DNA of 64,000 nt from a virus: IMG/VR virus record IMGVR_UViG_3300042542_002916, positions 12,206 through 76,205 of that record, one strand, 5' to 3'. Shown here piece after piece: positions 1 to 64,000 of this stretch. How positions within the stretch are numbered: the first letter of the stretch is position 1; every line of letters begins with the position of its first letter. The notes below the pieces were generated by a model. It searched no databases. It was not told the DNA's origin and saw nothing but the letters and a program-made list of their open reading frames with translations. The translations under genes and the position numbers were made by a program.

Positions 1-1719
1 CCTTGCTATCTAGAAGTAAGCGGTCCTTTTACTGGTCCAGGTAGAATTTTTAACAGAACAACAGAAGAACTTATTCTTATTACTCAAGGTCTAAAAGGAA
101 GTATTGTTAGTTCTATTGTCAACAAGCAGTTGATCTTTAATGTGGAAACTCTTGAGGATATAGCAACTCTGACTACCACCACTGCTCATAGGTTTACTGT
201 AGGAAGTAGCATCTTTGTCTCTGGTTTAGGTTCTCCTTTTGATGGAGAGCAGATCATAACTTCAATCCCTACAGACACCACATTTACCTATGTTGCTGGT
301 GCAGCATCAATCAGGTCTGTAACACACAAGGCTCTTGCTTCAAGCGTAGCTACATTAGAGACAACAGCTGCTCATGGTTTTACAACTGGTCAACAAATCC
401 TAATTAATGGTGTAGATGCATTGTTTGACGGAACATATACGATTACCTCAACACCTACTTCTAGCAAGTTTACTTACGCAAAAACTCGCGTACCGCCCAG
501 AACAATTACAGCTAAGGTACTTGTCTCAAACATTGCAACTTTAACTACTTCTGACGCTCATCAATTTATTATCGGTGAGCAGGTGACAATCGCTGATGTA
601 GATGTCAACTTTAATGGCGTGTACACAATTGTTGCTACACCATCTACAACCGAGTTTAGCTACGCTGCTACTCGTACAAACGCTCGTTTTGTGAATAATA
701 AATCTATGGCTGCAGATGTTGTTACATTGACAACCACGGTTCCACATGGCTTTGTGCCTAATGAAACAGTCAACATTTCTAATATTGACTTATCTCTCAA
801 TGGTGGCTACACCATTACAGCAACTCCAACCTCTACAACTTTCTCATACAAGCGTCCTCGCGCAACTCAGAGAAGTATTATAGTAAAAGCTATTTCCTCT
901 AATACAGCAACTCTCACAACTTCAGAGCCTCATGGTTATGTAGTGGGGGAAAAAGTTGTTGTAGAAAACGTCGGTTCTCCATTTGATGGAACATACACAA
1001 TCACTAGCCTGCCAAGTAACTCAACATTTACTTATGCAAAAACAGCTTCTGATTTAATTGCTACAGCCGTCACAGACGCCACAGTAAGAGCTGGAAGTCG
1101 TAAGATTAAATCTCGTCAGTTGGTTGGTAACTCCGTGACTATCTCAACTATAAACACACACGGTGTAATCCTCGGGGAGCAAGTCACTATTGTAGGTGTC
1201 GGTTCTCCATTTGATGGAACATACACCGTTACATCAGTTCCAACTAATACCAGCTTTACTTACGCAAAAGTAGATACAAACGTTGCTTTAGCAAATGTCG
1301 ATACTGATGGTGTTGTAGAAATGCCAGGAACTATTACATCAACTGGTGTAACACCAGACGGTCTTGCTTCTGTTGCAGGTTCTCTTGTGTTTCAGGCAGC
1401 TACTGGAACAGCAAGCGTTTCTGACACAATTGCAAGAATTGTAGCTTCTGGAAAAGCAATCAAAACTAACAACGTAACCTTCACCCCAGGTATTAGTGGA
1501 GCAACAGCAGTTCTTCAAGCAGACATTCTTGAGATTGATACTCAAAACAGAGAAGTTGCTTTTAATGGTGAACTTGAAGGAGCTAGAGGACGCATTGATG
1601 TTCTTGCTGACTTTATCAAGCTTGCTCCTGGAGATAATGAGATAGAATTTGAAGACACTGGTGCTCCAGAGGGAACAGCAAGTCTTCGGGTGTATTACCG
1701 CTCTGGATGGCTTGGATAA
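1..1719 (+). CDS. Distal tail protein (Dit)-like, with six inserted ~60-aa beta domains (E1 FCCH-like repeats); 5' end lies outside the window
   Basis: Frame is open from base 1 (PCYLEVSGPFTGPG...), so the 130 start is an artefact. C-terminus ILEIDTQNREVAFNG...FIKLAPGDNEIEF...YYRSGW is the typical Dit ending. Six repeats of ATLTTxxxHGFxxGxxVxIxxVxxxFDGTYTITxxPTxxxFTY. Confidence 0.75.
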   Translation, partial: PCYLEVSGPFTGPGRIFNRTTEELILITQGLKGSIVSSIVNKQLIFNVETLEDIATLTTTTAHRFTVGSSIFVSGLGSPFDGEQIITSIPTDTTFTYVAGAASIRSVTHKALASSVATLETTAAHGFTTGQQILINGVDALFDGTYTITSTPTSSKFTYAKTRVPPRTITAKVLVSNIATLTTSDAHQFIIGEQVTIADVDVNFNGVYTIVATPSTTEFSYAATRTNARFVNNKSMAADVVTLTTTVPHGFVPNETVNISNIDLSLNGGYTITATPTSTTFSYKRPRATQRSIIVKAISSNTATLTTSEPHGYVVGEKVVVENVGSPFDGTYTITSLPSNSTFTYAKTASDLIATAVTDATVRAGSRKIKSRQLVGNSVTISTINTHGVILGEQVTIVGVGSPFDGTYTVTSVPTNTSFTYAKVDTNVALANVDTDGVVEMPGTITSTGVTPDGLASVAGSLVFQAATGTASVSDTIARIVASGKAIKTNNVTFTPGISGATAVLQADILEIDTQNREVAFNGELEGARGRIDVLADFIKLAPGDNEIEFEDTGAPEGTASLRVYYRSGWLG

Positions 1720-1746
1720 TGAAACGACATAGACAGGACGAAAAAC

Positions 1747-3762
1747 ATGGCTCTTCAGACATCTGTTGAATATAGATATTTTCTAACAGACCTCCTTACT
1801 AACTCTGTTATCTCTGAAATACCCTTTAAAGGGGTTTCTTATCAACGTGTGAATCGTCGTGCTGGAGAGTTTTCTGGGGACATACCTTTCATTGAGGCAA
1901 CAAAAGGTTTAGATATTTACGAAGCAACAATGCCGGGAAGAACTGGCTTGTATGTAATGCGTAATCAAGTCTGTGTGTGGGGTGGGATTATTTGGTCACG
2001 TTCTTATAGCGTAGAAAGCAAAACTCTCTCTGTAAGCGCTTCAGAATTTACAAGCTATTTTTACCACCGAAATCTATGGCAAACTCTTCAATACGGTTCC
2101 GAGTTTGTTGGTATCTCTTCTTTTGCCGTATCTAGTGGAACAGGAACTATTACAACAGAAGTAACCCATGGGTTTGTTGTTGGTCAAAAAGTAAAAATTA
2201 CTTTCACCAGTCCGCTTGTTGATGGTGTCCACACAGTTACGGCTGTTCCTGCAACAAACCAATATCAATTTACAACAACTTCTGCAAACGGTTCTGGACC
2301 AAGTACAAGTGGAGCTTGTAGAAGCTTGGTTGACACATACGATTTTGCACGAGATTTGGTTTATAGAGTTGCAACTGATTTAGGTGGAATTAACTTTGCC
2401 AATGAAGTTATTAAGCCAGCTAAAGAGCTACAAGGCTCTGTTATCTCTAAGCGTCGCTCGGCTGGTCTTGTAACTCTACGAACATCTTCACCGCATGAGG
2501 CAATACCTGGTCAAGAGATTGAGGTTGTAGAAGTAGGCTCTGGTTTAGATGGTCTTCATGTTATTACAGAAGTCCCAAATTCTTCAACAATTGTTTATAG
2601 CTTAAGTGGTGCAGATTTGTCGGAGACTGCCATATCTGGTATCCGTTCTCTAAACGTAATTAGAAAAAAACTTGTAGACAATCTTGCAACTATTACCTTA
2701 GATAGACCTCATGGAGCAGCGGTAGGGCAAACTGTAATTTTGGAAGGTATAGATGCTTTCTATACAAAAAAACTAGATTCAACATTTAACGGTCGATTTA
2801 CTATTACAGGTATTCCATCAGCTACAGAATTTACTTTTATCTCTGGAGGAATTTTAAATGTAATAGACCCTGCTACTGGCAATGGACTTGTTGTAGCTGG
2901 CGGTATTGCAACCTTTGGTTCAAAATTTATTTATGGAGACTTTGGAAGTTTTACATCTAACTCTGATATTGGAATTCTCTTTGAGAGTCTTGCAAAAAGT
3001 GGTGAATATCAAGATACCCAAATCTTTCGTGGTTTTGAGCAAAGAAGTGTTGGTGAAGTTCTAGAGACATATTCAAACATTGTTAAAGGTGGTTTTGAGT
3101 ATCGAATCGACTGTGACTATGACTTTGATACTGCACAGTTCACAAGGACTTTTAGAATTCTACCAATTGAGAGGTCCCAGTCTCCTTTAGGTTTTGTGTA
3201 CACAGCTGAGGAGCTAGGCGCAGATCAGATTGTTTTTGAGTATCCAGGCAATATCTCCACCTTTACCGTCGAAGAAAGCTCGGAAGATTCTGCAACAAGA
3301 TTTTTTGTTGTTGGAAATATAGAAGACTTATCAGACGCTGCAAGTCAGCCATATGCGGGTGCTTCAGCTAAAGACCTTCTTGATAATAAAACTGGAAGAA
3401 GTTGGCCTATTCTTGACCAAGTAGAGACTCTTGATAAAGTCCAAGATGAGCTAACTCTATATAACTACGCAGAAGATTATTTATACGAGTCAAGACCTCC
3501 TATTGGTAAATACAGCATTACCGTAAATGGTTCTCTTGCTCCAATTATTGGTTCCTATTTCCCGGGGGATTGGTGCTCTGTCATCATTGATGATGAATAT
3601 GTTCGTCAGCGTTTAGCAAATGACCAAGAGCCTAGAGATGACCTGTTGATTAGGAAAATTAACTCGTATACGGTTAATGTCCCAGACAGTCCTACATTTC
3701 CAGAATCAGTACAATTAGAACTAATTACAGACTGGAAAGTCGATAAAAGAGTGGATGCATAA
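1747..3762 (+). CDS. Minor tail / baseplate hub protein (ReqiPepy6 gp37-like, Tal position) with three FCCH-like inserts
   Basis: Follows Dit. N-terminal YRYFLTDLLT...EIPF...CVWGGIIWSR resembles actinophage minor tail proteins. Three HG-containing repeats of the same type as in Dit. Confidence 0.7.
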   Translation: MALQTSVEYRYFLTDLLTNSVISEIPFKGVSYQRVNRRAGEFSGDIPFIEATKGLDIYEATMPGRTGLYVMRNQVCVWGGIIWSRSYSVESKTLSVSASEFTSYFYHRNLWQTLQYGSEFVGISSFAVSSGTGTITTEVTHGFVVGQKVKITFTSPLVDGVHTVTAVPATNQYQFTTTSANGSGPSTSGACRSLVDTYDFARDLVYRVATDLGGINFANEVIKPAKELQGSVISKRRSAGLVTLRTSSPHEAIPGQEIEVVEVGSGLDGLHVITEVPNSSTIVYSLSGADLSETAISGIRSLNVIRKKLVDNLATITLDRPHGAAVGQTVILEGIDAFYTKKLDSTFNGRFTITGIPSATEFTFISGGILNVIDPATGNGLVVAGGIATFGSKFIYGDFGSFTSNSDIGILFESLAKSGEYQDTQIFRGFEQRSVGEVLETYSNIVKGGFEYRIDCDYDFDTAQFTRTFRILPIERSQSPLGFVYTAEELGADQIVFEYPGNISTFTVEESSEDSATRFFVVGNIEDLSDAASQPYAGASAKDLLDNKTGRSWPILDQVETLDKVQDELTLYNYAEDYLYESRPPIGKYSITVNGSLAPIIGSYFPGDWCSVIIDDEYVRQRLANDQEPRDDLLIRKINSYTVNVPDSPTFPESVQLELITDWKVDKRVDA

Positions 3763-3764
3763 AA

Positions 3765-5366
3765 ATGGCAACTAGAAGAAGTGCAAGAAGTTCCTCTATT
3801 ACTGGGTCTATTAGCGATGTTATGCGTCGTATTAAATATCTAGAATCCCGACCTGCTCCGTCAAAGCTTGCTAACCAAGTTGTGCGACGAGACAACATTC
3901 AACCACGAGCTATAGCAACTGACCAAATTGCTCTTCAAGCTATTACAAACAGTCAAATGGCTGCAGACGCAATTGCTCAAGCGCAGTTGCAGGCTAACTC
4001 TGTTGGTAATGATGAGCTGGCTGACAACTCTGTTAACAGTGCTGAGATTGTAGATAATGCTGTTGGCAGTTCTGAAATTGCATCTGGTGCTGTTAAAGCA
4101 GATGAGATTGATGTAGATGCGGTTGGAAGCTCAGAAATTGGAACTAATGCTGTAGATAGCTCAGAGATAAATGCTAACGCTGTCGGTAATGATGAATTGG
4201 GTACAGACTCGGTTCGCTCAGATGAGATTTTTGCTGATTCTGTTGGTAACTCAGAAATTGGATCTAACGCCGTAGATAGTGCTGAAATTACTACTAATGC
4301 CGTGGGTGCCGATGAAATCGCTACTAACGGTGTTGGTGCTGATGAAATTGCCTTAGATGGTGTTGGCAGTTCAGAGATTTCGACTAATGCTGTAGATAGT
4401 GCAGAGATTAATGCTAATGCTGTTACTGCTGATGAAATCGCTACTAACGGTGTTGGCACTGATGAGATTGCTCTAGACGGTGTTGGAAGCTCTGAGATTG
4501 CAACAAACGCTGTAGATACTGCTGAGATTGCAACAAACGGTGTTGGTGCTGATGAAATTGCAACAAATGCTGTTGGTGTTGATGAAATTGGTTTAGATGC
4601 TGTAGGTAACAATGAGCTTGGTAACCTTGCTGTAGATACAGCAAACATTGTAGATTCGGCTGTTACTGCTAGCAAAATAGCTACAGGTTCTATTAATGGA
4701 TCTTTAATCACTCCAACTCACATTGCAACTAACTCTGTAGGTCAAGCAACCATTGGCCCAAACGCAGTTGGTTCTGGTGAAATTATTAACGGTGCAGTTG
4801 GTTCTGATGAAATTGCTGCAGGAGCAGTAACTTCAGGTAAAATCGGGGCTAATGCCGTAACTTACGATAAGCTTGGATCAAGCACCATCGGACCCGGAGC
4901 AAATCAAGTTGCTCGCGGAAGTCATACGCATAGTGATTTTTCTAGTAGCACGCACAATCACAACGTAACAATTCCATCTGGTGGAGCACACAGCCACATT
5001 GGAGTTTCTGGAGCTCACGCTCACTCAGGATCAACAGGCGGACCTTCATCTCGAAGATTTAAAACTGAAATCTCTGACTACATGCCAGAAGATTTGCAAA
5101 AAATTCTTCAGTTAAATTTAGTTAAATATAAATACCACAAAAGATGGACGCCACTTAATAGAGGTCGTGAGTGGAGCTACGGCTATATCGCGGAAGACGT
5201 AGAAGATTTAGGCGTTCAAGAAATTATTGAGTATGATGATAAAAAACGACCTTCCGCAATTAATTACGGTCTTTTATCGACATTTGTCTTAGAGATTGTA
5301 AAGGTTCAGCAAAATGAGATAGACTTACTCAAGCAGCAACTAGCAAAGTTGATGGAGACAAAATGA
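3765..5366 (+). CDS. Tail fibre/spike with long decapeptide repeat and C-terminal intramolecular chaperone (peptidase S74)
   Basis: Dozens of (N/D)AVG(S/A)(S/D)EIA(T)-type repeats; His-rich linker; PSSRRFKTEI...YGYIAEDV...INYG plus terminal coiled coil fit the S74 chaperone. Confidence 0.8.
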   Translation: MATRRSARSSSITGSISDVMRRIKYLESRPAPSKLANQVVRRDNIQPRAIATDQIALQAITNSQMAADAIAQAQLQANSVGNDELADNSVNSAEIVDNAVGSSEIASGAVKADEIDVDAVGSSEIGTNAVDSSEINANAVGNDELGTDSVRSDEIFADSVGNSEIGSNAVDSAEITTNAVGADEIATNGVGADEIALDGVGSSEISTNAVDSAEINANAVTADEIATNGVGTDEIALDGVGSSEIATNAVDTAEIATNGVGADEIATNAVGVDEIGLDAVGNNELGNLAVDTANIVDSAVTASKIATGSINGSLITPTHIATNSVGQATIGPNAVGSGEIINGAVGSDEIAAGAVTSGKIGANAVTYDKLGSSTIGPGANQVARGSHTHSDFSSSTHNHNVTIPSGGAHSHIGVSGAHAHSGSTGGPSSRRFKTEISDYMPEDLQKILQLNLVKYKYHKRWTPLNRGREWSYGYIAEDVEDLGVQEIIEYDDKKRPSAINYGLLSTFVLEIVKVQQNEIDLLKQQLAKLMETK

Positions 5367-5821
5367 TAGAATACAAAGCTAAATATGAAGCTGGACAACA
5401 GCCTCATATCTGCAAGCTTATTACTGCATCTAGTGGTGAAGAGTTTTGCACAGAAATTAATCTTACAAATAAGTCTGAAGTCGAGAATGTTTCAGACGAA
5501 ACCATTAACGAGCATATTGATAATTTAATAAAGTACTTACATCATTTAACAGGTGAGTTAGAGCTCTATCCAGAACCAGAAGTGTGGAGCCAACCTTGGC
5601 CTTTTAAAAACTTAAAAGAGGTTTATGAAACTACAAAAGAAATGATGGATTGGTGGGGTCATTTAAATTACAATGACCAAGAGGGTAGAAATATAGTTAT
5701 GACTGAAGCAGAGCACGAATTACTTCATCAGTTTGACGAACCGCACGAGCATGATCCAGTGACTGATGAACCTATCTATGGATTAGGCGTAAGAGGAGAA
5801 CACGGGTCAACTAATGTATGA
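5363..5821 (+). CDS. Hypothetical acidic protein
   Basis: 152-aa ORF with ATGA overlap on the upstream gene. Confidence 0.6.
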   Translation: MIEYKAKYEAGQQPHICKLITASSGEEFCTEINLTNKSEVENVSDETINEHIDNLIKYLHHLTGELELYPEPEVWSQPWPFKNLKEVYETTKEMMDWWGHLNYNDQEGRNIVMTEAEHELLHQFDEPHEHDPVTDEPIYGLGVRGEHGSTNV

Positions 5822-6284
5822 AGTAAAAGACGGTTCCCGTACTCTTCAATTTAATGGTCGTTTATTAGGAGAGTCTTCCTCATGGCGTCGTGGTTCTACT
5901 AGATGGATTGAGTTTAAGCTTTACAAGACAGAGAATGGTTCATACATTCTTTCTCGTGTAGGCGTGTCTCTTATGTTTCATGGAGCTGCCTGTCCACTTG
6001 TCAAGCGTTACAACCTCACAGAGGCATCATCAGATGAGCTTAAGAGTGATGCACTTCCTTGTGAAGAGTGTTTCCCATCTCGCTCACTGCCTGTTGTCTT
6101 CCCTGAAAAAGACCGAACATGGGCTCAAGTAAGCGAAGACCCAACACCAGTTTTAGATGCTCTTTACAAATACGACCAAGGTGGGGCAAGATATTTAACT
6201 AATGTTGCTCAACGGTTGTTAGAACTAGCAGCAGATCAAGACGAAAAAATTGACAGTATCTATAGAGTGGAAATGATTCCATAA
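5814..6284 (+). CDS. Hypothetical protein (H/C residues, possible Zn site)
   Basis: 156-aa ORF overlapping the upstream stop; HGAAC...CEEC. Confidence 0.65.
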   Translation: MYEVKDGSRTLQFNGRLLGESSSWRRGSTRWIEFKLYKTENGSYILSRVGVSLMFHGAACPLVKRYNLTEASSDELKSDALPCEECFPSRSLPVVFPEKDRTWAQVSEDPTPVLDALYKYDQGGARYLTNVAQRLLELAADQDEKIDSIYRVEMIP

Positions 6285-6323
6285 AAGAGATATATTAGTT
6301 TTACCTTCAAGACAGAGGAAAAA

Positions 6324-8150
6324 ATGACCCAGCGACGAACGGACCTATCAGGTGTACAACTACACCTTGTCAACAATGTACAAGAAGCAAAAAAGTTCTT
6401 GCATTGGCTTGGTGAGCGACGCCCTCATAATGCTATTGCCATTGACACAGAAACTGGTGAGCATCTAGGACGCCCTCGTGCAGATGCGCTCTCTCCTTGG
6501 CATGGTGATTTACGTCTTGTTCAAGTAGGCGATGGCATGACTGGTTGGTCAATCCCTTGGGATGAATGGTCTGGTGTTTTCTACGAAGCAATGGACCGAT
6601 TTGATGGACCTATTGTGTGCCACAATATTGCATTCGAAGCCCGTTGGTTTGCTATTAAATCTCGCTGGCAGATGCCTTGGGAACGTGCACACGACACAAT
6701 GATTATGGCTCACATTGTTGACCCACTTGGCTCTGGTGCATTGAAGAGTCTTGCATCAACTTATATTGACCCGATGGCTGCACACTTGCAAAGCAAACTT
6801 GATGAAAGCCTTGCAACTAATGGCTGGACTTGGGGCACTGTCCCAACATCATTTGAACCTTATTGGTCTTACGGAGCTCTTGACACTGTTATCACAATGC
6901 GTCTGTGGGAGATGTATTGGGAGAAGTGTGGACCTGAAGGTCCGTATCACAAGGCTTATGAACTTGAGATGGCTACACGCAAGATTGTTACTCGTATGGA
7001 AATTAACGGTGCTCGTGTAGATGTTGAGTACTCAAAGAAAAAGTATGAAGAGCTTCTTGACTACACCGAAAAAGTAAAGCTTTGGGCTTATAACAAATAC
7101 GGGGCTTCAATTACAAGCAACGTCCAGCTTGTAAAAATTCTTGAAAACCTTGGTGCTGATATTACAGAGTTCACACCGTCTGGTCAGAAGTCTGCTGGTG
7201 CAGACCAACTTAAACAATTAGTAATTGCTGGGAATGAAGAAGTTAAAAACCTTGCAGAAACTGTTTTGCAGCAACGCAAAGCTGACAAACTTGCCAATAC
7301 TTACTTCCTTAACTTTATGAATAAGCACGTCAATGGCTTTGTACATCCTTCTGTAAAAACTCTTGGCGCTCGTACCTCTCGTATGTCAATTACTGACCCA
7401 GCGTTGCAGACTCTTCCTAAGGGCGATGCCACTGTGCGTCGTGCGTTTATTCCGAAGGATGAGGACCATGTATTGATTACCTCAGACCTTGACCAAGTTG
7501 AGTTTCGTATGTTTGCTTCTCTTTCTGCAGATGAGAATCTAATTAAACTTTTTCATATTGCAGACCAAACTGGCTCTGATCCATTTACCGAAATTGGTCG
7601 TCAGGTTTATCAAGACCCAACGATGCAGAAATCAGATAAGCGACGTAACCTCATCAAGGGTGTTGTCTACGGTCGTCTCTACGGTGCTGGAGTGGCTAAG
7701 CAAGCGCTTACTGCTGGAGTTCCAGAGCATCAGATGCGTGAAGTATCAGACTCGTTTGACCTCAACTATCCAGGAATGATGTCTTTCCAAAAACAGATTG
7801 ACAATATTGGTCAGCAGAGATTCCGTAATGAAGGTCAGGGCTATGTCTACACATGGACTGGTCGTCGTATTCCTTGCGATGATGACCGTACTTACACACT
7901 TGTAAATTATCTAATTCAAGGTGGAGCAGCAGAGATTTTTAAGAGTAACTTAGTAAAACTTGATGCAGCAGATTTAACAGATTATTTAATCGTCCCAGTG
8001 CATGACGAAATTGTTCTACAAGCTCCTCGTAAAGAGGCAGAAGAGATTAAAAAGATTGTTCGTGAATGTATGACAACTACAGAAGGATGGGCCGTGCCAC
8101 TTACAGCAGATGTAGATGGACCGTTAGAGAACTGGGGTCAGAAGTATTAA
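6324..8150 (+). CDS. polA: DNA polymerase family A (3'-5' exonuclease + polymerase)
   Basis: ExoI DTET, ExoII HNIAFE, ExoIII YGALD; TSRMS...P.LQ; motif A DLDQVEFR; motif B RNLIKGVVYGRLYG; NYLIQGGAA; motif C VHDEI. Confidence 0.97.
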   Translation: MTQRRTDLSGVQLHLVNNVQEAKKFLHWLGERRPHNAIAIDTETGEHLGRPRADALSPWHGDLRLVQVGDGMTGWSIPWDEWSGVFYEAMDRFDGPIVCHNIAFEARWFAIKSRWQMPWERAHDTMIMAHIVDPLGSGALKSLASTYIDPMAAHLQSKLDESLATNGWTWGTVPTSFEPYWSYGALDTVITMRLWEMYWEKCGPEGPYHKAYELEMATRKIVTRMEINGARVDVEYSKKKYEELLDYTEKVKLWAYNKYGASITSNVQLVKILENLGADITEFTPSGQKSAGADQLKQLVIAGNEEVKNLAETVLQQRKADKLANTYFLNFMNKHVNGFVHPSVKTLGARTSRMSITDPALQTLPKGDATVRRAFIPKDEDHVLITSDLDQVEFRMFASLSADENLIKLFHIADQTGSDPFTEIGRQVYQDPTMQKSDKRRNLIKGVVYGRLYGAGVAKQALTAGVPEHQMREVSDSFDLNYPGMMSFQKQIDNIGQQRFRNEGQGYVYTWTGRRIPCDDDRTYTLVNYLIQGGAAEIFKSNLVKLDAADLTDYLIVPVHDEIVLQAPRKEAEEIKKIVRECMTTTEGWAVPLTADVDGPLENWGQKY

Positions 8151-8151
8151 T

Positions 8152-8631
8152 ATGAGTCATGTAGTTCTTGCGGTAGACCCAGGAAAAGCAACTGGTGTTG
8201 CTCTTCTATCTTGGTCAGGAAATCCTGACGAGACACCAGAACGTCTCTACTCAACTGAGTGTCAACCTGATGCTTTTGCTAATGATGTCCTTATTGGCTT
8301 AACTGATTGGAAAAAATATGAGAACTTTAAAGTCGTATGTGAGCGCTTTGTAATTAATGCTGCAACTGCTAGAAACTCTCAAGCTCCTTATAGCCTTGAG
8401 CAGATTGGTGTTCTCAAGCATCTATGCAGGGAAAATGGCTATCCAGTAGATGACATCATATTTCAAGCCCCTGTAGACGCTAAAAATATGTTCCCCAACA
8501 AAGCTCTCCAAACCATCGGCGTGTGGCATAAGGGGGGAGAAGGTCATGCTAATGATGCAATACGACATGGGCTTCTATCTCTAGTTCGCTCAAGATGGAT
8601 TCCTCGTGTACTCTTAGACAAAGAAAAATAA
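8152..8631 (+). CDS. RuvC-like Holliday junction resolvase
   Basis: VLAVDPGKATG, VVCERF, HANDA acidic motifs of the RNase H fold. Confidence 0.8.
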   Translation: MSHVVLAVDPGKATGVALLSWSGNPDETPERLYSTECQPDAFANDVLIGLTDWKKYENFKVVCERFVINAATARNSQAPYSLEQIGVLKHLCRENGYPVDDIIFQAPVDAKNMFPNKALQTIGVWHKGGEGHANDAIRHGLLSLVRSRWIPRVLLDKEK

Positions 8632-8701
8632 CTAACAGATAAGTTGCAGTTTTTCATCAAATCGTGTTAGTATGTGACATAGCGACGAAAGAAGGTAGCA
8701 A

Positions 8702-10501
8702 GTGCCAATAACAGTGGACCTCGACAAAGAGAAATCCCACATATTGATTACCGCAGAATGGCGGTACAAGGAACTCTGTAAATCCTTGCCCGGCTCCTCT
8801 TGGAGTCAAGATGAGCAGGTATGGAGAGTCCCTCTTAGTTGGTCCAGTTGCCTTGCTTTACGCTCCACTTTTCGTGATGATTTGACTATTGGCCCAGAGC
8901 TTACAGACTGGGCCAGTAACGAATTAAACACCCGTATAAGCCCCTCAATGGCCCTCAGAGAGCTTGAAACAGCCGAGGGGGACGAAGACCTATTCCCACA
9001 TCAAAGAGCTGGCGTAGCCTTCCTAGCGACTGCTAAACGAGCCCTTTTGGCAGATGAGCCGGGTCTTGGTAAGACCGCTCAGGCTATCCGTGCCCTCAAG
9101 AAATTACAGGAGAATGGTGAGGAAGTCTTTCCTGCACTTATTGTCTGTCCTAATACCCTCAAGAAGAACTGGGCTCGTGAATTCAAGACTTGGTGGCCTG
9201 AAGTTACTACTCAGGTAATTAAGGGGACTTCTGCCCAGCGTAAGAAACAATTTGAATCAAACGCAGATGTCTACATCATCAACTGGGAGTCCTTGCGTAC
9301 ACATTCACGACTTGCCCCATACGGATCAGTTGCCTTAACACGCTGCTCCACATGCGGTGGTCACGATGAAGCAATAAGTGAAAACCGTTGTGAGGTTCAC
9401 CTTCGTGAACTAAACAAGATTGATTTTAAAGCTGTTGTTGCAGACGAAATCCACCGCTCTAAGGAACCTAAGTCAAAGCAGACTCGTGCTCTTTGGTCAG
9501 CAACTGGAGACGCTCAGATTCGTTTTGCTCTTACTGGAACACCAATTGCAAATAACGTTGTTGACTTGTGGGCGATTCTTCACTGGCTATCCCCTAAAGA
9601 CTGGCCTTCAAAGACAAAGTGGATTGACCGAATGATTGACACGATGCTTAATGCATTTGGTGGGATGCTTGTAATTGGGGTAAAGCCTCACATGCAGGAT
9701 GAGTTTTATAAAGCAATTAATCCGCATATGCGCCGTATGCTTAAGTCCGTTGTGCTTCCATGGCTTCCAGAAATTATTAACGAACGCCGTGATGTTGAGA
9801 TGTCGACTAAGCAAAAGAAAGCTTACGAGCAGATGCGTGACACCATGATTGCAGAGCTTGAATCTGGTGATGCACTTACTGCCCCAAGTATCTTGACTCA
9901 AACAACACGACTTGTTCAGTTTGCTAGTTCTTACGCAACTATGGAAGTAAACGAAACAACAGGGGAGATGAAAGCAAGATTGTCAGACCCCTCCTGTAAA
10001 GTCGATGCTCTGATGGATGATATTTCTCATGGTGACTTTGGTGATGATTCAGTAGCGGTATGTGCTGTATCTCGTCAGTTGATTGAACTTCTTAGCGCCG
10101 CTATGACCAAGGCAAAGATTGACCACGGTCTTATTACTGGTGCTCAAGATGAAGATGAACGACAGAAAGCTATTGATGATTTCCAGTCTGGGAAGATTAA
10201 ATGGATTCTATTTACAGCACAGGCTGGCGGTGTGGGTGTGACCTTGACTGCTGCCCGTAGGCTGATTATGCTTCAGAGGCCGTGGTCATTAGTTGACCAT
10301 AAGCAAGCTTTGGATCGCGTTCATAGAATTGGTTCCGAAATTCACGATTCAGTGATTATCACTGATTACGTTACTGAAGGAACTATTGAAGAACGTGTAT
10401 TGCAAGTGCTAGAAACAAAAGCAGATAACTTTGAGCAAATTGTCCGTGACAAAGACCAACTACTCAGGGTTCTAAAAGACGATAAGGCAGGAGTCCTATG
10501 A
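8702..10501 (+). CDS. SNF2-family helicase
   Basis: LLADEPGLGKT, VVADEIH, ALTGTPIAN, AGGVGVTLT, QALDRVHRIG. Confidence 0.95.
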   Translation: MPITVDLDKEKSHILITAEWRYKELCKSLPGSSWSQDEQVWRVPLSWSSCLALRSTFRDDLTIGPELTDWASNELNTRISPSMALRELETAEGDEDLFPHQRAGVAFLATAKRALLADEPGLGKTAQAIRALKKLQENGEEVFPALIVCPNTLKKNWAREFKTWWPEVTTQVIKGTSAQRKKQFESNADVYIINWESLRTHSRLAPYGSVALTRCSTCGGHDEAISENRCEVHLRELNKIDFKAVVADEIHRSKEPKSKQTRALWSATGDAQIRFALTGTPIANNVVDLWAILHWLSPKDWPSKTKWIDRMIDTMLNAFGGMLVIGVKPHMQDEFYKAINPHMRRMLKSVVLPWLPEIINERRDVEMSTKQKKAYEQMRDTMIAELESGDALTAPSILTQTTRLVQFASSYATMEVNETTGEMKARLSDPSCKVDALMDDISHGDFGDDSVAVCAVSRQLIELLSAAMTKAKIDHGLITGAQDEDERQKAIDDFQSGKIKWILFTAQAGGVGVTLTAARRLIMLQRPWSLVDHKQALDRVHRIGSEIHDSVIITDYVTEGTIEERVLQVLETKADNFEQIVRDKDQLLRVLKDDKAGVL

Positions 10502-11427
10502 GTGAAGTAGTTAGACTTTCAAACTCTGAAATTCAAACATTTAAAGATTGTCGCCGTCGTTGGTGGTTTAGTTACTACCGACGCTTGCAACCAAAGTACA
10601 AAGACTCTACTGGTGCTCTTGCATTAGGAACTCGTATCCACGCAGCACTTGACGATTATTATGCAAATGGAACTAACCTTCTGACTGCACACAATAATCT
10701 TGTCAACACCGAGAAAGCTGTTTTGCTTGAGAAGTTTCTTGATGTATCTGAACTTGAAAAAGAAGCAGAGCTTGGTCACATCATGCTTGAGGGTTATCTT
10801 CAGTGGGTTGAAGAGAACGGAATTGACGCAGAGCTTGAGATGATTTCAACTGAAGAAATTATTACTGCACCGCTCTTCAATGGTGAGGTTGAACTTACTG
10901 GAAAGCTTGACATGCGTGTTCGTCGCAAAGGTGACGGTGTTCGTATGTTCCGCGATTTCAAAACTGTAGGTGGGTCTCTTGGAGACTTTGCAAATCTTGC
11001 ACCTATGAATGAACAGATTCTTACCTACATGCTTCTTGAAGCAACAAAGGTGGATGAGACGGAGCGCTCAGACGGAGGTATCTTCACAATGTTGAAGAAG
11101 GTTCGTCGTTCTGCAGCAGCACGACCACCTTTCTATGACCAGATAGAGGTCAGACACAATATCTTCACCTTGCGTTCCTTCTGGGATCGCATTCATGGGA
11201 CGATTACGGACTTGATGAGAGTTCGTACTGCCCTTGATAAGGGGGAGAGCCCTGCATTCCATGCGTATCCGAGCCCGTCTCGTGATTGCAAATGGAAATG
11301 CAAGTTTTACTCTGTATGCACTCTCGTCGATGATGGAAGTGCATCAGAGCAAGCAATAAGTGAAATGTATGAAGTCGCAGACCCATACGCATATTACGGA
11401 AACAACGAAACAAAAGGAAACGAGTGA
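10498..11427 (+). CDS. PD-(D/E)XK exonuclease (Cas4/RecB-like)
   Basis: LSNSEIQTFKDCRRRW, GTRIHAAL, GKLD...DFKT, Q..Y, and C-terminal CKWKCKFYSVC Fe-S cysteines. Confidence 0.88.
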   Translation: MSEVVRLSNSEIQTFKDCRRRWWFSYYRRLQPKYKDSTGALALGTRIHAALDDYYANGTNLLTAHNNLVNTEKAVLLEKFLDVSELEKEAELGHIMLEGYLQWVEENGIDAELEMISTEEIITAPLFNGEVELTGKLDMRVRRKGDGVRMFRDFKTVGGSLGDFANLAPMNEQILTYMLLEATKVDETERSDGGIFTMLKKVRRSAAARPPFYDQIEVRHNIFTLRSFWDRIHGTITDLMRVRTALDKGESPAFHAYPSPSRDCKWKCKFYSVCTLVDDGSASEQAISEMYEVADPYAYYGNNETKGNE

Positions 11428-11430
11428 CAC

Positions 11431-12234
11431 ATGAGTGAGATACAACGGTCATTGACCGTAATGGTTTACGGAGAATCAAAAGTAGGTAAATCTTCTTTTG
11501 CCGTAACCGCGCCATATCCACGTCTTATGCTTGACGTTGAAGGTGGGCACAGATTCCTACCTATCATCGTTAAGTACTGGGACCCATTGAGAGAAGAACC
11601 ACCTCTTGCAGATGGTACTTGGGACACCTGTGTTGTCACTGTCCGTGACTACGACACGGTTATCAAGACGTATCAGTGGTTGCAGTTAGGTAAGCACCAC
11701 TTCAAGAGCTTGATTATTGACTCTATTTCAGAGTTGCAAGTCAAGTGCATGGACAGCATTGCTGGAAACGAACAAATGAAGATGCAACAGTGGGGCGAAC
11801 TTCTTCGTCACATGGGTGGTCTACTTCGTGACCTTCGTGACCTTACGATGCACCCAACTAATCCACTTGAGGCTGTCGTATTAACAGCGATGTCTCGTGT
11901 GACGCAGGATGGAAAGCATCGTCCATACTTGCAAGGACAACTTGCAATTCAAGCACCATATTTTTACGACATTCTTGGTGCTCTAACAATTGAGCAGTTC
12001 CCTAACCCAGACCCTCTTCAACCTCCTTATAAAGTTCGTCGTATGTATGTCGAACGAACAAATGAGTATGAAGCAGGGGAGCGTGTGCAAGGAAGACTTG
12101 GCGCAATTGTAGAACAAGAAAAGCTTTCAATTGAGACAATGCTCAATGAGATTTTCGGTCCGAAACAAATAGTTTCGGCTGGGAAAACAACAACAACAAC
12201 AACAAACAAGAAAGAAACAGAGGTACCAGCGTGA
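11431..12234 (+). CDS. AAA_24 / Sak4-like recombination ATPase
   Basis: Walker A YGESKVGKS, LDVEGG, Walker B IIDSISE; lies between the exonuclease and the SSB. Confidence 0.85.
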   Translation: MSEIQRSLTVMVYGESKVGKSSFAVTAPYPRLMLDVEGGHRFLPIIVKYWDPLREEPPLADGTWDTCVVTVRDYDTVIKTYQWLQLGKHHFKSLIIDSISELQVKCMDSIAGNEQMKMQQWGELLRHMGGLLRDLRDLTMHPTNPLEAVVLTAMSRVTQDGKHRPYLQGQLAIQAPYFYDILGALTIEQFPNPDPLQPPYKVRRMYVERTNEYEAGERVQGRLGAIVEQEKLSIETMLNEIFGPKQIVSAGKTTTTTTNKKETEVPA

Positions 12235-12740
12235 GTTCGCTAAATTGGTCAGACCTTATTAAAGATGCGGGAGAGACCGCATCATACGAAGCCCTTCCAG
12301 ACGGAGATTACGATCTCGTTGTATTAGAAGGAACTGCAAAAGTAACACAGTCAGGTAAAACCATGTTTGCTCTTAAGGCGCAGGTTGAAACTGGTGCACA
12401 CGCTAAGCGTCTTGTTTGGGATAACCTCGTTGTTTCTCCAGACAATCCGACAGCACTCGGAATTTTCTTCCGCAAAATGCACTCGCTTGGTCTTAGCAAA
12501 GATTTCTTTGACCGTGCACCAAGCAACGCTCAGATTGAGCAGGCAATGGTTGGTCGTAAGTTTCGTGGTCAAATTGGTTCACGAACCTATAACGGCAACA
12601 AAAAGAATGAAATTAAGAATTACTACCCAGCAAGCGGAGCAACAACTGCTGCTCCACAAACGGCTGCAGCAGCACCAGCTCCTGCACCAGCTCCAGCGCC
12701 TGCGCCAGCCCCAGCAGCAGCACCTTCATCACCGTTCTAA
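12231..12740 (+). CDS. DUF669-type single-stranded DNA-binding protein
   Basis: ALPDGDY...SGKTM...RLVWDNL...NEIKNY; Ala/Pro linker; ends in PF. Confidence 0.8.
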   Translation: MSSLNWSDLIKDAGETASYEALPDGDYDLVVLEGTAKVTQSGKTMFALKAQVETGAHAKRLVWDNLVVSPDNPTALGIFFRKMHSLGLSKDFFDRAPSNAQIEQAMVGRKFRGQIGSRTYNGNKKNEIKNYYPASGATTAAPQTAAAAPAPAPAPAPAPAPAAAPSSPF

Positions 12741-12762
12741 TAAACGTTGTTGAGAAGTTTGG

Positions 12763-12796
12763 GAAACCGTCCAGTCGAAAGGCTGGGCGGTTTTCT
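12763..12796 (+). terminator. Rho-independent terminator after the recombination operon
   Basis: AAACCGTCCAGTC-GAAA-GGCTGGGCGGTTTT stem with GNRA loop, just after the SSB stop. Confidence 0.8.
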
Positions 12797-12827
12797 AATT
12801 AATAGAAAGTTTTAGGAAGGTAACACA

Positions 12828-13856
12828 ATGAAAGTACTTATAACTGGATGTACGGCGCAACAAGCGTCTAGTAAAACAGCATTAAGGACTCCAACATTTT
12901 CTACTCTTATTGCTCAAGCCTTAAAAGATGGTGGAGCTTCTGTAGTAATTGCAGAGCCATCTATCTACATGAATAAAGAGGCTTTACAAGAGTACGACAC
13001 AGTTTTAGTCGGGATAGCACCGCCGACAAGTCTCTCTGCTAACAAGATTTACCCAGCTTTTTCTGTTGCCTCAAAGGCAAGGAAGATTGGGAATCTTGCT
13101 CTTTTCTTAGACGCTCCAGAGCAGTACAAACTTCAATCATCGTTAAAGTCATGCTATTTAAACATGTCTGACTTGCAGAAAGAGTTTTACAGCAGAAGAA
13201 AAAGTTATTCTGATCTTGTAAAAAATGATGAGCTAAAACGCGAAGTCTATGGCTTTATTGAATTTCTATATAATGAAGAATGGCCTACAACTCTCTATCC
13301 ATCTTTTCCGTGGATGAGTCACGCTAAGGTCTCTCAGGCAATTCCAAATACAAACGCAAAGAACCTTGCCCCAATAAGTGTTGACGCATACCTGCTTAGG
13401 CAGCCTTATGTAGCCCCTGATTTCTCTATAACAAAAGAGTATTGGACATGCGATTCAATTAAATCAAGTTGGTCGCGCTCTATCTCTGGGACTCTTCGTT
13501 ACGAAGTTGTTCCAACTAGAACAAACCGTTGGGAAAGCCTTGAAGATACTCAGCAGAGGATTAGAAGGTCCATAGGAACCTTGGTATCTGTATACCGTTC
13601 TAACGAGCCTTGGTGGTCGCCAGCTCTTGCACAGAGCCTTGCAAACGGCGTTCCCGTTGTCACTGACTGGCGTCAAAGCTCTGCATTAGGTCTTGAGTGG
13701 ACTCATCTAGCAAGCACAGTTGAAACCCTGACGGATTCAGAAAGATTCAATCTTTCTGCTGCTCAAAAAGAATCATATCTAAAAGCGATACCTACATGGA
13801 AAGAAACAGTTGAAGATCTATTACAAACTATTTCTCTAAAAGAAGTATCCATCTAA
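12828..13856 (+). CDS. Glycosyltransferase-like protein (GT-B fold), possibly DNA-modifying
   Basis: N-terminal MKVLITG Rossmann strand; C-terminal WWSPALAQSLANGVPVVTDW resembles the GT-B E/Q-ALAxGxPVV donor-binding motif; sits in the replication region. Confidence 0.55.
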   Translation: MKVLITGCTAQQASSKTALRTPTFSTLIAQALKDGGASVVIAEPSIYMNKEALQEYDTVLVGIAPPTSLSANKIYPAFSVASKARKIGNLALFLDAPEQYKLQSSLKSCYLNMSDLQKEFYSRRKSYSDLVKNDELKREVYGFIEFLYNEEWPTTLYPSFPWMSHAKVSQAIPNTNAKNLAPISVDAYLLRQPYVAPDFSITKEYWTCDSIKSSWSRSISGTLRYEVVPTRTNRWESLEDTQQRIRRSIGTLVSVYRSNEPWWSPALAQSLANGVPVVTDWRQSSALGLEWTHLASTVETLTDSERFNLSAAQKESYLKAIPTWKETVEDLLQTISLKEVSI

Positions 13857-13908
13857 TCTTTACTAAACAACTAAAACACACTAGAATCTATATCGAAAGG
13901 AGTCTTTC

Positions 13909-14334
13909 ATGGGAGAGCTCGATATGAACTGGGTTAAGTCTCAGTTGCAAGCAGCAAAAGTCCGAAAGCCAGTAGGCGATGCAACACTCAAACTTGTTGA
14001 ACTGTTTGATTCTTTAGAGAATCTAACTCCAGAGTTCAAAAATACAACAATTGAGATGTTCTCAAAACTAGCTCTTGGTCATATTGTTATCAAAGAAAAC
14101 AAGAATGAAAGCTGGAGCCAAGTACGCCCTGGCGATATAAAAGTAGCAGAAGAGGTTCGTGTAAAGGCAGATGCTTTTGATGGCGAACTTGGGATGCTGC
14201 ATAACGGTCGTCGTGGTGTTGTAGTTGGTGTTCGTTACGGAGATGTCATTGTAAAGATGACTGACGGAAAAGAACCAGCTCTTGAAGGGGCTCACTATCC
14301 GCCTCAGAAACTTGAAAAACTAATCCTTACATGA
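13909..14334 (+). CDS. Hypothetical protein with SH3-like C-terminus
   Basis: AAGGAG RBS; VRVKADAF...HNGRRGVVVGVRYGDVIV. Confidence 0.65.
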   Translation: MGELDMNWVKSQLQAAKVRKPVGDATLKLVELFDSLENLTPEFKNTTIEMFSKLALGHIVIKENKNESWSQVRPGDIKVAEEVRVKADAFDGELGMLHNGRRGVVVGVRYGDVIVKMTDGKEPALEGAHYPPQKLEKLILT

Positions 14335-14582
14335 GAACAACAACTTTAAAATTTGTTGTTTTTGGAGATAGCTACGAAGAGTTATCTGAAGCTGCTGACG
14401 CAGCTATCTCCAAGTTTTTAGGTGCTCATAGTGAAGACGAAGAAGACGAAGAGTTTGAACCTGAACCACCGAGTCACTCTATTAACTATGAATTAATTGT
14501 CTCAGAGATTACTGAAATAACAAGTGAATATCAATATACAGCCGAAGTCATAGCGAGGATAAAAGATGTCAGACAACAATAA
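14331..14582 (+). CDS. Hypothetical acidic protein
   Basis: ATGA-coupled 83-aa ORF. Confidence 0.55.
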   Translation: MRTTTLKFVVFGDSYEELSEAADAAISKFLGAHSEDEEDEEFEPEPPSHSINYELIVSEITEITSEYQYTAEVIARIKDVRQQ

Positions 14583-14934
14583 CAAGACTGAAACATCAAA
14601 CCCAATTAACTCAACAAACGTAACTTATACAGTTAATACTGAAGAGACACCTACAAGAGTTGAAGCTCTTCGCGAGGCTGCTCGAATTATTAATGGAGAC
14701 CGTAATAAACAATATGGTGGTCCAGAAGAAAACTTTACTAACATTGCAAAAGTATGGTCAGTACTTTTTCAACGTGAGTTCACAACAGAAGATGTAGCTA
14801 TGGCAATGATTGGCGTTAAACTCGCTAGGTTTGTTGCTAACTCTGGATTCCAACCAGACACTTGGATTGATATTGCTGGCTATGCTGGCTGTGGTTATGA
14901 GGTTGCAAAGAAGCTATACAACGAGCCTAAGTAA
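14566..14934 (+). CDS. DUF6378-family protein (all-alpha nucleotide pyrophosphatase-like)
   Basis: EAARIINGDRNKQYGGPEENFTNIAKVWS...VAMAMIGVKLAR...DTWIDIAGYA. Confidence 0.8.
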   Translation: MSDNNNKTETSNPINSTNVTYTVNTEETPTRVEALREAARIINGDRNKQYGGPEENFTNIAKVWSVLFQREFTTEDVAMAMIGVKLARFVANSGFQPDTWIDIAGYAGCGYEVAKKLYNEPK

Positions 14935-14945
14935 AGGACCTATAT

Positions 14946-15227
14946 ATGACCTTAAAAGGCCCGTGGGATTTCACAGAACCAGCTTGTGCTCAAGTTGGAA
15001 CTACATTTTTTTATCTTAAAGATTTAGACGACCCAGACCAAGGTATGGAAGAAGGCAATTATTTAATTGCCAAAAAAATTTGTAACACTTGCATTCATAA
15101 AATTGAATGCGCTCGTTGGGGTATTGCTAATGAGGCGCATGGGGTGTGGGGCGGTCTGACACCAAAAGAACGTCGCTCTCTTAAACGCGGGAGAAGCTCT
15201 CATCTTTTAGAACCCCTACTCCAGTAG
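14946..15227 (+). CDS. whiB: WhiB-family Fe-S transcription factor
   Basis: C...AKKICNTCIHKIEC...GVWGGLTPKERR. Confidence 0.92.
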   Translation: MTLKGPWDFTEPACAQVGTTFFYLKDLDDPDQGMEEGNYLIAKKICNTCIHKIECARWGIANEAHGVWGGLTPKERRSLKRGRSSHLLEPLLQ

Positions 15228-15243
15228 GGAGTAAACTAGGTAT

Positions 15244-15546
15244 ATGAGTGGTGAACAACTTCAAGCCCCTATGTCCCTCTGCGAGGTGTGCTGGTTAAAA
15301 GACCATGCCAGATGGGAACCAGAAAGTATGGACAGCAGTGGAGACATTCTTATGCGTCTAACTGGGGTCGATGTCCCAGTGAAGGTGAATACTGGAGCTG
15401 TAGAAGTCTGCACGAATTGCGGCAACATTACGGTGGCTGGCATCTTTGAGATGCAAGATCCAAAAGTTGTTTTCTTCACGACGGATAATCTTCCTACTAG
15501 CTCATTAACCTCCCTAAGAGAAAAAGAAGAGGAAGGTGAGATATGA
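15244..15546 (+). CDS. Hypothetical Zn-ribbon protein
   Basis: CEVC...CTNC; TAAACT lies 6 nt upstream of the ATG (leaderless). Confidence 0.65.
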   Translation: MSGEQLQAPMSLCEVCWLKDHARWEPESMDSSGDILMRLTGVDVPVKVNTGAVEVCTNCGNITVAGIFEMQDPKVVFFTTDNLPTSSLTSLREKEEEGEI

Positions 15547-15878
15547 AGGATGTAAGAATTGGTGAGTCTCTTTGGAATGAATGGAGCGGCTCTGGCTACT
15601 ACGAAGTCACCGAAACAGATCTTATTTATTTCACTGAAGACCATGTAGATATGGACAATGAGATAGTCCGTAGAGCTCTTGCTTCTACCCTACAAAGAGA
15701 CGGTATCTCAGACTCATTATCTGATGGGTTCAAACTTATTATTGATGGCTATGTTGAGTTTGGTTGGGCTGGCATCATAGAAGGTGAAAAAGAATGGACA
15801 GTCTGCGATGAGCATGGCGAAACAAATTACGGTGATTTTGTAGAAGATATAATCGCTGTTACTTGGATAGAAATTTAG
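15543..15878 (+). CDS. Hypothetical acidic protein
   Basis: ATGA-coupled 111-aa ORF. Confidence 0.6.
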   Translation: MKDVRIGESLWNEWSGSGYYEVTETDLIYFTEDHVDMDNEIVRRALASTLQRDGISDSLSDGFKLIIDGYVEFGWAGIIEGEKEWTVCDEHGETNYGDFVEDIIAVTWIEI

Positions 15879-15932
15879 TGTTTTAGTTCTATAGTTGATA
15901 ACTTTTTATTAAAAGTAGGTTAGTATAGTTAT

Positions 15933-16448
15933 GTGTGGAAACCAGCTACTACCCTCAATTGGCAGATAAATGCCCTATGCTCCGACCCTAAAAATAAATA
16001 TGCAAGGGATTGGTTCTTCTCAAAGGAGCCAAGAGAGCGTTATGACGCAAAGAACCTCTGCTACGGATGTCCTGTAAGAAGCCAATGTCTTCAATGGGCT
16101 TTAGAGCACCGTCAGATCTGGGGTATATGGGGCGGTAAAGACGAGGTAGAAATTCGTCGTGCACTCTCTGTCTCTTACAACGGTGAAGAAGCAAAGCGTA
16201 GAAGGTATCCGCATTGCCCTTACTGCAGTGCTCGTCCATCAAAACTAGAGACAAGTTCGCAAGAAGTCCCTGGTGGAGGACGATGGACAACAGCAAAGAT
16301 TGTTACATGCACCGTCTGTGAGTTCTCATGGAGAAGCCGCACCAGCGTAAATGCTGTTGAAGCGTATAAGTCAGAACGAGCAGATAAACAACTAAAGAAA
16401 CAAAAAGAAAAAGAAAAGAAGTCTAAGAAGCAGAAGTCTGCTTCATAA
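15933..16448 (+). CDS. whiB: WhiB-family transcription factor with C-terminal Zn ribbon and basic tail
   Basis: WQINALC...AKNLCYGCPVRSQC...GIWGG, then CPYC...CTVC and a Lys-rich tail. Confidence 0.9.
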   Translation: MWKPATTLNWQINALCSDPKNKYARDWFFSKEPRERYDAKNLCYGCPVRSQCLQWALEHRQIWGIWGGKDEVEIRRALSVSYNGEEAKRRRYPHCPYCSARPSKLETSSQEVPGGGRWTTAKIVTCTVCEFSWRSRTSVNAVEAYKSERADKQLKKQKEKEKKSKKQKSAS

Positions 16449-17499
16449 ACGCTTCTTCACAAAACTTTACGTTGTTCTGAAGTCTTTGATCTGTAGGATC
16501 AACAATGACTGCCTCTTTCGCATAAGCCAAAGCTTCTGAATATATCCCTAAGTTATAACATGCAATAGCTGCATAGTCATAAGGTGCTGCTCCCCAAGCC
16601 TCTGCTTCACAAAGATACTCTAAAGGCTTCTCTTTAATAGCAAGAGCTTCCTTTGCGCAATCATATGAGTTAACCCAGTCTTTTCTTTCGTAATACATTT
16701 TTGCCAAATCAACCCAAGGTTCTCTGCGACCTGGCGCTTGAGCAATTGCCTTACGCAACCAGTCTTCTGCTTCATCAGGTAAAGATTTTGCAATAAAGCG
16801 CATAGATGCCGCACGTTCTGGTGCCCAGTGGGCAGTTGGGAGTTCTAGGTGACGCTTAAGCTCTGCTGCTGCTTCAATGTATCTTCCGTAGAAGTAAAGC
16901 TCACGACCATAGTAAAAAGCGTTTCTGTCGTTATAAGGATCTTCTTTAACAGAAAGAGCAAGAAGAGGGAGATATTGCGAACGAGATTTTGTTGGGTCTG
17001 GGTGATGATGGGTTTCTAAACCTTCAACCCATTCTTGCTTCTCATCCATTCCATATGCATACAAACACTCATGCACTGGATGACGCCAACGGTATCCCTT
17101 GCGTGTATGGATGTGGTCGTAACTAAATTCTAAACCCGGGGTTCCATCTTCATTCCAAGACCAAATGTGCTTATAGCGAGGACGAGTAACTCCTTTTGCA
17201 TGCATTGGTTCAAGTAGCTCACGGTAGTTCTGAGTGATTACTTCATCCATATCAAGAGAAATGCAGTAGTCAATATCAAGAGGAAGAGCTGCCATAGCGG
17301 CATTACGAGCATCATCAAAACGCCAAGGAGACACTCGAACATCTACAACATTAATACCAAGCTCTCGGGCACGTTCTATAGTGCCATCAGTTGAGCCAGT
17401 ATCAGCAATTAAAAGATAGTCAGCGCCTTTGGCAGCTTCAAACCACTTATCAACAAACTGACGCTCATTAAGCGCAATGGTGTAGATAGCTATTTTCAT
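16423..17499 (-). CDS. Glycosyltransferase family 2 with C-terminal TPR repeats
   Basis: IALNE, DTGSTDGT, FDDARNAA, SLDMDE, W..PVHE; TPR-like helices in the C-terminal half. Confidence 0.92.
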   Translation of the reverse strand: MKIAIYTIALNERQFVDKWFEAAKGADYLLIADTGSTDGTIERARELGINVVDVRVSPWRFDDARNAAMAALPLDIDYCISLDMDEVITQNYRELLEPMHAKGVTRPRYKHIWSWNEDGTPGLEFSYDHIHTRKGYRWRHPVHECLYAYGMDEKQEWVEGLETHHHPDPTKSRSQYLPLLALSVKEDPYNDRNAFYYGRELYFYGRYIEAAAELKRHLELPTAHWAPERAASMRFIAKSLPDEAEDWLRKAIAQAPGRREPWVDLAKMYYERKDWVNSYDCAKEALAIKEKPLEYLCEAEAWGAAPYDYAAIACYNLGIYSEALAYAKEAVIVDPTDQRLQNNVKFCEEAFMKQTSAS

Positions 17500-17535
17500 T
17501 TTTCTCCTAGTTTCATTAGCAGTACGATTTTAAAT

Positions 17536-18279
17536 TTATTTGTATTCTTTTTTAGTCCAGTGAATTTTTTTATATAAACCACCTAAAGACCGTCTGGTGT
17601 CATAAGACTGTTGAATAACTTCTTGTTCTTCAGCCGAGCTTCCTTCTGAAGAACTCCATGCGTCTCTTTTATATGGAAAAAGCTGAGCTATAGGAGTACC
17701 AGCTTTTATTATCCCTTCAAAGTCATCATTTAAAAAGAAGGGAAGCAATCCAGCTGCGTAATATGAATCGCTATCTACTATGCCCGAAAGAGTGGTAAAG
17801 GGTAGGTCATATCTATTCATAGGATGCGTTAACAAAACGCTATAACCCTTTGGAACTTTTATAGCAAACTGTCCTACCCAAGCGTAGTGAGTATCACTGT
17901 GCCCAGCGGGTCTAGGTACAAGAGCACCTGATGACTGACTTCTAACAACTAAAGGATCTGGCTCAGAAAGCCAATTTAAATTTGTATTTCCATCGTATGT
18001 TTTAGTTACTTGTATGTCAGTCCAAAGTTCTATCATGTATCCAGAAGTAATAACTTCTAAAAAAGAGACGCAGTGTTTTAAACCTTGATTAGCTGAATAG
18101 TTAGATATGACTGGGCCATCAGAATCTACCCATCTTTCAGACTTTCTATACCAATCAGGAATATAGTTTGAAGCTGGCTTGGGTAGAGGAAGCTTCACTC
18201 TAGTTTTTTGATTCATATCTTTAATTAAAGAAGGGTCTGAACCAAAAGTTGCTTCTCTTATAAAAGTTATTTTTTTCAT
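17536..18279 (-). CDS. Conserved phage protein (DUF6065-like, dUTPase-like beta-clip fold)
   Basis: IPDWYRK, KHCVSFLEVITSGY, VPKGYSVLLTHPMNR..LPFTTLSGIVDSD, IIKAGTPIAQLFPYKR. Confidence 0.6.
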   Translation of the reverse strand: MKKITFIREATFGSDPSLIKDMNQKTRVKLPLPKPASNYIPDWYRKSERWVDSDGPVISNYSANQGLKHCVSFLEVITSGYMIELWTDIQVTKTYDGNTNLNWLSEPDPLVVRSQSSGALVPRPAGHSDTHYAWVGQFAIKVPKGYSVLLTHPMNRYDLPFTTLSGIVDSDSYYAAGLLPFFLNDDFEGIIKAGTPIAQLFPYKRDAWSSSEGSSAEEQEVIQQSYDTRRSLGGLYKKIHWTKKEYK

Positions 18280-18304
18280 GTCTTCACGTCTCTCTAATTA
18301 GTTT

Positions 18305-18583
18305 TTAAATGTAGTCTTCGTCTTCTTCTACAGATGCGCCGCCTTTGCCGCCTTTGCCATCTTTTTGTAGAAGAGCCTTTATATCTAAACCATCTTTATA
18401 TAAAAGAGTTGAATCTTTAAAAACTACACTTCTCTTGCTTACATATCCGCCTTCTTGCTCTAGTTTAGCGTCAGCAAGTTCTTTAGTTGGGGCTAATACT
18501 TGTACGACCATAGTTACTTCATATGTGTAGCAAGAAGTGTCTTTAAACATATCAGCAATGCTGTTTGCTTTTTTCTCTGTCAT
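18305..18583 (-). CDS. Hypothetical protein
   Basis: 92-aa ORF in operon with AAGGA RBS. Confidence 0.55.
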   Translation of the reverse strand: MTEKKANSIADMFKDTSCYTYEVTMVVQVLAPTKELADAKLEQEGGYVSKRSVVFKDSTLLYKDGLDIKALLQKDGKGGKGGASVEEDEDYI

Positions 18584-18605
18584 TTTTTTCCTTTGCTTAG
18601 TGTTT

Positions 18606-19184
18606 TTATTGTATTTTTTTGAACCATTTTTGGTAGCCCTCTAAGACAGACTCTAGTCTATCTCGATAGACATTGTAAAAGGAGTCAATAGCTACTTTTG
18701 GTTCTTTAAGAGGTCCAAGACCAGCACTCCATTGGTAGTCATCGAAGGCAATAATCCCGCCTATATTAAGACACTCATATGCCGCTACTGCATCCTTTAA
18801 GACTCCGTATGCGGTGTGGTCTCCATCAATATAGATAAAGTCATACATTTCTCTATTATTTCTAAAGAAATGATCGCTTGTCCCTTTATATTTGACAATT
18901 TTTCTACTGTCTTGTCCATCTTTAGTTTTTGTATTGTAAAGCATCTCTACAGTAGACCAGTTCATTTGATGATGAGATGGCTCATCTGAGCCTTCCCAAG
19001 TGTCTACATCGATTAGAATAGAGTCTGGGTGGGTTAGTAGGTTCTCATATAGCCACACTGAAGCATCGCCAGTGTAAGCACCTATCTGAAGACAGCGAAC
19101 AGGTTTACCTACAAAATTACGCAATAAATGCGTATAAAAATTTTTCTGTCCGTCATTGACGAACCAATTGACATACTCGTCCAT
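18606..19184 (-). CDS. Class I SAM-dependent methyltransferase (Methyltransf_24-like)
   Basis: LQIGAYTGDAS, VDTWEGS, YDFIYIDGDH, GGIIAFDDY. Confidence 0.9.
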   Translation of the reverse strand: MDEYVNWFVNDGQKNFYTHLLRNFVGKPVRCLQIGAYTGDASVWLYENLLTHPDSILIDVDTWEGSDEPSHHQMNWSTVEMLYNTKTKDGQDSRKIVKYKGTSDHFFRNNREMYDFIYIDGDHTAYGVLKDAVAAYECLNIGGIIAFDDYQWSAGLGPLKEPKVAIDSFYNVYRDRLESVLEGYQKWFKKIQ

Positions 19185-19218
19185 TTGTCTCTCCCTTGTC
19201 TAGAGGGAGTCTATCAGA

Positions 19219-19854
19219 TTAGTACGGAGTAGCTCCACTAAAACTTGCATGAGCTGTTCCAGCCCAGAAACCGCCGCTGGAGCCATCAAAATAAGAGTTT
19301 AAAGTAGTTGATTTTTCTAACATAACAGAGTCCACATAAAAAATCTCCCCTGCTACAGCTGAACCTGTAACTACTCTAATAATCATAAAATTTGCAGAAC
19401 CTTGCTTTGTCACAGGAGCGCTTAAACGAACCCAGTTGCCTGTATATGATAAAGATTGAATACCAATGTTTGTTGCCGAAACTGTGCTACTAGAGTTTTG
19501 AGCCTCGTACTGTAACTGACGTAAAAAATAGTTTGCTGGTGAATTACCGCTGGCAAGTTTTACATATGCACTTAGGTAATAAGTGCCTTCTCCTGCTACA
19601 AGAGGAATCATAGATCCCTCGTTGCCAAACTGAGCACCTGACCCAGAGCCGTTAGTAACAGCTAGAGATGCAGAGCCAGTATTAAACTCACCTGTTGTTC
19701 TAGCAAGAGTTCCTCCTGCAGTTGCAGTCCAATTCGTTGTATTTACCTCAAAAGAAGGGTTAGTAATATAGTTAACTCTATATCCAAGTGCTGCAGGTTC
19801 TGCAGGGTTCTTTAAAAACCCAGCTCCGCTAGCTATTCCTAAACTTAATGGCAT
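19219..19854 (-). CDS. Carbohydrate-binding (CBM4/9-like) virion tip protein
   Basis: NYITNPSFEVNTTNW...YYLSAYVK...WVRLS...FYVDSVMLE...YFDG. Confidence 0.7.
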   Translation of the reverse strand: MPLSLGIASGAGFLKNPAEPAALGYRVNYITNPSFEVNTTNWTATAGGTLARTTGEFNTGSASLAVTNGSGSGAQFGNEGSMIPLVAGEGTYYLSAYVKLASGNSPANYFLRQLQYEAQNSSSTVSATNIGIQSLSYTGNWVRLSAPVTKQGSANFMIIRVVTGSAVAGEIFYVDSVMLEKSTTLNSYFDGSSGGFWAGTAHASFSGATPY

Positions 19855-19866
19855 ACCTGCTCCTAA

Positions 19867-21137
<1,271 letters not shown>

Positions 21138-21147
<10 letters not shown>

Positions 21148-21287
21148 TTACAGCTCCTTTTCTTCCACATCCAAATATGATGAACTGCCATAATAGCCAT
21201 AAGAACCCACATTAACTGCATCTCTGTAAGAGGAAATGACCAATCAGTAGAAGTAACTATTGTCTGATTATGGTTATCATGCTCCAT
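21138..21287 (-). CDS. Small membrane protein (49 aa; not in ORF track)
   Basis: [49 protein letters not shown]; GAGGGGG RBS; fills the gap and overlaps both neighbours. Confidence 0.55.
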
Positions 21288-21528
21288 TAGTTTCCCCCTC
21301 TACTAAAGAAACTTTTCCTTGATAGCAACAGTGAGCTGCTCCATTTAAAGTCTCAACTGCTGTATTGTAAATACCTTCAAGAAAATCTTCACGTCCAGTA
21401 GCCCATACTACATCTGAAATTAGCACCGTCTTGTTATCAGAGGTGTTTTTAATAGTTAGGTTAAGCAGTGGAGTGTTTGCGCTTTCTTCTGCTTTCCATT
21501 CAAATTTTCCTACTATTTCCATTGTCAT
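21277..21528 (-). CDS. Hypothetical protein
   Basis: ATGA-coupled to the upstream fibre gene. Confidence 0.55.
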
Positions 21529-22802
21529 ATTGCTGAGATATCCTTAATCGTGATAACTCCAAGCATTCCGCTATGGACTGAGCATTGATAAGCATATGCA
21601 CCACTTATATTAGCTGGTACTTGCCAGTATAAAGTTCCTGTTACCTTACCTTGAGCATTTGAACCTGTAGTAATTGTTCCATCGGGTGTCACATGGATTA
21701 AACCTGTGTTGTAGTTTGCTGCGCCAAGTGCAGTTTTGATTAGGAAAGGATGCCCAGTTACGGCTAAATTAAAGGCAATGGTAGTTCCTGAAATTGCGTA
21801 AATAGTAGGATTATTTCCAGTGTATTGATTATCAAAAAGATATGCTGAAGATCCACTATTAGTTACAGATAATCTAGTAATTGCAGGATATGCAACATCG
21901 TCAATAGTTGTTGATGCTGCAGTTGCGTCTGTAGTACCACTAAAAGTTGCAGCGCCAGTTGGACCCGTTGGTCCTGTAGGACCAGCACCAGTAGGACCTG
22001 TAGGCCCAGCAGGTCCAGTTACCGTGCTTGCAGCACCAGTTGGTCCAGTCGCTCCAGTAGCCCCAGCTGCACCACTTGCACCAGTAGCACCCGTTGGTCC
22101 TGTTGGTCCACCCGATGGGCCAGTTGGGCCTTCAACACCTGTCGCACCTGTAGGACCAGTTGGTCCACCCGATGGACCTGTTGGACCTGTAGGTCCAGTC
22201 GGTCCCGCGCCAGTCGCACCTGTTGGACCAGTTACACCACTAGCTCCAGTTGGGCCCACCGGGCCAGTTACGCCACTACCTGTTCCAGTACCTACTTCTT
22301 CCCAGCCAGCAGAAACTTTAACTTCTAAATTTTCTGTTTCAGTATTGAATCGTACATACCCTGTCTCAGCTGATGCAGGTCGTTGTCCTGTAGTCCCAGA
22401 TTCTAAATACAAAGTATTGTTATCGCCACGAATAACTTTATTAGTTAAAGTTTGAGCAATATTTTCTGGTTGAACAGAGTCTTCTTGAGATACACCATTA
22501 ATACTAAAAGAGGTTTGTGCGACAGAAGTTCTGACATAAATTGTGTCACCACTATTTATAGCAAATCTAAATGTTTCAAAAGACTGCCCTACTTCTACAA
22601 CTAAATTAGAAGCTATATAAGCATATTGAGAAGCTTGAACAGTATTTGGAGGTACTACCCAAATACTTACTTTTGTTACAGGAGTTGCATTAATTGCTTT
22701 ATTTGCGACCACAACTGAAACAAGATAGTTTGCATTTGAATTGTAAAGTACCGAGTCTGTGTTAGCTGCAGGGTTGCTGAGTCCAAGTCGTAAAATTGGC
22801 AC
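21525..22802 (-). CDS. Collagen-like virion fibre with C-terminal cupredoxin (plastocyanin-like) domain
   Basis: GPT triplets; [11 protein letters not shown] neck motif; GHPF...[11 protein letters not shown] type-1 copper ligand set. Confidence 0.85.
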
Positions 22803-22811
22803 CTGAGCCTC

Positions 22812-25800
22812 CTAAGCCTGAGCTTCAGACCATGAAAGTTTGGCTGATGCTAGTGTTGAGTTTCCTGATAAACGAGCTACTGCAATAGTAATAATATCAG
22901 GTCCGTCAGGGAAAATGCTGTCTCCACCGAGGATTGAGTTAGACATTTCAAACAAACTACTTACGTTTGCCACTGTAGTTCCTATAGCTCCGCGGAAGTT
23001 GTAAATTTGAACTCCACCAGAAACAGTATCTGCTGCGGTATGTTCAACAATCTGAGTCAATGAAGGTGAGTCAACTCCAACAAAGTTCAAGTTATTTAGA
23101 CGTGGGTTGAGAAGAACTTTAACGTCAACAAGCTGATCAGTTGAAACTGCAATTTCATTTAATCGAAGCTGCATTCGGTTAATAACATCTCTATCTCCAA
23201 GTTTACCTGTCAAACCTTCAGATACAGATGGGCTCAAACGAAGAGAGATAAGAGGCTGATAGTTTGGACCAGAAGTATTGTTTAGTGAGCCATCTGGATA
23301 CAAGAAGTATGTAAACTGTGTGTTTCCTTGACCAGTGAAGTCAATTACTTCAGCAATAATTGAACCAGATTCAACCAAAATGGTTTGATTAGTTCCAACA
23401 GATGGATATGTGAAGGTATTAGTTCCAGTTACAGTAACTGTAAAGGCTCCGTTTGCAACTCCAGTTGGAGAAGTTGCTGGCTGATTTCCGTTTAGGACAG
23501 TGTTTGCTACTCCGTAAACTCCAACATACATACCAGTTGTTAGGTTATGAGGTGCAACTGTAGTAACTGTCATAACGTTAGATGTTCTTGCAAATGATGC
23601 ACCAGTGCTGATTGTTGATGCTAGAGGTGATAGATGTATCAAGTTTGCAGAGTTAGCAATTACCTTATACCGTTGACCGTTTGTTAGATTTGCAAGAGTA
23701 TTAGATCCAACAATTCTAGTTGGAGGGTTTTGTGTATTTGCTCCTCGTACACCGCTTGATCCAATGGACTCAAACTGAACAATGTCACCGCTTCTAAAAC
23801 CGTGAGTTTGTACAGTCATCAAATCATTTGTTAAGTTAGTACCAGTAGAAGCAAACGACTTAGCGGTTGTTCCACGAATATCCAAAGTCTGGCTGTTTTG
23901 GCTGAAGAGGTATGCATTGTCATCATCAAAACGACCATCCATCATTACCGAAGTTCCCCAGTGGAATAGGGAAGGAATGTATGTTGGGTTTTCATATGTT
24001 ACAACTTCATAACGAGCTGGCATGTTACCAGAGCGCAAGTATGATTCAAACAAGTTGTTGTTGTGAACATATTCGTGAACATACTGAACTTGTCCATCGG
24101 TTGTCTTAAATCCGTAGCGAATTTTACCTGCTCCGTACCAAGAGTAGTCAATGTAAGCCATCTGAATTCTTGACAAATCAAGATTGTAGCCAGTAACACC
24201 AGTTCCATCACAAGGGTCAATTGACCAGTCTTCTTGTGGAGTTTTTGTGTTAACAGTCTTTGTCACAATGATGCCTGACTTAGCAGGTGTAAGTGAGTGA
24301 ACTGTTGTAGTTCCAACACTTGAAAGGTTTACAAAACCTTCAGCATCTGGTGCAGATTTTAGTTTAAATGTGTTTCCATTGATAAGACTGATGTAGTAAG
24401 TTCTACCGTTTACCAATCCACCAATTGGTTCACCGTCAATTGAGTTATAAACAACTGGTAGTAGATCAGTTAAACCATGTCCATTAATTGTAAAGACATC
24501 TGTTGATGTATTCACAACTGTTGCTGGATTAAATTCTTTCTCTGGTCCAGATGAGCCCTTATATTCAGGACGCACTGACATACGGGTTTCTGAGTCAATT
24601 TGTGTAATGCGATAGCTTTGACCGCGCATAACAACAAAATCGCCAACATCTAACTGCGCTTGGAAACTTGTTCCAGTTCCAAAGATAAGTTCTGAACCTT
24701 GCAAAGCAGCAGCAGTTCCACCTATTTGCTGAGTTGAAGAACGACGCACTGCGTAGATTTTTTGTCCATCAAACTCAAAATACATACCGTTTTGGAAGTC
24801 ATACATACCAGTACGGACAGCTCCACCTTGCCACTCACGGACGTAGAACTGAGGGAATCCATAAGCACGGTTTTCTGGAATACCGCCATCTCTGCTGATT
24901 CTAAAAGTTGTTAAATTGATTACTGTTACTTGGAAAGCTCCATTGTAAATAGTACTTGTATTTCCATAAGAATCCTTTGCTTCACTAATAAACACAAAGA
25001 GGTCATTAATCAAACCATGAGGACGACGAGTCTTACATTCAATAGTTGTAGCACTAGTCTTAATCATGCTTTCAAGGTCGATAGATGGCTTGAAGTTGAT
25101 ACCGCAAGAAGTCTGAAGACCTTTACCTGACTGGTAGCGGAAGTACTTACGGGTTTGACGAACAATTGAACCCCAAGAAGTTCCACTTCCAACGGACATT
25201 TCAACGCCGCCGTCGAATGGACGGTGAAGGCTGTAACCTTCTGGACGAACATAGATAAATGTTGGATAAGAGTATGAAACTGCGTTGTATGCAGTTGCAT
25301 ACGGGCGATCTACAGAAATCTGTGTATCAGAACCAATAGCTGCAATACGACGAATAATTGGTCCTACTGGGATTGTTTGTGTAAATGCAAACAGTGAACC
25401 AGTTCCTACTGTACTAAAATCTGCAGGGCTTGTATTAGTTGTTGCATCTGCTGCAGACCCATGTAATGTTATTTGAGTATCACTAATCTTACGAACAAAG
25501 TAGTAATAACCGTCAACCAATGGGCTAGGAGATACTCCACCATTTGCACCAAATTTAACTGCATCACCCGTCGCAAAGTTGTGTGTGCGTGTAATACGGT
25601 TAGTTACAGTATCAACGTTTACTGCAGCAAAATCTGTTTGATCTGCATACAGTCTAAAGGCTAAACCAGTTCCAGCTGCAGTTATATCAACTGTGTTAGT
25701 TCCAGCATTAGCGTCTGCTTCTGTTGGGTGCAACGTTAAAGTTGTAGCACCTGTTCTACGAACAAAGTAAGAATCGTTATTTGTTAATCCAGTTGGAGAA

Positions 25801-28800
25801 GTTCCTCCACCATTGTTAAATATAACTTGACAACCTGTAGAAAAATTATGTGCTTTAGTGATTACATCTGTGCTTGTATTAATATCTGATGCTGCAAAAA
25901 TTACAGACAGATTGACAGCATTTGCACTTATGGTAAATGCAGTGCCAGTTCCAGCAGTTGTTATGTCTATAGTGTTGGTTCCTGCAATAGCATCTGCAAC
26001 AGTTGTATGAAGCGCAATTGTTGAGGAGGATGCGGCACGAACATAGTAAGTAGCTCCCTCAACTAGAGGTGCAGGAGCTGTTCCACCGCCTGCAGAGAAG
26101 ACAACTTCTTGTCCTGTAGGTAACGTATGGGCTTTACCAATTAAATTAGTTGATGTGTTTACATCTGCTGCTGCAAATGTTAAAGTTCCATGACTTTTTG
26201 TTATGTTAGGTGGGAATAGACGGAATCTATCTCCCACTTTAAGGATTTTTGTAAACTGAGTACCAGTACCAGTCACAAGAACAGAGCCAGAGGCAATAGT
26301 TACTGAACCAGCTCCAGTTACGTTACCATTAATTTGAGAAGAAGTGAATTGATGAGCAACACCTGTTCCAAAATCAGCAACAGTAACTACAACACCTGTT
26401 GCTGCATTTGCAGCAGATGATGCAAGACGTATGTAGTCTTTATTAATTGCAACTACATAATAGTTTGTCAAATCTGTCAAACCTGAGATTGCAGTTGCTG
26501 CAGGTCCTTTATCGTATAGAACTTTTGTTCCAGTCAAGAAACCATGAGAAGGGATGAAAAAAGCGTTTTGAACAATATCAATTGTAGATCTTGGGTTAAA
26601 TATTTTTTCAATTTCTGGAACTTGACCTTGTGCTGTAACCGTAAATGTATTTGGAGCACCGTTAGGCAGAGTAGTAATGTTGTAAATACCATCTGGAGTC
26701 TTTGACAAAGACTGTAAAGTGTGTCGCCCAACACCTGCTGGTGTATCAGTAATGTTCACTGCAGTTCCAGCAACAGCATTTTCAGGAGTTGTTGCAAGTT
26801 TAATATTATCTTGATCAACAAAGATAATGTAGTAAGGAGTTGCAGTTGTTAAACCATTAACAACAGTTTGACCCTTAGCATCATAAAGAACCAATTCACC
26901 TTGTAAGAACCCGTGACTTGGGAGGGTAATTCTGTCATCTGCATAGTCAAGTGCAGTAATCAGCAATTGCTGAGTTCCAGTTCCTGCACCAGTGATGTCA
27001 GCAAAAGATGTAAGAGCAGTAGATGTAGCCAGTCTTACAATGCTATTGTCGACTTTTTTAATGTAGTAAGTACCGTTATTGGATAAACCTGGAATTGTTG
27101 TTCCACCGTTATTTGAATAACGAACAGTTTGACCATCTACTAATCCGTGGTTTGCAATATATAGAGTGTTTTCAGTAATATTAACTGTTGCAAATATAAA
27201 GCTATGAGCTGTTCCAGTTCCTGCAGCAGTAAGATTAATATAAGTATTAGAATTAAGAGCAAGTTTTAGTCTAATTCTGTTTGCATCAAGTACTTCTTGA
27301 ACATAATATGTAGATCCGTTTACAAGCGGTACAATAGAAGTTCCTCCGCCATTGCTGTAAATTAAAGGCTGATCTACTTGGAAACCATGACTACTAATTG
27401 TCAAAGTGTCCTCAGCAACGTTTGCAACAACTCGACTGATAGTTGAGCTTGTTGTTGTTTCTCTTGTAGAAGGAAGAGTTAAGTTGATAGTTGTAAAAGT
27501 CGGGCTAGGAGTACTGCTTAAGCGATATGTAAAATTGTTTACAGTATTTACATAATATGTAGTTGCATTTGTAATACCTGCAGGAGCCGTACCATTAAAG
27601 TTTACAACTACAGCTTCACCATTTACAAGGTTATGAGCTGCTGGAGAGTGAATTAAATCGTTTTGAGAATCATAGTTAATTGGAAGAAATGCATGATATG
27701 AACTACCTGCAGGGGCAATTGCAATCTTATTTGTTCCAGCTTCAGAATCTGCAGCAGTTGGGTAAACTTCGTTACCAGTTGTAAACGAAGAAATAATTGA
27801 CATTACAACAGAGCCTTCACCAGTGTTAAAGGAAGCAAGGTTTGTAATAGCAGCACCGTTAAATGTGTTTTGTCCATCAAATAAACCTGTAGATGTTGCT
27901 ACGTCTGTTGCTTTAGCTGTGATAAATGAACCACCGCCACCACCAGAATGACCTGCAGTAAGAGAACGAGCACCGCCACCACCTGAATAGCCTCCGCCAC
28001 CACCAGACTGTCCTGTGATATCACCGTCTGATTGACCGCCACCACCAAAACCGCCATACCCACCTATGCGAGCGTTTGTTCCCATAGATAGTCCGTCAAG
28101 GAATGACCCTCCACCGAGGAATATGGTTCCGCTCACGTTACTGCTTTCACCGCGAGAGAAGAAACCTCCACCAGCAGCAGAGCGACCACCAGCAGAACGT
28201 CCACCAAAACCAATTGCTCCACCTGCAATAGTGTTATTTGTCGATGTTCCAGCTAGTTGATTAAGTACACCATCTCGACCTGCACCAGTATTTGATTCAC
28301 CAGAACCGCCACCTGCAACAAATAAAGGCTCGTTACCAGTTTTACGAACAACAAATGTTCCACCACCAGAGCCACCCCATACACCACCAGAGGAAGGTGC
28401 AGCGCCTCGCTGACCAACAACAATCGTGATAATTTCACCTTTAGTTAAAGCAACTCGGCCTCTAACAACTGCACCGCGTCCAACTCCACCTGTACCAGAA
28501 CCATCAAATCCAGCGGCTCCAGATGCAGTAAATTGGTAAATACCAGAAATTGGAACTACCCAGTCTTGATAGCCTTGAAAAGCACCTTGCGTAAGGTTTT
28601 GTCCATGCCAAGAAGTGCTATATCCAGCCAGTATTTGTGCGCTATTTGGACCAACTCGTCCTGTTTGACCGCATGTTGTGAATGTGTGAGTGTTTCCTGA
28701 AATTGTATATAAAGACTGGACTCCAGTAAATGTAGCTGTTACGTTCTTTAAAAAGTATGTGTTTCCAGAAGTCAAACCAGTGATAGGTGTCCCAGCTGTA

Positions 28801-29159
28801 AAGTACTTGACAGCTTGATTGCTAGGAGTAGAGCTACCAATATTAAGAACAGTATCGTTAATTACAGGAGCATTGAGAGTAACTCCTCCAGCAACAGCTC
28901 CAGTAATGTTGATATCTACAGAACTGCTATTTAAAAATTTTAAAACTCTGTTAGATGCTTTTTGTGCATACACAAGGGAACCACTTGTTACACCTGTAAC
29001 TTGACCTACTCCATCAGAATAGATGTAGCTAGTTCCTGTGTTGATTGCTGCAGGAATGTTAGAATCTCTAAAATAGATAAAGTTTTCTACATCATTAACA
29101 TTGGCTCTTCTGAATGAGTGAACACCAGCAGCGCCAACAGCAGATACATTTATAGCCAC
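22812..29159 (-). CDS. Large virion structural/adhesin protein (2115 aa): ALK/LTK-like Gly-rich domain, many HG..G..V.Y...GL....YYV modules, conserved RQTRKYFRYQSGKG / DYSWYGAG domain
   Basis: GTG start with GGAGGT RBS; repeated ~70-aa beta modules; Gly-rich segment near the N-terminus. Confidence 0.8.
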   Translation of the reverse strand: MAINVSAVGAAGVHSFRRANVNDVENFIYFRDSNIPAAINTGTSYIYSDGVGQVTGVTSGSLVYAQKASNRVLKFLNSSSVDINITGAVAGGVTLNAPVINDTVLNIGSSTPSNQAVKYFTAGTPITGLTSGNTYFLKNVTATFTGVQSLYTISGNTHTFTTCGQTGRVGPNSAQILAGYSTSWHGQNLTQGAFQGYQDWVVPISGIYQFTASGAAGFDGSGTGGVGRGAVVRGRVALTKGEIITIVVGQRGAAPSSGGVWGGSGGGTFVVRKTGNEPLFVAGGGSGESNTGAGRDGVLNQLAGTSTNNTIAGGAIGFGGRSAGGRSAAGGGFFSRGESSNVSGTIFLGGGSFLDGLSMGTNARIGGYGGFGGGGQSDGDITGQSGGGGGYSGGGGARSLTAGHSGGGGGSFITAKATDVATSTGLFDGQNTFNGAAITNLASFNTGEGSVVMSIISSFTTGNEVYPTAADSEAGTNKIAIAPAGSSYHAFLPINYDSQNDLIHSPAAHNLVNGEAVVVNFNGTAPAGITNATTYYVNTVNNFTYRLSSTPSPTFTTINLTLPSTRETTTSSTISRVVANVAEDTLTISSHGFQVDQPLIYSNGGGTSIVPLVNGSTYYVQEVLDANRIRLKLALNSNTYINLTAAGTGTAHSFIFATVNITENTLYIANHGLVDGQTVRYSNNGGTTIPGLSNNGTYYIKKVDNSIVRLATSTALTSFADITGAGTGTQQLLITALDYADDRITLPSHGFLQGELVLYDAKGQTVVNGLTTATPYYIIFVDQDNIKLATTPENAVAGTAVNITDTPAGVGRHTLQSLSKTPDGIYNITTLPNGAPNTFTVTAQGQVPEIEKIFNPRSTIDIVQNAFFIPSHGFLTGTKVLYDKGPAATAISGLTDLTNYYVVAINKDYIRLASSAANAATGVVVTVADFGTGVAHQFTSSQINGNVTGAGSVTIASGSVLVTGTGTQFTKILKVGDRFRLFPPNITKSHGTLTFAAADVNTSTNLIGKAHTLPTGQEVVFSAGGGTAPAPLVEGATYYVRAASSSTIALHTTVADAIAGTNTIDITTAGTGTAFTISANAVNLSVIFAASDINTSTDVITKAHNFSTGCQVIFNNGGGTSPTGLTNNDSYFVRRTGATTLTLHPTEADANAGTNTVDITAAGTGLAFRLYADQTDFAAVNVDTVTNRITRTHNFATGDAVKFGANGGVSPSPLVDGYYYFVRKISDTQITLHGSAADATTNTSPADFSTVGTGSLFAFTQTIPVGPIIRRIAAIGSDTQISVDRPYATAYNAVSYSYPTFIYVRPEGYSLHRPFDGGVEMSVGSGTSWGSIVRQTRKYFRYQSGKGLQTSCGINFKPSIDLESMIKTSATTIECKTRRPHGLINDLFVFISEAKDSYGNTSTIYNGAFQVTVINLTTFRISRDGGIPENRAYGFPQFYVREWQGGAVRTGMYDFQNGMYFEFDGQKIYAVRRSSTQQIGGTAAALQGSELIFGTGTSFQAQLDVGDFVVMRGQSYRITQIDSETRMSVRPEYKGSSGPEKEFNPATVVNTSTDVFTINGHGLTDLLPVVYNSIDGEPIGGLVNGRTYYISLINGNTFKLKSAPDAEGFVNLSSVGTTTVHSLTPAKSGIIVTKTVNTKTPQEDWSIDPCDGTGVTGYNLDLSRIQMAYIDYSWYGAGKIRYGFKTTDGQVQYVHEYVHNNNLFESYLRSGNMPARYEVVTYENPTYIPSLFHWGTSVMMDGRFDDDNAYLFSQNSQTLDIRGTTAKSFASTGTNLTNDLMTVQTHGFRSGDIVQFESIGSSGVRGANTQNPPTRIVGSNTLANLTNGQRYKVIANSANLIHLSPLASTISTGASFARTSNVMTVTTVAPHNLTTGMYVGVYGVANTVLNGNQPATSPTGVANGAFTVTVTGTNTFTYPSVGTNQTILVESGSIIAEVIDFTGQGNTQFTYFLYPDGSLNNTSGPNYQPLISLRLSPSVSEGLTGKLGDRDVINRMQLRLNEIAVSTDQLVDVKVLLNPRLNNLNFVGVDSPSLTQIVEHTAADTVSGGVQIYNFRGAIGTTVANVSSLFEMSNSILGGDSIFPDGPDIITIAVARLSGNSTLASAKLSWSEAQA

Positions 29160-29187
29160 TTAAAGACCTCCATACAAAAAGTTACCA

Positions 29188-32100
29188 TTAGGACACAACT
29201 CCGATTTTGTAACGGACAACAACAATTCCTGAACCGCCAGAACCGCCATAGTTATTACTGCTGTAGTGAGAACCTCCACCACCACCAGAACCTGTGTTTT
29301 GTGCTGCGTCGCCACCTGGAACGTTTGTCTGAGAGTTAATGCTTCCGTATCCACCAGGGTTAGCAGTATTAATACCATCAACACCACGGTTATCAAAGTT
29401 GTTAGCAGCACCACCGCCACCGCCTCCGCGACCACCAGAGTTGTCTTGGTATGCGGAGTAGTTAGAACCACCACCACCAGCTGCCCAATAGAAGCTCGGG
29501 CCCAGAATAGTATTTAGTGTTCCAGCACCACCTCTAGGGGGATTGCTTTGACCAGCAGTAGCAGAACCACCACCACCAGCTGGGTACCAAAAACCTGAAC
29601 CAGTTCCACCGTCTTTACCTTGCGAAGCAGTTGCTGTACCACGACGGCCTCCACCATATTCACCGTCAGTAGATCTGTTGCTTTGAGCGTTTCCGCCACC
29701 ACCAGATGCACCACCACCAGAACCTACAGTCTGACCATTATTCAAACCACCAGCTGGGTTGTTACCACGGTCGTGGTTAGATGCACCACCACCACCACCA
29801 AACGCTACTAAGTTAGCGTTAGTTCCAATAAGTGAAGAGCTTGCACCTTCAAAACCTCGACGGTTACCAACACCTGAGTTGTTACCGCTACCACCAGCAC
29901 CTACCACTACTGCATAGTTTCCTGCTGCGGCTGTAAATGTGCCAGCTAGATAACCACCAGCTCCACCGCCGCCGCCCATATCTGAACCGCCGCTACCGCC
30001 TCCACCAATTACCATGTATTCAATGGTGTTGCTTCCTGTAGTTGCGTTACCAGCTACTGAAACTGCAAGAGTTGCTGATCCAACGCTTGTAAATCTGTGA
30101 ACAGCATAAATGTCGTTTCCTACTGTAAGGCTTGATACAGACCCTCCAGTTGCAACAGGGTAGTCACCGCTAGGACTTCCAGTAATTGCGTAACGAAGTA
30201 CAACAATTCCTGAACCACCAGCACCACCAGCACCAGTGTAGTGAGAACCTCCACCACCACCAGAACCTGTGTTTGCTCCTGCGTTACCACCAGCAACACT
30301 TGAGTTGGTGTTAATGTTACCGAAACCACCAGAAGTTGCTGCATTGATACCATCAAGACCAGGGTTGCTGAAGTTGTTATAAGCACCACCGCCACCGCCT
30401 CCGCGACCACCACGGTTGTCTTGGTATGCGGAGTAGTTAGCACCACCACCGCCAGCTGCCCAGAAATAGTTAACGCCTAAAATAGCATTTGCAGTTCCTA
30501 TACCACCTGTAGGTGGGTTGCTTCGACCAGCACCACCAGAACCGCCACCGCTACCTGGATACCATGTACCAGAACCAACTCCGCCGTCTGTACCCTGACC
30601 AGCAGTTCCTGTACCTCTACGGCTACCGCCATATGCACCATCTGGGCTGCGATTATCTTGTGCACCACCGCCACCACCTGATGAACCTCCACCAGAGGCA
30701 ACAGTTTGACCGTTGTTCACACCACCAGCTGGGTTGTTACCACGGTCGTGGTTAGATGCACCACCACCACCACCAAGGGCGGTTATGTTTACACCAGTTC
30801 CAATAAGTGAAGATACGTCACCTTCAAAACCTCGACGAGCAACTTGAGGTCCTGGCGCTCCTGCACCACCAGCACCTACGACTACTGCATAATCTCCTAC
30901 TGAAGGAGTAAATGTTCCAGCTCTATAGCCACCAGCTCCACCGCCGCCGCCCATATCTGAGCCACCGCCGCCTCCGCCACCTACTACTAGATACTCAACA
31001 CTTGATCCACTTGGGACAGATGAAACAGAAAAAGTAGAAGAACCAACAGCGGTAAATGCGTGTACTCTAAAGAATCTTCCTTCGCTATATGCATTTGGAA
31101 GAATTGTTCCACCAGTTGCAGTGATAGGGATAAAAGTAGCTTCATTGACTGTAAAATTGTGAGCATCGTAGACTGTTTCTACAAAATAAAACTTTTGGTC
31201 GTAGTTTGATACAAAATTACCACCAACAGAAGGAGCTGCATATTGAAGCATCTCGTTTTTAACAAAATTGGAATTTTTAACATGAAAAATGTCTTTATCT
31301 ATAGATACACCAATTTTTGTAAATGTTTGACTGCCAGAACCGCCAGATGGAGTCAAACTGGAAGCATCGGTAGGGAGGCCCTTCAACCTAATGTTATATA
31401 AATTTGGACCAGCTTCGGTAATTTGAGAAATAAAATATGTAGTGTTATTTGCTAAACTAGTTGCAGCAGCGCCTGAAGTTGAATAGCGAACCATCGCTCC
31501 AACGTAGTAATCAAGACCCGCTCCAGCGGTTACTTGAACTAAAATATCTGTAGCTGTAAAACCAAGAATAGTGCAGTTACCGTTTGGTGCTGTAGCACTA
31601 GCACCAGCTGCTCCAACATAACCTTGATTACCGCCATCAAATTCTAGAGGGGTTTCAAGTAGAACTGTAATAGGGATTTCTGTAACAGGGTTACGGTTGT
31701 TTCCAGCAAAAGTACGAGCTTGATTAGCTAATTGCATTGTTCCAGACATAGTGGAAACAATGTCAATTACATCTCCGTCTGGAGTTGCGCTTACTTGAAA
31801 AGTAGATACACCTGAAACATTGAGAGAGTTAGTTGTTTTTAGAAAAACAATTCCTCTAGGATTATCAAAGAAATACCCAGTCGATGCTGGAACTGTTAAA
31901 TTGTAATATAAAGGTGTTCCAAGAGGTTGATTAGCAAAATTTTCTGTTCCATGTGTAACAGCAATTGTGTCGTTTGTTGTATTTACTCCTGTAATTGTGC
32001 TTGTTGCACCGCCAACTACTCCGCTGTTGGACCAATCAATATTAAAAGTTGAAAGAGTGTTAGAACCATCAAAAGTCTGAGCTGTTGCAGAGTTAGATGA

Positions 32101-32763
32101 GTCAAAAGATTTAGCTGAAGTGTTTGAAGCTTCAAACTCCTGAGAAATTGTTGAGTTAAGGTTGAGGAAGTAGAACGGGGTATTAAGACCAAAACCGTGA
32201 GTAGAGTCTGTTTTTACAGTAAGGGTTGAGACTGGCTCTGCGTCTGTTGTAATACCTTCTGCATCTGCAATACGAATCTGAGAGCCCTGAAAGAATTCTC
32301 CAGTAATAATCGACGTGTAAAGGTCTTCAATAGCATTATTACCATTTTGCTCGTCTTTACATAGATATGTAAAGGTAGTCCCGTTAGGGATAGAGTTAAT
32401 AATGTAAGCACCGTCTGCGGTAACTGACTTAGTTCCAGTTACGTTAATTGGAATACCGACAGCTAAACCATGTTCTGTAGCTGTAACTACAGTGATTTCA
32501 CGAGTTCCAGTGTTCGTAGAGATAGATGTGATACCTGGAATTGTGGTATCACCGCTCTTAGAGAAGAACGAAGGGGTATTGTTAATAAGCTCAACGGTTT
32601 CCCACTTAGTAGGCTGTAGACCATACTCAAAGTCGGTATCAATTAAGTTTTCTGGCTGGGAAATACGGAGCTTGGTTACTGGATCAATAAACTCTTTTGG
32701 AAAACGAATCTCTCCGCCTGTGCCGCTAGAGCTGCTGCCGCCGCCACCTAAGAAACCTGGCAT
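29188..32763 (-). CDS. Virion structural protein (1191 aa) with two tandem Gly-rich domains
   Basis: N-terminal KLRISQPENLIDTDFEYGLQPTKWE; two copies of VH.FT.VGS...EY.V.GGGG.GG...GGSGIVV.RY. Confidence 0.8.
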   Translation of the reverse strand: MPGFLGGGGSSSSGTGGEIRFPKEFIDPVTKLRISQPENLIDTDFEYGLQPTKWETVELINNTPSFFSKSGDTTIPGITSISTNTGTREITVVTATEHGLAVGIPINVTGTKSVTADGAYIINSIPNGTTFTYLCKDEQNGNNAIEDLYTSIITGEFFQGSQIRIADAEGITTDAEPVSTLTVKTDSTHGFGLNTPFYFLNLNSTISQEFEASNTSAKSFDSSNSATAQTFDGSNTLSTFNIDWSNSGVVGGATSTITGVNTTNDTIAVTHGTENFANQPLGTPLYYNLTVPASTGYFFDNPRGIVFLKTTNSLNVSGVSTFQVSATPDGDVIDIVSTMSGTMQLANQARTFAGNNRNPVTEIPITVLLETPLEFDGGNQGYVGAAGASATAPNGNCTILGFTATDILVQVTAGAGLDYYVGAMVRYSTSGAAATSLANNTTYFISQITEAGPNLYNIRLKGLPTDASSLTPSGGSGSQTFTKIGVSIDKDIFHVKNSNFVKNEMLQYAAPSVGGNFVSNYDQKFYFVETVYDAHNFTVNEATFIPITATGGTILPNAYSEGRFFRVHAFTAVGSSTFSVSSVPSGSSVEYLVVGGGGGGGSDMGGGGGAGGYRAGTFTPSVGDYAVVVGAGGAGAPGPQVARRGFEGDVSSLIGTGVNITALGGGGGASNHDRGNNPAGGVNNGQTVASGGGSSGGGGGAQDNRSPDGAYGGSRRGTGTAGQGTDGGVGSGTWYPGSGGGSGGAGRSNPPTGGIGTANAILGVNYFWAAGGGGANYSAYQDNRGGRGGGGGGAYNNFSNPGLDGINAATSGGFGNINTNSSVAGGNAGANTGSGGGGGSHYTGAGGAGGSGIVVLRYAITGSPSGDYPVATGGSVSSLTVGNDIYAVHRFTSVGSATLAVSVAGNATTGSNTIEYMVIGGGGSGGSDMGGGGGAGGYLAGTFTAAAGNYAVVVGAGGSGNNSGVGNRRGFEGASSSLIGTNANLVAFGGGGGASNHDRGNNPAGGLNNGQTVGSGGGASGGGGNAQSNRSTDGEYGGGRRGTATASQGKDGGTGSGFWYPAGGGGSATAGQSNPPRGGAGTLNTILGPSFYWAAGGGGSNYSAYQDNSGGRGGGGGGAANNFDNRGVDGINTANPGGYGSINSQTNVPGGDAAQNTGSGGGGGSHYSSNNYGGSGGSGIVVVRYKIGVVS

Positions 32764-32847
32764 TAGTTACTACCTCTCTCGGGAGCTAAAAGATTTGTTA
32801 ATAGAATAACAGTCTTTGTACATAATGATTTTGTAAGATTCATATAA

Positions 32848-33498
32848 TTATACACCCATCCACCACGACATAGATGTTGAAAATGAACCTTGAGGGCCAG
32901 TTGGTCCTGCAGATCCAGTTGAACCACCCTGTGTTTCAATAAATACACCATTACTATAAACATATGTTTTTGCAGTAGATGTGTTAAACCAAGCATCACC
33001 GTTTACAGCATCTTCAATATCTGGTTGCACTGCTGATGCAGTGAATTTACCTACAGGACCTGTAGGACCCGTTGGTCCCGGAACCTCAGACTGTGCACCA
33101 ACTGGACCCGTTGGTCCTGTTTGTCCACGAGGACCAGTAGGTCCTTGCGGTCCAGTTACGTTTGAGTCAGCACCTGTTGGACCAGTAAAACCACGAACAC
33201 CTTGTGCACCAGTAGATCCTTGTGGACCAGTAATACCTTGAGGACCTGTTGGGCCCGTTACACCTTGTGGACCAGCAACAGTCGAATCAGGACCAGTTGG
33301 ACCTTGAATACCTTGAGGACCTGTAGCACCAACGCCACCTGTAGGTCCTGTTACACCCTGAATACCTTGAGGACCAGTTGGACCAGTTGGGGTTACACGA
33401 AGAACCTCCCAAACTGCCCCGGTCCATACCCAGGTGTTACCGCCACCAGTAAACTGTTCGCCTACTGCTGCTGGTGTTGGAAAATCAATCGCTGCCAC
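32848..33498 (-). CDS. Short collagen-like virion protein
   Basis: MAAIDFP...W.W.G..W N-terminus; GPT/GPQ triplets; [14 protein letters not shown] module. Confidence 0.85.
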
Positions 33499-33547
33499 TA
33501 TGGTCCGTCCTTTCTCTGCTCAAATTACTATTCTACGTTATTAATGC

Positions 33548-33715
33548 TTATTCAATATATGGTTCTATAATTCCAACATTTTTTGCATTTACATATGATG
33601 TTGCCCAATTTATTGCTGCTGTCAAAGACTCCCAAGGACCGCATTCGTCGATAATGGTGTCTCCTTGAAGAATCTGAACCAATGGTCCATCTTCTATGAT
33701 GATATAAGTAAACAT
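33548..33715 (-). CDS. Small hypothetical protein (55 aa; not in ORF track), possible fibre assembly factor
   Basis: AGGAG RBS then MFTYIIIEDGPLVQILQGDTIIDECGPWESLTAAINWATSYVNAKNVGIIEPYIE. Confidence 0.65.
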   Translation of the reverse strand: MFTYIIIEDGPLVQILQGDTIIDECGPWESLTAAINWATSYVNAKNVGIIEPYIE

Positions 33716-33723
33716 TTCAGCTC

Positions 33724-34638
33724 CTAAACCGCGTACGCAATCTTGCCAGAGTTTCCTACAGCAAGTCCTAGAACTGTAGTCACATACAGACCATTGATAT
33801 TACTCAAACCAAAACTTGACACCCTTTGAGCCCAGTTGACTCCATCAAAAGAAGTTCCAAGTTTTCCAGAAGCTCCTGCTGCAACGTAAGTATCTGCAGT
33901 CACATCAACTGTTCTCACCGCAGAGGCTCCAAATGAACTTGCTGGGAATGATTGAGTCCAAGCAGTTCCAGTTGCTGAAGTAGCAATCTTTCCAGAATCT
34001 CCTACAGCCACAAATTGACTTCCAGCTGGATTTGAAGAGACCGCGTAGATAATGCTTGTAATAAAAGAAGAGCTTCTTTGAGTCCAAGCAACACCATTTG
34101 TTGATGTAGCCAATTTTCCATCATACCCAACTGCAACAATAAGACTGTTGGTTGCGTAGACACCATTAATAAAAGAAGTTCCAAACGAGGAGGTTCGTAG
34201 TGTCCAAGTAACACCGTCTACTGAGGTAGCAAGTTTTCCTGAACCTCCAACTGCAACCCACAGCGAGGCAGAGGGAGCATAAGTAACTCCCAAAATTGTG
34301 CTTGCTCCAAAAGCAGAAGCTCTCATAGTCCAGTTAATTCCGTCAGGAGATGTAGCTAATTTTCCTGAACTTCCAGCAATTACATATCGACTATCGCCAT
34401 ATGCAACTGCATAGATATTGCTCCCAGAAAACTGAGAATCTCTTTGAGTCCAAGTATTAATATCTGTAGAAGTAGCTAATTTTCCAGAGCTACCAACTGC
34501 TACAAACTGCCCAGCGCCACTAGATGCAACTGCATTGATGTTTGTTGTCCCAAATGAAGAGTTAGCAACTTGTTGCCATGCAACAGGAACAAACGGAACA
34601 GTAAGGGTTGCATGCATAGCATGCGTGGCAATTAACAT
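33724..34638 (-). CDS. Beta-propeller (BNR/Asp-box, Ycf48-like) virion tip protein
   Basis: About seven ~42-aa repeats of VAVG.SGKLATS.DG..WTQR.SSFG. Confidence 0.8.
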   Translation of the reverse strand: MLIATHAMHATLTVPFVPVAWQQVANSSFGTTNINAVASSGAGQFVAVGSSGKLATSTDINTWTQRDSQFSGSNIYAVAYGDSRYVIAGSSGKLATSPDGINWTMRASAFGASTILGVTYAPSASLWVAVGGSGKLATSVDGVTWTLRTSSFGTSFINGVYATNSLIVAVGYDGKLATSTNGVAWTQRSSSFITSIIYAVSSNPAGSQFVAVGDSGKIATSATGTAWTQSFPASSFGASAVRTVDVTADTYVAAGASGKLGTSFDGVNWAQRVSSFGLSNINGLYVTTVLGLAVGNSGKIAYAV

Positions 34639-34640
34639 AA

Positions 34641-36545
34641 CTACACCGACAAGTTTCCGCTAAGTAGCCATGAGTTGTTTCCAAGCTTAATTAAGGAAGC
34701 AACCGCATAACGTGCCTTAGTTGTATATCGAGAACCTTCAGAAAGAACGTTAACTCCTGAGGCCCCAGTGATTGTTACTAATCCAATACCCAACTGAGTT
34801 AAAACAATTTGAGTTCCAACATCGAATGTATAGCCATCTGTCCCATCAAGAGGAACTGTCACAACGGTGGCACTAGAACTGTTGACTTTTACAATTGTTG
34901 CTTTATCACCAGCAGTAAGAGTAATTGAGTTTAGATACTGAGCTCCAGTAAGGTTAAAGAACGCTGGACCTGTTGGACCAGCAGGACCAGTTACGCTAGG
35001 CCCAGTAATACCTTGTGGCCCAGTAATACCTTGTTCACCTTGTGGTCCAGTAATACCTTGAATACCTTGTGGTCCAGTAATACCTTGAATACCTTGTGCA
35101 CCTTGTGGGCCAGTAGGACCAACAATTGGACCAGCGTTTACCCATGTAGAACCATTCCACACATAAAGGCTTCCGTTGGCAGTAACAATCCAAGCATCGT
35201 TTACAGCATTTCCAACTGATGGAAGATTTCCTACAGCAGCAACGCTTCCTTTAACAGTAATAGATGTTCCTTGTGCACCTTGTGGACCTGTTGGTCCAAT
35301 AGAGCCAGACCCAAGAACAAAGTTCCAAGAAGCGTAAGTATTACCATCACCATTGATAGCATCAACTGTCATTGTTACAGCTGTAACATTGATAAAAGTA
35401 ATAATGCCTTCCATATAGTTAGATGGAAAAGCAGAGCTTGCAAGACGAGCTCTTGTGCCTACTGCAAATGCATCAATTTTATTAACTGTAAAGTTTTTAC
35501 TTCCAAGACCAATTGTTACGGTTGAAGTAGAAGTAACTCCAGCAAAACTTGCACCAGAAGCACCTGTTGGGCCTGTAGCACCTTGAGCGCCTTGTGCACC
35601 AGTTGGTCCAATTGGTCCTTGAGGACCAGTTACTGTTGACGCAGCACCTGTCGCTCCAGTTGCACCTTGTGCACCAGTAGGACCTGCAATTGTTGAAGCA
35701 GCACCTGTTGCACCTGTAGCACCAGCTTCACCACGAAGACCTTGTGGACCAGTAATACCTTGAACACCTGTTGCACCAGTTGCACCTGTTGGTCCAGTTG
35801 GTCCACCAGATGGACCAGTCGGCCCAGTTACACCAGTAGGGCCAGTTACAGATGGACCAGTTGCACCTGTTGCTCCGTTAGGACCAGTCGCGCCAGCAAA
35901 ACCACGAGGACCAGTAGGACCAGTAGGACCAGCATTACCTTGAGCTCCTGTTGCACCAGTTGGGCCTTCAGATCCAGTTGGACCAGTACCACCTAATGGA
36001 CCTGTTGCACCAGTTGGACCGCGTGCTCCTTCAGAACCTGTTGCGCCAACTGCACCAGTTGGACCATAAGGACCAGTTGGGCCAGCTACATATAAACCTT
36101 GTGCTCCAGTTGCACCAGTGAGACCACGAGGTCCAGTTGCTCCCGTTGGGCCTGTCGCTCCCGTAGGACCTGTGACAGTTGAAGCTGCACCCTGTGCACC
36201 CGTTGCACCCGTTGGACCAGCAGGTCCAATGTTGCTTGATGCAGACTCAACCCAGTAAGAATCAAAGTAAACATAAACACGACCAGTTGAAGAGTTAAAC
36301 CATGCGTCTCCTGTTACAGGAGTTGGACTTACAGGTGGTGAATCAGCAGCTACTGTAAAACGACCTGTTGGTCCAGTAGGACCTGCAACGCTTGAAGCGC
36401 TACCCTGTGGACCTGTAGGACCAGTAGCACCTACAACTGAAGAAATAACTAAGTTCCACGCTGTACCAGTCCAGATCCAAGTTTGAGATCCTGAGGTAAA
36501 CGTACTATTTAAACTCGGTGAGTTTGGAAAATCAATAGCAGCCAT
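34641..36545 (-). CDS. Collagen-like virion fibre with C-terminal adaptor domain
   Basis: MAAIDFP N-terminus; long Gly-X-Y tracts; C-terminus ITLTAGDKA...WLLSGNL paralogous to 19867..21147. Confidence 0.85.
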
Positions 36546-36554
36546 TTTTTACTC

Positions 36555-37250
36555 CTAACCCAAAACCGACTCGTAGGTGAATTGAATTAGAATTTTGTCG
36601 TTTGCAGAAAACAAGAAAGGAGTACTTTCTGTTACAGCAACACCTTCATCATATGTTGCACTCTGAGAGTGTATATAAAGCTCAATTCTGGTGTTGACGT
36701 TGTTATTAAAAATTGCTGTACCAAAGTAAGTGATACCTGGTCCTTCGTCGCGCATAACAACTTGACCTACTGGCTGATAATTTTCAATAACTCCAGCAGC
36801 AGGAAGACTTACTGTATAAGTACCTAAACCACGGTTAAATCCAGCGGTTCCAGCAATAATACGAATTTCACCCATAATAGTTGCACCAAGATTTACATAA
36901 CGACCAGTGATACTTCCATTACCAAGTGTTGGGTTTGTTGTGCTTCCATAAAGAACTGGTGTGTATGTAGTCCATGGAGTAAGTGCAAAACTACCTGTTG
37001 GACCTGTTGCTCCCGCTGGTCCCGTTACTGTGCTAGCTGCACCTGTAGGTCCAGTCGGTCCCGCGCCACCTGTAGGACCTGTTGGTCCAATCGCAGTTGA
37101 GTTAGTTCCTGCAGGTCCTGTAGGGCCTGTTGGTCCAACTGCACTGGTACGAACTAGACGCCAAGAAGAGCCGTTCCAACGATATGTATTAATACCGTTT
37201 GTGTATACATCATTGAGCGATGGGCTTGGTGGAAAATCGATTGCTGGCAT
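36555..37250 (-). CDS. Short collagen-like virion protein with C-terminal globular domain
   Basis: MPAIDFP N-terminus; GPT triplets; WTTYTPVL...NPTLGNGSITGRY domain. Confidence 0.85.
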   Translation of the reverse strand: MPAIDFPPSPSLNDVYTNGINTYRWNGSSWRLVRTSAVGPTGPTGPAGTNSTAIGPTGPTGGAGPTGPTGAASTVTGPAGATGPTGSFALTPWTTYTPVLYGSTTNPTLGNGSITGRYVNLGATIMGEIRIIAGTAGFNRGLGTYTVSLPAAGVIENYQPVGQVVMRDEGPGITYFGTAIFNNNVNTRIELYIHSQSATYDEGVAVTESTPFLFSANDKILIQFTYESVLG

Positions 37251-37267
37251 TGTTATCTACCCCTTTC

Positions 37268-42793
<5,526 letters not shown>

Positions 42794-42889
42794 TCCAGGT
42801 CTAAGTGGCGTTTATATGAAGACTGCACAGGTAACAGACTTCTCGACCGTTTATATTCTACGCGGTTTTTGGAAGGGCTAATCTGAAAC

Positions 42890-44095
42890 TTACGCCTTGC
42901 GAGTCCCCGAAATGATACTTATATCCTTCCGAGGGTCGTAATCAGCACCTATAACCATAGTCAAAATCCCCGGTGGTGATTCCAAACCATGCCTATCCCG
43001 AAACCATGCAGAACCGGGATCAGTTGTAGGTGCTTGAACCCAAAACCGACCACCTATGTCCATGCTTTTAAATGAGTGATAATGGCCCGAAATCCATACA
43101 TCACACATTCCTAATGCTGTTTGACCTGCTGATTGCTCAGACAGGTATTTCATAACGTTTGTGCCAGTTTGATGACCGTGAAACAGTCCAAGCATTGTTC
43201 CACAAATATCAATTGCAAGTGTTTGATGTTGCTTATCTGGGAAACGAAATTCTACATGCCCTAATACATCATTCTCAGCGCATGCATCTTGCACTGCAGA
43301 TGCTATTTCTACGTTCCAACCGTCTGAAGGATCCGCAGAAACCTGCCGTGTAACCTCATCGTGGTTACCATTAACTACAGGAACAATAATCCTGTCAGCT
43401 AGTGGAGCAAATGCTTTTATTTGCGCCATTAATAGCCTTCTAGCGACACGAGTCTGCTCTGTAAGCCCTAAATCTGAGGATGCAAGCCCTTGAAGTTTTC
43501 CATTTTGACTTACATTGCCTTCAACATGGTCACCTGGAAGAGGAATTACTATCGTGCCAATACTTCTTCCTATTTTTCTTAGTTCTTTAAGTCGCCAGAC
43601 TGCTTGTTCAGTTATTTCAAGCAACCTACGAACAGTGTCTGCGCTACCTTCATCTCCCTGCTTTTTACCAATTTGTTGGTCGCTGGGGGCAAATACGAAC
43701 GCCAGTTCGCCAGATACTTTTTTATCTGTCTTGGATGGTCTCCACTTGGATACCTCTTCCATAAGCTGGTCTAGGTCTTTATCAGCTATTTTTCCCTTAG
43801 AAATAGGTGTAATAGTGATTCTTTGAGCTTCTAACCACTCTCCAGAGTAGGTTTGCCACTGGGATTTACGAACATTGGTCACAGACCAAGACATTGGGTC
43901 AAGCTTAAAATCAAGAAGGATTTCGCGAGCATCTGGCATCTCCCCAGCTGGGCGAGGGGTTGAGATGAGGTATCCACCCTCTTCATCAACCTCCATACGA
44001 GGTCTCCACGATTCGGGCGTGTTTGTTGCCCGAGTATCAGAGCCGCTAGGTCCCGGTGATACTAAAGCTGCTAGCTTCTCTGTTAGCTCTGACAT
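42890..44095 (-). CDS. Calcineurin-like metallophosphoesterase (Mre11-like)
   Basis: SDQQIGK, GDHVEG, NGNHD, FHGH, GHYH. Start reassigned to MSELTEK, which has a TAATG overlap with the upstream gene. Confidence 0.85.
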   Translation of the reverse strand: MSELTEKLAALVSPGPSGSDTRATNTPESWRPRMEVDEEGGYLISTPRPAGEMPDAREILLDFKLDPMSWSVTNVRKSQWQTYSGEWLEAQRITITPISKGKIADKDLDQLMEEVSKWRPSKTDKKVSGELAFVFAPSDQQIGKKQGDEGSADTVRRLLEITEQAVWRLKELRKIGRSIGTIVIPLPGDHVEGNVSQNGKLQGLASSDLGLTEQTRVARRLLMAQIKAFAPLADRIIVPVVNGNHDEVTRQVSADPSDGWNVEIASAVQDACAENDVLGHVEFRFPDKQHQTLAIDICGTMLGLFHGHQTGTNVMKYLSEQSAGQTALGMCDVWISGHYHSFKSMDIGGRFWVQAPTTDPGSAWFRDRHGLESPPGILTMVIGADYDPRKDISIISGTRKA

Positions 44096-44388
44096 TAAGA
44101 ATCCTTGCGAGCGTTCTCTAAACGAATCTTGCTGTTCTTCCCAACAAAGCATCTGCACTGTTGTCGCCTGTGGAGATTGATTGAGGCAAAGGCAATATCA
44201 AAACCTTCCCCTAAAAGAATCTCGTGGATTTGACGATTTGAGATCGTGCCAGATTTAGACCGTGTAGAAAACACGATTTGTAAAGCTTCTTTGTCGTCTC
44301 CCTGTAAATCATCAAGGAGTTTCCCTACTCCGCAGGGTAGTCCCGGTTCAGAACGTGTGGCTTCTTTTAATTTATCTGCAAGGCCCAA
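44095..44388 (-). CDS. Small putative DNA-binding protein (HTH/Zn)
   Basis: C...ISNRQIHEIL...SINLHRRQQCRC; coupled to the phosphoesterase. Confidence 0.65.
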   Translation of the reverse strand: MGLADKLKEATRSEPGLPCGVGKLLDDLQGDDKEALQIVFSTRSKSGTISNRQIHEILLGEGFDIAFASINLHRRQQCRCFVGKNSKIRLENARKDS

Positions 44389-44577
44389 GTTATTCTCCAG
44401 TTCTCATAGGCTGAGACTAACACCAAATCTGTTTATAAGATTTACTGTTACCCCACGAGTAACTCTAACACTAAAATGTGTCAGTGTGAAGCATTACTAG
44501 AGAGTTGCGTGTCGGAAAATAAAGACACAAAAAAGTGCTTGAAAATTCTATTTTATTGTAAGTTTTATGATGAAAAC

Positions 44578-44985
44578 TTAAGATGCTTTTTTAGAGCGGG
44601 ACCGAGCTGGCTTTGGGTCCGAAGGTGCGGTGTCTGGGATTATGACCGCTTGGGATAGGACTTTGATAATCAAATCCTTCGTTTCGTCATTCTGTTTTTC
44701 TATCCTGCACATCTGGGCTTCAAGCTGATTTGTCTTTCTAGCCACATCCGCTAGGCTAAGCCCACCATTTGCTGCAGGATGTATTGGAGCAGTTGCTTCA
44801 GTTATCTCTTCACGGATGATGGTGCGAAGTAGTTTCATCCAAACCTTACTAACAGTAAATAGCATTCCACAAGCTAAGGCAATCAAACCCAAGATGGCTG
44901 AGACATCTCCGACATCTAAAGAGTTTGGGGTGCCAGGCTCCCACCATGAGCCAGCATCGGCAGCTAGTAGAGTAAGATTGTACAA
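44578..44985 (-). CDS. Single-pass membrane protein with coiled coil (holin-like candidate)
   Basis: One TM segment, then NGGLSLADV and a coiled coil. Confidence 0.55.
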   Translation of the reverse strand: MYNLTLLAADAGSWWEPGTPNSLDVGDVSAILGLIALACGMLFTVSKVWMKLLRTIIREEITEATAPIHPAANGGLSLADVARKTNQLEAQMCRIEKQNDETKDLIIKVLSQAVIIPDTAPSDPKPARSRSKKAS

Positions 44986-45175
44986 GGATAGTTCCTATCA
45001 AAAGATGGTTGAACTTGACGACAAGTGTTATTAGTTTATATTAGATTACTAACGCCGATTTCTATACAAACGACGCGAGTGGCTGTATAGTCGTTCTACC
45101 AAATAAAAGTTTGAACTGCTTGACTCTCTAGGTGAATGTTGAGTAGCTTTCCTATCTATCTTCAAGGAGGGTTCT

Positions 45176-47773
45176 GTGAGCAGCGAGAATACGAATCGAC
45201 TGGCGAAAGCCGCTTCGTTTTACTCCAGCATTGGCTGGAATATTCTTCCCTGTCATGGAATTGTCGGCGGTCGTTGTACATGCAATAGACCTCATGGTGA
45301 ACCAAAAGAAGTAGGAAAACACCCAGCTCTTAATGAGTGGAACATTCAATCAACTAATGACATAAACGTTATTAATCGTTGGTGGGAAGAGAACCCTAAC
45401 TACAACACTGGTGTTCATTGTCAGAAGTCTGGCTTTTTTGTAATTGATATTGATCCACGTTCTGGTGGTCCAGAGTCTTTTGAAAAATTTGAAGAACTTG
45501 TTGAAGGAGCATTACCTCCAACAATTGAAGCAATCACTGGCACATATACATCTGCAAATGGAAAAGCTCTTCGAGGTCGTCACATCTTTTATCGTTGTGA
45601 TGATTCAGAAGGTCTTGTCGGAAACCTTAGCAAGATGGGTCTTAAGGGTATTGATATAAAACATAACGGTTATGTTTTGATTGCACCATCACGACACTTT
45701 TCTGGTGTTGATTACGAATGGGTTCCAGGAAAAGCTCCTTGGGAAATGCAAATGACAGAAGCCCCTGAAGAACTTCTTGCAGCACTTCGTAAAAGAAGTA
45801 AGCGCTCTAGCTTCACTCTTGGTGATAGTAGCTGGGAAGGTATTGAGTATGAGCGAGTAGAGATTGACAAAATTCTTGAAGAAGGAATTCAAGAAGGCTC
45901 TCGTGCTGTTGATATTTATAAATTAACTTGCGCTCTTGCAAATAAGTACGGAACAGATGACATGACTCGTCAAATGATTGAGTCTGAGATGTTGCGCTTT
46001 AATGCAACTAAGGTCAACCCGCCTCTTCATATTGAAGGAACTAACGGTCTTTTACATCACGTCCACCGCGCTATTGACTTTGTTGCTAACAATCCAAAAA
46101 TTGGTTTGATGAGTCCAGAGACAGCCGAGTGGATGAAAAAGCAAGCAGATAAAATTTCATCAAGCACAAATCAGATTCAAGAACTTCAAGCTATGACAGG
46201 TGTTGTTCGTCCTCACCCTACTTCAGAGACTCACTTTGCTGGAACCATTAGCGGATCTGTTATGTCTGCAATTGAAGACGGTGACTCAATCCATGAAGCT
46301 ACATCTATTTCTAATATGGATGTTCCTAAAGACCCAGACTCATTAAATATTCAAGACGGTGGGGATGAAGGAAAGCGCTCGCTTTCAGACACGGGCAACG
46401 GTCGTCGTCTTGTTGACGTATTCGGTGCTGGTGTCCGCTACACAACTGGTCTTGGTTGGTTTGTTTGGAAAGAAGGATATTGGAAACCAGATAGAGAAGA
46501 CCTTGAAGTACAAGAACTTGCAAAGAAGATTGCTCCAGTTATCTCTGCTGAAGTTACTCGTTACCCAGAATCACAGCAGACAGAGGTAATCAAATGGGCT
46601 CACCAATCTCGTTCTAACTCTCGTCTTCGTGGAGCAATTGACTCTGCAAAATCTGACCCTCGTGTAGAAATCCCTGTTGAGATATGGGACCAAGATGAAA
46701 ATCTTTTAGGTGTTCTCAACGGTGTAATTGATTTGCGTACTGGCGAACTTCTAAAGGGTCGTCCAGATTTGCACATCACTCGTCGTGCACCTGTTGCATA
46801 CACTCGTGGTCACACAAATGTTCGTTGGCAACAGTTCATCGATTTTGCTACTGGTGGAGATAAGGAATATCAAGACTGGCTACAGCGTGCAGCTGGTTAC
46901 TCAATTACGGGTTCAAATAAATATGACTTGATGTTCTTGGTTTATGGTCCTGCTGGTTCTGGTAAGAACACTTTTGTTGAAGCGCTTGTTAAAGCTCTTG
47001 GAACTGCACAGTACGCATGGCCTCTTGATTCAAGCATTCTTGCTGCTAACGATGGTCAATCTAATGGAACAGATTTGTATCACTGGGCTCAGCTTCGTGG
47101 TCGTAGAGTTGTTTGGGTTGACGAACTTCCAGACTCAGAGCGTATGAAAGAGAACTCAGTTAAGAAGTTAACTGGTTCATCTGAAATCTCTGCTCGTTCT
47201 CCAGGTGAACAACCATTTACATTTCAATCACAAGCAAAGCTTTGGATTTCTACTAACCACCGTCCAGTAATTACTGATGATGCTATGTGGCGTCGTATTC
47301 GTCCAATTCCATTTACTCGTGTTCCAGAAGTTATGGACCCAGACTTGAAGGAATACATCTTTGACCCAGAGGGTGCTCTTCCAGCAGTTCTTTCATGGGC
47401 TGTTGAAGGTGCAATCAAACTTCTAGGTTCATCATCTCGTGATGCTCTTGGTTGGTGTACTCAAGTTGCAGAAGCAGCTGAAATTTATCGTAAGAACGAA
47501 GACCGTATTGGTATCTTCCTATCAGAAGAAACTAACGATAATGAAGGAGCAAGCATTGCATTCAAATCACTTTACGGTGTATACCGAGTGTGGTGTGAAG
47601 AACGCGGTGAGCGCCCAATGGCTCAAGGTAACTTGCAGAGAAAACTTACAGATAGAAGTGTTCAGATTGAAGGAACAGGTTCTCGCGCAGTTGTGTTAGG
47701 TCGATCATTGGTTCCACGACCAGTGCCTTCATCAGACATTGATTGGAATACAGCAGTTAGATTTGCTCGTTAA
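45176..47773 (+). CDS. Bifunctional primase-polymerase fused to D5-like SF3 helicase
   Basis: GWNILPCH...GKHP...VIDIDPRSGG...GRHIFY...DIK..GYVLIAPS (Prim-Pol); SDTGNGRR, LNGVIDLRTG (D5_N); GPAGSGKNT, VDE, KKLTG, TNHRP; AAGGAGG RBS. Confidence 0.95.
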   Translation: MSSENTNRLAKAASFYSSIGWNILPCHGIVGGRCTCNRPHGEPKEVGKHPALNEWNIQSTNDINVINRWWEENPNYNTGVHCQKSGFFVIDIDPRSGGPESFEKFEELVEGALPPTIEAITGTYTSANGKALRGRHIFYRCDDSEGLVGNLSKMGLKGIDIKHNGYVLIAPSRHFSGVDYEWVPGKAPWEMQMTEAPEELLAALRKRSKRSSFTLGDSSWEGIEYERVEIDKILEEGIQEGSRAVDIYKLTCALANKYGTDDMTRQMIESEMLRFNATKVNPPLHIEGTNGLLHHVHRAIDFVANNPKIGLMSPETAEWMKKQADKISSSTNQIQELQAMTGVVRPHPTSETHFAGTISGSVMSAIEDGDSIHEATSISNMDVPKDPDSLNIQDGGDEGKRSLSDTGNGRRLVDVFGAGVRYTTGLGWFVWKEGYWKPDREDLEVQELAKKIAPVISAEVTRYPESQQTEVIKWAHQSRSNSRLRGAIDSAKSDPRVEIPVEIWDQDENLLGVLNGVIDLRTGELLKGRPDLHITRRAPVAYTRGHTNVRWQQFIDFATGGDKEYQDWLQRAAGYSITGSNKYDLMFLVYGPAGSGKNTFVEALVKALGTAQYAWPLDSSILAANDGQSNGTDLYHWAQLRGRRVVWVDELPDSERMKENSVKKLTGSSEISARSPGEQPFTFQSQAKLWISTNHRPVITDDAMWRRIRPIPFTRVPEVMDPDLKEYIFDPEGALPAVLSWAVEGAIKLLGSSSRDALGWCTQVAEAAEIYRKNEDRIGIFLSEETNDNEGASIAFKSLYGVYRVWCEERGERPMAQGNLQRKLTDRSVQIEGTGSRAVVLGRSLVPRPVPSSDIDWNTAVRFAR

Positions 47774-49179
47774 CGAGGTGTAAAGATTCTTCCGCCAGAA
47801 GGACCACGATGTGGAGGAAGCCTTCTTGCAGCTGGAGACTTTGCAGTTAGTCGACCACCGATAAATCCTTGAGGTGGCTTAATCATAAGAGCAGTCATAG
47901 CGTGAACAAGTGCGTCAACGCGGTCTGGTGAGTTTTTAGACTCTCCTGGAATCCAAGAAAACATCTGAGACTCTAAGTCTGGAAGATAGTTAACGTGGTG
48001 AATACGATTCTGTTCGTAGGCAAGAACAATAGGTTCTGCACGAAGAGCTTTACCGTGCTTTGAGTGAACTTCAAATACCTTGATATTTGGATCAATAGAG
48101 TTAATAGCATTACGCACAAGTGCTCCACCTTGGTTTACTTCAGCAACAACTGGAGCACCCCAACGACGAGCCATCTCTACAACTTTGTTTGCCCACACTT
48201 CTGGTGAGCCTAAAATTGTTGCATCTTCTAAAACCCAAGCGTGGCGCTTATACAAATCTCTATCTGCTGTTGAGGCGCAAACAATAATTCCGCACTCATC
48301 TCGTGGATTTTCTGCAACTGATGGGTCAACACCAATTACACGAAGTGGAGCATGAGGCGGAAGAATCAACTCTCGTGCTCTGTCAATCATTTCAATAGTC
48401 CACAGTGCGCCTTCAATGTCATCCAACATTTCACCGTAAAGTTCTTGAGCAGCAAGACGAGTGCCTTCATACACTCCAGTAATTGCCTGCAAGTATGCAT
48501 CTGACAAGTTTCCTGCGTTATCAAGAGTAGAACCACGAGAAATATTTACTCGTCCTGTTTTCTTAGCTTCTTCAATTAAAGAGTAAAGAATCGGAACACG
48601 TTTAGGTGTCGTGGTCGCAATAATTTGTGGATGTGGTCCAAGACGAGCTGAAACTCGAAGGTTGTCCCAAGAAGTCATTCCTGCAGCATCTGGTGTTTGA
48701 CGCCATGCTGCAATTTCGTCAGCCCACGCGTAGTGACATTGAGGACCACGAAGTGAGTCTGGTTCATCAGCAGTAAAACAAGTTGCGGTATTTCCATTAG
48801 GCCAAGTCAATCGGCGCTTTGATGGTTCGTAATGTGGACGCTCACTTGGAGGCGTCACATTCATAATCCCTGATTCACCTTCAACAATAACGTCACGCAC
48901 GTCTGCAGCAGTACGGGCGACAAGAGCGAAGCGAAGTTGTCCTTGATTTGTGTATTTTGCTTTTTCTCGGACCCACTCAGCGGCGCTTCTTGTCTTACCC
49001 GCACCACGACCTGCAAGGTAAAGCCAAATTGCCCAGTCAGTTGTATCAGGTGGACGTTGTTCTGGGCGTGCCCACATTTCCCAAGACCATTGAACTTGTT
49101 CCATGTCCAAGTCTGCGAGGGCAGCTCTTTGTTCTTCTATGGGTAAGAGAGCAATGTGCTCCATCAGACTCTTACCCAT
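47770..49179 (-). CDS. terL: Terminase large subunit
   Basis: AGRGAGKTR, LRGPQ..YAWADE, TTTP, IGVDPS, VAEVNQGG, SPDRVDA. Confidence 0.95.
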   Translation of the reverse strand: MGKSLMEHIALLPIEEQRAALADLDMEQVQWSWEMWARPEQRPPDTTDWAIWLYLAGRGAGKTRSAAEWVREKAKYTNQGQLRFALVARTAADVRDVIVEGESGIMNVTPPSERPHYEPSKRRLTWPNGNTATCFTADEPDSLRGPQCHYAWADEIAAWRQTPDAAGMTSWDNLRVSARLGPHPQIIATTTPKRVPILYSLIEEAKKTGRVNISRGSTLDNAGNLSDAYLQAITGVYEGTRLAAQELYGEMLDDIEGALWTIEMIDRARELILPPHAPLRVIGVDPSVAENPRDECGIIVCASTADRDLYKRHAWVLEDATILGSPEVWANKVVEMARRWGAPVVAEVNQGGALVRNAINSIDPNIKVFEVHSKHGKALRAEPIVLAYEQNRIHHVNYLPDLESQMFSWIPGESKNSPDRVDALVHAMTALMIKPPQGFIGGRLTAKSPAARRLPPHRGPSGGRIFTPR

Positions 49180-49190
49180 TAGATACCCAC

Positions 49191-49649
49191 TTACTGACTA
49201 CGCTGAAGACTTCTCTGGACTCCATAGTATAACGGGGCTGCAGAACTTAGGCCCAATTCCTTTGCCAGATTTGCAAGAGAAATTCCTAATTTATATTCAT
49301 GTGCAAGTTGGTCATGGTATGAATCAACATCTTTTGCTTTTGCAATTTTTACGCGCTCTGCTGAACCAGCAACATCTTGATCTTTAACTCGCAATTTAGG
49401 ACGAGCAATAGATACTGAAATATCATTCATTACAACACGACGACGCACGCCAGCATATGCAACACTTAAACGCTTAGCAAGAAGTGGAAGACTGCCACCA
49501 CGACTATGAAATTCTGTTAGAAGTCGCGTGTATTCACGACTCGCTGTGTGGGCAGGAGTTTGTTGATCGCGGGGACCATACGCTTTCTTTGCAATAGCAA
49601 GAAGCGGTTCAATCTGTGTTGCATACTCTTCTACAAGCTCTCGGCTCAT
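49191..49649 (-). CDS. Tandem-HTH protein (possible small terminase or regulator)
   Basis: Two similar helical units, GGSLPLLAKRLSV and GISLANLAKELGL; directly upstream of terL. Confidence 0.6.
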   Translation of the reverse strand: MSRELVEEYATQIEPLLAIAKKAYGPRDQQTPAHTASREYTRLLTEFHSRGGSLPLLAKRLSVAYAGVRRRVVMNDISVSIARPKLRVKDQDVAGSAERVKIAKAKDVDSYHDQLAHEYKLGISLANLAKELGLSSAAPLYYGVQRSLQRSQ

Positions 49650-49737
49650 TATTTCTCTCCATTTATGTCGTTAGGTCCAGCGCGTCCAGATGTAGATTAT
49701 CATAGCGACACGCTGAAGTCAACGTTAAAGGAGGATA

Positions 49738-49911
49738 TTATTCTTCCTGATCTTTTGGATTTCTTAAAGGGTATGTAATTGCCCAAGCTAGAATGGTTCC
49801 AACTATGGCATAGCCAACAATGGTCTTTGCAGAACCATCAAGAACTACCCAAGCAATAAACATGCCTAGTAGTGTCCACAGTTGGTCAATCATGTCTCGA
49901 ATTAGTTTCAT
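49738..49911 (-). CDS. Small two-TM membrane protein (57 aa; not in ORF track)
   Basis: [57 protein letters not shown]; ATGA overlap with the large upstream gene. Confidence 0.75.
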
Positions 49912-52754
49912 GGTTTTCTCCTCCTAACTCCTTTGCTATCTCCTGAAGGCGCACCGCCACCAGAACTTCCTCCGCCACTTGGGGCTCCGCCACCAGAACT
50001 TCCAGCGGCTCCAGCTGCTGCTGCACCAACTGCATTTATTGCTGCACCAGCAGCAATAACAGTTGCAACAACTGCCTCGGTAGATTCTTTTCGTTCTTCA
50101 TCTGACATATCTGCCCCGATGCTCCCCAAAGCAAGCAGTGCTTGAGCAGGGTCGTCGAACATAGTAGACAATAATTCTACAGGACTTGCTAATACCTCTA
50201 AAGCTGCTGCGACTTCGGCGGTAATGACTACTTCATTACCGTTCTCATCTGTTCTGACATCAACAGGAGTTTCAGCTGGAAGGTCCTCATAAGTAAGACC
50301 AGCAGCCTCTATGTTTTCTGATGAGATTGCTTCACCATCAGCTTGCTCAATAAGAACATCAGCAACGAACTCTTTTTCAGCCGCAGTGAGTTTTCCATCT
50401 TCAGTTAGCGAATCCACGAGATTTGCTACTTCGGAGTTACTAATTTCTCCGTCTGCGCTTATGGCATCAATAATTAGAGATTCTTCAGCGGTAGATAGTT
50501 TTCCGTCTTCAGCTAAATTATCAGTTAAAGAATCAATTTCAGATTGAGTCACTTTTCCGTCTGCATTTATGGCATCAAAAATAAGCTCTGATTCTGCCTC
50601 TGTGATTCCACCCTTAGATAGAGCATCAGTTAAGTTTGCAACCTCTTCATTGGTCACAACACCGTCGGCATCTAAAGCATCTAAAATTTTGTCAGCATCA
50701 GCAGAAGAAAGCTTTCCGTCAGAAACTAAATCAGCTACTTCGGATTGAATTTCCTCAACAGTCATAGGCGCTGGCTCTGCTTCAGGTTCTGGCTCTGGTG
50801 CAGGTTCGGGTGCTGGTTCTGGTATTGGTTCTGGCTCGGGAGCTGGTTCAGGCGCAGGTTCAGCCTCAGGAATTGGAGTAACCTCTGGAGATGGTTCTGG
50901 TAAAGGTATTGGCTCTGGCTCTGGCGCTGGTTCTGGGGACGGCTCTGGTTGCGGTTCTGGTGCTGGCTCTGGTGTGGGCTCAGGTTGTGGCTCTGGTTCG
51001 GGTTGTGGAACAGGCTGAGGCTCTGGCTCAGGAGCAGGAACAGGAGTAGGCTCTGGCTGTGGTGAAGGTACTGGAGAAGGCTCTGGATTGGGTTCTGGCT
51101 GCGGCTGCGGCTGTGGGCTTGGCTCTGGTTGCGGCTGTGGTGTTGGCGCTGGTTCTGGGGACGGTGTTGGTGCAGGCTCTGGCGTTGGTTCTACTGGCGG
51201 TGCTGGCTCTGGCGTTGGTTCTACTGGCGGTGCTGGCGGTGCTTGAATCTCAGACTGTACAACGGATACGGCGTTAGCCATTGCAGTAATAGCTTCTGCA
51301 ACTTTAGTTGTTGCAGTGTCAGCTAATTGATTTGCTGTTGTTACAGCGCTATTTTGCGCTGATTGGAGGTTACCTAATGTTTGAGTTTCTGTTGTTAGTG
51401 TGGTCTGAGCTGTTGCAAGCTCTGTCACTGCTACTGTTTTCACTTCTGTAAGAGTTGCTAAAACCGCTGTTTCTGTAGCAACAACTGCTGTTTGCTCAGT
51501 GATTTGAGCAGTTAAAGTCTCATTGGTTACATTGGTCATTGGCTTAATTTCTTGACCTGCTGCTTCACGAACACCAATACGAGGACCGTTATAAAGCTGG
51601 GTGGTGTTTCCTGCAACAGTTCCTACACCAGTCCATTCCCCTGTTGTTGGGTTGACTGTCATCTTCCAATTAACATTTGTAAGTGGGCCATTATGATCTT
51701 GAAAACGTTTTAAGTTCCAATCAACCTCTAAAGTAGTTTCAGTTGTTGTGACTGTTGTAAATGATCCGTTTGCGTTTGAACTCATAAAGTCGCTGCCAAA
51801 GACTGAGATATGTGCTCCTGCTGGAAAATCCCACCAGTTAACGTCCCCATTGCCAAAGGTAATCGTTGCTTTTGAACTAACATAAATCTGGCTGTTTGTT
51901 CCCTGACCTTCATACACAGTGTTGCCAAGTTTGATGTCAAAGGGAGTATTGATTTTTGTATAGCCGTCATACATTGTTGGCAATGTAGTTGTTATAACGG
52001 TAGGTGTTTCTGGAGCAACAGGAGCTACATAACCTTCTGTTGTATAGGTCTTACTATCTGACGGAGTATTTTGAAGAGTAGTTAACTCTGAAGTTTCTGT
52101 AGCTACGACTGCAGTCTGTGAATCAACTGCTGCTGTCGCTGTAGTTACTACGGCTGTTGCTGAATCGACTGCTGTAGTTGCACTCTCTACTACTGCAGTC
52201 TGTGTATCAACTGCTTGAATTGCTGTAGCAACATTTGCTGTTGCTGAGTCTGCTGCTGCAATAGCAGTCTGTGCTTCTTGAATAACTGGAGTTGCAGCTT
52301 GAACTGCTGCATTAGTTGTTGGATTGTTTTGAACTACAGTGACAGCTGTTGTTGTATCTGTTGCTGCTCCAACAGAAATTACATGGTCTACAATTTCTTG
52401 ACTTTTAGTTTCTATAGCGGTTGCTAGAGCCGTAGCTGCATCGCTAACTTTTTCTTGAATTGTAGTAAGTACATTAGATACCGCTGTTGCTACTGCGGTT
52501 GCTGCTCCTGCATTTTGCTCTTGCGTTGAGCTGCTAGAAGAAGCTTGTGGATCACCTCCCGAAGACGCACCTGGATTAGTAGATGTCGAGTTAGGTTCTG
52601 TTCCTGCTGTTTGAACCCCCTGACTTACGTCATCTGCATATGCAACTGAAGGAGAAAATATTGTGTACAAGAAAAGTATAAAAGGGCTAGCAACTAGTGA
52701 TAACCAAAAACGGGTAGCCCAACGTTTTGTTCCACGAGAAAAATGAGCAACCAT
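49908..52754 (-). CDS. Large exported/membrane-anchored protein: signal peptide, Ala/Thr coiled coil, NIDO-like beta domain, Pro-Glu/Gln linker, acidic DG repeats
   Basis: GGAGG RBS before ATG 52754; hydrophobic segment ending VAYA-DD; (PEPAP/PQP)n; xDGKL/V repeats; hydrophobic C-terminal segment then RRRKP. Confidence 0.75.
51175..51234. repeat. Exact 30-bp tandem duplication in the Pro-rich linker
   Basis: GGCTCTGGCGTTGGTTCTACTGGCGGTGCT x2 (encodes [10 protein letters not shown] twice). Confidence 0.9.
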
Positions 52755-52848
52755 AAGTAGCCTCCAGCGCAAGGCGAAGACAGGCTGCAAAACAGCCTGC
52801 TGTAATCTGGTGTCCAGTCAGAATTACAATGTAATTTTACTGTATTTT

Positions 52849-53526
52849 TTACTTAGGTGATATTAGATTTTCTTTAGAAAGTGCTACAAAAATGTTTCTA
52901 ACAGTTGACGCGTACCATTTTTCGCCGCTGTGCGCTGTTGGTATTGCGTCTTTATTTAAATTTTCGGCAATGTTACGGTAAGAAATTCCAGCATTGTGTT
53001 CAATAAATATTCTTTGACGAACTGCTTCATCAACTGGAGACTTAGGTCCTAAATCAATTCCCCAAACCTTACCTTTGTCACGTCTATCTTGATGAACATC
53101 TTTTTGACGCATGGAAATCATTCCGCGTTCCATCTCAGCCATTGCTGACATAATTGTTACAACGAAGCGTCCTTGATATGTTGCAGTATCAAGACCTAAG
53201 TCAAGCATTGCAAGACGCCAATTGTTTTTGTGTGAACGGTCAACAATACTTAAGAAGTCACGAGTAGAACGAGCAAGGCGATCAAGACGAGTTACATATA
53301 AAGCCTTAGCTTTTCCTGAGTCCAAATCATCTAATGCTTGACGGAGAACTGGTCTTCCTTGAATGCTCTTACCAGAGCGACCTTCTTCACGAAGAATGAC
53401 AGCTTCATAGCCAGCAGCTTCTGCTGCAGCTTTCATCTGCTTCTCTTGAGCACCAAGACTCATTCCATCCTCTGCTTGCATCTGAGTAGATACTCGGGCA
53501 TAGCAGTAGGCGATTCCTTCACTCAC
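52849..53526 (-). CDS. Serine recombinase (resolvase catalytic domain + short recombinase-type DNA-binding domain)
   Basis: YARVST, SGKS..GRP.L, RLDRLARS, AEMER, then IAENLN...W.ASTVRNI. Confidence 0.92.
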   Translation of the reverse strand: MSEGIAYCYARVSTQMQAEDGMSLGAQEKQMKAAAEAAGYEAVILREEGRSGKSIQGRPVLRQALDDLDSGKAKALYVTRLDRLARSTRDFLSIVDRSHKNNWRLAMLDLGLDTATYQGRFVVTIMSAMAEMERGMISMRQKDVHQDRRDKGKVWGIDLGPKSPVDEAVRQRIFIEHNAGISYRNIAENLNKDAIPTAHSGEKWYASTVRNIFVALSKENLISPK

Positions 53527-54251
53527 GGGGCAACACGACCATTCTCAACAAAAGCTTTATGGGTTAAAGGCATAAGTTCTTTAAATATCTCTTCATACTT
53601 CTCGGCAACCATTTCAATCTCCCGCTGGGGGTAAGAAGGAAAGTGAGAGCCTTCAACAGAGCGTCTAAGACTTAAGAAGTTCATAAGCGCTCTGGCATTC
53701 ATAGTTACATAGGCAGAAGAGTAGATAGTGACTGGGAGAACTCCACGAGCGACTTCTCTTGCTATCCCGTGACGAAGAAGTTCTTCATAAGATGCATAAG
53801 CCTCGTTGCAGTTTCTACGGAAGGTCTGAAGAGTTACTGCATATTGTTCGTCAGTTCCTTCAGTAAAAATGTATGCTCCTGCTTTACCTGTTTGGATAAG
53901 TTTTCTATCTTTAGGTGGAGCATAGAACTCTGGTTCTAACTGTTTATATCGACCAGACTCTTCGTTATAGGAAGCCATGCGATGACGCATATGCTCACGC
54001 CAAACAAAGATAGGTGCTTTGACATAAAAGGTAAAAACAGAATGCTCAAACGGAGAACCATGTCGTTCCCGAGCTAGGAAGTTAATAAGTCCAAACAACT
54101 TCTCGTTGTTCTCCATAGAGAACCCGTCCAAGCTGTTTTTTGACCTTTCACCTTGAGTAGAGACTCTGGCTGCAAAAGCAACATCATGGTCAGAAGCGCT
54201 GTGCTTTACAAGTTCAACGACAACATCAGACCTAAAGGTCGCTTTATACAT
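53523..54251 (-). CDS. thyX: Flavin-dependent thymidylate synthase
   Basis: HGSPFEH, RHRMASYNEESGRY, AREVARGVLP, NARALMNFLSLR, QREI. Confidence 0.97.
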   Translation of the reverse strand: MYKATFRSDVVVELVKHSASDHDVAFAARVSTQGERSKNSLDGFSMENNEKLFGLINFLARERHGSPFEHSVFTFYVKAPIFVWREHMRHRMASYNEESGRYKQLEPEFYAPPKDRKLIQTGKAGAYIFTEGTDEQYAVTLQTFRRNCNEAYASYEELLRHGIAREVARGVLPVTIYSSAYVTMNARALMNFLSLRRSVEGSHFPSYPQREIEMVAEKYEEIFKELMPLTHKAFVENGRVAP

Positions 54252-54253
54252 TC

Positions 54254-54487
54254 CTACTCCTTTTCAGCTAAATACCACTGACGGGCATTTCTAATGAAAA
54301 CTGCTGCATAGACAGCAGCAAAAACAATAAAGCCATACTGCTTAGTGGTGACCGCATAGACAATCCACAAAACCTCGGACGCTAGACCGATGAGCCAACC
54401 CCACCAGAACTTACGACCCGAGAAGTAGAGACCTGTGACCCCGACGGTCATCAGGAGCCAAGACCACCACCAAGCAGGTGACTCCAT
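54254..54487 (-). CDS. Half-size PnuC-like (nicotinamide riboside transporter-like) 3-TM protein
   Basis: G.Y..GRK.WWGWLIG...LW..YA...QYGF...N...W pattern; three hydrophobic segments. Confidence 0.65.
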   Translation of the reverse strand: MESPAWWWSWLLMTVGVTGLYFSGRKFWWGWLIGLASEVLWIVYAVTTKQYGFIVFAAVYAAVFIRNARQWYLAEKE

Positions 54488-54489
54488 CT

Positions 54490-54696
54490 TTAGTTAACGG
54501 TTTTTAGTTTTGGCTTTGCTGCTTCTTCTTTTGGTTTACGAGCCCGAGCAAGAGCAGCGAAAAAGCCCTTAACCAAACCATAAATTACCAGTGCAGAAAA
54601 AAACACAACTGCCAGAACAAGGATTGATCCAACTAGAAACAGTCCGAGTTCAAAAGCGAACTCAAACGGGGCTTTCCAATTAAGGTCCATCATCAT
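54490..54696 (-). CDS. Small membrane protein
   Basis: Long hydrophobic segment and basic tail; GGTAGG RBS. Confidence 0.6.
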   Translation of the reverse strand: MMMDLNWKAPFEFAFELGLFLVGSILVLAVVFFSALVIYGLVKGFFAALARARKPKEEAAKPKLKTVN

Positions 54697-54724
54697 TACC
54701 TACCTTTCGTCTTTCGACTTTATT

Positions 54725-55231
54725 CTAGAGAACCTTTGGTCGCATTACAACCAAGGCACTGGGGAAGGGGGCGGCATTTTTGGATTTACCAAACTTGAGC
54801 CGTCCTCGGATATATCGAACCTCGTGGTGGATAGCGTAGTCGTGAAACCATGCTGTGTCCGTCCTTGAGGGGACTAGGCAGACGACAGTTGCTCCTTTTT
54901 GGGATTCTTCGTCTGCTTTCTTCATCCACTCCTTGATGGTCTTTCCATAAGGTGGGTTTAACCAAATTATGCCTGTACCAGCATCTTGGTGCCAATCTCG
55001 GGTGAACGCATCTCTTCGGTCTCTATGAGGATGGTCTGGTCCATACCAGTTACGACATAGGGCCGATGACTGCAGTGCAGCAGCATCAAGAGTGAAGTCA
55101 AACTCTTTAGAGACTTTGTTGAAGAAGTCTGCAGGAGTTGACCAAGTGTCATCCATAGATGACATTGCTGTTGAGCTGCTGTAGAAGCCCGTACTAGCTG
55201 CGTATGGGGTCATCGTTACGTCTGAAGTCAT
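54725..55231 (-). CDS. Phage DNA N6-adenine methyltransferase (Dam family)
   Basis: DTWSTP, FTLDAAA, IWLNPPYG, LVPSRTDTAWFH, RGRLKFG, APFPS. Start reassigned to ATG 55231 (TACACT 6 nt upstream). Confidence 0.9.
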   Translation of the reverse strand: MTSDVTMTPYAASTGFYSSSTAMSSMDDTWSTPADFFNKVSKEFDFTLDAAALQSSALCRNWYGPDHPHRDRRDAFTRDWHQDAGTGIIWLNPPYGKTIKEWMKKADEESQKGATVVCLVPSRTDTAWFHDYAIHHEVRYIRGRLKFGKSKNAAPFPSALVVMRPKVL

Positions 55232-55239
55232 GCTAGAAG

Positions 55240-55337
55240 TGTACACCCTTAGACTTAAGTTTGTACAACATTATGACCCTATATAGAGATTCCTAATGTT
55301 CAGATATTGTACGTTACGGGCGATTTTCGTACAATAT
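55240..55337. promoter_or_regulatory. Cluster of TGTAC-containing inverted repeats; candidate recombinase res/operator site overlapping the operon promoter
   Basis: TGTACACCCTTA-GACT-TAAGTTTGTACA (55240-55267) and ATATTGTACG-N14-CGTACAATAT (55304-55337). Confidence 0.45.
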
Positions 55338-55346
55338 AGGATAAAC

Positions 55347-55538
55347 CTATGCCTTAGCCGTTCTCTTAGATGTAGTTCTTAGTTTGTAGACATGCCAAGC
55401 ATTGCAAGTGTCGCAACCATAAACAGAGTAAAGCCCTAGCCTGCCGTTTTTATCTTCAGAGTAGGTCTTCATCTGAGCAAAGCGCTCAGCCATGTCTCTG
55501 CTTGAGTAGCGCGTCTTTCTATTACAAATCTTGTTCAC
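55347..55538 (-). CDS. Small Zn-finger-like protein
   Basis: C..K.RY...VYGCDTCNAWH; TATTTT 6 nt upstream of GTG. Confidence 0.65.
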   Translation of the reverse strand: MNKICNRKTRYSSRDMAERFAQMKTYSEDKNGRLGLYSVYGCDTCNAWHVYKLRTTSKRTAKA

Positions 55539-55608
55539 AGGAAGAAAATACTCTTAGAGGGTAAAAAATGCAAGATTAGGGGTTTTAGATTTGCATAAGC
55601 TGGAGCTT

Positions 55609-55788
55609 ATGTTAGAAAAAACACCCCTTGGCGAAAGCGACTACAACCGAGCATTCAGCGAATATCTGAAGTGGCTTGAGAAACATGTTTCACAACTTGA
55701 AGAAGATATTGAGAAGTTGAAGTTCCGCATCGTGGAACTGGAGGGTCAGCTTCGCTGGACCGAGATGGAGCTAAGTAGACATTTCTAA
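55609..55788 (+). CDS. Small coiled-coil protein
   Basis: Heptad pattern; ATG 55609 preceded by TAAGCT at 7 nt. Confidence 0.5.
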   Translation: MLEKTPLGESDYNRAFSEYLKWLEKHVSQLEEDIEKLKFRIVELEGQLRWTEMELSRHF

Positions 55789-55811
55789 GATATAGCCACT
55801 ATCCTGAAAAT

Positions 55812-55937
55812 ATGACTAGTAGAGACACACACGACATAAAAGAGTACGAAAAAGAAAAAGAGCTGGAGTCAAAAAAGACTAAGACTCCAGAAGAAATACA
55901 AGAACTTGAAGACGCATGGTGGCAAGCAATTAAATAG
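55812..55937 (+). CDS. Small protein (41 aa; not in ORF track)
   Basis: MTSRDTHDIKEYEKEKELESKKTKTPEEIQELEDAWWQAIK; TATCCT 6 nt upstream. Confidence 0.6.
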   Translation: MTSRDTHDIKEYEKEKELESKKTKTPEEIQELEDAWWQAIK

Positions 55938-55940
55938 CTG

Positions 55941-55964
55941 ATTTTCCGGGCGCCCACTCCGTTA
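55941..55964 (+). repeat. Dispersed 24-bp repeat, copy 1
   Basis: ATTTTCCGGGCGCCCACTCCGTTA. Confidence 0.85.
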
Positions 55965-56022
55965 TTAAAATCGGCGGAGACTAAAGGAAAAAGGGGGAAA
56001 GGGGTATTTAGGCTTTTATTTC

Positions 56023-56289
56023 TTATCCAAATGTTTTATCCCACGAAGGAGTATCTGGTATCCCCTGTACCTGTCCAGTTTCAACGGAGTGCCAGTGTGG
56101 TGCAAACATTGCATGGTTTTGGTAGTGAATGTTGTGCCATTGAAAATGAGAATAAACCGCTTGATCAGACTGACTTATAGAAATCAAAGCAGAACATATA
56201 GCGCATGAAACTGCTGTCTCCGCAAATAAACCAAGAACAGGTGAACACGAAGCTTTAAACGCATCAAAATCTTTATTTAGATCACTCAT
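56023..56289 (-). CDS. Hypothetical protein, C2H2-like
   Basis: CAIC...HFQWH; GGAG RBS. Confidence 0.55.
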   Translation of the reverse strand: MSDLNKDFDAFKASCSPVLGLFAETAVSCAICSALISISQSDQAVYSHFQWHNIHYQNHAMFAPHWHSVETGQVQGIPDTPSWDKTFG

Positions 56290-56329
56290 TAGTCATCTCC
56301 AATCTAAAGGTCTTAGTGAGTTCATACTA

Positions 56330-56734
56330 TCATTTGTTCTCAGAACGCTTCTTTCGAAGAGCTTCAAAGTCTTTAACTTTTGTGTCTCCCATGTAGCCCC
56401 AAGCGTAGCCACTAGCAATCAAAGCCTCATTGACGGACTTCTCTGCGCCATCAAGAAAGAGCCACCCAAGGATACGACCGTACTTCTCTGAGGAGTCTGG
56501 CTTCTCGGTTTTGATGACAATGGTCTGAGCACTGGCAATAAGTTCGCCAAGCTTCTTTTTAGACTCAAGTCCAAGAGCTTTTTCCATCTTGTCAGTTGTT
56601 CGGGACTCAGGGGTATCAATACCAGCCAAACGAACTCGGGAGGTAAAAGAGATGTCAAAGCCTAAATCAATATCAACATCAATGGTGTCACCGTCTACGA
56701 CCTTGAGGACTTTCTTTACTCGGTACTCGTACAT
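56330..56734 (-). CDS. Thermonuclease (SNase family)
   Basis: VVDGDTI, RVRLAGIDTPE, KYGRILG, VNEALIASGYA. Confidence 0.92.
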   Translation of the reverse strand: MYEYRVKKVLKVVDGDTIDVDIDLGFDISFTSRVRLAGIDTPESRTTDKMEKALGLESKKKLGELIASAQTIVIKTEKPDSSEKYGRILGWLFLDGAEKSVNEALIASGYAWGYMGDTKVKDFEALRKKRSENK

Positions 56735-57012
56735 TACTTAGTCTCTTCTTCCTCTTTAGTGTTGCCAGCGGCAGAAGTGCCATTGAGCATAAATCCTGAA
56801 ATAACGCCTACAAGGAAAGAAACAGTCGTAGAAAGAAGACCAAAGAAGGCTTTGTCGTTCTCGGATTGGACTTCGCCTAAAGGTTGGGTCACGAAAGTGA
56901 CAGCGTAAATAATTGACATTGTTGCACCAAAGACTGTCAGCGCAAGGAGAATACCCACAGTAAAGCGAAGTCGAGCATTGAGTTCATCTGTTGTATAGCG
57001 CTTCTTACTCAT
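56734..57012 (-). CDS. Two-TM membrane protein
   Basis: Likely start MSKKRY overlapping the lipoprotein stop; two TM segments around QP....ENDKAFF. Confidence 0.65.
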   Translation of the reverse strand: MSKKRYTTDELNARLRFTVGILLALTVFGATMSIIYAVTFVTQPLGEVQSENDKAFFGLLSTTVSFLVGVISGFMLNGTSAAGNTKEEEETK

Positions 57013-57256
57013 TCGTGGTTTCCTCGGTGGTAGTTGGGGCATTTTCATATTCGGAATCTTCATCGAAAAGTGGGGTTCCTCTCATAACGTCTTTAGTACA
57101 AACTCCATAAGCTTCGCAGTTTGGAGGTACGCACTCTGGTGCTTCCCAGTTGGCAGGGTCTTGGCATGGATATCTGTAGATATCTTCAAAGGTGTATTTG
57201 CCGCACCCTGTAAGAGTTAGGCATAAGGCGATAACGCCAATTGCTTTTGAAATCAT
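57005..57256 (-). CDS. Cys-rich lipoprotein
   Basis: GGAG RBS; signal with lipobox LTGC; RYPCQDPANW...ECVPPNCEAYGVC. Confidence 0.7.
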   Translation of the reverse strand: MISKAIGVIALCLTLTGCGKYTFEDIYRYPCQDPANWEAPECVPPNCEAYGVCTKDVMRGTPLFDEDSEYENAPTTTEETTNE

Positions 57257-57338
57257 GGCTCTCCAACTACCCGTGTCCAATGGGTGTATCAATTATCGCA
57301 GGTGTGTGGCAAGGCGATTCTGAGGCTAATCTGTTGAT

Positions 57339-57509
57339 ATGGACTTGCTAATGGCGGTTATAACACTCTTGATTAGTGGGACATGGTTGATAGTGACTCT
57401 TCTGTATGTCTTTATAGCCAGCTCTTCCTTTGTTTGGAAACTTGCTGTGTTTGGACCACCAATGCTGATTATGTGGTGGGCACTAAAAACCTACGGAAGA
57501 GCCGACTAG
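57339..57509 (+). CDS. Small two-TM membrane protein (56 aa; not in ORF track)
   Basis: MDLLMAVITLLISGTWLIVTLLYVFIASSSFVWKLAVFGPPMLIMWWALKTYGRAD; TAATCT 6 nt upstream. Confidence 0.6.
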   Translation: MDLLMAVITLLISGTWLIVTLLYVFIASSSFVWKLAVFGPPMLIMWWALKTYGRAD

Positions 57510-57515
57510 ACCTTG

Positions 57516-57539
57516 ATTTTCCGGGCGCCCATTCCGCTA
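57516..57539 (+). repeat. Dispersed 24-bp repeat, copy 2
   Basis: ATTTTCCGGGCGCCCATTCCGCTA (22/24 identical to copy 1). Confidence 0.85.
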
Positions 57540-57550
57540 CTATTGGAGCC

Positions 57551-58084
57551 ATGACAACCATCATCGGAGTTCAGGGGAAAGAAGGGTGTTTGTTGGCTGC
57601 TGACAGCCGTACAACAGGTGAGACAGGCCGCCCTTACTGTCACGAGTTTGTTGAGAAGATTACAGAGCGTGGTCACTACATGATTGCTTGCTCTGGAGAT
57701 GCAGATGCCTGCGACATCATTCAACATCAATGGAATCCGCCAAAGCCACCAAAGCTTGATAAAAGTCATTACAAGTTTATGGTCACTGAGGTTTCTACAA
57801 GCCTCAAGCAATGCTTGAAGGATAAAGGATACGAAAAAGACAAGTCAGATAAAGATTCTGGGTTTCTTGTATTGATTGCTTTGAATGGCACTCTTTATGA
57901 AGTAGATGAGACTTGCACTGTTTCTATGCGCGATGATGGCGTCTATGGGATTGGCAGTGGATCAAAGTATGCAATCGGTGCGCTACAAGCTGGTGCTGAT
58001 TGGAACACGGCTCTTATTATTGCTGAGAAGAATGACATCTATACAGCGCGACCATTTATTTATCGACGCCAAGTAAAAATCTAA
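57551..58084 (+). CDS. Proteasome-beta/HslV-like Ntn-hydrolase (threonine protease)
   Basis: M-TTIIGV...LAADSR...EKI...SG...GIGSGS.YAIGAL...DIYT; true start at ATG 57551. Confidence 0.85.
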   Translation: MTTIIGVQGKEGCLLAADSRTTGETGRPYCHEFVEKITERGHYMIACSGDADACDIIQHQWNPPKPPKLDKSHYKFMVTEVSTSLKQCLKDKGYEKDKSDKDSGFLVLIALNGTLYEVDETCTVSMRDDGVYGIGSGSKYAIGALQAGADWNTALIIAEKNDIYTARPFIYRRQVKI

Positions 58085-58107
58085 ATCTCCGGGCTCTCGT
58101 TCCGTTA
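58084..58107 (+). repeat. Dispersed 24-bp repeat, copy 3
   Basis: AATCTCCGGGCTCTCGTTCCGTTA. Confidence 0.8.
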
Positions 58108-58145
58108 ACAAAGGACGACGAAGCCAAAAGTAGGGGGGGAGGGGG

Positions 58146-58685
58146 TTAGGTGGGTGTGGCTTTCTTCCGTGCTCGGTATTGACGCATGTATTCGGCTTTT
58201 ACCCTTTTAGCCACTCGTGCTCTGGACGCACGATTATGTGTTAAAACACATATTCGACACAAGAAGTAAGAACCATCTCTGCTTGAGTTACGAATGTAAG
58301 CATTCTCTGGAATGCGTGGATGTCCGTTGCGACAGTATTCGGTAGTGCTGGGTCTACCAACAATCTCATCAATTGATTTATTAAGACCGCGTTTTATTGC
58401 ATCTCTATTGTTTTCGTAAGCCGTACCAAGCTCAAGGTGATTTGGGTTTACGCAAATCTTGTTGTCGCAAGTATGCATAACGTAAAAGTCAGAGATTGGT
58501 AAAACACCATCGTTATGATAAACAGCCCAGATGTAACGGTGGGCAGTAACGATGTGCTTTGGTTTGTAAGCAAAAGCTCCGTATCCACTACTTTGAATTG
58601 CAGCTTTCCAGTTCCAGCACTTATTAACTCCTGAGACTTCTACCTTATCCCAGAAGCGCTTAAGACGCCGAAGCTCTTCTTGCAC
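58146..58685 (-). CDS. HNH endonuclease with C-terminal Zn-binding domain
   Basis: CWNW...GYG...AHR...HTCDNKICVNPNHL...N; C.NGH...CRIC. Confidence 0.9.
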   Translation of the reverse strand: MQEELRRLKRFWDKVEVSGVNKCWNWKAAIQSSGYGAFAYKPKHIVTAHRYIWAVYHNDGVLPISDFYVMHTCDNKICVNPNHLELGTAYENNRDAIKRGLNKSIDEIVGRPSTTEYCRNGHPRIPENAYIRNSSRDGSYFLCRICVLTHNRASRARVAKRVKAEYMRQYRARKKATPT

Positions 58686-58710
58686 TTGCGAAAGGTATCA
58701 CTAAAACTAA

Positions 58711-58734
58711 AATCTCCGGGCTCACACTCCGTTA
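58711..58734 (+). repeat. Dispersed 24-bp repeat, copy 4
   Basis: AATCTCCGGGCTCACACTCCGTTA (21/24 identical to copy 3). Confidence 0.8.
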
Positions 58735-58762
58735 TCATTCTCCGAAGCGAAGGGAGGAAATA

Positions 58763-58879
58763 ATGGATCAAGTAAGTGTGATGTTGATGTGTGCGATGGT
58801 TGGCTTTGTGGCTGGTTATGGCTTCGGGCTTGGGATTTTAAAGTTGAATGGTAAGAAACAAGATAAAGTAGACGAGTGA
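58763..58879 (+). CDS. Small single-TM protein (38 aa; not in ORF track)
   Basis: GGAGG RBS; MDQVSVMLMCAMVGFVAGYGFGLGILKLNGKKQDKVDE; GTGA overlap with the next gene. Confidence 0.6.
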   Translation: MDQVSVMLMCAMVGFVAGYGFGLGILKLNGKKQDKVDE

Positions 58880-59598
58880 TATATGAGTGGAAGATGGATG
58901 GAGTAACGAGGAACTTTGGGGACTCGTTATACGAAATACTCCTCCCTTCAGGAACTCGCTACCAATGGGAGATGGACGCTGAGCGTTTTTACTTTCCTGG
59001 TGGAAACTACATCTGCAATGAAGTAATTCTAGAAGTTCTTGCTATGGGTCTTAGACCCGTCTTCTCCCGCTCTGGGTGGAGAGGAACAGAACTAAATAAA
59101 GAGCTTGTAGACCAGTGCGTCTTTCAAAGCGTGAGCGGTCCTCACACAAAAGCAGAACTTGCAAGACATGGCATCGATGTTCATATGGCTGGGCATGTTG
59201 CTTATGACATCCCACTGCAATACATAAAAGCTGAACCAAATGCGCTCGCAATAGTAGTAAGAGGTATTAAAGACCCTTCTGACTACAGCAAACAATCAAT
59301 TTATGAATTAAGCGCTGATGCAATGTTTAGTCCAGTAGTAGATACAGAAACAGATATCTTTGAGTTAATCAAGACAATTTCTGGTGCACGATTTGTGCTT
59401 GCTGGTTCTATGACAGCGGCAGTTGTAGCGCATGCTTTCAACATTCCCTTTGCTCCGTATGACAGTAATGGCTACATTGACTGCCTCCCTAAGTGGTACG
59501 ACTGGTTTGACTCAGTTGGGTTAGGCGAACCTATCTTCTGTACAAATGTCATTGAGGGCCGACTTTGGCACAAAAACTTCGTTATGGGACAAAAATAG
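58876..59598 (+). CDS. Polysaccharide pyruvyl transferase-like protein (ExoV-like, divergent)
   Basis: NFGD.L; SVSGPHT (usually VRGP.T); ISGARFVLAGSM.AAVVAHAFNIP; KWYDW. Confidence 0.6.
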   Translation: MIYEWKMDGVTRNFGDSLYEILLPSGTRYQWEMDAERFYFPGGNYICNEVILEVLAMGLRPVFSRSGWRGTELNKELVDQCVFQSVSGPHTKAELARHGIDVHMAGHVAYDIPLQYIKAEPNALAIVVRGIKDPSDYSKQSIYELSADAMFSPVVDTETDIFELIKTISGARFVLAGSMTAAVVAHAFNIPFAPYDSNGYIDCLPKWYDWFDSVGLGEPIFCTNVIEGRLWHKNFVMGQK

Positions 59599-59629
59599 CC
59601 ACCTTTTCAATGAAGTAATCTATAAAGAT

Positions 59630-60208
59630 ATGGCTTCACAAAAGAAATTGGCTTGGGACTATATCGTTCCAGTCGTACTCCCCAAAGATATTAAAAACGA
59701 GACTCCAGGCAAATTGCCTGCACATCTTCTTACTCCTGCAGCAGGTGGTGGAAAGATGCATTGGATTGCATGTGCAGCATGGAATGCAATGGTTGAGAAA
59801 GCAAAAGCTGAAGGTGTTGTTCTAAAACCAACTTCTGCTGGCGACACATATCGCGATTACGAAATGCAAAAGCGTGGCTTCTTGCAACGCTACCAATTAG
59901 AAGACACTGGCACTGGTGCAACAAAGACCTTTGAAGGTAAGACTTGGTATAAGAAAAAGGGAATGGCAACCTTGGCTACGCCGGGTAAGAGTCAACATAA
60001 TCTTGGCTTGGCTGTTGATGTGCACTCTGCTGGTGAACCAAAGCGTTTGAACTGGCTTGTTGCAAACGTAAAAGAGTTTGGTTTTAGTTGGGAAGTTGTT
60101 CCTGAAGAGCCATGGCACTTGCGCTATGTCTGTGGTGACAAGATTCCAGCGACAGTTGCTGCATATATGCAAGCAAAAGGAATTGTGGCTCCTACACCTA
60201 AAGGCTAG
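59630..60208 (+). CDS. Peptidase M15 (D,D/L,D-peptidase), endolysin-type catalytic domain
   Basis: YR....Q, ATPGKSQHNLGLAVD, EPWHLRY; likely start MASQKK at 59630. Confidence 0.85.
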   Translation: MASQKKLAWDYIVPVVLPKDIKNETPGKLPAHLLTPAAGGGKMHWIACAAWNAMVEKAKAEGVVLKPTSAGDTYRDYEMQKRGFLQRYQLEDTGTGATKTFEGKTWYKKKGMATLATPGKSQHNLGLAVDVHSAGEPKRLNWLVANVKEFGFSWEVVPEEPWHLRYVCGDKIPATVAAYMQAKGIVAPTPKG

Positions 60209-60848
60209 CTCTCGCTTCTAACCATCTATCTAAATCATGTGGATAGTCAAAGTCTTCTGTCCAGTCATCTATCTCTATATAGTGTCCCTTTGACAAATGG
60301 TCTTCAGTTCTACTTCTATAACTTATGCCAAGAAGATGTCTCATCAAAGACCAACCTCCAGCACTGTAGATATCCTGCTGATCTAAAAGAGTGCTGATGC
60401 TTTTACGGAGTGTTTCGTGGATAGAGTCATAAAAAGAAAAAGCGTAAATCTCTGCATAAGGCTTTTTAGTAAAACTAGATGGGCCACTTCGTAATAAAAA
60501 AGTAAAGTCTTCTGTGTCTTGAACAATTGTGGATATTGCTTCATCTGTGTAGTAAGCGTCTCCAAATAAAAGAACTGTTCGTTCGGACCAGAGTTTTTGA
60601 GATGACGAGAACTTGTGCATTTCTAGAGGTGACTTTTTTTCCTCAGGTATAAACAACTCTGAAAACTCGGTCTTGTAAGAGTCATCTGTGCCAACAACAA
60701 AAGTTTTATCTGCGTGTACAGAAATCTGCCTAGTTGTGCGTTGAATTAAAGATTCGCCATCTATCTCTAAAAGATGCTTAGGCACACCTGTGTAGTTGCC
60801 CCAACGTTTGCCTTTTCCTGCTGCTAAGACGATTGCTGTAAAAGTCAA
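60198..60848 (-). CDS. Nucleotidyltransferase (LicC/NTP_transf_3-like)
   Basis: AIVLAAGKGKRW...PKHLL.IDGE.LI.RT; LLFGD; EDFDYPHD. Confidence 0.8.
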   Translation of the reverse strand: MTFTAIVLAAGKGKRWGNYTGVPKHLLEIDGESLIQRTTRQISVHADKTFVVGTDDSYKTEFSELFIPEEKKSPLEMHKFSSSQKLWSERTVLLFGDAYYTDEAISTIVQDTEDFTFLLRSGPSSFTKKPYAEIYAFSFYDSIHETLRKSISTLLDQQDIYSAGGWSLMRHLLGISYRSRTEDHLSKGHYIEIDDWTEDFDYPHDLDRWLEARASL

Positions 60849-60871
60849 TTTTTCCGACTCTCTTTCCGCTA
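60848..60871 (+). repeat. Dispersed repeat, degenerate copy 5
   Basis: ATTTTTCCGACTCTCTTTCCGCTA, followed by CGAAGC and a G-run as in other copies. Confidence 0.55.
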
Positions 60872-60886
60872 TAACGAAACGAAGCG

Positions 60887-61129
60887 CTACTTCCGAGGAA
60901 GGGGGTAGTTTTTGGCGTCGTCTTGAAGAAGTTGTTCGTAGATGGCACCTGGGATCTTGTCGCCTTTGCGTTCATGCGCCTTTAGGTGGTCAATCATTTC
61001 TTGAGTTGACTCTGCTTTAAAGTAGGCTTCAAGAAGGTCGCCAAAAGAACATAGAGAACACTGGACTGGTCCAGCTTCAGTCCGAAATACATACACATCG
61101 TATTCGGGGATTCTTGCGTAAATTGTCAT
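60887..61129 (-). CDS. Small C2H2-like protein
   Basis: CSLC...MIDHLKAH; start MTIYAR with TATGAT 6 nt upstream. Confidence 0.65.
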   Translation of the reverse strand: MTIYARIPEYDVYVFRTEAGPVQCSLCSFGDLLEAYFKAESTQEMIDHLKAHERKGDKIPGAIYEQLLQDDAKNYPLPRK

Positions 61130-61164
61130 AGGAGAATCATACAAGTTTGTCTATACTCTTGTAA

Positions 61165-61356
61165 ATGGGACCAATGCGAACTGAATTTAGAATTTATGAT
61201 GAAGAGTGGGCTAACTCGTTAAGAGCAAAAATCTTGCAATGCATCGTCACTGGGAGAGACCCAATCGTTGTTGTAGGTCCAGAAATACTCTCGGCTTATA
61301 CGGATGAGAAGATAGGTTTTGTCTTTACAAATGAAGACAGACTGTGGAAGGATTGA
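61165..61356 (+). CDS. Hypothetical protein
   Basis: TATACT 7 nt upstream; N-terminus resembles the next gene (FRIYDEEWA / FEIRDPEWA). Confidence 0.55.
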   Translation: MGPMRTEFRIYDEEWANSLRAKILQCIVTGRDPIVVVGPEILSAYTDEKIGFVFTNEDRLWKD

Positions 61357-61359
61357 CCT

Positions 61360-61665
61360 ATGCGCGAATTTATGAAGTTTGAGATTAGAGACCCTGAGTG
61401 GGCAACCAACATTCAAAATGAGTTGGAAGAATATATGGGTGGTCTTTATGACTCTATAGAAGCCGACTTTGATTCGCCTGAAGCAGACCCTTTTACAGAA
61501 AGTGGTATTCCCTTCTGTGGATGCAATGTCTGCGAAGGAAGAGAGATTCTCTCATTCTTATCCCCAAGAATTATTAAGGGCTATCTGAATAAGCAGATTG
61601 GTTTTTATGAAACCGATGAGTCTGAGATTGTTGAATATTTAGAAGCTGAGATTGTAGAAGACTAA
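61360..61665 (+). CDS. Hypothetical acidic protein with FCGCNVC motif
   Basis: 101-aa ORF in operon. Confidence 0.6.
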   Translation: MREFMKFEIRDPEWATNIQNELEEYMGGLYDSIEADFDSPEADPFTESGIPFCGCNVCEGREILSFLSPRIIKGYLNKQIGFYETDESEIVEYLEAEIVED

Positions 61666-61898
61666 AACTCTTCTTCCTCTGAGCCTTCCTCATCTGTATC
61701 CATCCCTGTAAAAACAATCTCATCTTGCATTGATTCATTAACAATCATAGAGACAAGACGCAGAGCTTGAATCTCAATGAACCCAGCTTTTATTAAAGAC
61801 TTATAGAGTTCAAACATTTGAATTGCATCTAGGTCTAAAGGACTAACATTTAGCTCTTTAGAGAAAGCTTCAAAGTCCGAGTCTTCTGATTTGCTCAT
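61662..61898 (-). CDS. Hypothetical acidic protein
   Basis: SPLD..AIQMFELYKSLIKAGF...QAL; TACAAT 6 nt upstream. Confidence 0.65.
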   Translation of the reverse strand: MSKSEDSDFEAFSKELNVSPLDLDAIQMFELYKSLIKAGFIEIQALRLVSMIVNESMQDEIVFTGMDTDEEGSEEEEF

Positions 61899-61923
61899 GT
61901 ATCAATTGTAGAACTATTAATCA

Positions 61924-63000
61924 TTATGCATTTTCTCCGATGTATTCATGTGAGAAAGACCAACGTTCAGGATTCAATTGCCAACGCATGTTTTCTCTCG
62001 CAACCAGACCATCTTTACGCTTCATGTGATTCTTTGATGTTGGTTTCCATAATTTAGAACTGTCTCTATATCCGCCCAGTCGTGGATGTGAAGTCTTGCT
62101 GAAGTAACGCTTTCCATTATCAAGATAATGCTGAGCAACAATCTCGGAGAGTCTTGGACCAAAACCAAAGCCTTGATAGTCAGGATGTATGACTAACCTA
62201 TGCTCACGCCAAGCATTTTGAACAGTTCCAGACGGATAAGTCATGGAAGCAACAAAGCCAACTAGCTGTCCTTCCCAGAGTGCCACATAGCTGTGTGATG
62301 CCTTGTTGAGCTTCTCGGAGAGATAGTGGTATTGAGAGAAGTAGCTCCAAATGGAGTTGTGGGCAGAATAAACTTTGAGAGCCAGTTGAGGTCGTTGAAG
62401 ATACCTTTCCGAGGTCCACTCACCAAGATCGGTATCAATAACCCAATCTGGTTCGAGGAACTCAAGGATGTCGCGGTGGACGGTTGCAACAACCATGTTC
62501 TTTACATTGTTCGCTCTTACATATCTAGCCATTGATGTTGATGCTGCTTTAGCGACATTTCTATCTACAACTGATGTGAACTCATCAATAGTTAATCCGT
62601 CTTTTAATTGTCTTGCAAGATCTGCTCTAAACTTCTGTCCGTTAGATAAAACTCCGTAAGGCTTAACCCACTCTGGTACAGACATAAGACCAGCAGCAGA
62701 TAAACGCTCATTAGCATCTACTGGATTATCAAAGTGGGAAGCAATTGACTTTTTAAAGTTCCAAGAGACCATCATTGGTTGAGCAAAGTGTCTAAGAAGA
62801 GTTGACTTACCACTTCCTGATGCTCCAACAATTACACCGATGTTCCATTCCTTAGGAAAGTCATCAGGGATTAGGTATGGATAGAAACTCTCTGTTCCAT
62901 CTGATTGATAATCAAAAGGAGTGATGAGTTCTTTTGTAAGGTCATCTAATTCGACTGTACTTGTTAAAGGTGTTTCAGACCGAATAAGTTTTTCCCACAT
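61924..63000 (-). CDS. ABC-type ATPase fused to GNAT acetyltransferase
   Basis: GASGSGKST, LSNGQKFR, IDEFTSVVDR, H-loop; C-terminal YHYLS...RLVIHPDYQGFGFG...TSHP. Confidence 0.88.
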   Translation of the reverse strand: MWEKLIRSETPLTSTVELDDLTKELITPFDYQSDGTESFYPYLIPDDFPKEWNIGVIVGASGSGKSTLLRHFAQPMMVSWNFKKSIASHFDNPVDANERLSAAGLMSVPEWVKPYGVLSNGQKFRADLARQLKDGLTIDEFTSVVDRNVAKAASTSMARYVRANNVKNMVVATVHRDILEFLEPDWVIDTDLGEWTSERYLQRPQLALKVYSAHNSIWSYFSQYHYLSEKLNKASHSYVALWEGQLVGFVASMTYPSGTVQNAWREHRLVIHPDYQGFGFGPRLSEIVAQHYLDNGKRYFSKTSHPRLGGYRDSSKLWKPTSKNHMKRKDGLVARENMRWQLNPERWSFSHEYIGENA

Positions 63001-63097
63001 GAATAGAAGTTAGCAGAAACCGTGTTAAATGTCCAGGCCATCTGTTATGGTAAAAATAACATTTGACTTTTGTGATGAAAGATAGTAGGATAGATTT

Positions 63098-63421
63098 ATG
63101 GGAAGAAAAAAACAAGACACAAAGACAACTAATTCTGCTCCTAGACCAAACGAACATTGGGTGATTACAGAAGAAATCACTGTCAACGGACGCAAGGTAG
63201 TTAGAGGGACTGAACTATCTATAGAGGGTGAGCGTGGGAGATATAAGTTTCTCAAGCATGTATACAACCCTAAGACAGACTCATCGTGGATTGATGTGGT
63301 TGGTGGCTCCAATACCGCTGCCTCTCAGCACCGCTCCTTTAGGCAGGACAGGATTAAGACAGTCCACTGGAAGAACAAAGCTAGACCTACTCGTCAGACT
63401 AAGAAAGATTCAGTAGAATAG
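63098..63421 (+). CDS. Hypothetical protein (basic, SH3-like)
   Basis: GTELSIEGERGRYKF...WIDVVGG...RSFR.DRIK; TAGGAT 6 nt upstream. Confidence 0.65.
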   Translation: MGRKKQDTKTTNSAPRPNEHWVITEEITVNGRKVVRGTELSIEGERGRYKFLKHVYNPKTDSSWIDVVGGSNTAASQHRSFRQDRIKTVHWKNKARPTRQTKKDSVE

Positions 63422-63443
63422 TTCTGATTATTTAGGAGGAGCA

Positions 63444-63761
63444 ATGAAAGCTGATTTTTCTAACTGGACCCACAAACCAGAAAATCCTATCTTTTTAAAG
63501 GCATACGCTGAAAACGCTTTACTAGAAGGAGCAACTAGAGGAATTGTCCCTGTAGTTGTTTGGAGAGATGGAGAAGCGACTCTTACTCTCACTCCTCAAG
63601 AAGGTGAGCAAATTTACGACTTTGGTATTGTTGACCGCCGAGTTGTAGAGATTCCTGAAGAAGTTAAAAAAGGTTTAGAAGCTTACGATGAGATTGCGAT
63701 TCCTGAAGAAGAAGTTATTGAATCATCTCAGGAAAATCAGAAGACGGACTCCAAGCCTTAA
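63444..63761 (+). CDS. Hypothetical protein
   Basis: AGGAG RBS; 105-aa ORF. Confidence 0.55.
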   Translation: MKADFSNWTHKPENPIFLKAYAENALLEGATRGIVPVVVWRDGEATLTLTPQEGEQIYDFGIVDRRVVEIPEEVKKGLEAYDEIAIPEEEVIESSQENQKTDSKP

Positions 63762-64000
63762 ACTGGCGCAAGTGGGATTCGTAACTTCCTGTCCCCTTTA
63801 TCTTGATTTGAACCTTAACTGGGTACTTAGTGCTGATAGGCCAACAGATTGAACCGTGCCAAGTGTCAGGTGATTTCTTATTGAGGACCCAAGTATTAGT
63901 TGCTGTTGTATCTAAGCTTCCATCTGGTAACACACGAGCAAATCTTATTTTGATGTAGGAAGGTCTTTTCTCGGGGAGCTTCAAACCCACTTGAGTGCAA
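63715..64000 (-). CDS. Hypothetical protein, 3' part only (start probably beyond the window)
   Basis: Frame stays open to the window edge. Confidence 0.45.
   Translation of the reverse strand, partial: CTQVGLKLPEKRPSYIKIRFARVLPDGSLDTTATNTWVLNKKSPDTWHGSICWPISTKYPVKVQIKIKGTGSYESHLRQFKAWSPSSDFPEMIQ

What the first reader, a model, noticed from the sequence alone, without database searches (positions are those of the whole stretch)
1..1719. Nested (Russian-doll) domain insertions in the distal tail protein
Seen: six ~60-aa repeats. Repeats 5 and 6 end FTYAK plus a ~15-aa closing strand (ASDLIATAVTDATV; TNVALANVDTDGVV). Repeats 1-4 stop at F(T/S)Y and run straight into the next repeat with no closing strand. 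After repeat 6, exactly four closing-strand-like segments follow (nt ~1321-1512): PGTITSTGVTPDGLASV / AGSLVFQAATGTASV / SDTIARIVASGKAIK / TNNVTFTPGISGATAV; then the Dit core resumes. Inference: each domain is inserted into a loop of the previous one, 1(2(3(4(5,6)))), so the chain goes out and returns, forming a rigid arm anchored at both ends in the Dit ring. Evolved Dits with single inserted CBMs are established; a four-deep nesting would be unusual.
Basis: partly seen in the sequence, partly recalled or inferred. Interest (0 to 1): 0.7.

Follow-up and report, generated by a model that had tools for sequence, protein, structure and literature searches.

The report
Nested barrel arm in phage Dit
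The baseplate ring protein (Dit) of this uncultured lake phage most likely carries an arm of six small beta-barrels plugged into one another like Russian dolls, a way of building so far solved only for cyanobacterial RNA polymerase.

Summary
The ORF is the C-terminal 572 aa of a 775-aa distal tail protein lying between the tape measure and Tal genes. Six FCCH-like modules of 62 aa sit in one loop of its C-terminal Dit domain. Modules 1-4 abut with zero spacer, modules 5 and 6 each carry a 14-16-aa hairpin, and 64 aa (four hairpin-sized pieces) precede the Dit core.

AlphaFold was closed, so I tested the nesting by comparison. Insert length grows by about 77 aa per module in relatives with 1, 2, 6 or 7 modules, and the extra hairpins pile up at the end. 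Classical relatives lack the whole insert. In 7-module relatives a complete module sits inside the hairpin of module 6. Other relatives have a module split in two halves by a whole module.

Covariation pairs late segments with modules in reverse order. The R4/segment-1 column pair ranks 1 of 106,030. An R2/segment-3 pair swaps charge and never shows like charges (0 of 158). Stricter phylogenetic tests confirm R4-s1, support R1-s4 marginally, and not the other two.

Verdict: nesting supported (about 0.75), but not shown in 3D. The principle is solved for cyanobacterial RNA polymerase Si3. The scan noted the same architecture on other DNA (e1-5997089).

The parts
1..114 (+). Strands of the C-terminal Dit (galectin-like) domain that precede the insert (aa 204-241 of the 775-aa protein). 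The gene start lies 608 nt upstream of the window.
   Evidence: Searches give the full ORF. One search shows that the same strand in insert-free relatives runs directly into the D.LEID strand.
115..300 (+). Module 1 (aa 242-303): 16-aa lead strand plus 46-aa core (beta1-beta4). Open form, with no hairpin after it.
   Evidence: the HMM junction gap is 0.
301..486 (+). Module 2 (aa 304-365), open form.
   Evidence: Residues 323 and 312 covary with 682 in late segment 3.
487..672 (+). Module 3 (aa 366-427), open form.
   Evidence: Residue 376 covaries with 667 in late segment 2.
673..858 (+). Module 4 (aa 428-489), open form. It is the proposed host of modules 5 and 6.
   Evidence: The pair 436/650 is the top covarying column pair of the insert. 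The per-branch rate correlation with segment 1 is 0.20, with 0 of 2000 permutations reaching it.
859..1086 (+). Module 5 (aa 490-551) with its own closing hairpin c5 (aa 552-565). Closed form.
   Evidence: In relative P0016 the Pfam E1_FCCH profile, positions 5-66 of 70, spans the core and this hairpin. It serves as a positive control for the covariation tests.
1087..1320 (+). Module 6 (aa 566-627) with its own closing hairpin c6 (aa 628-643). Closed form.
   Evidence: In 7-module relatives an extra complete module sits inside this hairpin. It serves as a positive control for the covariation tests.
1321..1374 (+). Late segment 1 (aa 644-661), the proposed beta5-beta6 hairpin of module 4.
1375..1419 (+). 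Late segment 2 (aa 662-676), the proposed hairpin of module 3.
   Evidence: r 0.07; it is the column maximum but weak; pair 376/667.
1420..1464 (+). Late segment 3 (aa 677-691), the proposed hairpin of module 2.
   Evidence: r 0.25; charge-swap pair 323/682. The per-branch test did not support it.
1465..1512 (+). Late segment 4 (aa 692-707), the proposed hairpin of module 1. It is the last piece of the insert.
   Evidence: r 0.12; r 0.11, 63 of 2000 permutations reached it. It is absent from insert-free relatives and present once in single-module relatives.
1513..1719 (+). The rest of the C-terminal Dit domain (aa 708-775) and the stop codon.
   Evidence: Pfam PF22768 SPP1_Dit: 35.4 bits against a cut-off of 25 and 36.4 bits on the window part.
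1747..3762 (+). Tal-like next gene. It carries three copies of the same module, each followed by its own hairpin (at about nt 2095-2328, 2422-2637 and 2638-2919).
   Evidence: (phrog_1885, minor tail protein, E 3.5e-29), (3 HMM hits, gaps 47 and 10).

Best explanation
This is an evolved distal tail protein. A 466-aa insert (aa 242-707) sits in one loop of its C-terminal galectin-like domain and forms an arm of six FCCH-like beta-barrel modules built by recursive domain insertion.

Proposed path of the chain. It leaves the Dit domain and lays down the lead strand and strands beta1-beta4 of module 1. Instead of finishing that barrel it starts module 2, and the same happens for modules 3 and 4. 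Inside the open loop of module 4 it makes two complete barrels, modules 5 and 6, each with its own beta5-beta6 hairpin. It then returns, giving one hairpin each to modules 4, 3, 2 and 1 in that order, and re-enters the Dit domain next to where it left. Every junction along the arm would therefore be crossed twice, which should make the arm stiffer than beads on a string.

Consequence. A Dit hexamer would carry six such arms around the tail tip. Modules 1-4 would form the shaft and the variable modules 5-6 the tip (7 or 8 modules in relatives).

Shown here: the element order, how the insert scales in relatives, insertions of whole modules into modules in relatives, and covariation between late segments and modules in reverse order.

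Inferred: that the late hairpins occupy the beta5-beta6 position of the barrels, that the arm is stiff, and that it serves host-surface contact or spacing.
For: 1. Identity as Dit. The upstream ORF matches tape measure PHROGs, the downstream ORF matches a minor tail/Tal PHROG, and PF22768 scores above its cut-off. Insert-free relatives P0158, P0147 and P0221 join the two flanks directly, so all of aa 242-707 is insert.

2. The hairpin belongs to the fold. In relative P0016 the Pfam E1_FCCH profile, positions 5-66 of 70, covers the core of module 5 plus c5. On open cores the matches stop at profile positions 44-54. The FCCH domain is a six-stranded closed barrel (PMC13576161, passage read).

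3. Scaling. I parsed 196 of 271 proteins.
- One module: insert 69-92 aa in 36 of 38.
- One open junction: insert 141-151 aa and tail 26-30 aa in the 4 cleanly parsed proteins.
- Six modules: insert 462-500 aa, tail 78-94 aa (107 proteins).
- Seven modules: insert 540-562 aa in 19 of 20.
That is about 77 aa per module while open junctions keep a gap of 0. Read by eye, P0139 has one hairpin after its single core, and P0168, P0228 and P0206 have two after their second core.

4. Natural experiments.
- In the 5 seven-module relatives I displayed, a block of lead, core and hairpin lies between the conserved halves of hairpin c6.
- In P0172 (shown; P0202 has the same gap pattern) and in P0124, one module appears as an N-half and a C-half. 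The HMM positions are 5-36 and 29-60, with a whole module between them.

5. Covariation in 158 family members.
- Residual block-distance correlations are c5-R5 0.31, c6-R6 0.26, s1-R4 0.34, s2-R3 0.07, s3-R2 0.25 and s4-R1 0.12. Each is the maximum of its column (6 of 6). Mantel permutations reaching the observed value were 0, 0, 0, 25, 0 and 5 of 999. The pattern is the same in a 96-sequence non-redundant set.
- Per-branch substitution-rate residuals over 303 branches give 5 of 6 column maxima at the predicted partner. The predicted assignment ranks 2 of 720.
- Column pair 436/650 (R4 lead with s1) ranks 1 of 106,030. Pair 323/682 (R2 with s3) ranks 33. Pair 323/682 shows -/+ in 99 sequences, +/- in 22 and like charges in 0 of 158.
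- Changes on the same branch: 14 for 436/650, 7 for 323/682 and 7 for 376/667. The branch-length-weighted P values are 0.017, 0.005 and 0.0004. That is as good as the within-module controls, but the pairs were chosen after seeing the MI.
- The register recurs. Lead positions 9-11 pair with hairpin position +2/+3 in R6-c6, R4-s1, R3-s2 and R2-s3.
Against: - No structure could be predicted or compared, so the barrel-completing role of the late segments is inferred.
- With 79 phylogenetically independent sister pairs, only the control R5-c5 was significant (rho 0.31, p 0.006). R4-s1 gave 0.18 (p 0.12), and only 3 of 6 column maxima were the predicted partner.
- In the per-branch test s3-R2 was -0.03 and s2-R3 was not significant (345 of 2000). 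The best assignment swapped the partners of s3 and s4.
- In block-level top-8 MI, the predicted partner of s2, s3 and s4 came second, behind R6 or R5. The first run, with 119 sequences, was inconclusive.
- The late segments resemble the true hairpins only weakly.
- Single-module relatives are most like R5 or R6, not R1. The best-match counts were 12, 9, 5, 4, 3 and 3 of 36 for R5, R6, R3, R2, R1 and R4, so there is no orthology trail for R1 plus s4.
- P0138 has 4 modules but a tail of 80 aa, longer than expected.
- Microbacterium phage Dits carry about 7 N-half modules but only 2 C-halves, so part-modules may be stable without a partner.
- P0001 itself gives no Pfam FCCH hit at E up to 0.1; the window part gave none at E up to 1.
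- Covariation cannot tell contacts within one chain from contacts between chains of the hexamer.
Confidence: 0.75

Rival explanations
1. Beads on a string with a return strap. Modules 1-4 are complete five-stranded units on their own (lead plus beta1-beta4). The 64-aa late stretch is only a strap that runs back along them to reach the insertion loop. It touches the modules in reverse order but does not enter the barrels.
For: An insert in a loop must return somehow. The late segments resemble c5 and c6 only weakly. N-half modules without partners exist in Microbacterium phage Dits. Covariation shows contact, not which strand position is filled.
Against: Modules that are last in line, or that stand alone, always carry a hairpin. 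This holds for the single-module relatives, for modules 5 and 6, for the major tail protein and for the Tal copies. The Pfam FCCH profile includes that hairpin. Strap length scales at one hairpin length per open module. The lead-to-hairpin register is the same in closed and open modules.
Confidence: 0.13
2. Swap between subunits. The late segments complete barrels 4 to 1 of a neighbouring Dit chain in the hexamer rather than of their own chain, cross-linking the six arms.
For: Covariation cannot separate contacts within a chain from contacts between chains.
Against: Segment 4 runs without a spacer into the chain's own Dit strand, and the lead of module 1 starts without a spacer after the preceding strand of the same loop. 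The simplest closure is therefore within the chain. Single-module relatives have the same layout with no room for a swap.
Confidence: 0.07
3. The late stretch is a separate small domain or a flexible linker with no specific relation to modules 1-4, and the six modules fold back by some other route.
For: There is no direct structural evidence either way. The stretch is rich in T, S, A, G and V, so sequence patterns in it are weak.
Against: The top covarying column pair of the whole insert links it to module 4, and a charge-swap pair links it to module 2. Its length tracks the number of open modules across relatives. It is absent when the modules are absent. Segments 2 and 4 are among the best-conserved parts of the insert, with mean column entropy 0.84 and 0.66.
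Confidence: 0.05

Closest known systems
Si3 insertion in the trigger loop of cyanobacterial RNA polymerase beta' (crystal and cryo-EM structures; PMC10895346, passages read; PMC13114784, abstract and passages read)
   Same: Both are long arms inserted into one loop of a host domain and built from many copies of one small beta fold. Some copies are continuous and others are assembled from distant parts of the chain as it folds back on itself. In Si3, SBHM-1, -6, -7 and -8 are continuous and SBHM-2 to -5 are discontinuous. Here modules 5 and 6 are continuous and modules 1-4 discontinuous. The published arm measures 150 x 50 A.
   Different: The fold family differs (SBHM there, FCCH-like here, with no SBHM-type Pfam hit). 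So do the host protein, the biology and the oligomeric setting (a six-fold ring on a virion). The nesting here is inferred from sequence, not solved. In this family whole modules enter at three different places in the barrel.
[quoted passage not shown]
   Same: The N- and C-terminal regions align with a classical Dit, and an internal insertion forms a separate protruding region. The gene sits between the tape measure and Tal genes.
   Different: Published inserts are one or two carbohydrate-binding modules joined to the core by loops. Here the insert is six copies of an FCCH-like barrel with a proposed five-level nesting. No CBM family matched and no binding function is shown.
E1_FCCH domain (Pfam PF16190) and FCCH domains on siphophage tail tube proteins gp39 and gp13 (PMC13576161, passages read)
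   Same: Relatives P0009 and P0016 pass the Pfam cut-off (33.6 and 31.4 bits against 29.5). The domain is a small six-stranded barrel displayed on the outside of tail structures. In this phage the same module is also found on the major tail protein.
   Different: P0001 itself gives no FCCH hit. The modules have an extra 16-aa lead strand that the profile does not cover. No solved relative is detectable by sequence; the best PDB E-values were 0.026 to 0.35, on an unrelated hub motif. Published FCCH decorations are single and uninterrupted.
Mycobacteriophage Bxb1 Dit with three additional CTE-like domains
   Same: It is an actinobacteriophage Dit enlarged by several copies of a small domain that also decorates other virion proteins.
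   Different: I could not establish any relationship. Neither tblastn of P0001 against phage genomes nor the PDB profile searches returned Bxb1 proteins, apart from one chance-level row (E 6.4). Without a model no fold comparison was possible.

Membership tests
Distal tail protein (Dit) of siphophages | The gene lies directly between the tape measure gene and the Tal/hub gene. | tested here: met
   The upstream ORF matches 21 PHROGs, mostly tape measure families (best E 1.7e-18). The downstream ORF matches phrog_1885, minor tail protein (E 3.5e-29). The gene order is given.
Distal tail protein (Dit) of siphophages | A C-terminal galectin-like Dit domain. | tested here: met
   PF22768 SPP1_Dit scores 35.4 bits against a cut-off of 25, at aa 689-773.
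Distal tail protein (Dit) of siphophages | An N-terminal ring-forming domain and a hexameric ring in the virion. | tested here: inconclusive
   Residues 29-224 match phrog_5577, minor tail protein (E 2.5e-17). There is no Pfam match for the N-terminal part. The oligomeric state cannot be tested with these tools.
Evolved Dit | The flanks align with a classical Dit and an internal insertion lies in the C-terminal domain. | tested here: met
   Relatives P0158, P0147 and P0221 have no insert and join the flanks directly. In P0001 the insert is 466 aa at the same loop.
Evolved Dit | The insert consists of carbohydrate-binding modules that promote adsorption. | tested here: not met
   There is no CBM family hit in Pfam at E up to 0.1; on the window part, none at E up to 1. 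The insert is made of FCCH-like modules. Binding itself cannot be tested here, so the protein is an evolved Dit by architecture only.
E1_FCCH-like barrel (PF16190) | A profile match above Pfam's gathering score. | tested here: inconclusive
   P0001 gives no hit. Relatives P0009 (68% identical) and P0016 (66%) score 33.6 and 31.4 bits against 29.5. P0042 and P0168 fall below the cut-off.
E1_FCCH-like barrel (PF16190) | A six-stranded closed antiparallel barrel. | not testable with these tools
Recursive (nested) domain insertion, as in RNA polymerase Si3 | A host module is interrupted by a complete module, and both flanks are recognisable as parts of one module. | tested here: met
   In relatives P0172 and P0124 the HMM positions are 5-36, then a whole module, then 29-60. 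P0202 has the same gap pattern. In the 7-module relatives a whole module lies inside hairpin c6. For modules 1-4 of the window the C-terminal flank is only a 15-18-aa hairpin, so it is recognised by count, position and covariation rather than by the HMM.
Recursive (nested) domain insertion, as in RNA polymerase Si3 | The returning pieces contact their host modules in reverse order. | tested here: met
   All six column maxima fall on the predicted partner in the all-pairs test and 5 of 6 in the per-branch test. Top residue pairs exist for R4-s1, R2-s3 and R3-s2. The signal is weak for R1-s4, and the sister-pair test was underpowered.
Recursive (nested) domain insertion, as in RNA polymerase Si3 | Discontinuous domains seen in a three-dimensional structure. 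| not testable with these tools

The most novel reading that the evidence does not exclude
This Dit family grows a virion arm by repeatedly plugging a new copy of one barrel into the innermost copy, and different lineages use three different entry points in the fold. These are after beta4 (modules 1-4 here), in the beta5-beta6 turn (the 7-module relatives) and in the beta2-beta3 loop (P0124, P0172).

Counting the Dit domain as host, the window protein would be nested five levels deep. The 7-module relatives would reach six levels and the 8-module P0128 seven. That would equal or exceed the six levels reported as the extreme among 2.7 million classified domains. It would be the first such case in a virus structural protein, in a family with hundreds of members in lake metagenomes.
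Probability: 0.5. Interest if true: 0.75.

Novelty: new variant of a known kind. Interest (0 to 1): 0.6.

Why it matters
Evolved Dits are known as loop inserts of one or two sugar-binding modules. This one would show that a phage can build a long, doubly threaded and therefore probably stiff arm on its baseplate out of a single small fold.

The family also offers natural intermediates with 0, 1, 2, 6, 7 and 8 modules. These show how such Russian-doll proteins grow, which is hard to study in the only solved example, cyanobacterial RNA polymerase.

There is a practical warning as well. Domain finders and annotation pipelines that expect contiguous domains will miscount or mis-bound these modules. 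The 15-aa orphan strands at the end of the insert are not linkers.

The family is abundant in uncultured freshwater phages of actinobacterial type (585 clusters matched). The arm is therefore probably part of how a common group of lake phages meets its host.

Tried and rejected
- Sequence searches of the PDB found nothing significant. I tried the whole-family profile, a six-repeat profile, module 5 alone and a profile of six closed modules from three proteins of this phage. The best hit was a hub-protein motif at E 0.026 to 0.35, which I treat as chance.
- An ungapped PSSM of hairpins from 35 single-module relatives ranked c5 first and s3 third in P0001, but stayed below the 95th percentile of shuffles.
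- I looked for an orthology trail, with the single module of small relatives closest to R1 and its hairpin closest to s4. It was not found: the best matches were R5 or R6 in 21 of 36.
- BLAST HSP boundaries between P0001 and smaller relatives were blurred by the repeats and were not used.
- The first MI run, with 119 sequences, was inconclusive at block level.
- A second homologue search seeded with P0129 added only about 33 new sequences, because the family is compact.
- Half-module HMMs were too insensitive for the 25-aa C-half to give counts, so I dropped that count.
- A scan of all module-hairpin column pairs for changes on the same branch was dominated by columns with few changes and was not used (second part).
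- Literature searches for a published description of nested modules in a Dit or in FCCH-decorated phage proteins found none.
- I considered and rejected the idea that segment 4 belongs to the Dit core. The Pfam alignment starts at aa 689, but insert-free relatives lack the segment.
Full report
WHAT IS THERE. The window is bases 12206-76205 of a 76,205-base IMG/VR virus record. The finding's ORF is cut by the window edge. The full gene encodes 775 aa, P0001. The upstream ORF matches tape measure families. The downstream ORF matches a minor tail/Tal family and carries three copies of the same repeat. P0001 matches Pfam SPP1_Dit at its C-terminus above the curated cut-off. It is the distal tail protein.

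The nearest cultured relatives by tblastn are Actinomycetia phage DSL-LC01 from a lake (45.7% identity over 54% of the query) and large Microbacterium phages. The family is large in metagenomes. A word-indexed search gave 585 clusters at E up to 0.001 among 8000 scored candidates. An exhaustive search of 50%-identity representatives gave 1639.

THE OBSERVATION. There are six repeats with cores starting at aa 258, 320, 382, 444, 506 and 582. They are 32-39% identical to the first and have 7 invariant columns. No DNA-level tandem repeat is present. Each unit is a 16-aa lead strand plus a 46-aa core. Junctions 1-2, 2-3, 3-4 and 4-5 have no spacer. After cores 5 and 6 come 14 and 16 extra residues. 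After those, 64 residues (aa 644-707, nt 1321-1512) precede the point where the Dit domain resumes.

WHAT THE MODULE IS. Relatives 66-68% identical to P0001 match Pfam E1_FCCH above its cut-off. In P0016 the match (profile 5-66 of 70) runs from the start of core 5 through its 14-aa appendix, whereas matches on open cores end at profile positions 44-54. P0001 itself gives no FCCH hit. The FCCH domain is described as a six-stranded closed Greek-key barrel that decorates some siphophage tail tubes (PMC13576161, passages read). On this reading a 46-aa core holds four strands and the appendix is the fifth and sixth. No solved relative was detectable by sequence.

THE INSERT AND ITS SCALING. Three relatives have no insert at all, and in them the two flanking Dit strands are joined by a short loop. 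The whole of aa 242-707, including late segment 4, is therefore insert. I parsed 196 of 271 collected proteins with HMMs for the two flanks and the repeat.
- One repeat: insert 69-92 aa in 36 of 38, tail after the core 14-22 aa in 35 of 38.
- Two repeats across an open junction (4 cleanly parsed proteins): insert 141-151 aa, tail 26-30 aa.
- Six repeats (107 proteins): insert 462-500 aa, tail 78-94 aa.
- Seven repeats: insert 540-562 aa in 19 of 20, tail 87-95 aa.

The insert thus grows by about 77 aa per repeat, while open junctions stay at zero and the surplus collects at the end. By eye, P0139 has one hairpin-like piece after its core, and P0168, P0228 and P0206 have two after their second core. 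Less tidy cases exist. P0138 has 4 repeats and an 80-aa tail, and P0152 has 5 repeats and an 81-aa tail with junction spacers of 2-11 aa. Because the 6- and 7-repeat proteins are close kin, this amounts to about five independent architectures, not 196 independent data points.

NATURAL EXPERIMENTS. In the five 7-repeat relatives I displayed, the alignment places the extra block of 76-84 aa (a lead, a core and a hairpin) between the two conserved halves of hairpin c6. In P0172 the repeat HMM hits positions 5-36, then a whole module (5-57) with a hairpin, then positions 29-60. P0202 shows the same gap pattern. P0159 and P0171 show the same layout by eye. P0124 has module 6 split in the same way by module 7. 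Whole modules inserted into modules are therefore directly visible in this family, at two other points of the fold.

DO THE LATE SEGMENTS BELONG TO MODULES 4, 3, 2 AND 1? Their likeness to c5 and c6 is weak. In profile-profile comparisons of 34 segments, each of the six hairpin-like pieces has another of the six as best partner. The mean score is 6.2 against 3.0. A PSSM from single-repeat relatives was not significant. No orthology trail from single-module relatives to R1 and s4 was found.

Covariation was more telling. I realigned 170 proteins of 765-880 aa and kept 158.
- Block distances. After removing the whole-protein distance, each hairpin-like piece correlates best with its predicted module. 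The values are c5-R5 0.31, c6-R6 0.26, s1-R4 0.34, s2-R3 0.07, s3-R2 0.25 and s4-R1 0.12. Mantel permutations reaching these values were 0, 0, 0, 25, 0 and 5 of 999. The pattern repeats in a 96-sequence non-redundant set and largely in random halves. In one half s2 tied between R2 and R3, and in the other s4 was beaten by R2 and R5.
- Stricter tests weaken it. With 79 independent sister pairs only R5-c5 was significant, although all six predicted pairs were positive and the reverse-order assignment was first of 24.
- Per-branch test. With parsimony-counted changes on 303 branches, R5-c5 gave 0.23, R4-s1 0.20, R6-c6 0.15 and R1-s4 0.11. Permutations reaching these were 0, 0, 11 and 63 of 2000. 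s2-R3 (0.05) and s3-R2 (-0.03) were not significant. The predicted assignment ranked 2 of 720.
- Single columns. Pair 436/650 (lead of module 4 with segment 1) is rank 1 of 106,030 pairs by corrected mutual information. Pair 323/682 (first strand of module 2 with segment 3, 359 residues apart) is rank 33. The latter reads -/+ in 99 sequences, +/- in 22 and like charges in none of 158, which is the signature of a salt bridge.
- Changes on the same branch. Such changes occurred on 14, 7 and 7 branches for 436/650, 323/682 and 376/667. The branch-length-weighted P values are 0.017, 0.005 and 0.0004, comparable with the within-module controls. These pairs were picked after the MI was seen.
- Register. 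Lead positions 9-11 pair with hairpin position +2/+3 in the closed module 6 and in R4-s1, R3-s2 and R2-s3.

READING. The chain most likely goes out through four unfinished barrels, makes two complete ones, and finishes the four in reverse order on the way back. I put this at about 0.75. Contact in reverse order is well supported for R4-s1, reasonably supported for R2-s3 and R3-s2 by residue pairs, and weakly supported for R1-s4. That the late pieces fill the fifth and sixth strand positions is inferred from three things: the FCCH profile, the rule that terminal or lone modules always carry a hairpin, and the shared register. Three rivals remain open: a return strap that only lies along complete five-stranded units, a swap between chains of the hexamer, and an unrelated linker. 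They carry the rest of the probability.

FUNCTION. Nothing here tests function. The same module sits on the major tail protein, Dit and Tal of this phage. The tip elements (hairpins c5 and c6 and module 6) are the most variable in sequence, and the tip is also where module number varies among relatives. The shaft and its return pieces are more conserved. That fits a stiff spacer or probe with an adaptable tip, six per baseplate, but this is inference.

WHAT IS KNOWN. Evolved Dits carry one or two carbohydrate-binding modules in an internal insertion (PMC10688798, abstract and passages read). Nesting of many copies of one small beta fold inside a loop is solved for cyanobacterial RNA polymerase Si3. 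There eight SBHM domains form a 150 A arm, and four of them are built from distant parts of the chain (PMC10895346, passages read). A 2026 survey of 2.7 million domains names six-level nesting in that protein as the extreme (PMC13114784, abstract and passages read). I found the Si3 precedent through, before seeing the earlier notes of this scan. Five literature searches found no description of nested modules in a Dit or in any FCCH-decorated phage protein. Supplements were closed. The scan itself had already noted the same architecture on other DNA (e1-5997089) and related nested fibres (e1-6028504, e1-5997095).

VERDICT. It is a new variant of a known kind, with interest 0.6.

Noticed in passing
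G000:C1:3837-4910 (locus L006; upstream of the window): The probable major tail protein (358-aa open frame) carries one copy of the same 62-aa module near its C-terminus, followed by its own hairpin. This is the closed form.
   Followed up: partly
window 1747-3762 (+): The Tal-like protein carries three copies of the module (at about nt 2095-2328, 2422-2637 and 2638-2919). Each has its own hairpin, so they stand in tandem rather than nested.
   Followed up: partly
window 3765-5366 (+): This fibre protein has a long run of short Ser/Glu/Ile-rich repeats. Its C-terminus matches Peptidase_S74, the intramolecular chaperone of endosialidase-type fibres (E 2e-08).
   Followed up: no
L005 (Microbacterium phage A3Wally gp98) and L004:691-3477 (phage Cece gp81): After the Dit core these Dits carry a C-terminal array of about seven 36-aa N-half modules (HMM positions about 2-38). 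One full module follows, then two C-half pieces stacked at the very end. The halves do not match one to one, which I cannot explain.
   Followed up: partly
protein P0123 aa 639-785 (relative, not in the window): A 147-aa Ala/Gln-rich stretch, probably helical, lies between module 6 and a seventh module, as if the tip were extended by a different kind of spacer.
   Followed up: no
proteins P0228, P0219, P0212 and A3Wally gp98 (relatives): Some relatives carry further large inserts between the N-terminal Dit domain and the C-terminal domain, or N-terminal extensions. These begin with motifs typical of carbohydrate-binding or jelly-roll modules. I did not analyse them.
   Followed up: no
window 29191-32766 (-): The 1192-aa minus-strand open frame has one detectable copy of the module (HMM positions 15-59). 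Earlier notes of the scan describe split and nested barrels in the giant proteins of this region.
   Followed up: no

Follow-up and report, generated by a model that had tools for sequence, protein, structure and literature searches.

The DNA studied here is a window of 64,000 nucleotides of a virus (positions 12,206 to 76,205 of IMG/VR record IMGVR_UViG_3300042542_002916), in which a short word is repeated five times on the plus strand of the accessory-gene block, at 55941-55964 (copy 1, ATTTTCCGGGCGCCCACTCCGTTA), 57516-57539 (copy 2), 58084-58107 (copy 3), 58711-58734 (copy 4) and 60848-60871 (copy 5). A search of the whole 76,205-base record with the query TTCCGGGCNCNCNNTCCGNTA, allowing up to 3 mismatches, returned exactly five matches on the plus strand and none on the minus strand, with 0.2 expected by chance from shuffled sequences; the first-pass annotation had likewise described five same-strand copies and no full copy beyond them. 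Copies 1 to 4 follow the exact pattern TCCG-N9-TCCGYTA (at 55945, 57520, 58088 and 58715), and a 23-nt consensus gave four matches, these same copies, against 0.00 expected, while the degenerate copy 5, matched at 60851 with 3 mismatches, is shorter by one base. Copies 1 and 2 carry the variant GCGCCC and copy 3 carries GCTCTC, while copy 5 has GAGAGT in its reverse-complement reading. The annotation was also correct in placing the copies at gene boundaries: stop codons at 55935-55937, 57507-57509 and 58082-58084 immediately precede copies 1, 2 and 3, copies 2 and 3 enclose only an HslV/proteasome-like gene (57551-58084), and copies 3 and 4 only an HNH gene (58146-58685). Its smaller observations held as well, namely the CGAAGC that follows copies 3 to 5, the TANNNT reached by copies 2 and 4 only, and the G run: when 16 copies taken from several genomes were aligned, G was close to invariant in columns some 35-45 nt rightward of the motif.

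The immediate surroundings differ from copy to copy. Copy 1 occupies a convergent junction between a 41-aa plus-strand ORF (stop at 55935-55937) and an 88-aa minus-strand ORF (stop at 56023-56025), and is an orphan, lacking an adjacent leftward start or -10 element; its purine/G-run tail (55985-56006, plus strand, AGGAAAAAGGGGGAAAGGGG) is C-rich and G-poor on the minus strand, and two 151-nt RNA contigs of ambiguous strand were identical to the window at 55885-56211. Copy 2 lies 11 nt upstream of the HslV/proteasome-like gene, and its terminal TA opens a TACTAT (57538-57543) followed by 7 nt and the ATG at 57551, the layout of a leaderless promoter directed rightward; the copy resembles the module preceding the HslV/proteasome-like gene in two relatives, G001 and L032, and would seem to derive from it by loss of the tail. 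Copy 3, also an orphan, overlaps the stop codon of the HslV-like gene in a convergent arrangement with the HNH gene, and its G run (58133-58145, plus strand, GGGGGGGAGGGGG) abuts the HNH stop codon (58146-58148).

Copy 4 lies at a divergent junction. Leftward, the reverse complement of the word is followed by 16 nt, a TACCTT (58697-58692), 6 nt and the GTG of the HNH gene at 58685, so that this -10 element and start (58683-58697, minus strand) are served by a word spanning about -29 to -49, which covers the -35 position of the HNH promoter. Rightward, the copy runs into a TATCAT (58733-58738), a Shine-Dalgarno sequence GGGAGG and the ATG (58763) of a 38-aa membrane ORF. The copy 4 geometry recurs at the orthologous junction of G002, G003 and G005 as TATGAT-N6-ATG, with a predicted transcription start 28 nt from the word. 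The reverse complement of copy 5 constitutes the intercistronic ribosome-binding region of an NTP-transferase gene (TTG at 60848), whose upstream neighbour, an 80-aa gene, has its own promoter, TTTACA-N18-TATGAT-N6-ATG (61165-61127).

The same word was found in at least 20 related uncultured lake phage contigs, including G001-G009, with 2-7 copies each, all in a single orientation and within an accessory-gene block of 2-10 kb that adjoins the genes for the recombinase, ThyX and Dam. In extended form the word reads AAAA-N3-4-NAWTT-TTCCGGGC-K-C-Y-C-NN-TCCGTTA, and its reverse complement TAACGGAA-N-GGGAGCCCGGAA-AAT, also written TAACGGAA-N-GGG(A/C)GCCCGGAA-AAT. At 0-2 mismatches, the copies of every genome are confined to one strand and to the block; the weak 3-mismatch matches include one in the other orientation (G004, 65177) and five at a large distance from the block. 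Neither a T7-type RNA polymerase nor a sigma-70 region 2 was found in the five motif-bearing phage genomes searched. On sequence grounds, the repeat is most likely a lineage-specific, strand-locked word of an uncultured freshwater actinophage group.

The word had originally been read on the plus strand, and its fixed geometry shows on the opposite strand, beside leftward starts and promoters, in two positions. The first is a ribosome-binding slot: in 20 of the 44 copies in relatives a leftward start (ATG in 14) follows the reverse-complement word by 4-5 nt, counted as a start 1-2 nt from TTCCGGG opening an ORF of at least 40 aa, against 9% in controls. There, GGGAG lies 9 nt upstream of the start and the TAA stop of the upstream gene often falls within the word, whose TTA terminates a leftward reading frame open for at least 40 codons in 9/44 copies versus 0.8% in the control. 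The second is a -35 slot, in which the word is followed by 16 nt, TANNNT, 6 nt and ATG or GTG, as in leaderless promoters; TANNNT peaks at offset 16 (10/49 copies; 14/49 at offsets 14-16; p about 1e-9), a peak resting on about six independent promoter-type junctions, orthologous copies being non-independent. The predicted transcription starts of promoter-type copies are 27-29 nt from the word. In the window, copy 5 represents the ribosome-binding slot and copy 4 the -35 slot, and copies 1 to 3 fit neither of these leftward positions.

Conservation is not restricted to copies next to starts, with a core of 35.5 bits in start-associated copies versus 33.1 bits in the remaining ones, and the flanking A and T tracts are conserved too, even inside first codons. 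The GCGCCC variant, devoid of a Shine-Dalgarno sequence or ATG, is nonetheless conserved across several genomes, and start-adjacent copies carry A-containing variants (GGGAG, GAGAG, GTGAG) with one exception, the GCGCCC copy L032_1256, which is better read as promoter-type. The equal conservation of start-linked and start-free copies favours a docking site in DNA. Aligned copies displayed no consensus RNA structure or covariation, Rfam gave no match, and no dyad symmetry was seen beyond an 8-bp palindrome, GGGCGCCC, present in some copies only; thus, the local folding suggested for several copies found no support as a conserved structure, nor did the reading as a small structured RNA.

Among known phage repeats, the start-associated sequences (SAS, GGGATAGGAGCCC) of Cluster K mycobacteriophages (PMC3203893) offer the closest comparison, together with GGGAAAGGACCCC of Microbacterium Cluster EF phages (PMC7302621); the function of SAS was still unexplained in 2025 (PMC12699233). 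The best form of the lake word, GGAACGGGAGCCC, shares 10 of 13 bases with the Cluster K SAS, and its 3 mismatches make it similar to, and not a member of, that class, which admits up to 2 mismatches to GGGATAGGAGCCC (Pope 2011). Both are asymmetric words with a GGAG core placed in the ribosome-binding slot shortly before mostly ATG starts (3-7 nt as the SAS class is defined; for the lake word, 20/44 copies in relatives, at 4-5 nt, and, of the 5 window copies, copy 5), sometimes holding the upstream stop, and both keep a single orientation within the non-structural region (for lake-word copies at 0-2 mismatches), with occasional copies away from starts. Further, SAS are absent from bacterial genomes (PMC3203893, PMC7302621), and the lake word, which is probably phage-specific, gave only two chance-level hits among 185,579 prokaryote genomes, neither of them in an actinobacterial record. 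Conversely, the lake word is longer (24-33 nt), carries CGGAA as a second half and A/T tracts at its flanks, adds a set placement across the -35 position of leaderless promoters and a variant devoid of the Shine-Dalgarno sequence (GGGCGCCC), and occurs in few copies (4-7 in this comparison) clustered in less than 10 kb, in phages that are unrelated to the SAS phages, low in GC and lake-derived. ESAS-type 17-bp inverted repeats were not seen with the lake word.

These likenesses bear on the idea that the word is purely a translation signal in mRNA, an extended ribosome-binding or translation-enhancer site (a SAS narrowly defined) to which the host ribosome or an RNA-binding protein of the phage might attach, with start-less copies as decaying relics. 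The start-slot copies with GGGAG at Shine-Dalgarno distance, the A-containing variants next to starts (save for L032_1256) and the bases shared with the Cluster K SAS all speak for it; however, start-less copies are conserved equally, as is the GCGCCC variant in several genomes, the A/T tracts are preserved even within first codons, and promoter-type copies lie upstream of the transcription start, which puts the word outside that mRNA. We therefore consider it unlikely.

Many copies precede rightward leaderless genes by 30-120 nt, and the word may have a rightward or bidirectional role. In its full form, this explanation would take the word and its purine/G-run/GT-rich tail as the control region or 5' leader of rightward leaderless operons, or as a promoter plus a G-rich R-loop or primer element at a replication or recombination hotspot. 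It would account for an orientation that is independent of gene direction; a plus-strand ORF of 90 aa or more begins no further than 160 nt downstream of 19 of 44 copies (19% in the control), all GCGCCC-type modules examined at plus-strand blocks lead to a TANNNT-N6-ATG 90-120 nt further on, 16 copies share the conserved G run, and copy 2 abuts the HslV-like gene. Nevertheless, the distance from word to rightward start ranges from 31 to 162 nt, so that the word is no part of a core promoter, many copies are found where leftward genes follow one another in tandem, leaving no space for a tail, leftward genes follow copies 1, 3 and 5, and this locus displays no sign of a replication origin. Taken as a whole, the rightward module seems quite improbable.

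The first-pass annotation had proposed a cassette acquisition and excision system, in which the copies would be crossover sites for site-specific recombination by the serine recombinase nearby or by a Sak4-type protein, in the manner of attC sites. Part of this proposal stands: the copies are non-random, lie in direct orientation at gene borders and are conserved in relatives, and some swaps are bounded by them. For instance, a methyltransferase gene between two copies in G003 and G005 corresponds in G002 to a filler of 129 nt; a contig found in lake runs X8 and X14 shares no more than 55938-55964 (27 nt, copy 1), both flanks being different, and contigs of X8 have other sequence in place of 57344-57511, as far as the left edge of copy 2; and the resolvase-type gene 2.4 kb away is syntenic in relatives. 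A dedicated system does not follow from this, since homology breakpoints are enriched 1.8-fold at the motif versus 3.2-fold at other gene junctions, the swap between G002 and G003 keeps both copies around unrelated filler and is not the product of repeat-to-repeat excision, and the genes between copies, which occupy both strands, have leaderless promoters of their own. The constant distances to starts and -10 boxes suggest a role in expression instead. Nor does the serine recombinase appear as a partner, given that its orthologue (62% identity) is present in phage DSL-LC01, which has no motif copy; a res/hix-type crossover site, which would have inverted half-sites of about 12 bp around a central dinucleotide, was likewise rejected, the dyad being at most 8 bp and found in some copies only.

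Integron attC sites are structure-conserved hairpins recognised by a tyrosine integrase that bound promoterless, co-oriented cassettes. The lake word shares with them the position at cassette borders, and their remaining features are absent from it: covariance analysis revealed neither covariation nor an attC-like hairpin, and the only recombinase found was the small serine recombinase, with no tyrosine integrase seen. Site-specific cassette recombination is thus very unlikely here. The other analogue put forward by the annotation, the promoter-early stem-loop (PeSL) cassettes of T4-type phages (PMC2839356, PMC4122927), fares better as a model of a by-product. In both cases repeated regulatory sequences stand beside accessory genes in a plastic region, where some insertions, deletions and replacements end; however, the lake word does not belong to the PeSL class of early promoter plus stem-loop terminator, as it has no conserved hairpin, terminator-like sites occur at chance level, and it is incomplete as a sigma-70 promoter. 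Breakpoints at the motif do not exceed those at other junctions. As with T4 PeSLs, occasional cassette swaps would arise because near-identical direct repeats of 24-33 nt at gene borders permit crossover by ordinary recombination.

The L5 operator and stoperators, according to work attributed to Brown et al. in 1997, are reportedly 13-bp asymmetric sites of the gp71 repressor. Stoperators of L5 and Cluster A mycobacteriophages (mentioned in PMC3203893) resemble the lake word in being asymmetric, in occupying short intergenic gaps by starts and stops, where their orientation follows that of transcription, and in overlapping the -35 region of promoters at some sites. The lake word differs in being clustered rather than genome-wide and in having some copies that oppose the neighbouring gene, and the sequences are unrelated, the likeness being one of geometry.

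With a probability of roughly 0.55, we favour the word as a double-stranded DNA docking site of a putative transcription factor of the phage (or its host), with leftward, the direction of most genes in the block, as its reading sense. The bound factor would activate or repress promoters holding the word in the -35 slot, and at operon-internal or orphan sites such as copies 1 to 3 it may act as an orientation-dependent roadblock or insulator, like the L5 stoperators; in GGGAG-bearing variants the word would double as the Shine-Dalgarno sequence. A single factor acting at two very different distances from starts would be unusual, and the start-adjacent copies could act purely as RNA, both of which count against the docking reading. 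A more speculative and rather doubtful version would make the word both a phage-specific promoter code and a ribosome-binding site, with a putative factor recognising TAACGGAA-N-GGGMGCCCGGAA instead of a -35 box and serving as the roadblock on operon-internal and orphan copies, where, together with the upstream C-rich stretch, it could end leftward transcripts. Candidates would be a sigma-appropriating protein or the conserved WhiB protein with a C-terminal extension of about 95 aa; the extended WhiB protein, together with the serine recombinase, also occurs in the motif-less phage DSL-LC01. If this version were true, the GGAGCCC core shared with the SAS of mycobacteriophages and Microbacterium phages would mean that the whole SAS class is read by a conserved actinobacterial partner, and would open a way into a motif that has lacked an explanation since 2011.

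Actinobacteriophages commonly carry conserved words at gene starts that keep to one strand, among them SAS/ESAS, stoperators and comparable repeats. To judge from its sequence and placement, the repeat looks like a gene-expression word akin to these SAS- and stoperator-like control repeats, and the reading as a cassette machine is not supported. What the lake-phage word offers are two sharp geometries together with a natural control, the equally conserved variant without a Shine-Dalgarno sequence, which jointly argue for a docking site at the DNA level. Apparent cassette boundaries can thus arise as a by-product of repeated regulatory DNA rather than from a recombination machine, and for annotation purposes, the word and the TANNNT-N6-ATG rule may help in locating where small genes begin in the genomes of these abundant freshwater phages.

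The repeat is real and conserved, and its five copies lie where the first-pass annotation had placed them, on one strand and at gene boundaries (copies 1-5, at 55941, 57516, 58084, 58711 and 60848). A pattern search of the window with TCCG-N9-TCCGYTA returned exact matches at 55945, 57520, 58088 and 58715, all on the + strand, and a 23-nt consensus recovered the same four, against 0.00 expected. Over the whole 76,205-base record, of which the window represents bases 12206-76205, TTCCGGGCNCNCNNTCCGNTA at ≤3 mismatches gave five matches including the degenerate copy 5, all of them on the + strand and none on the − strand, against 0.2 in shuffles. Both variants of the word are carried by the window, copies 1-2 being of the GCGCCC kind and copies 3-5 of the GCTCCC/GCTCTC kind.

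Scanning IMG/VR with the pattern gave 43 stretches; those of high GC look like chance matches, and those of low GC (0.40-0.51) share flanks beyond the pattern itself. The word occurs 4-7 times in five related lake phage genomes (G001-G005, mostly complete, 110-160 kb) and 2-6 times in four fragments (G006-G009). At ≤2 mismatches, it is restricted in these nine to one strand per genome and clustered in 2-10 kb; among the 3-mismatch matches, one falls on the opposite strand (G004, 65177) and five lie at a great distance from the cluster. The cluster in the relatives adjoins the same pair of genes as in the window, namely a small serine recombinase (52849-53526, −) and ThyX (53523-54251, −), and three further motif contigs were recruited via the HslV-like gene. 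The extended consensus of 44 aligned copies is AAAA-N3-4-NAWTT-TTCCGGGC-K-C-Y-C-NN-TCCGTTA; GCGCCC with TGATT is the sole variant in G001, G004 and the contig L032, and GCTCCC or GCTCTC the sole variant in G002, G003 and G005-G009. No copy was found at ≤3 mismatches in DSL-LC01, a lake MAG and the closest named phage, whose own four-copy repeats (ATAGGGACGC) were rejected as an analogue because they are intragenic. Among 185,579 prokaryote genomes the word is essentially absent, with two chance-level matches, both outside the actinobacteria (a Chitinophaga isolate and an Opitutales MAG).

On the reverse complement, in the sense of leftward (−) genes, the word reads TAACGGAA-N-GGG(A/C)GCCCGGAA-AAT and displays two fixed slots, for which ORF-based criteria and random-position controls were used, since a crude gene caller misplaced some starts. 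The first is a start-codon slot: a leftward ORF of at least 40 aa has its start codon 1-2 nt from TTCCGGG in 20 of 44 copies (14 ATG, 5 TTG, 1 GTG), compared with 9% at random positions. GGGAG lies at Shine-Dalgarno distance from these starts, and the variant containing it also supplies the Shine-Dalgarno (SD) sequence. In 9/44 copies (control 0.8%) an open leftward frame of at least 40 codons takes its TAA stop from the terminal TTA, the word then constituting the entire intercistronic spacer. Copy 5 is the only one of this type in the window, where it forms the ribosome-binding region of an NTP-transferase gene (60198-60848, −; TTG 60848); the 80-aa gene upstream has its own promoter, TTTACA-N18-TATGAT-N6-ATG.

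The second slot is that of a −35 box. Of 49 copies, 10 have a TANNNT 16 nt beyond the reverse-complement word and 14 have one at offsets 14-16, against a background of 1.2% per position (p about 1e-9), these copies being partly orthologous and representing about six independent junctions. The hexamer is followed by 6 nt and then ATG or GTG, and TANNNT-N6-ATG/GTG is the canonical actinobacterial leaderless arrangement. From this geometry, transcription is predicted to start 27-29 nt from the word, which would therefore cover about −28 to −48, the −35 box position. Copy 4 is of this type, with TACCTT (58697-58692), tcgcaa and the GTG (58685) of an HNH endonuclease gene (58146-58685, −); G002, G003 and G005 carry TATGAT-N6-ATG at the orthologous junction, where the gene that follows is an unrelated one of 247 aa. 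Leaderless TANNNT-N6/7-ATG/GTG arrangements start genes and operons of the block (57538-57553, 58864-58878, and on the − strand 58683-58697 and 61127-61165; also on contigs L062, L011, L048 and L051), and therefore several starts given by simple ORF calls are too long. The '85-aa' gene called at 60887-61144, for example, probably begins at ATG 61129, behind TTTACA-N18-TATGAT.

To the right of the word, a + ORF of at least 90 aa begins within 160 nt of 19/44 copies (control 19%), and 15 of the 16 + genes or blocks examined behind the word have their own TANNNT-N6/7-ATG or GTG; as its distance to the rightward start is anywhere between 31 and 162 nt, the word is no constant element of rightward promoters. 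Copy 2 ends in the TA that opens a TACTAT hexamer, and 7 nt separate this hexamer from the ATG of the HslV-like gene (57551-58084, +). The same gene in G001 and L032 has the whole module upstream of it (word, purine stretch, G run and GT-rich tail), with a separate −10 about 100 nt further on, and copy 2 thus resembles a derivative lacking the tail. At copies 1 and 3, both of them at convergent junctions, neither side shows a start or a −10; copies 1-3 are functional orphans.

The purine/G-run tail reported earlier holds up: 16 aligned copies have a nearly invariant G run, some 35-45 nt rightward of the word, and the right flank of copies that have no adjacent leftward start is purine-rich and C-poor. 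Modules of the GCGCCC type (G001, G004, L011, L032, L062) carry a (GT)n-like tract, GGGTTGTGTGTGTTTTGTGTG, after the G run, and often repeat the left half of the word in part (TTTCCGGGGAGGG). The small hydrophobic ORFs that follow the G run (LCV..., VVCV...) lack proper SD spacing and were dismissed as composition artefacts of GT-rich DNA. A secondary box, (C)GAAGC(A)GCG, is located 8-18 nt to the right of GCTCCC-type copies (58108-58125, 58735-58750 and 60872-60886; also L049/L050/L052), and the CGAAGC of the first-pass annotation is found again in relatives, in the form AAGCAGCG. Rightward of GCGCCC-type copies, stretches of 0.5-1.3 kb have low scores under a codon model despite long ORFs (L048, from G001, 3794-5099 in oriented coordinates; L051, 3569-4168; L032, 1277-1792), one part having 89% identity between G001 and L032; these stretches may be non-coding, or may be genes of odd composition.

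The genes around the word also include Dam (54725-55246, −) and an SNase-type nuclease (56330-56734, −). The HslV/proteasome-like peptidase, which starts with MTTIIG, is a stand-alone Ntn-hydrolase (PF00227, phrog_1040), 64-66% identical in relatives, and no HslU-type ATPase was seen near it. A single rightward block (58763-60208, +) comprises a 38-aa membrane ORF (58763-58879), a 240-aa gene (58876-59598) and a VanY D-Ala-D-Ala carboxypeptidase within the ORF 59546-60208, and could be a module for lysis or the cell wall; the 240-aa protein, of unassigned family with only a weak PS_pyruv_trans match, is encoded syntenically behind the motif in G002, G003 and G005. Behind another copy, in L055 (G009), overlapping + ORFs at 10005-10154 and 10061-10726 both encode ...EEKFYPK..., which suggests a frameshift or an assembly error.

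The placement of copies between genes had led to the proposal that they are sites of a dedicated recombination system for gene cassettes, and several replacements do end at the word. A methyltransferase-like gene of 262-275 aa lies exactly between two copies in G003 and G005, where G002 has 129 unrelated nt, and homology stops at the outer edges of both copies; at several junctions among G001, G004 and L032, only a module of ~85 nt is common. In contigs from the lake runs X8 and X14, a variant keeps just 55938-55964 (copy 1), with 9 nt in place of 162 nt on its left and resumption at 56363 on its right (398 nt skipped, the intervening letters being unread), and in X8 other sequence takes the place of 57344-57511, as far as copy 2's left edge. 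However, across all pairwise comparisons the enrichment of homology-block ends is 1.8-fold near the word and 3.2-fold at other gene junctions, and the G002/G003 swap is not a repeat-to-repeat excision product, because both copies are kept. The word also lacks a hairpin and, apart from an 8-bp palindrome in one variant, any symmetry; the genes enclosed by copies are found on either strand and have promoters of their own, and an orthologue of the recombinase proposed to serve the system, 62% identical, is found in a phage without the word. None of the lake-run contigs joins one copy to another, an absence that carries no weight in contigs alone. We thus regard a cassette system as quite improbable; passive recombination at repeated regulatory DNA, by analogy with the promoter-early stem-loops (PeSLs) of T4-type phages, is plausible as a side effect (PMC2839356, PMC4122927).

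The word is most likely a docking word for expression control, to which we assign a probability of roughly 0.55. As for the molecule on which it would be read, a putative double-stranded DNA site is favoured, because the 21-nt core holds similar information in start-associated and other copies (35.5 and 33.1 bits), the GCGCCC variant is conserved across genomes with neither SD nor ATG, the word lies upstream of the predicted transcript in promoter-type copies, and no RNA structure was found. On this last point, RNAalifold on 16 modules gave −1.2 kcal/mol and zero compensatory pairs, on which the small structured RNA also suggested at first was rejected, and an Rfam scan of 55000-61500 had no match.

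A scan for consensus sigma-70 promoters and terminators remained at chance level, an ECF/SigH-type promoter (GGAAC-N-GTT) was discarded on either strand as its spacing does not fit, and no sigma-70 region 2 was detected; a T7-type polymerase promoter was set aside because PF00940 was absent from five genomes, a weak result since control genomes were also blank. Among 20 small neighbouring ORFs scanned against Pfam and PHROG, none emerged as a DNA-binding candidate. WhiB (15933-16448, +; 171 aa, with the domain at residues 10-76 and a C-terminal extension of ~95 aa) is 73-77% conserved in four motif-bearing relatives and 52% in DSL-LC01; its presence was rejected as a link to the motif, as occurrence in that motif-less phage makes it non-discriminating, and WhiB stands as a candidate promoter-reading factor that nothing ties to the motif. 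In the lake metatranscriptome X24, the only difference-free contigs over a 9-kb stretch were 55885-56035 and 56061-56211 (151 nt each, depth 2), spanning copy 1 and an 88-aa gene; they are probably one read pair, show neither start nor strand, and do not distinguish RNA from carried-over DNA. The other five pieces have 2-8 differences each.

The closest known kinds are the start-associated sequences (SAS) of Cluster K/EF actinophages, the L5-type operator/stoperator and the PeSLs. L5-type stoperators are reportedly asymmetric words that follow the sense of transcription and lie both over a −35 region and between genes, and the present word would by analogy occupy the same two positions. The likeness to PeSLs would lie in passive recombination at repeated regulatory DNA (PMC2839356, PMC4122927). 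With the SAS the word shares slot, orientation rule, genomic restriction and the core GGAGCCC: GGAACGGGAGCCC is identical to the Cluster K SAS GGGATAGGAGCCC at 10/13 positions and lies at a similar distance to the start (PMC3203893), and Microbacterium Cluster EF phages carry GGGAAAGGACCCC (PMC7302621). SAS function was still unknown in 2025 (PMC12699233). With 3 mismatches, the word falls formally outside the Cluster K SAS; unlike the latter, it has no associated 17-bp inverted repeats (ESAS), and displays the additional −35-slot geometry and an SD-less variant.
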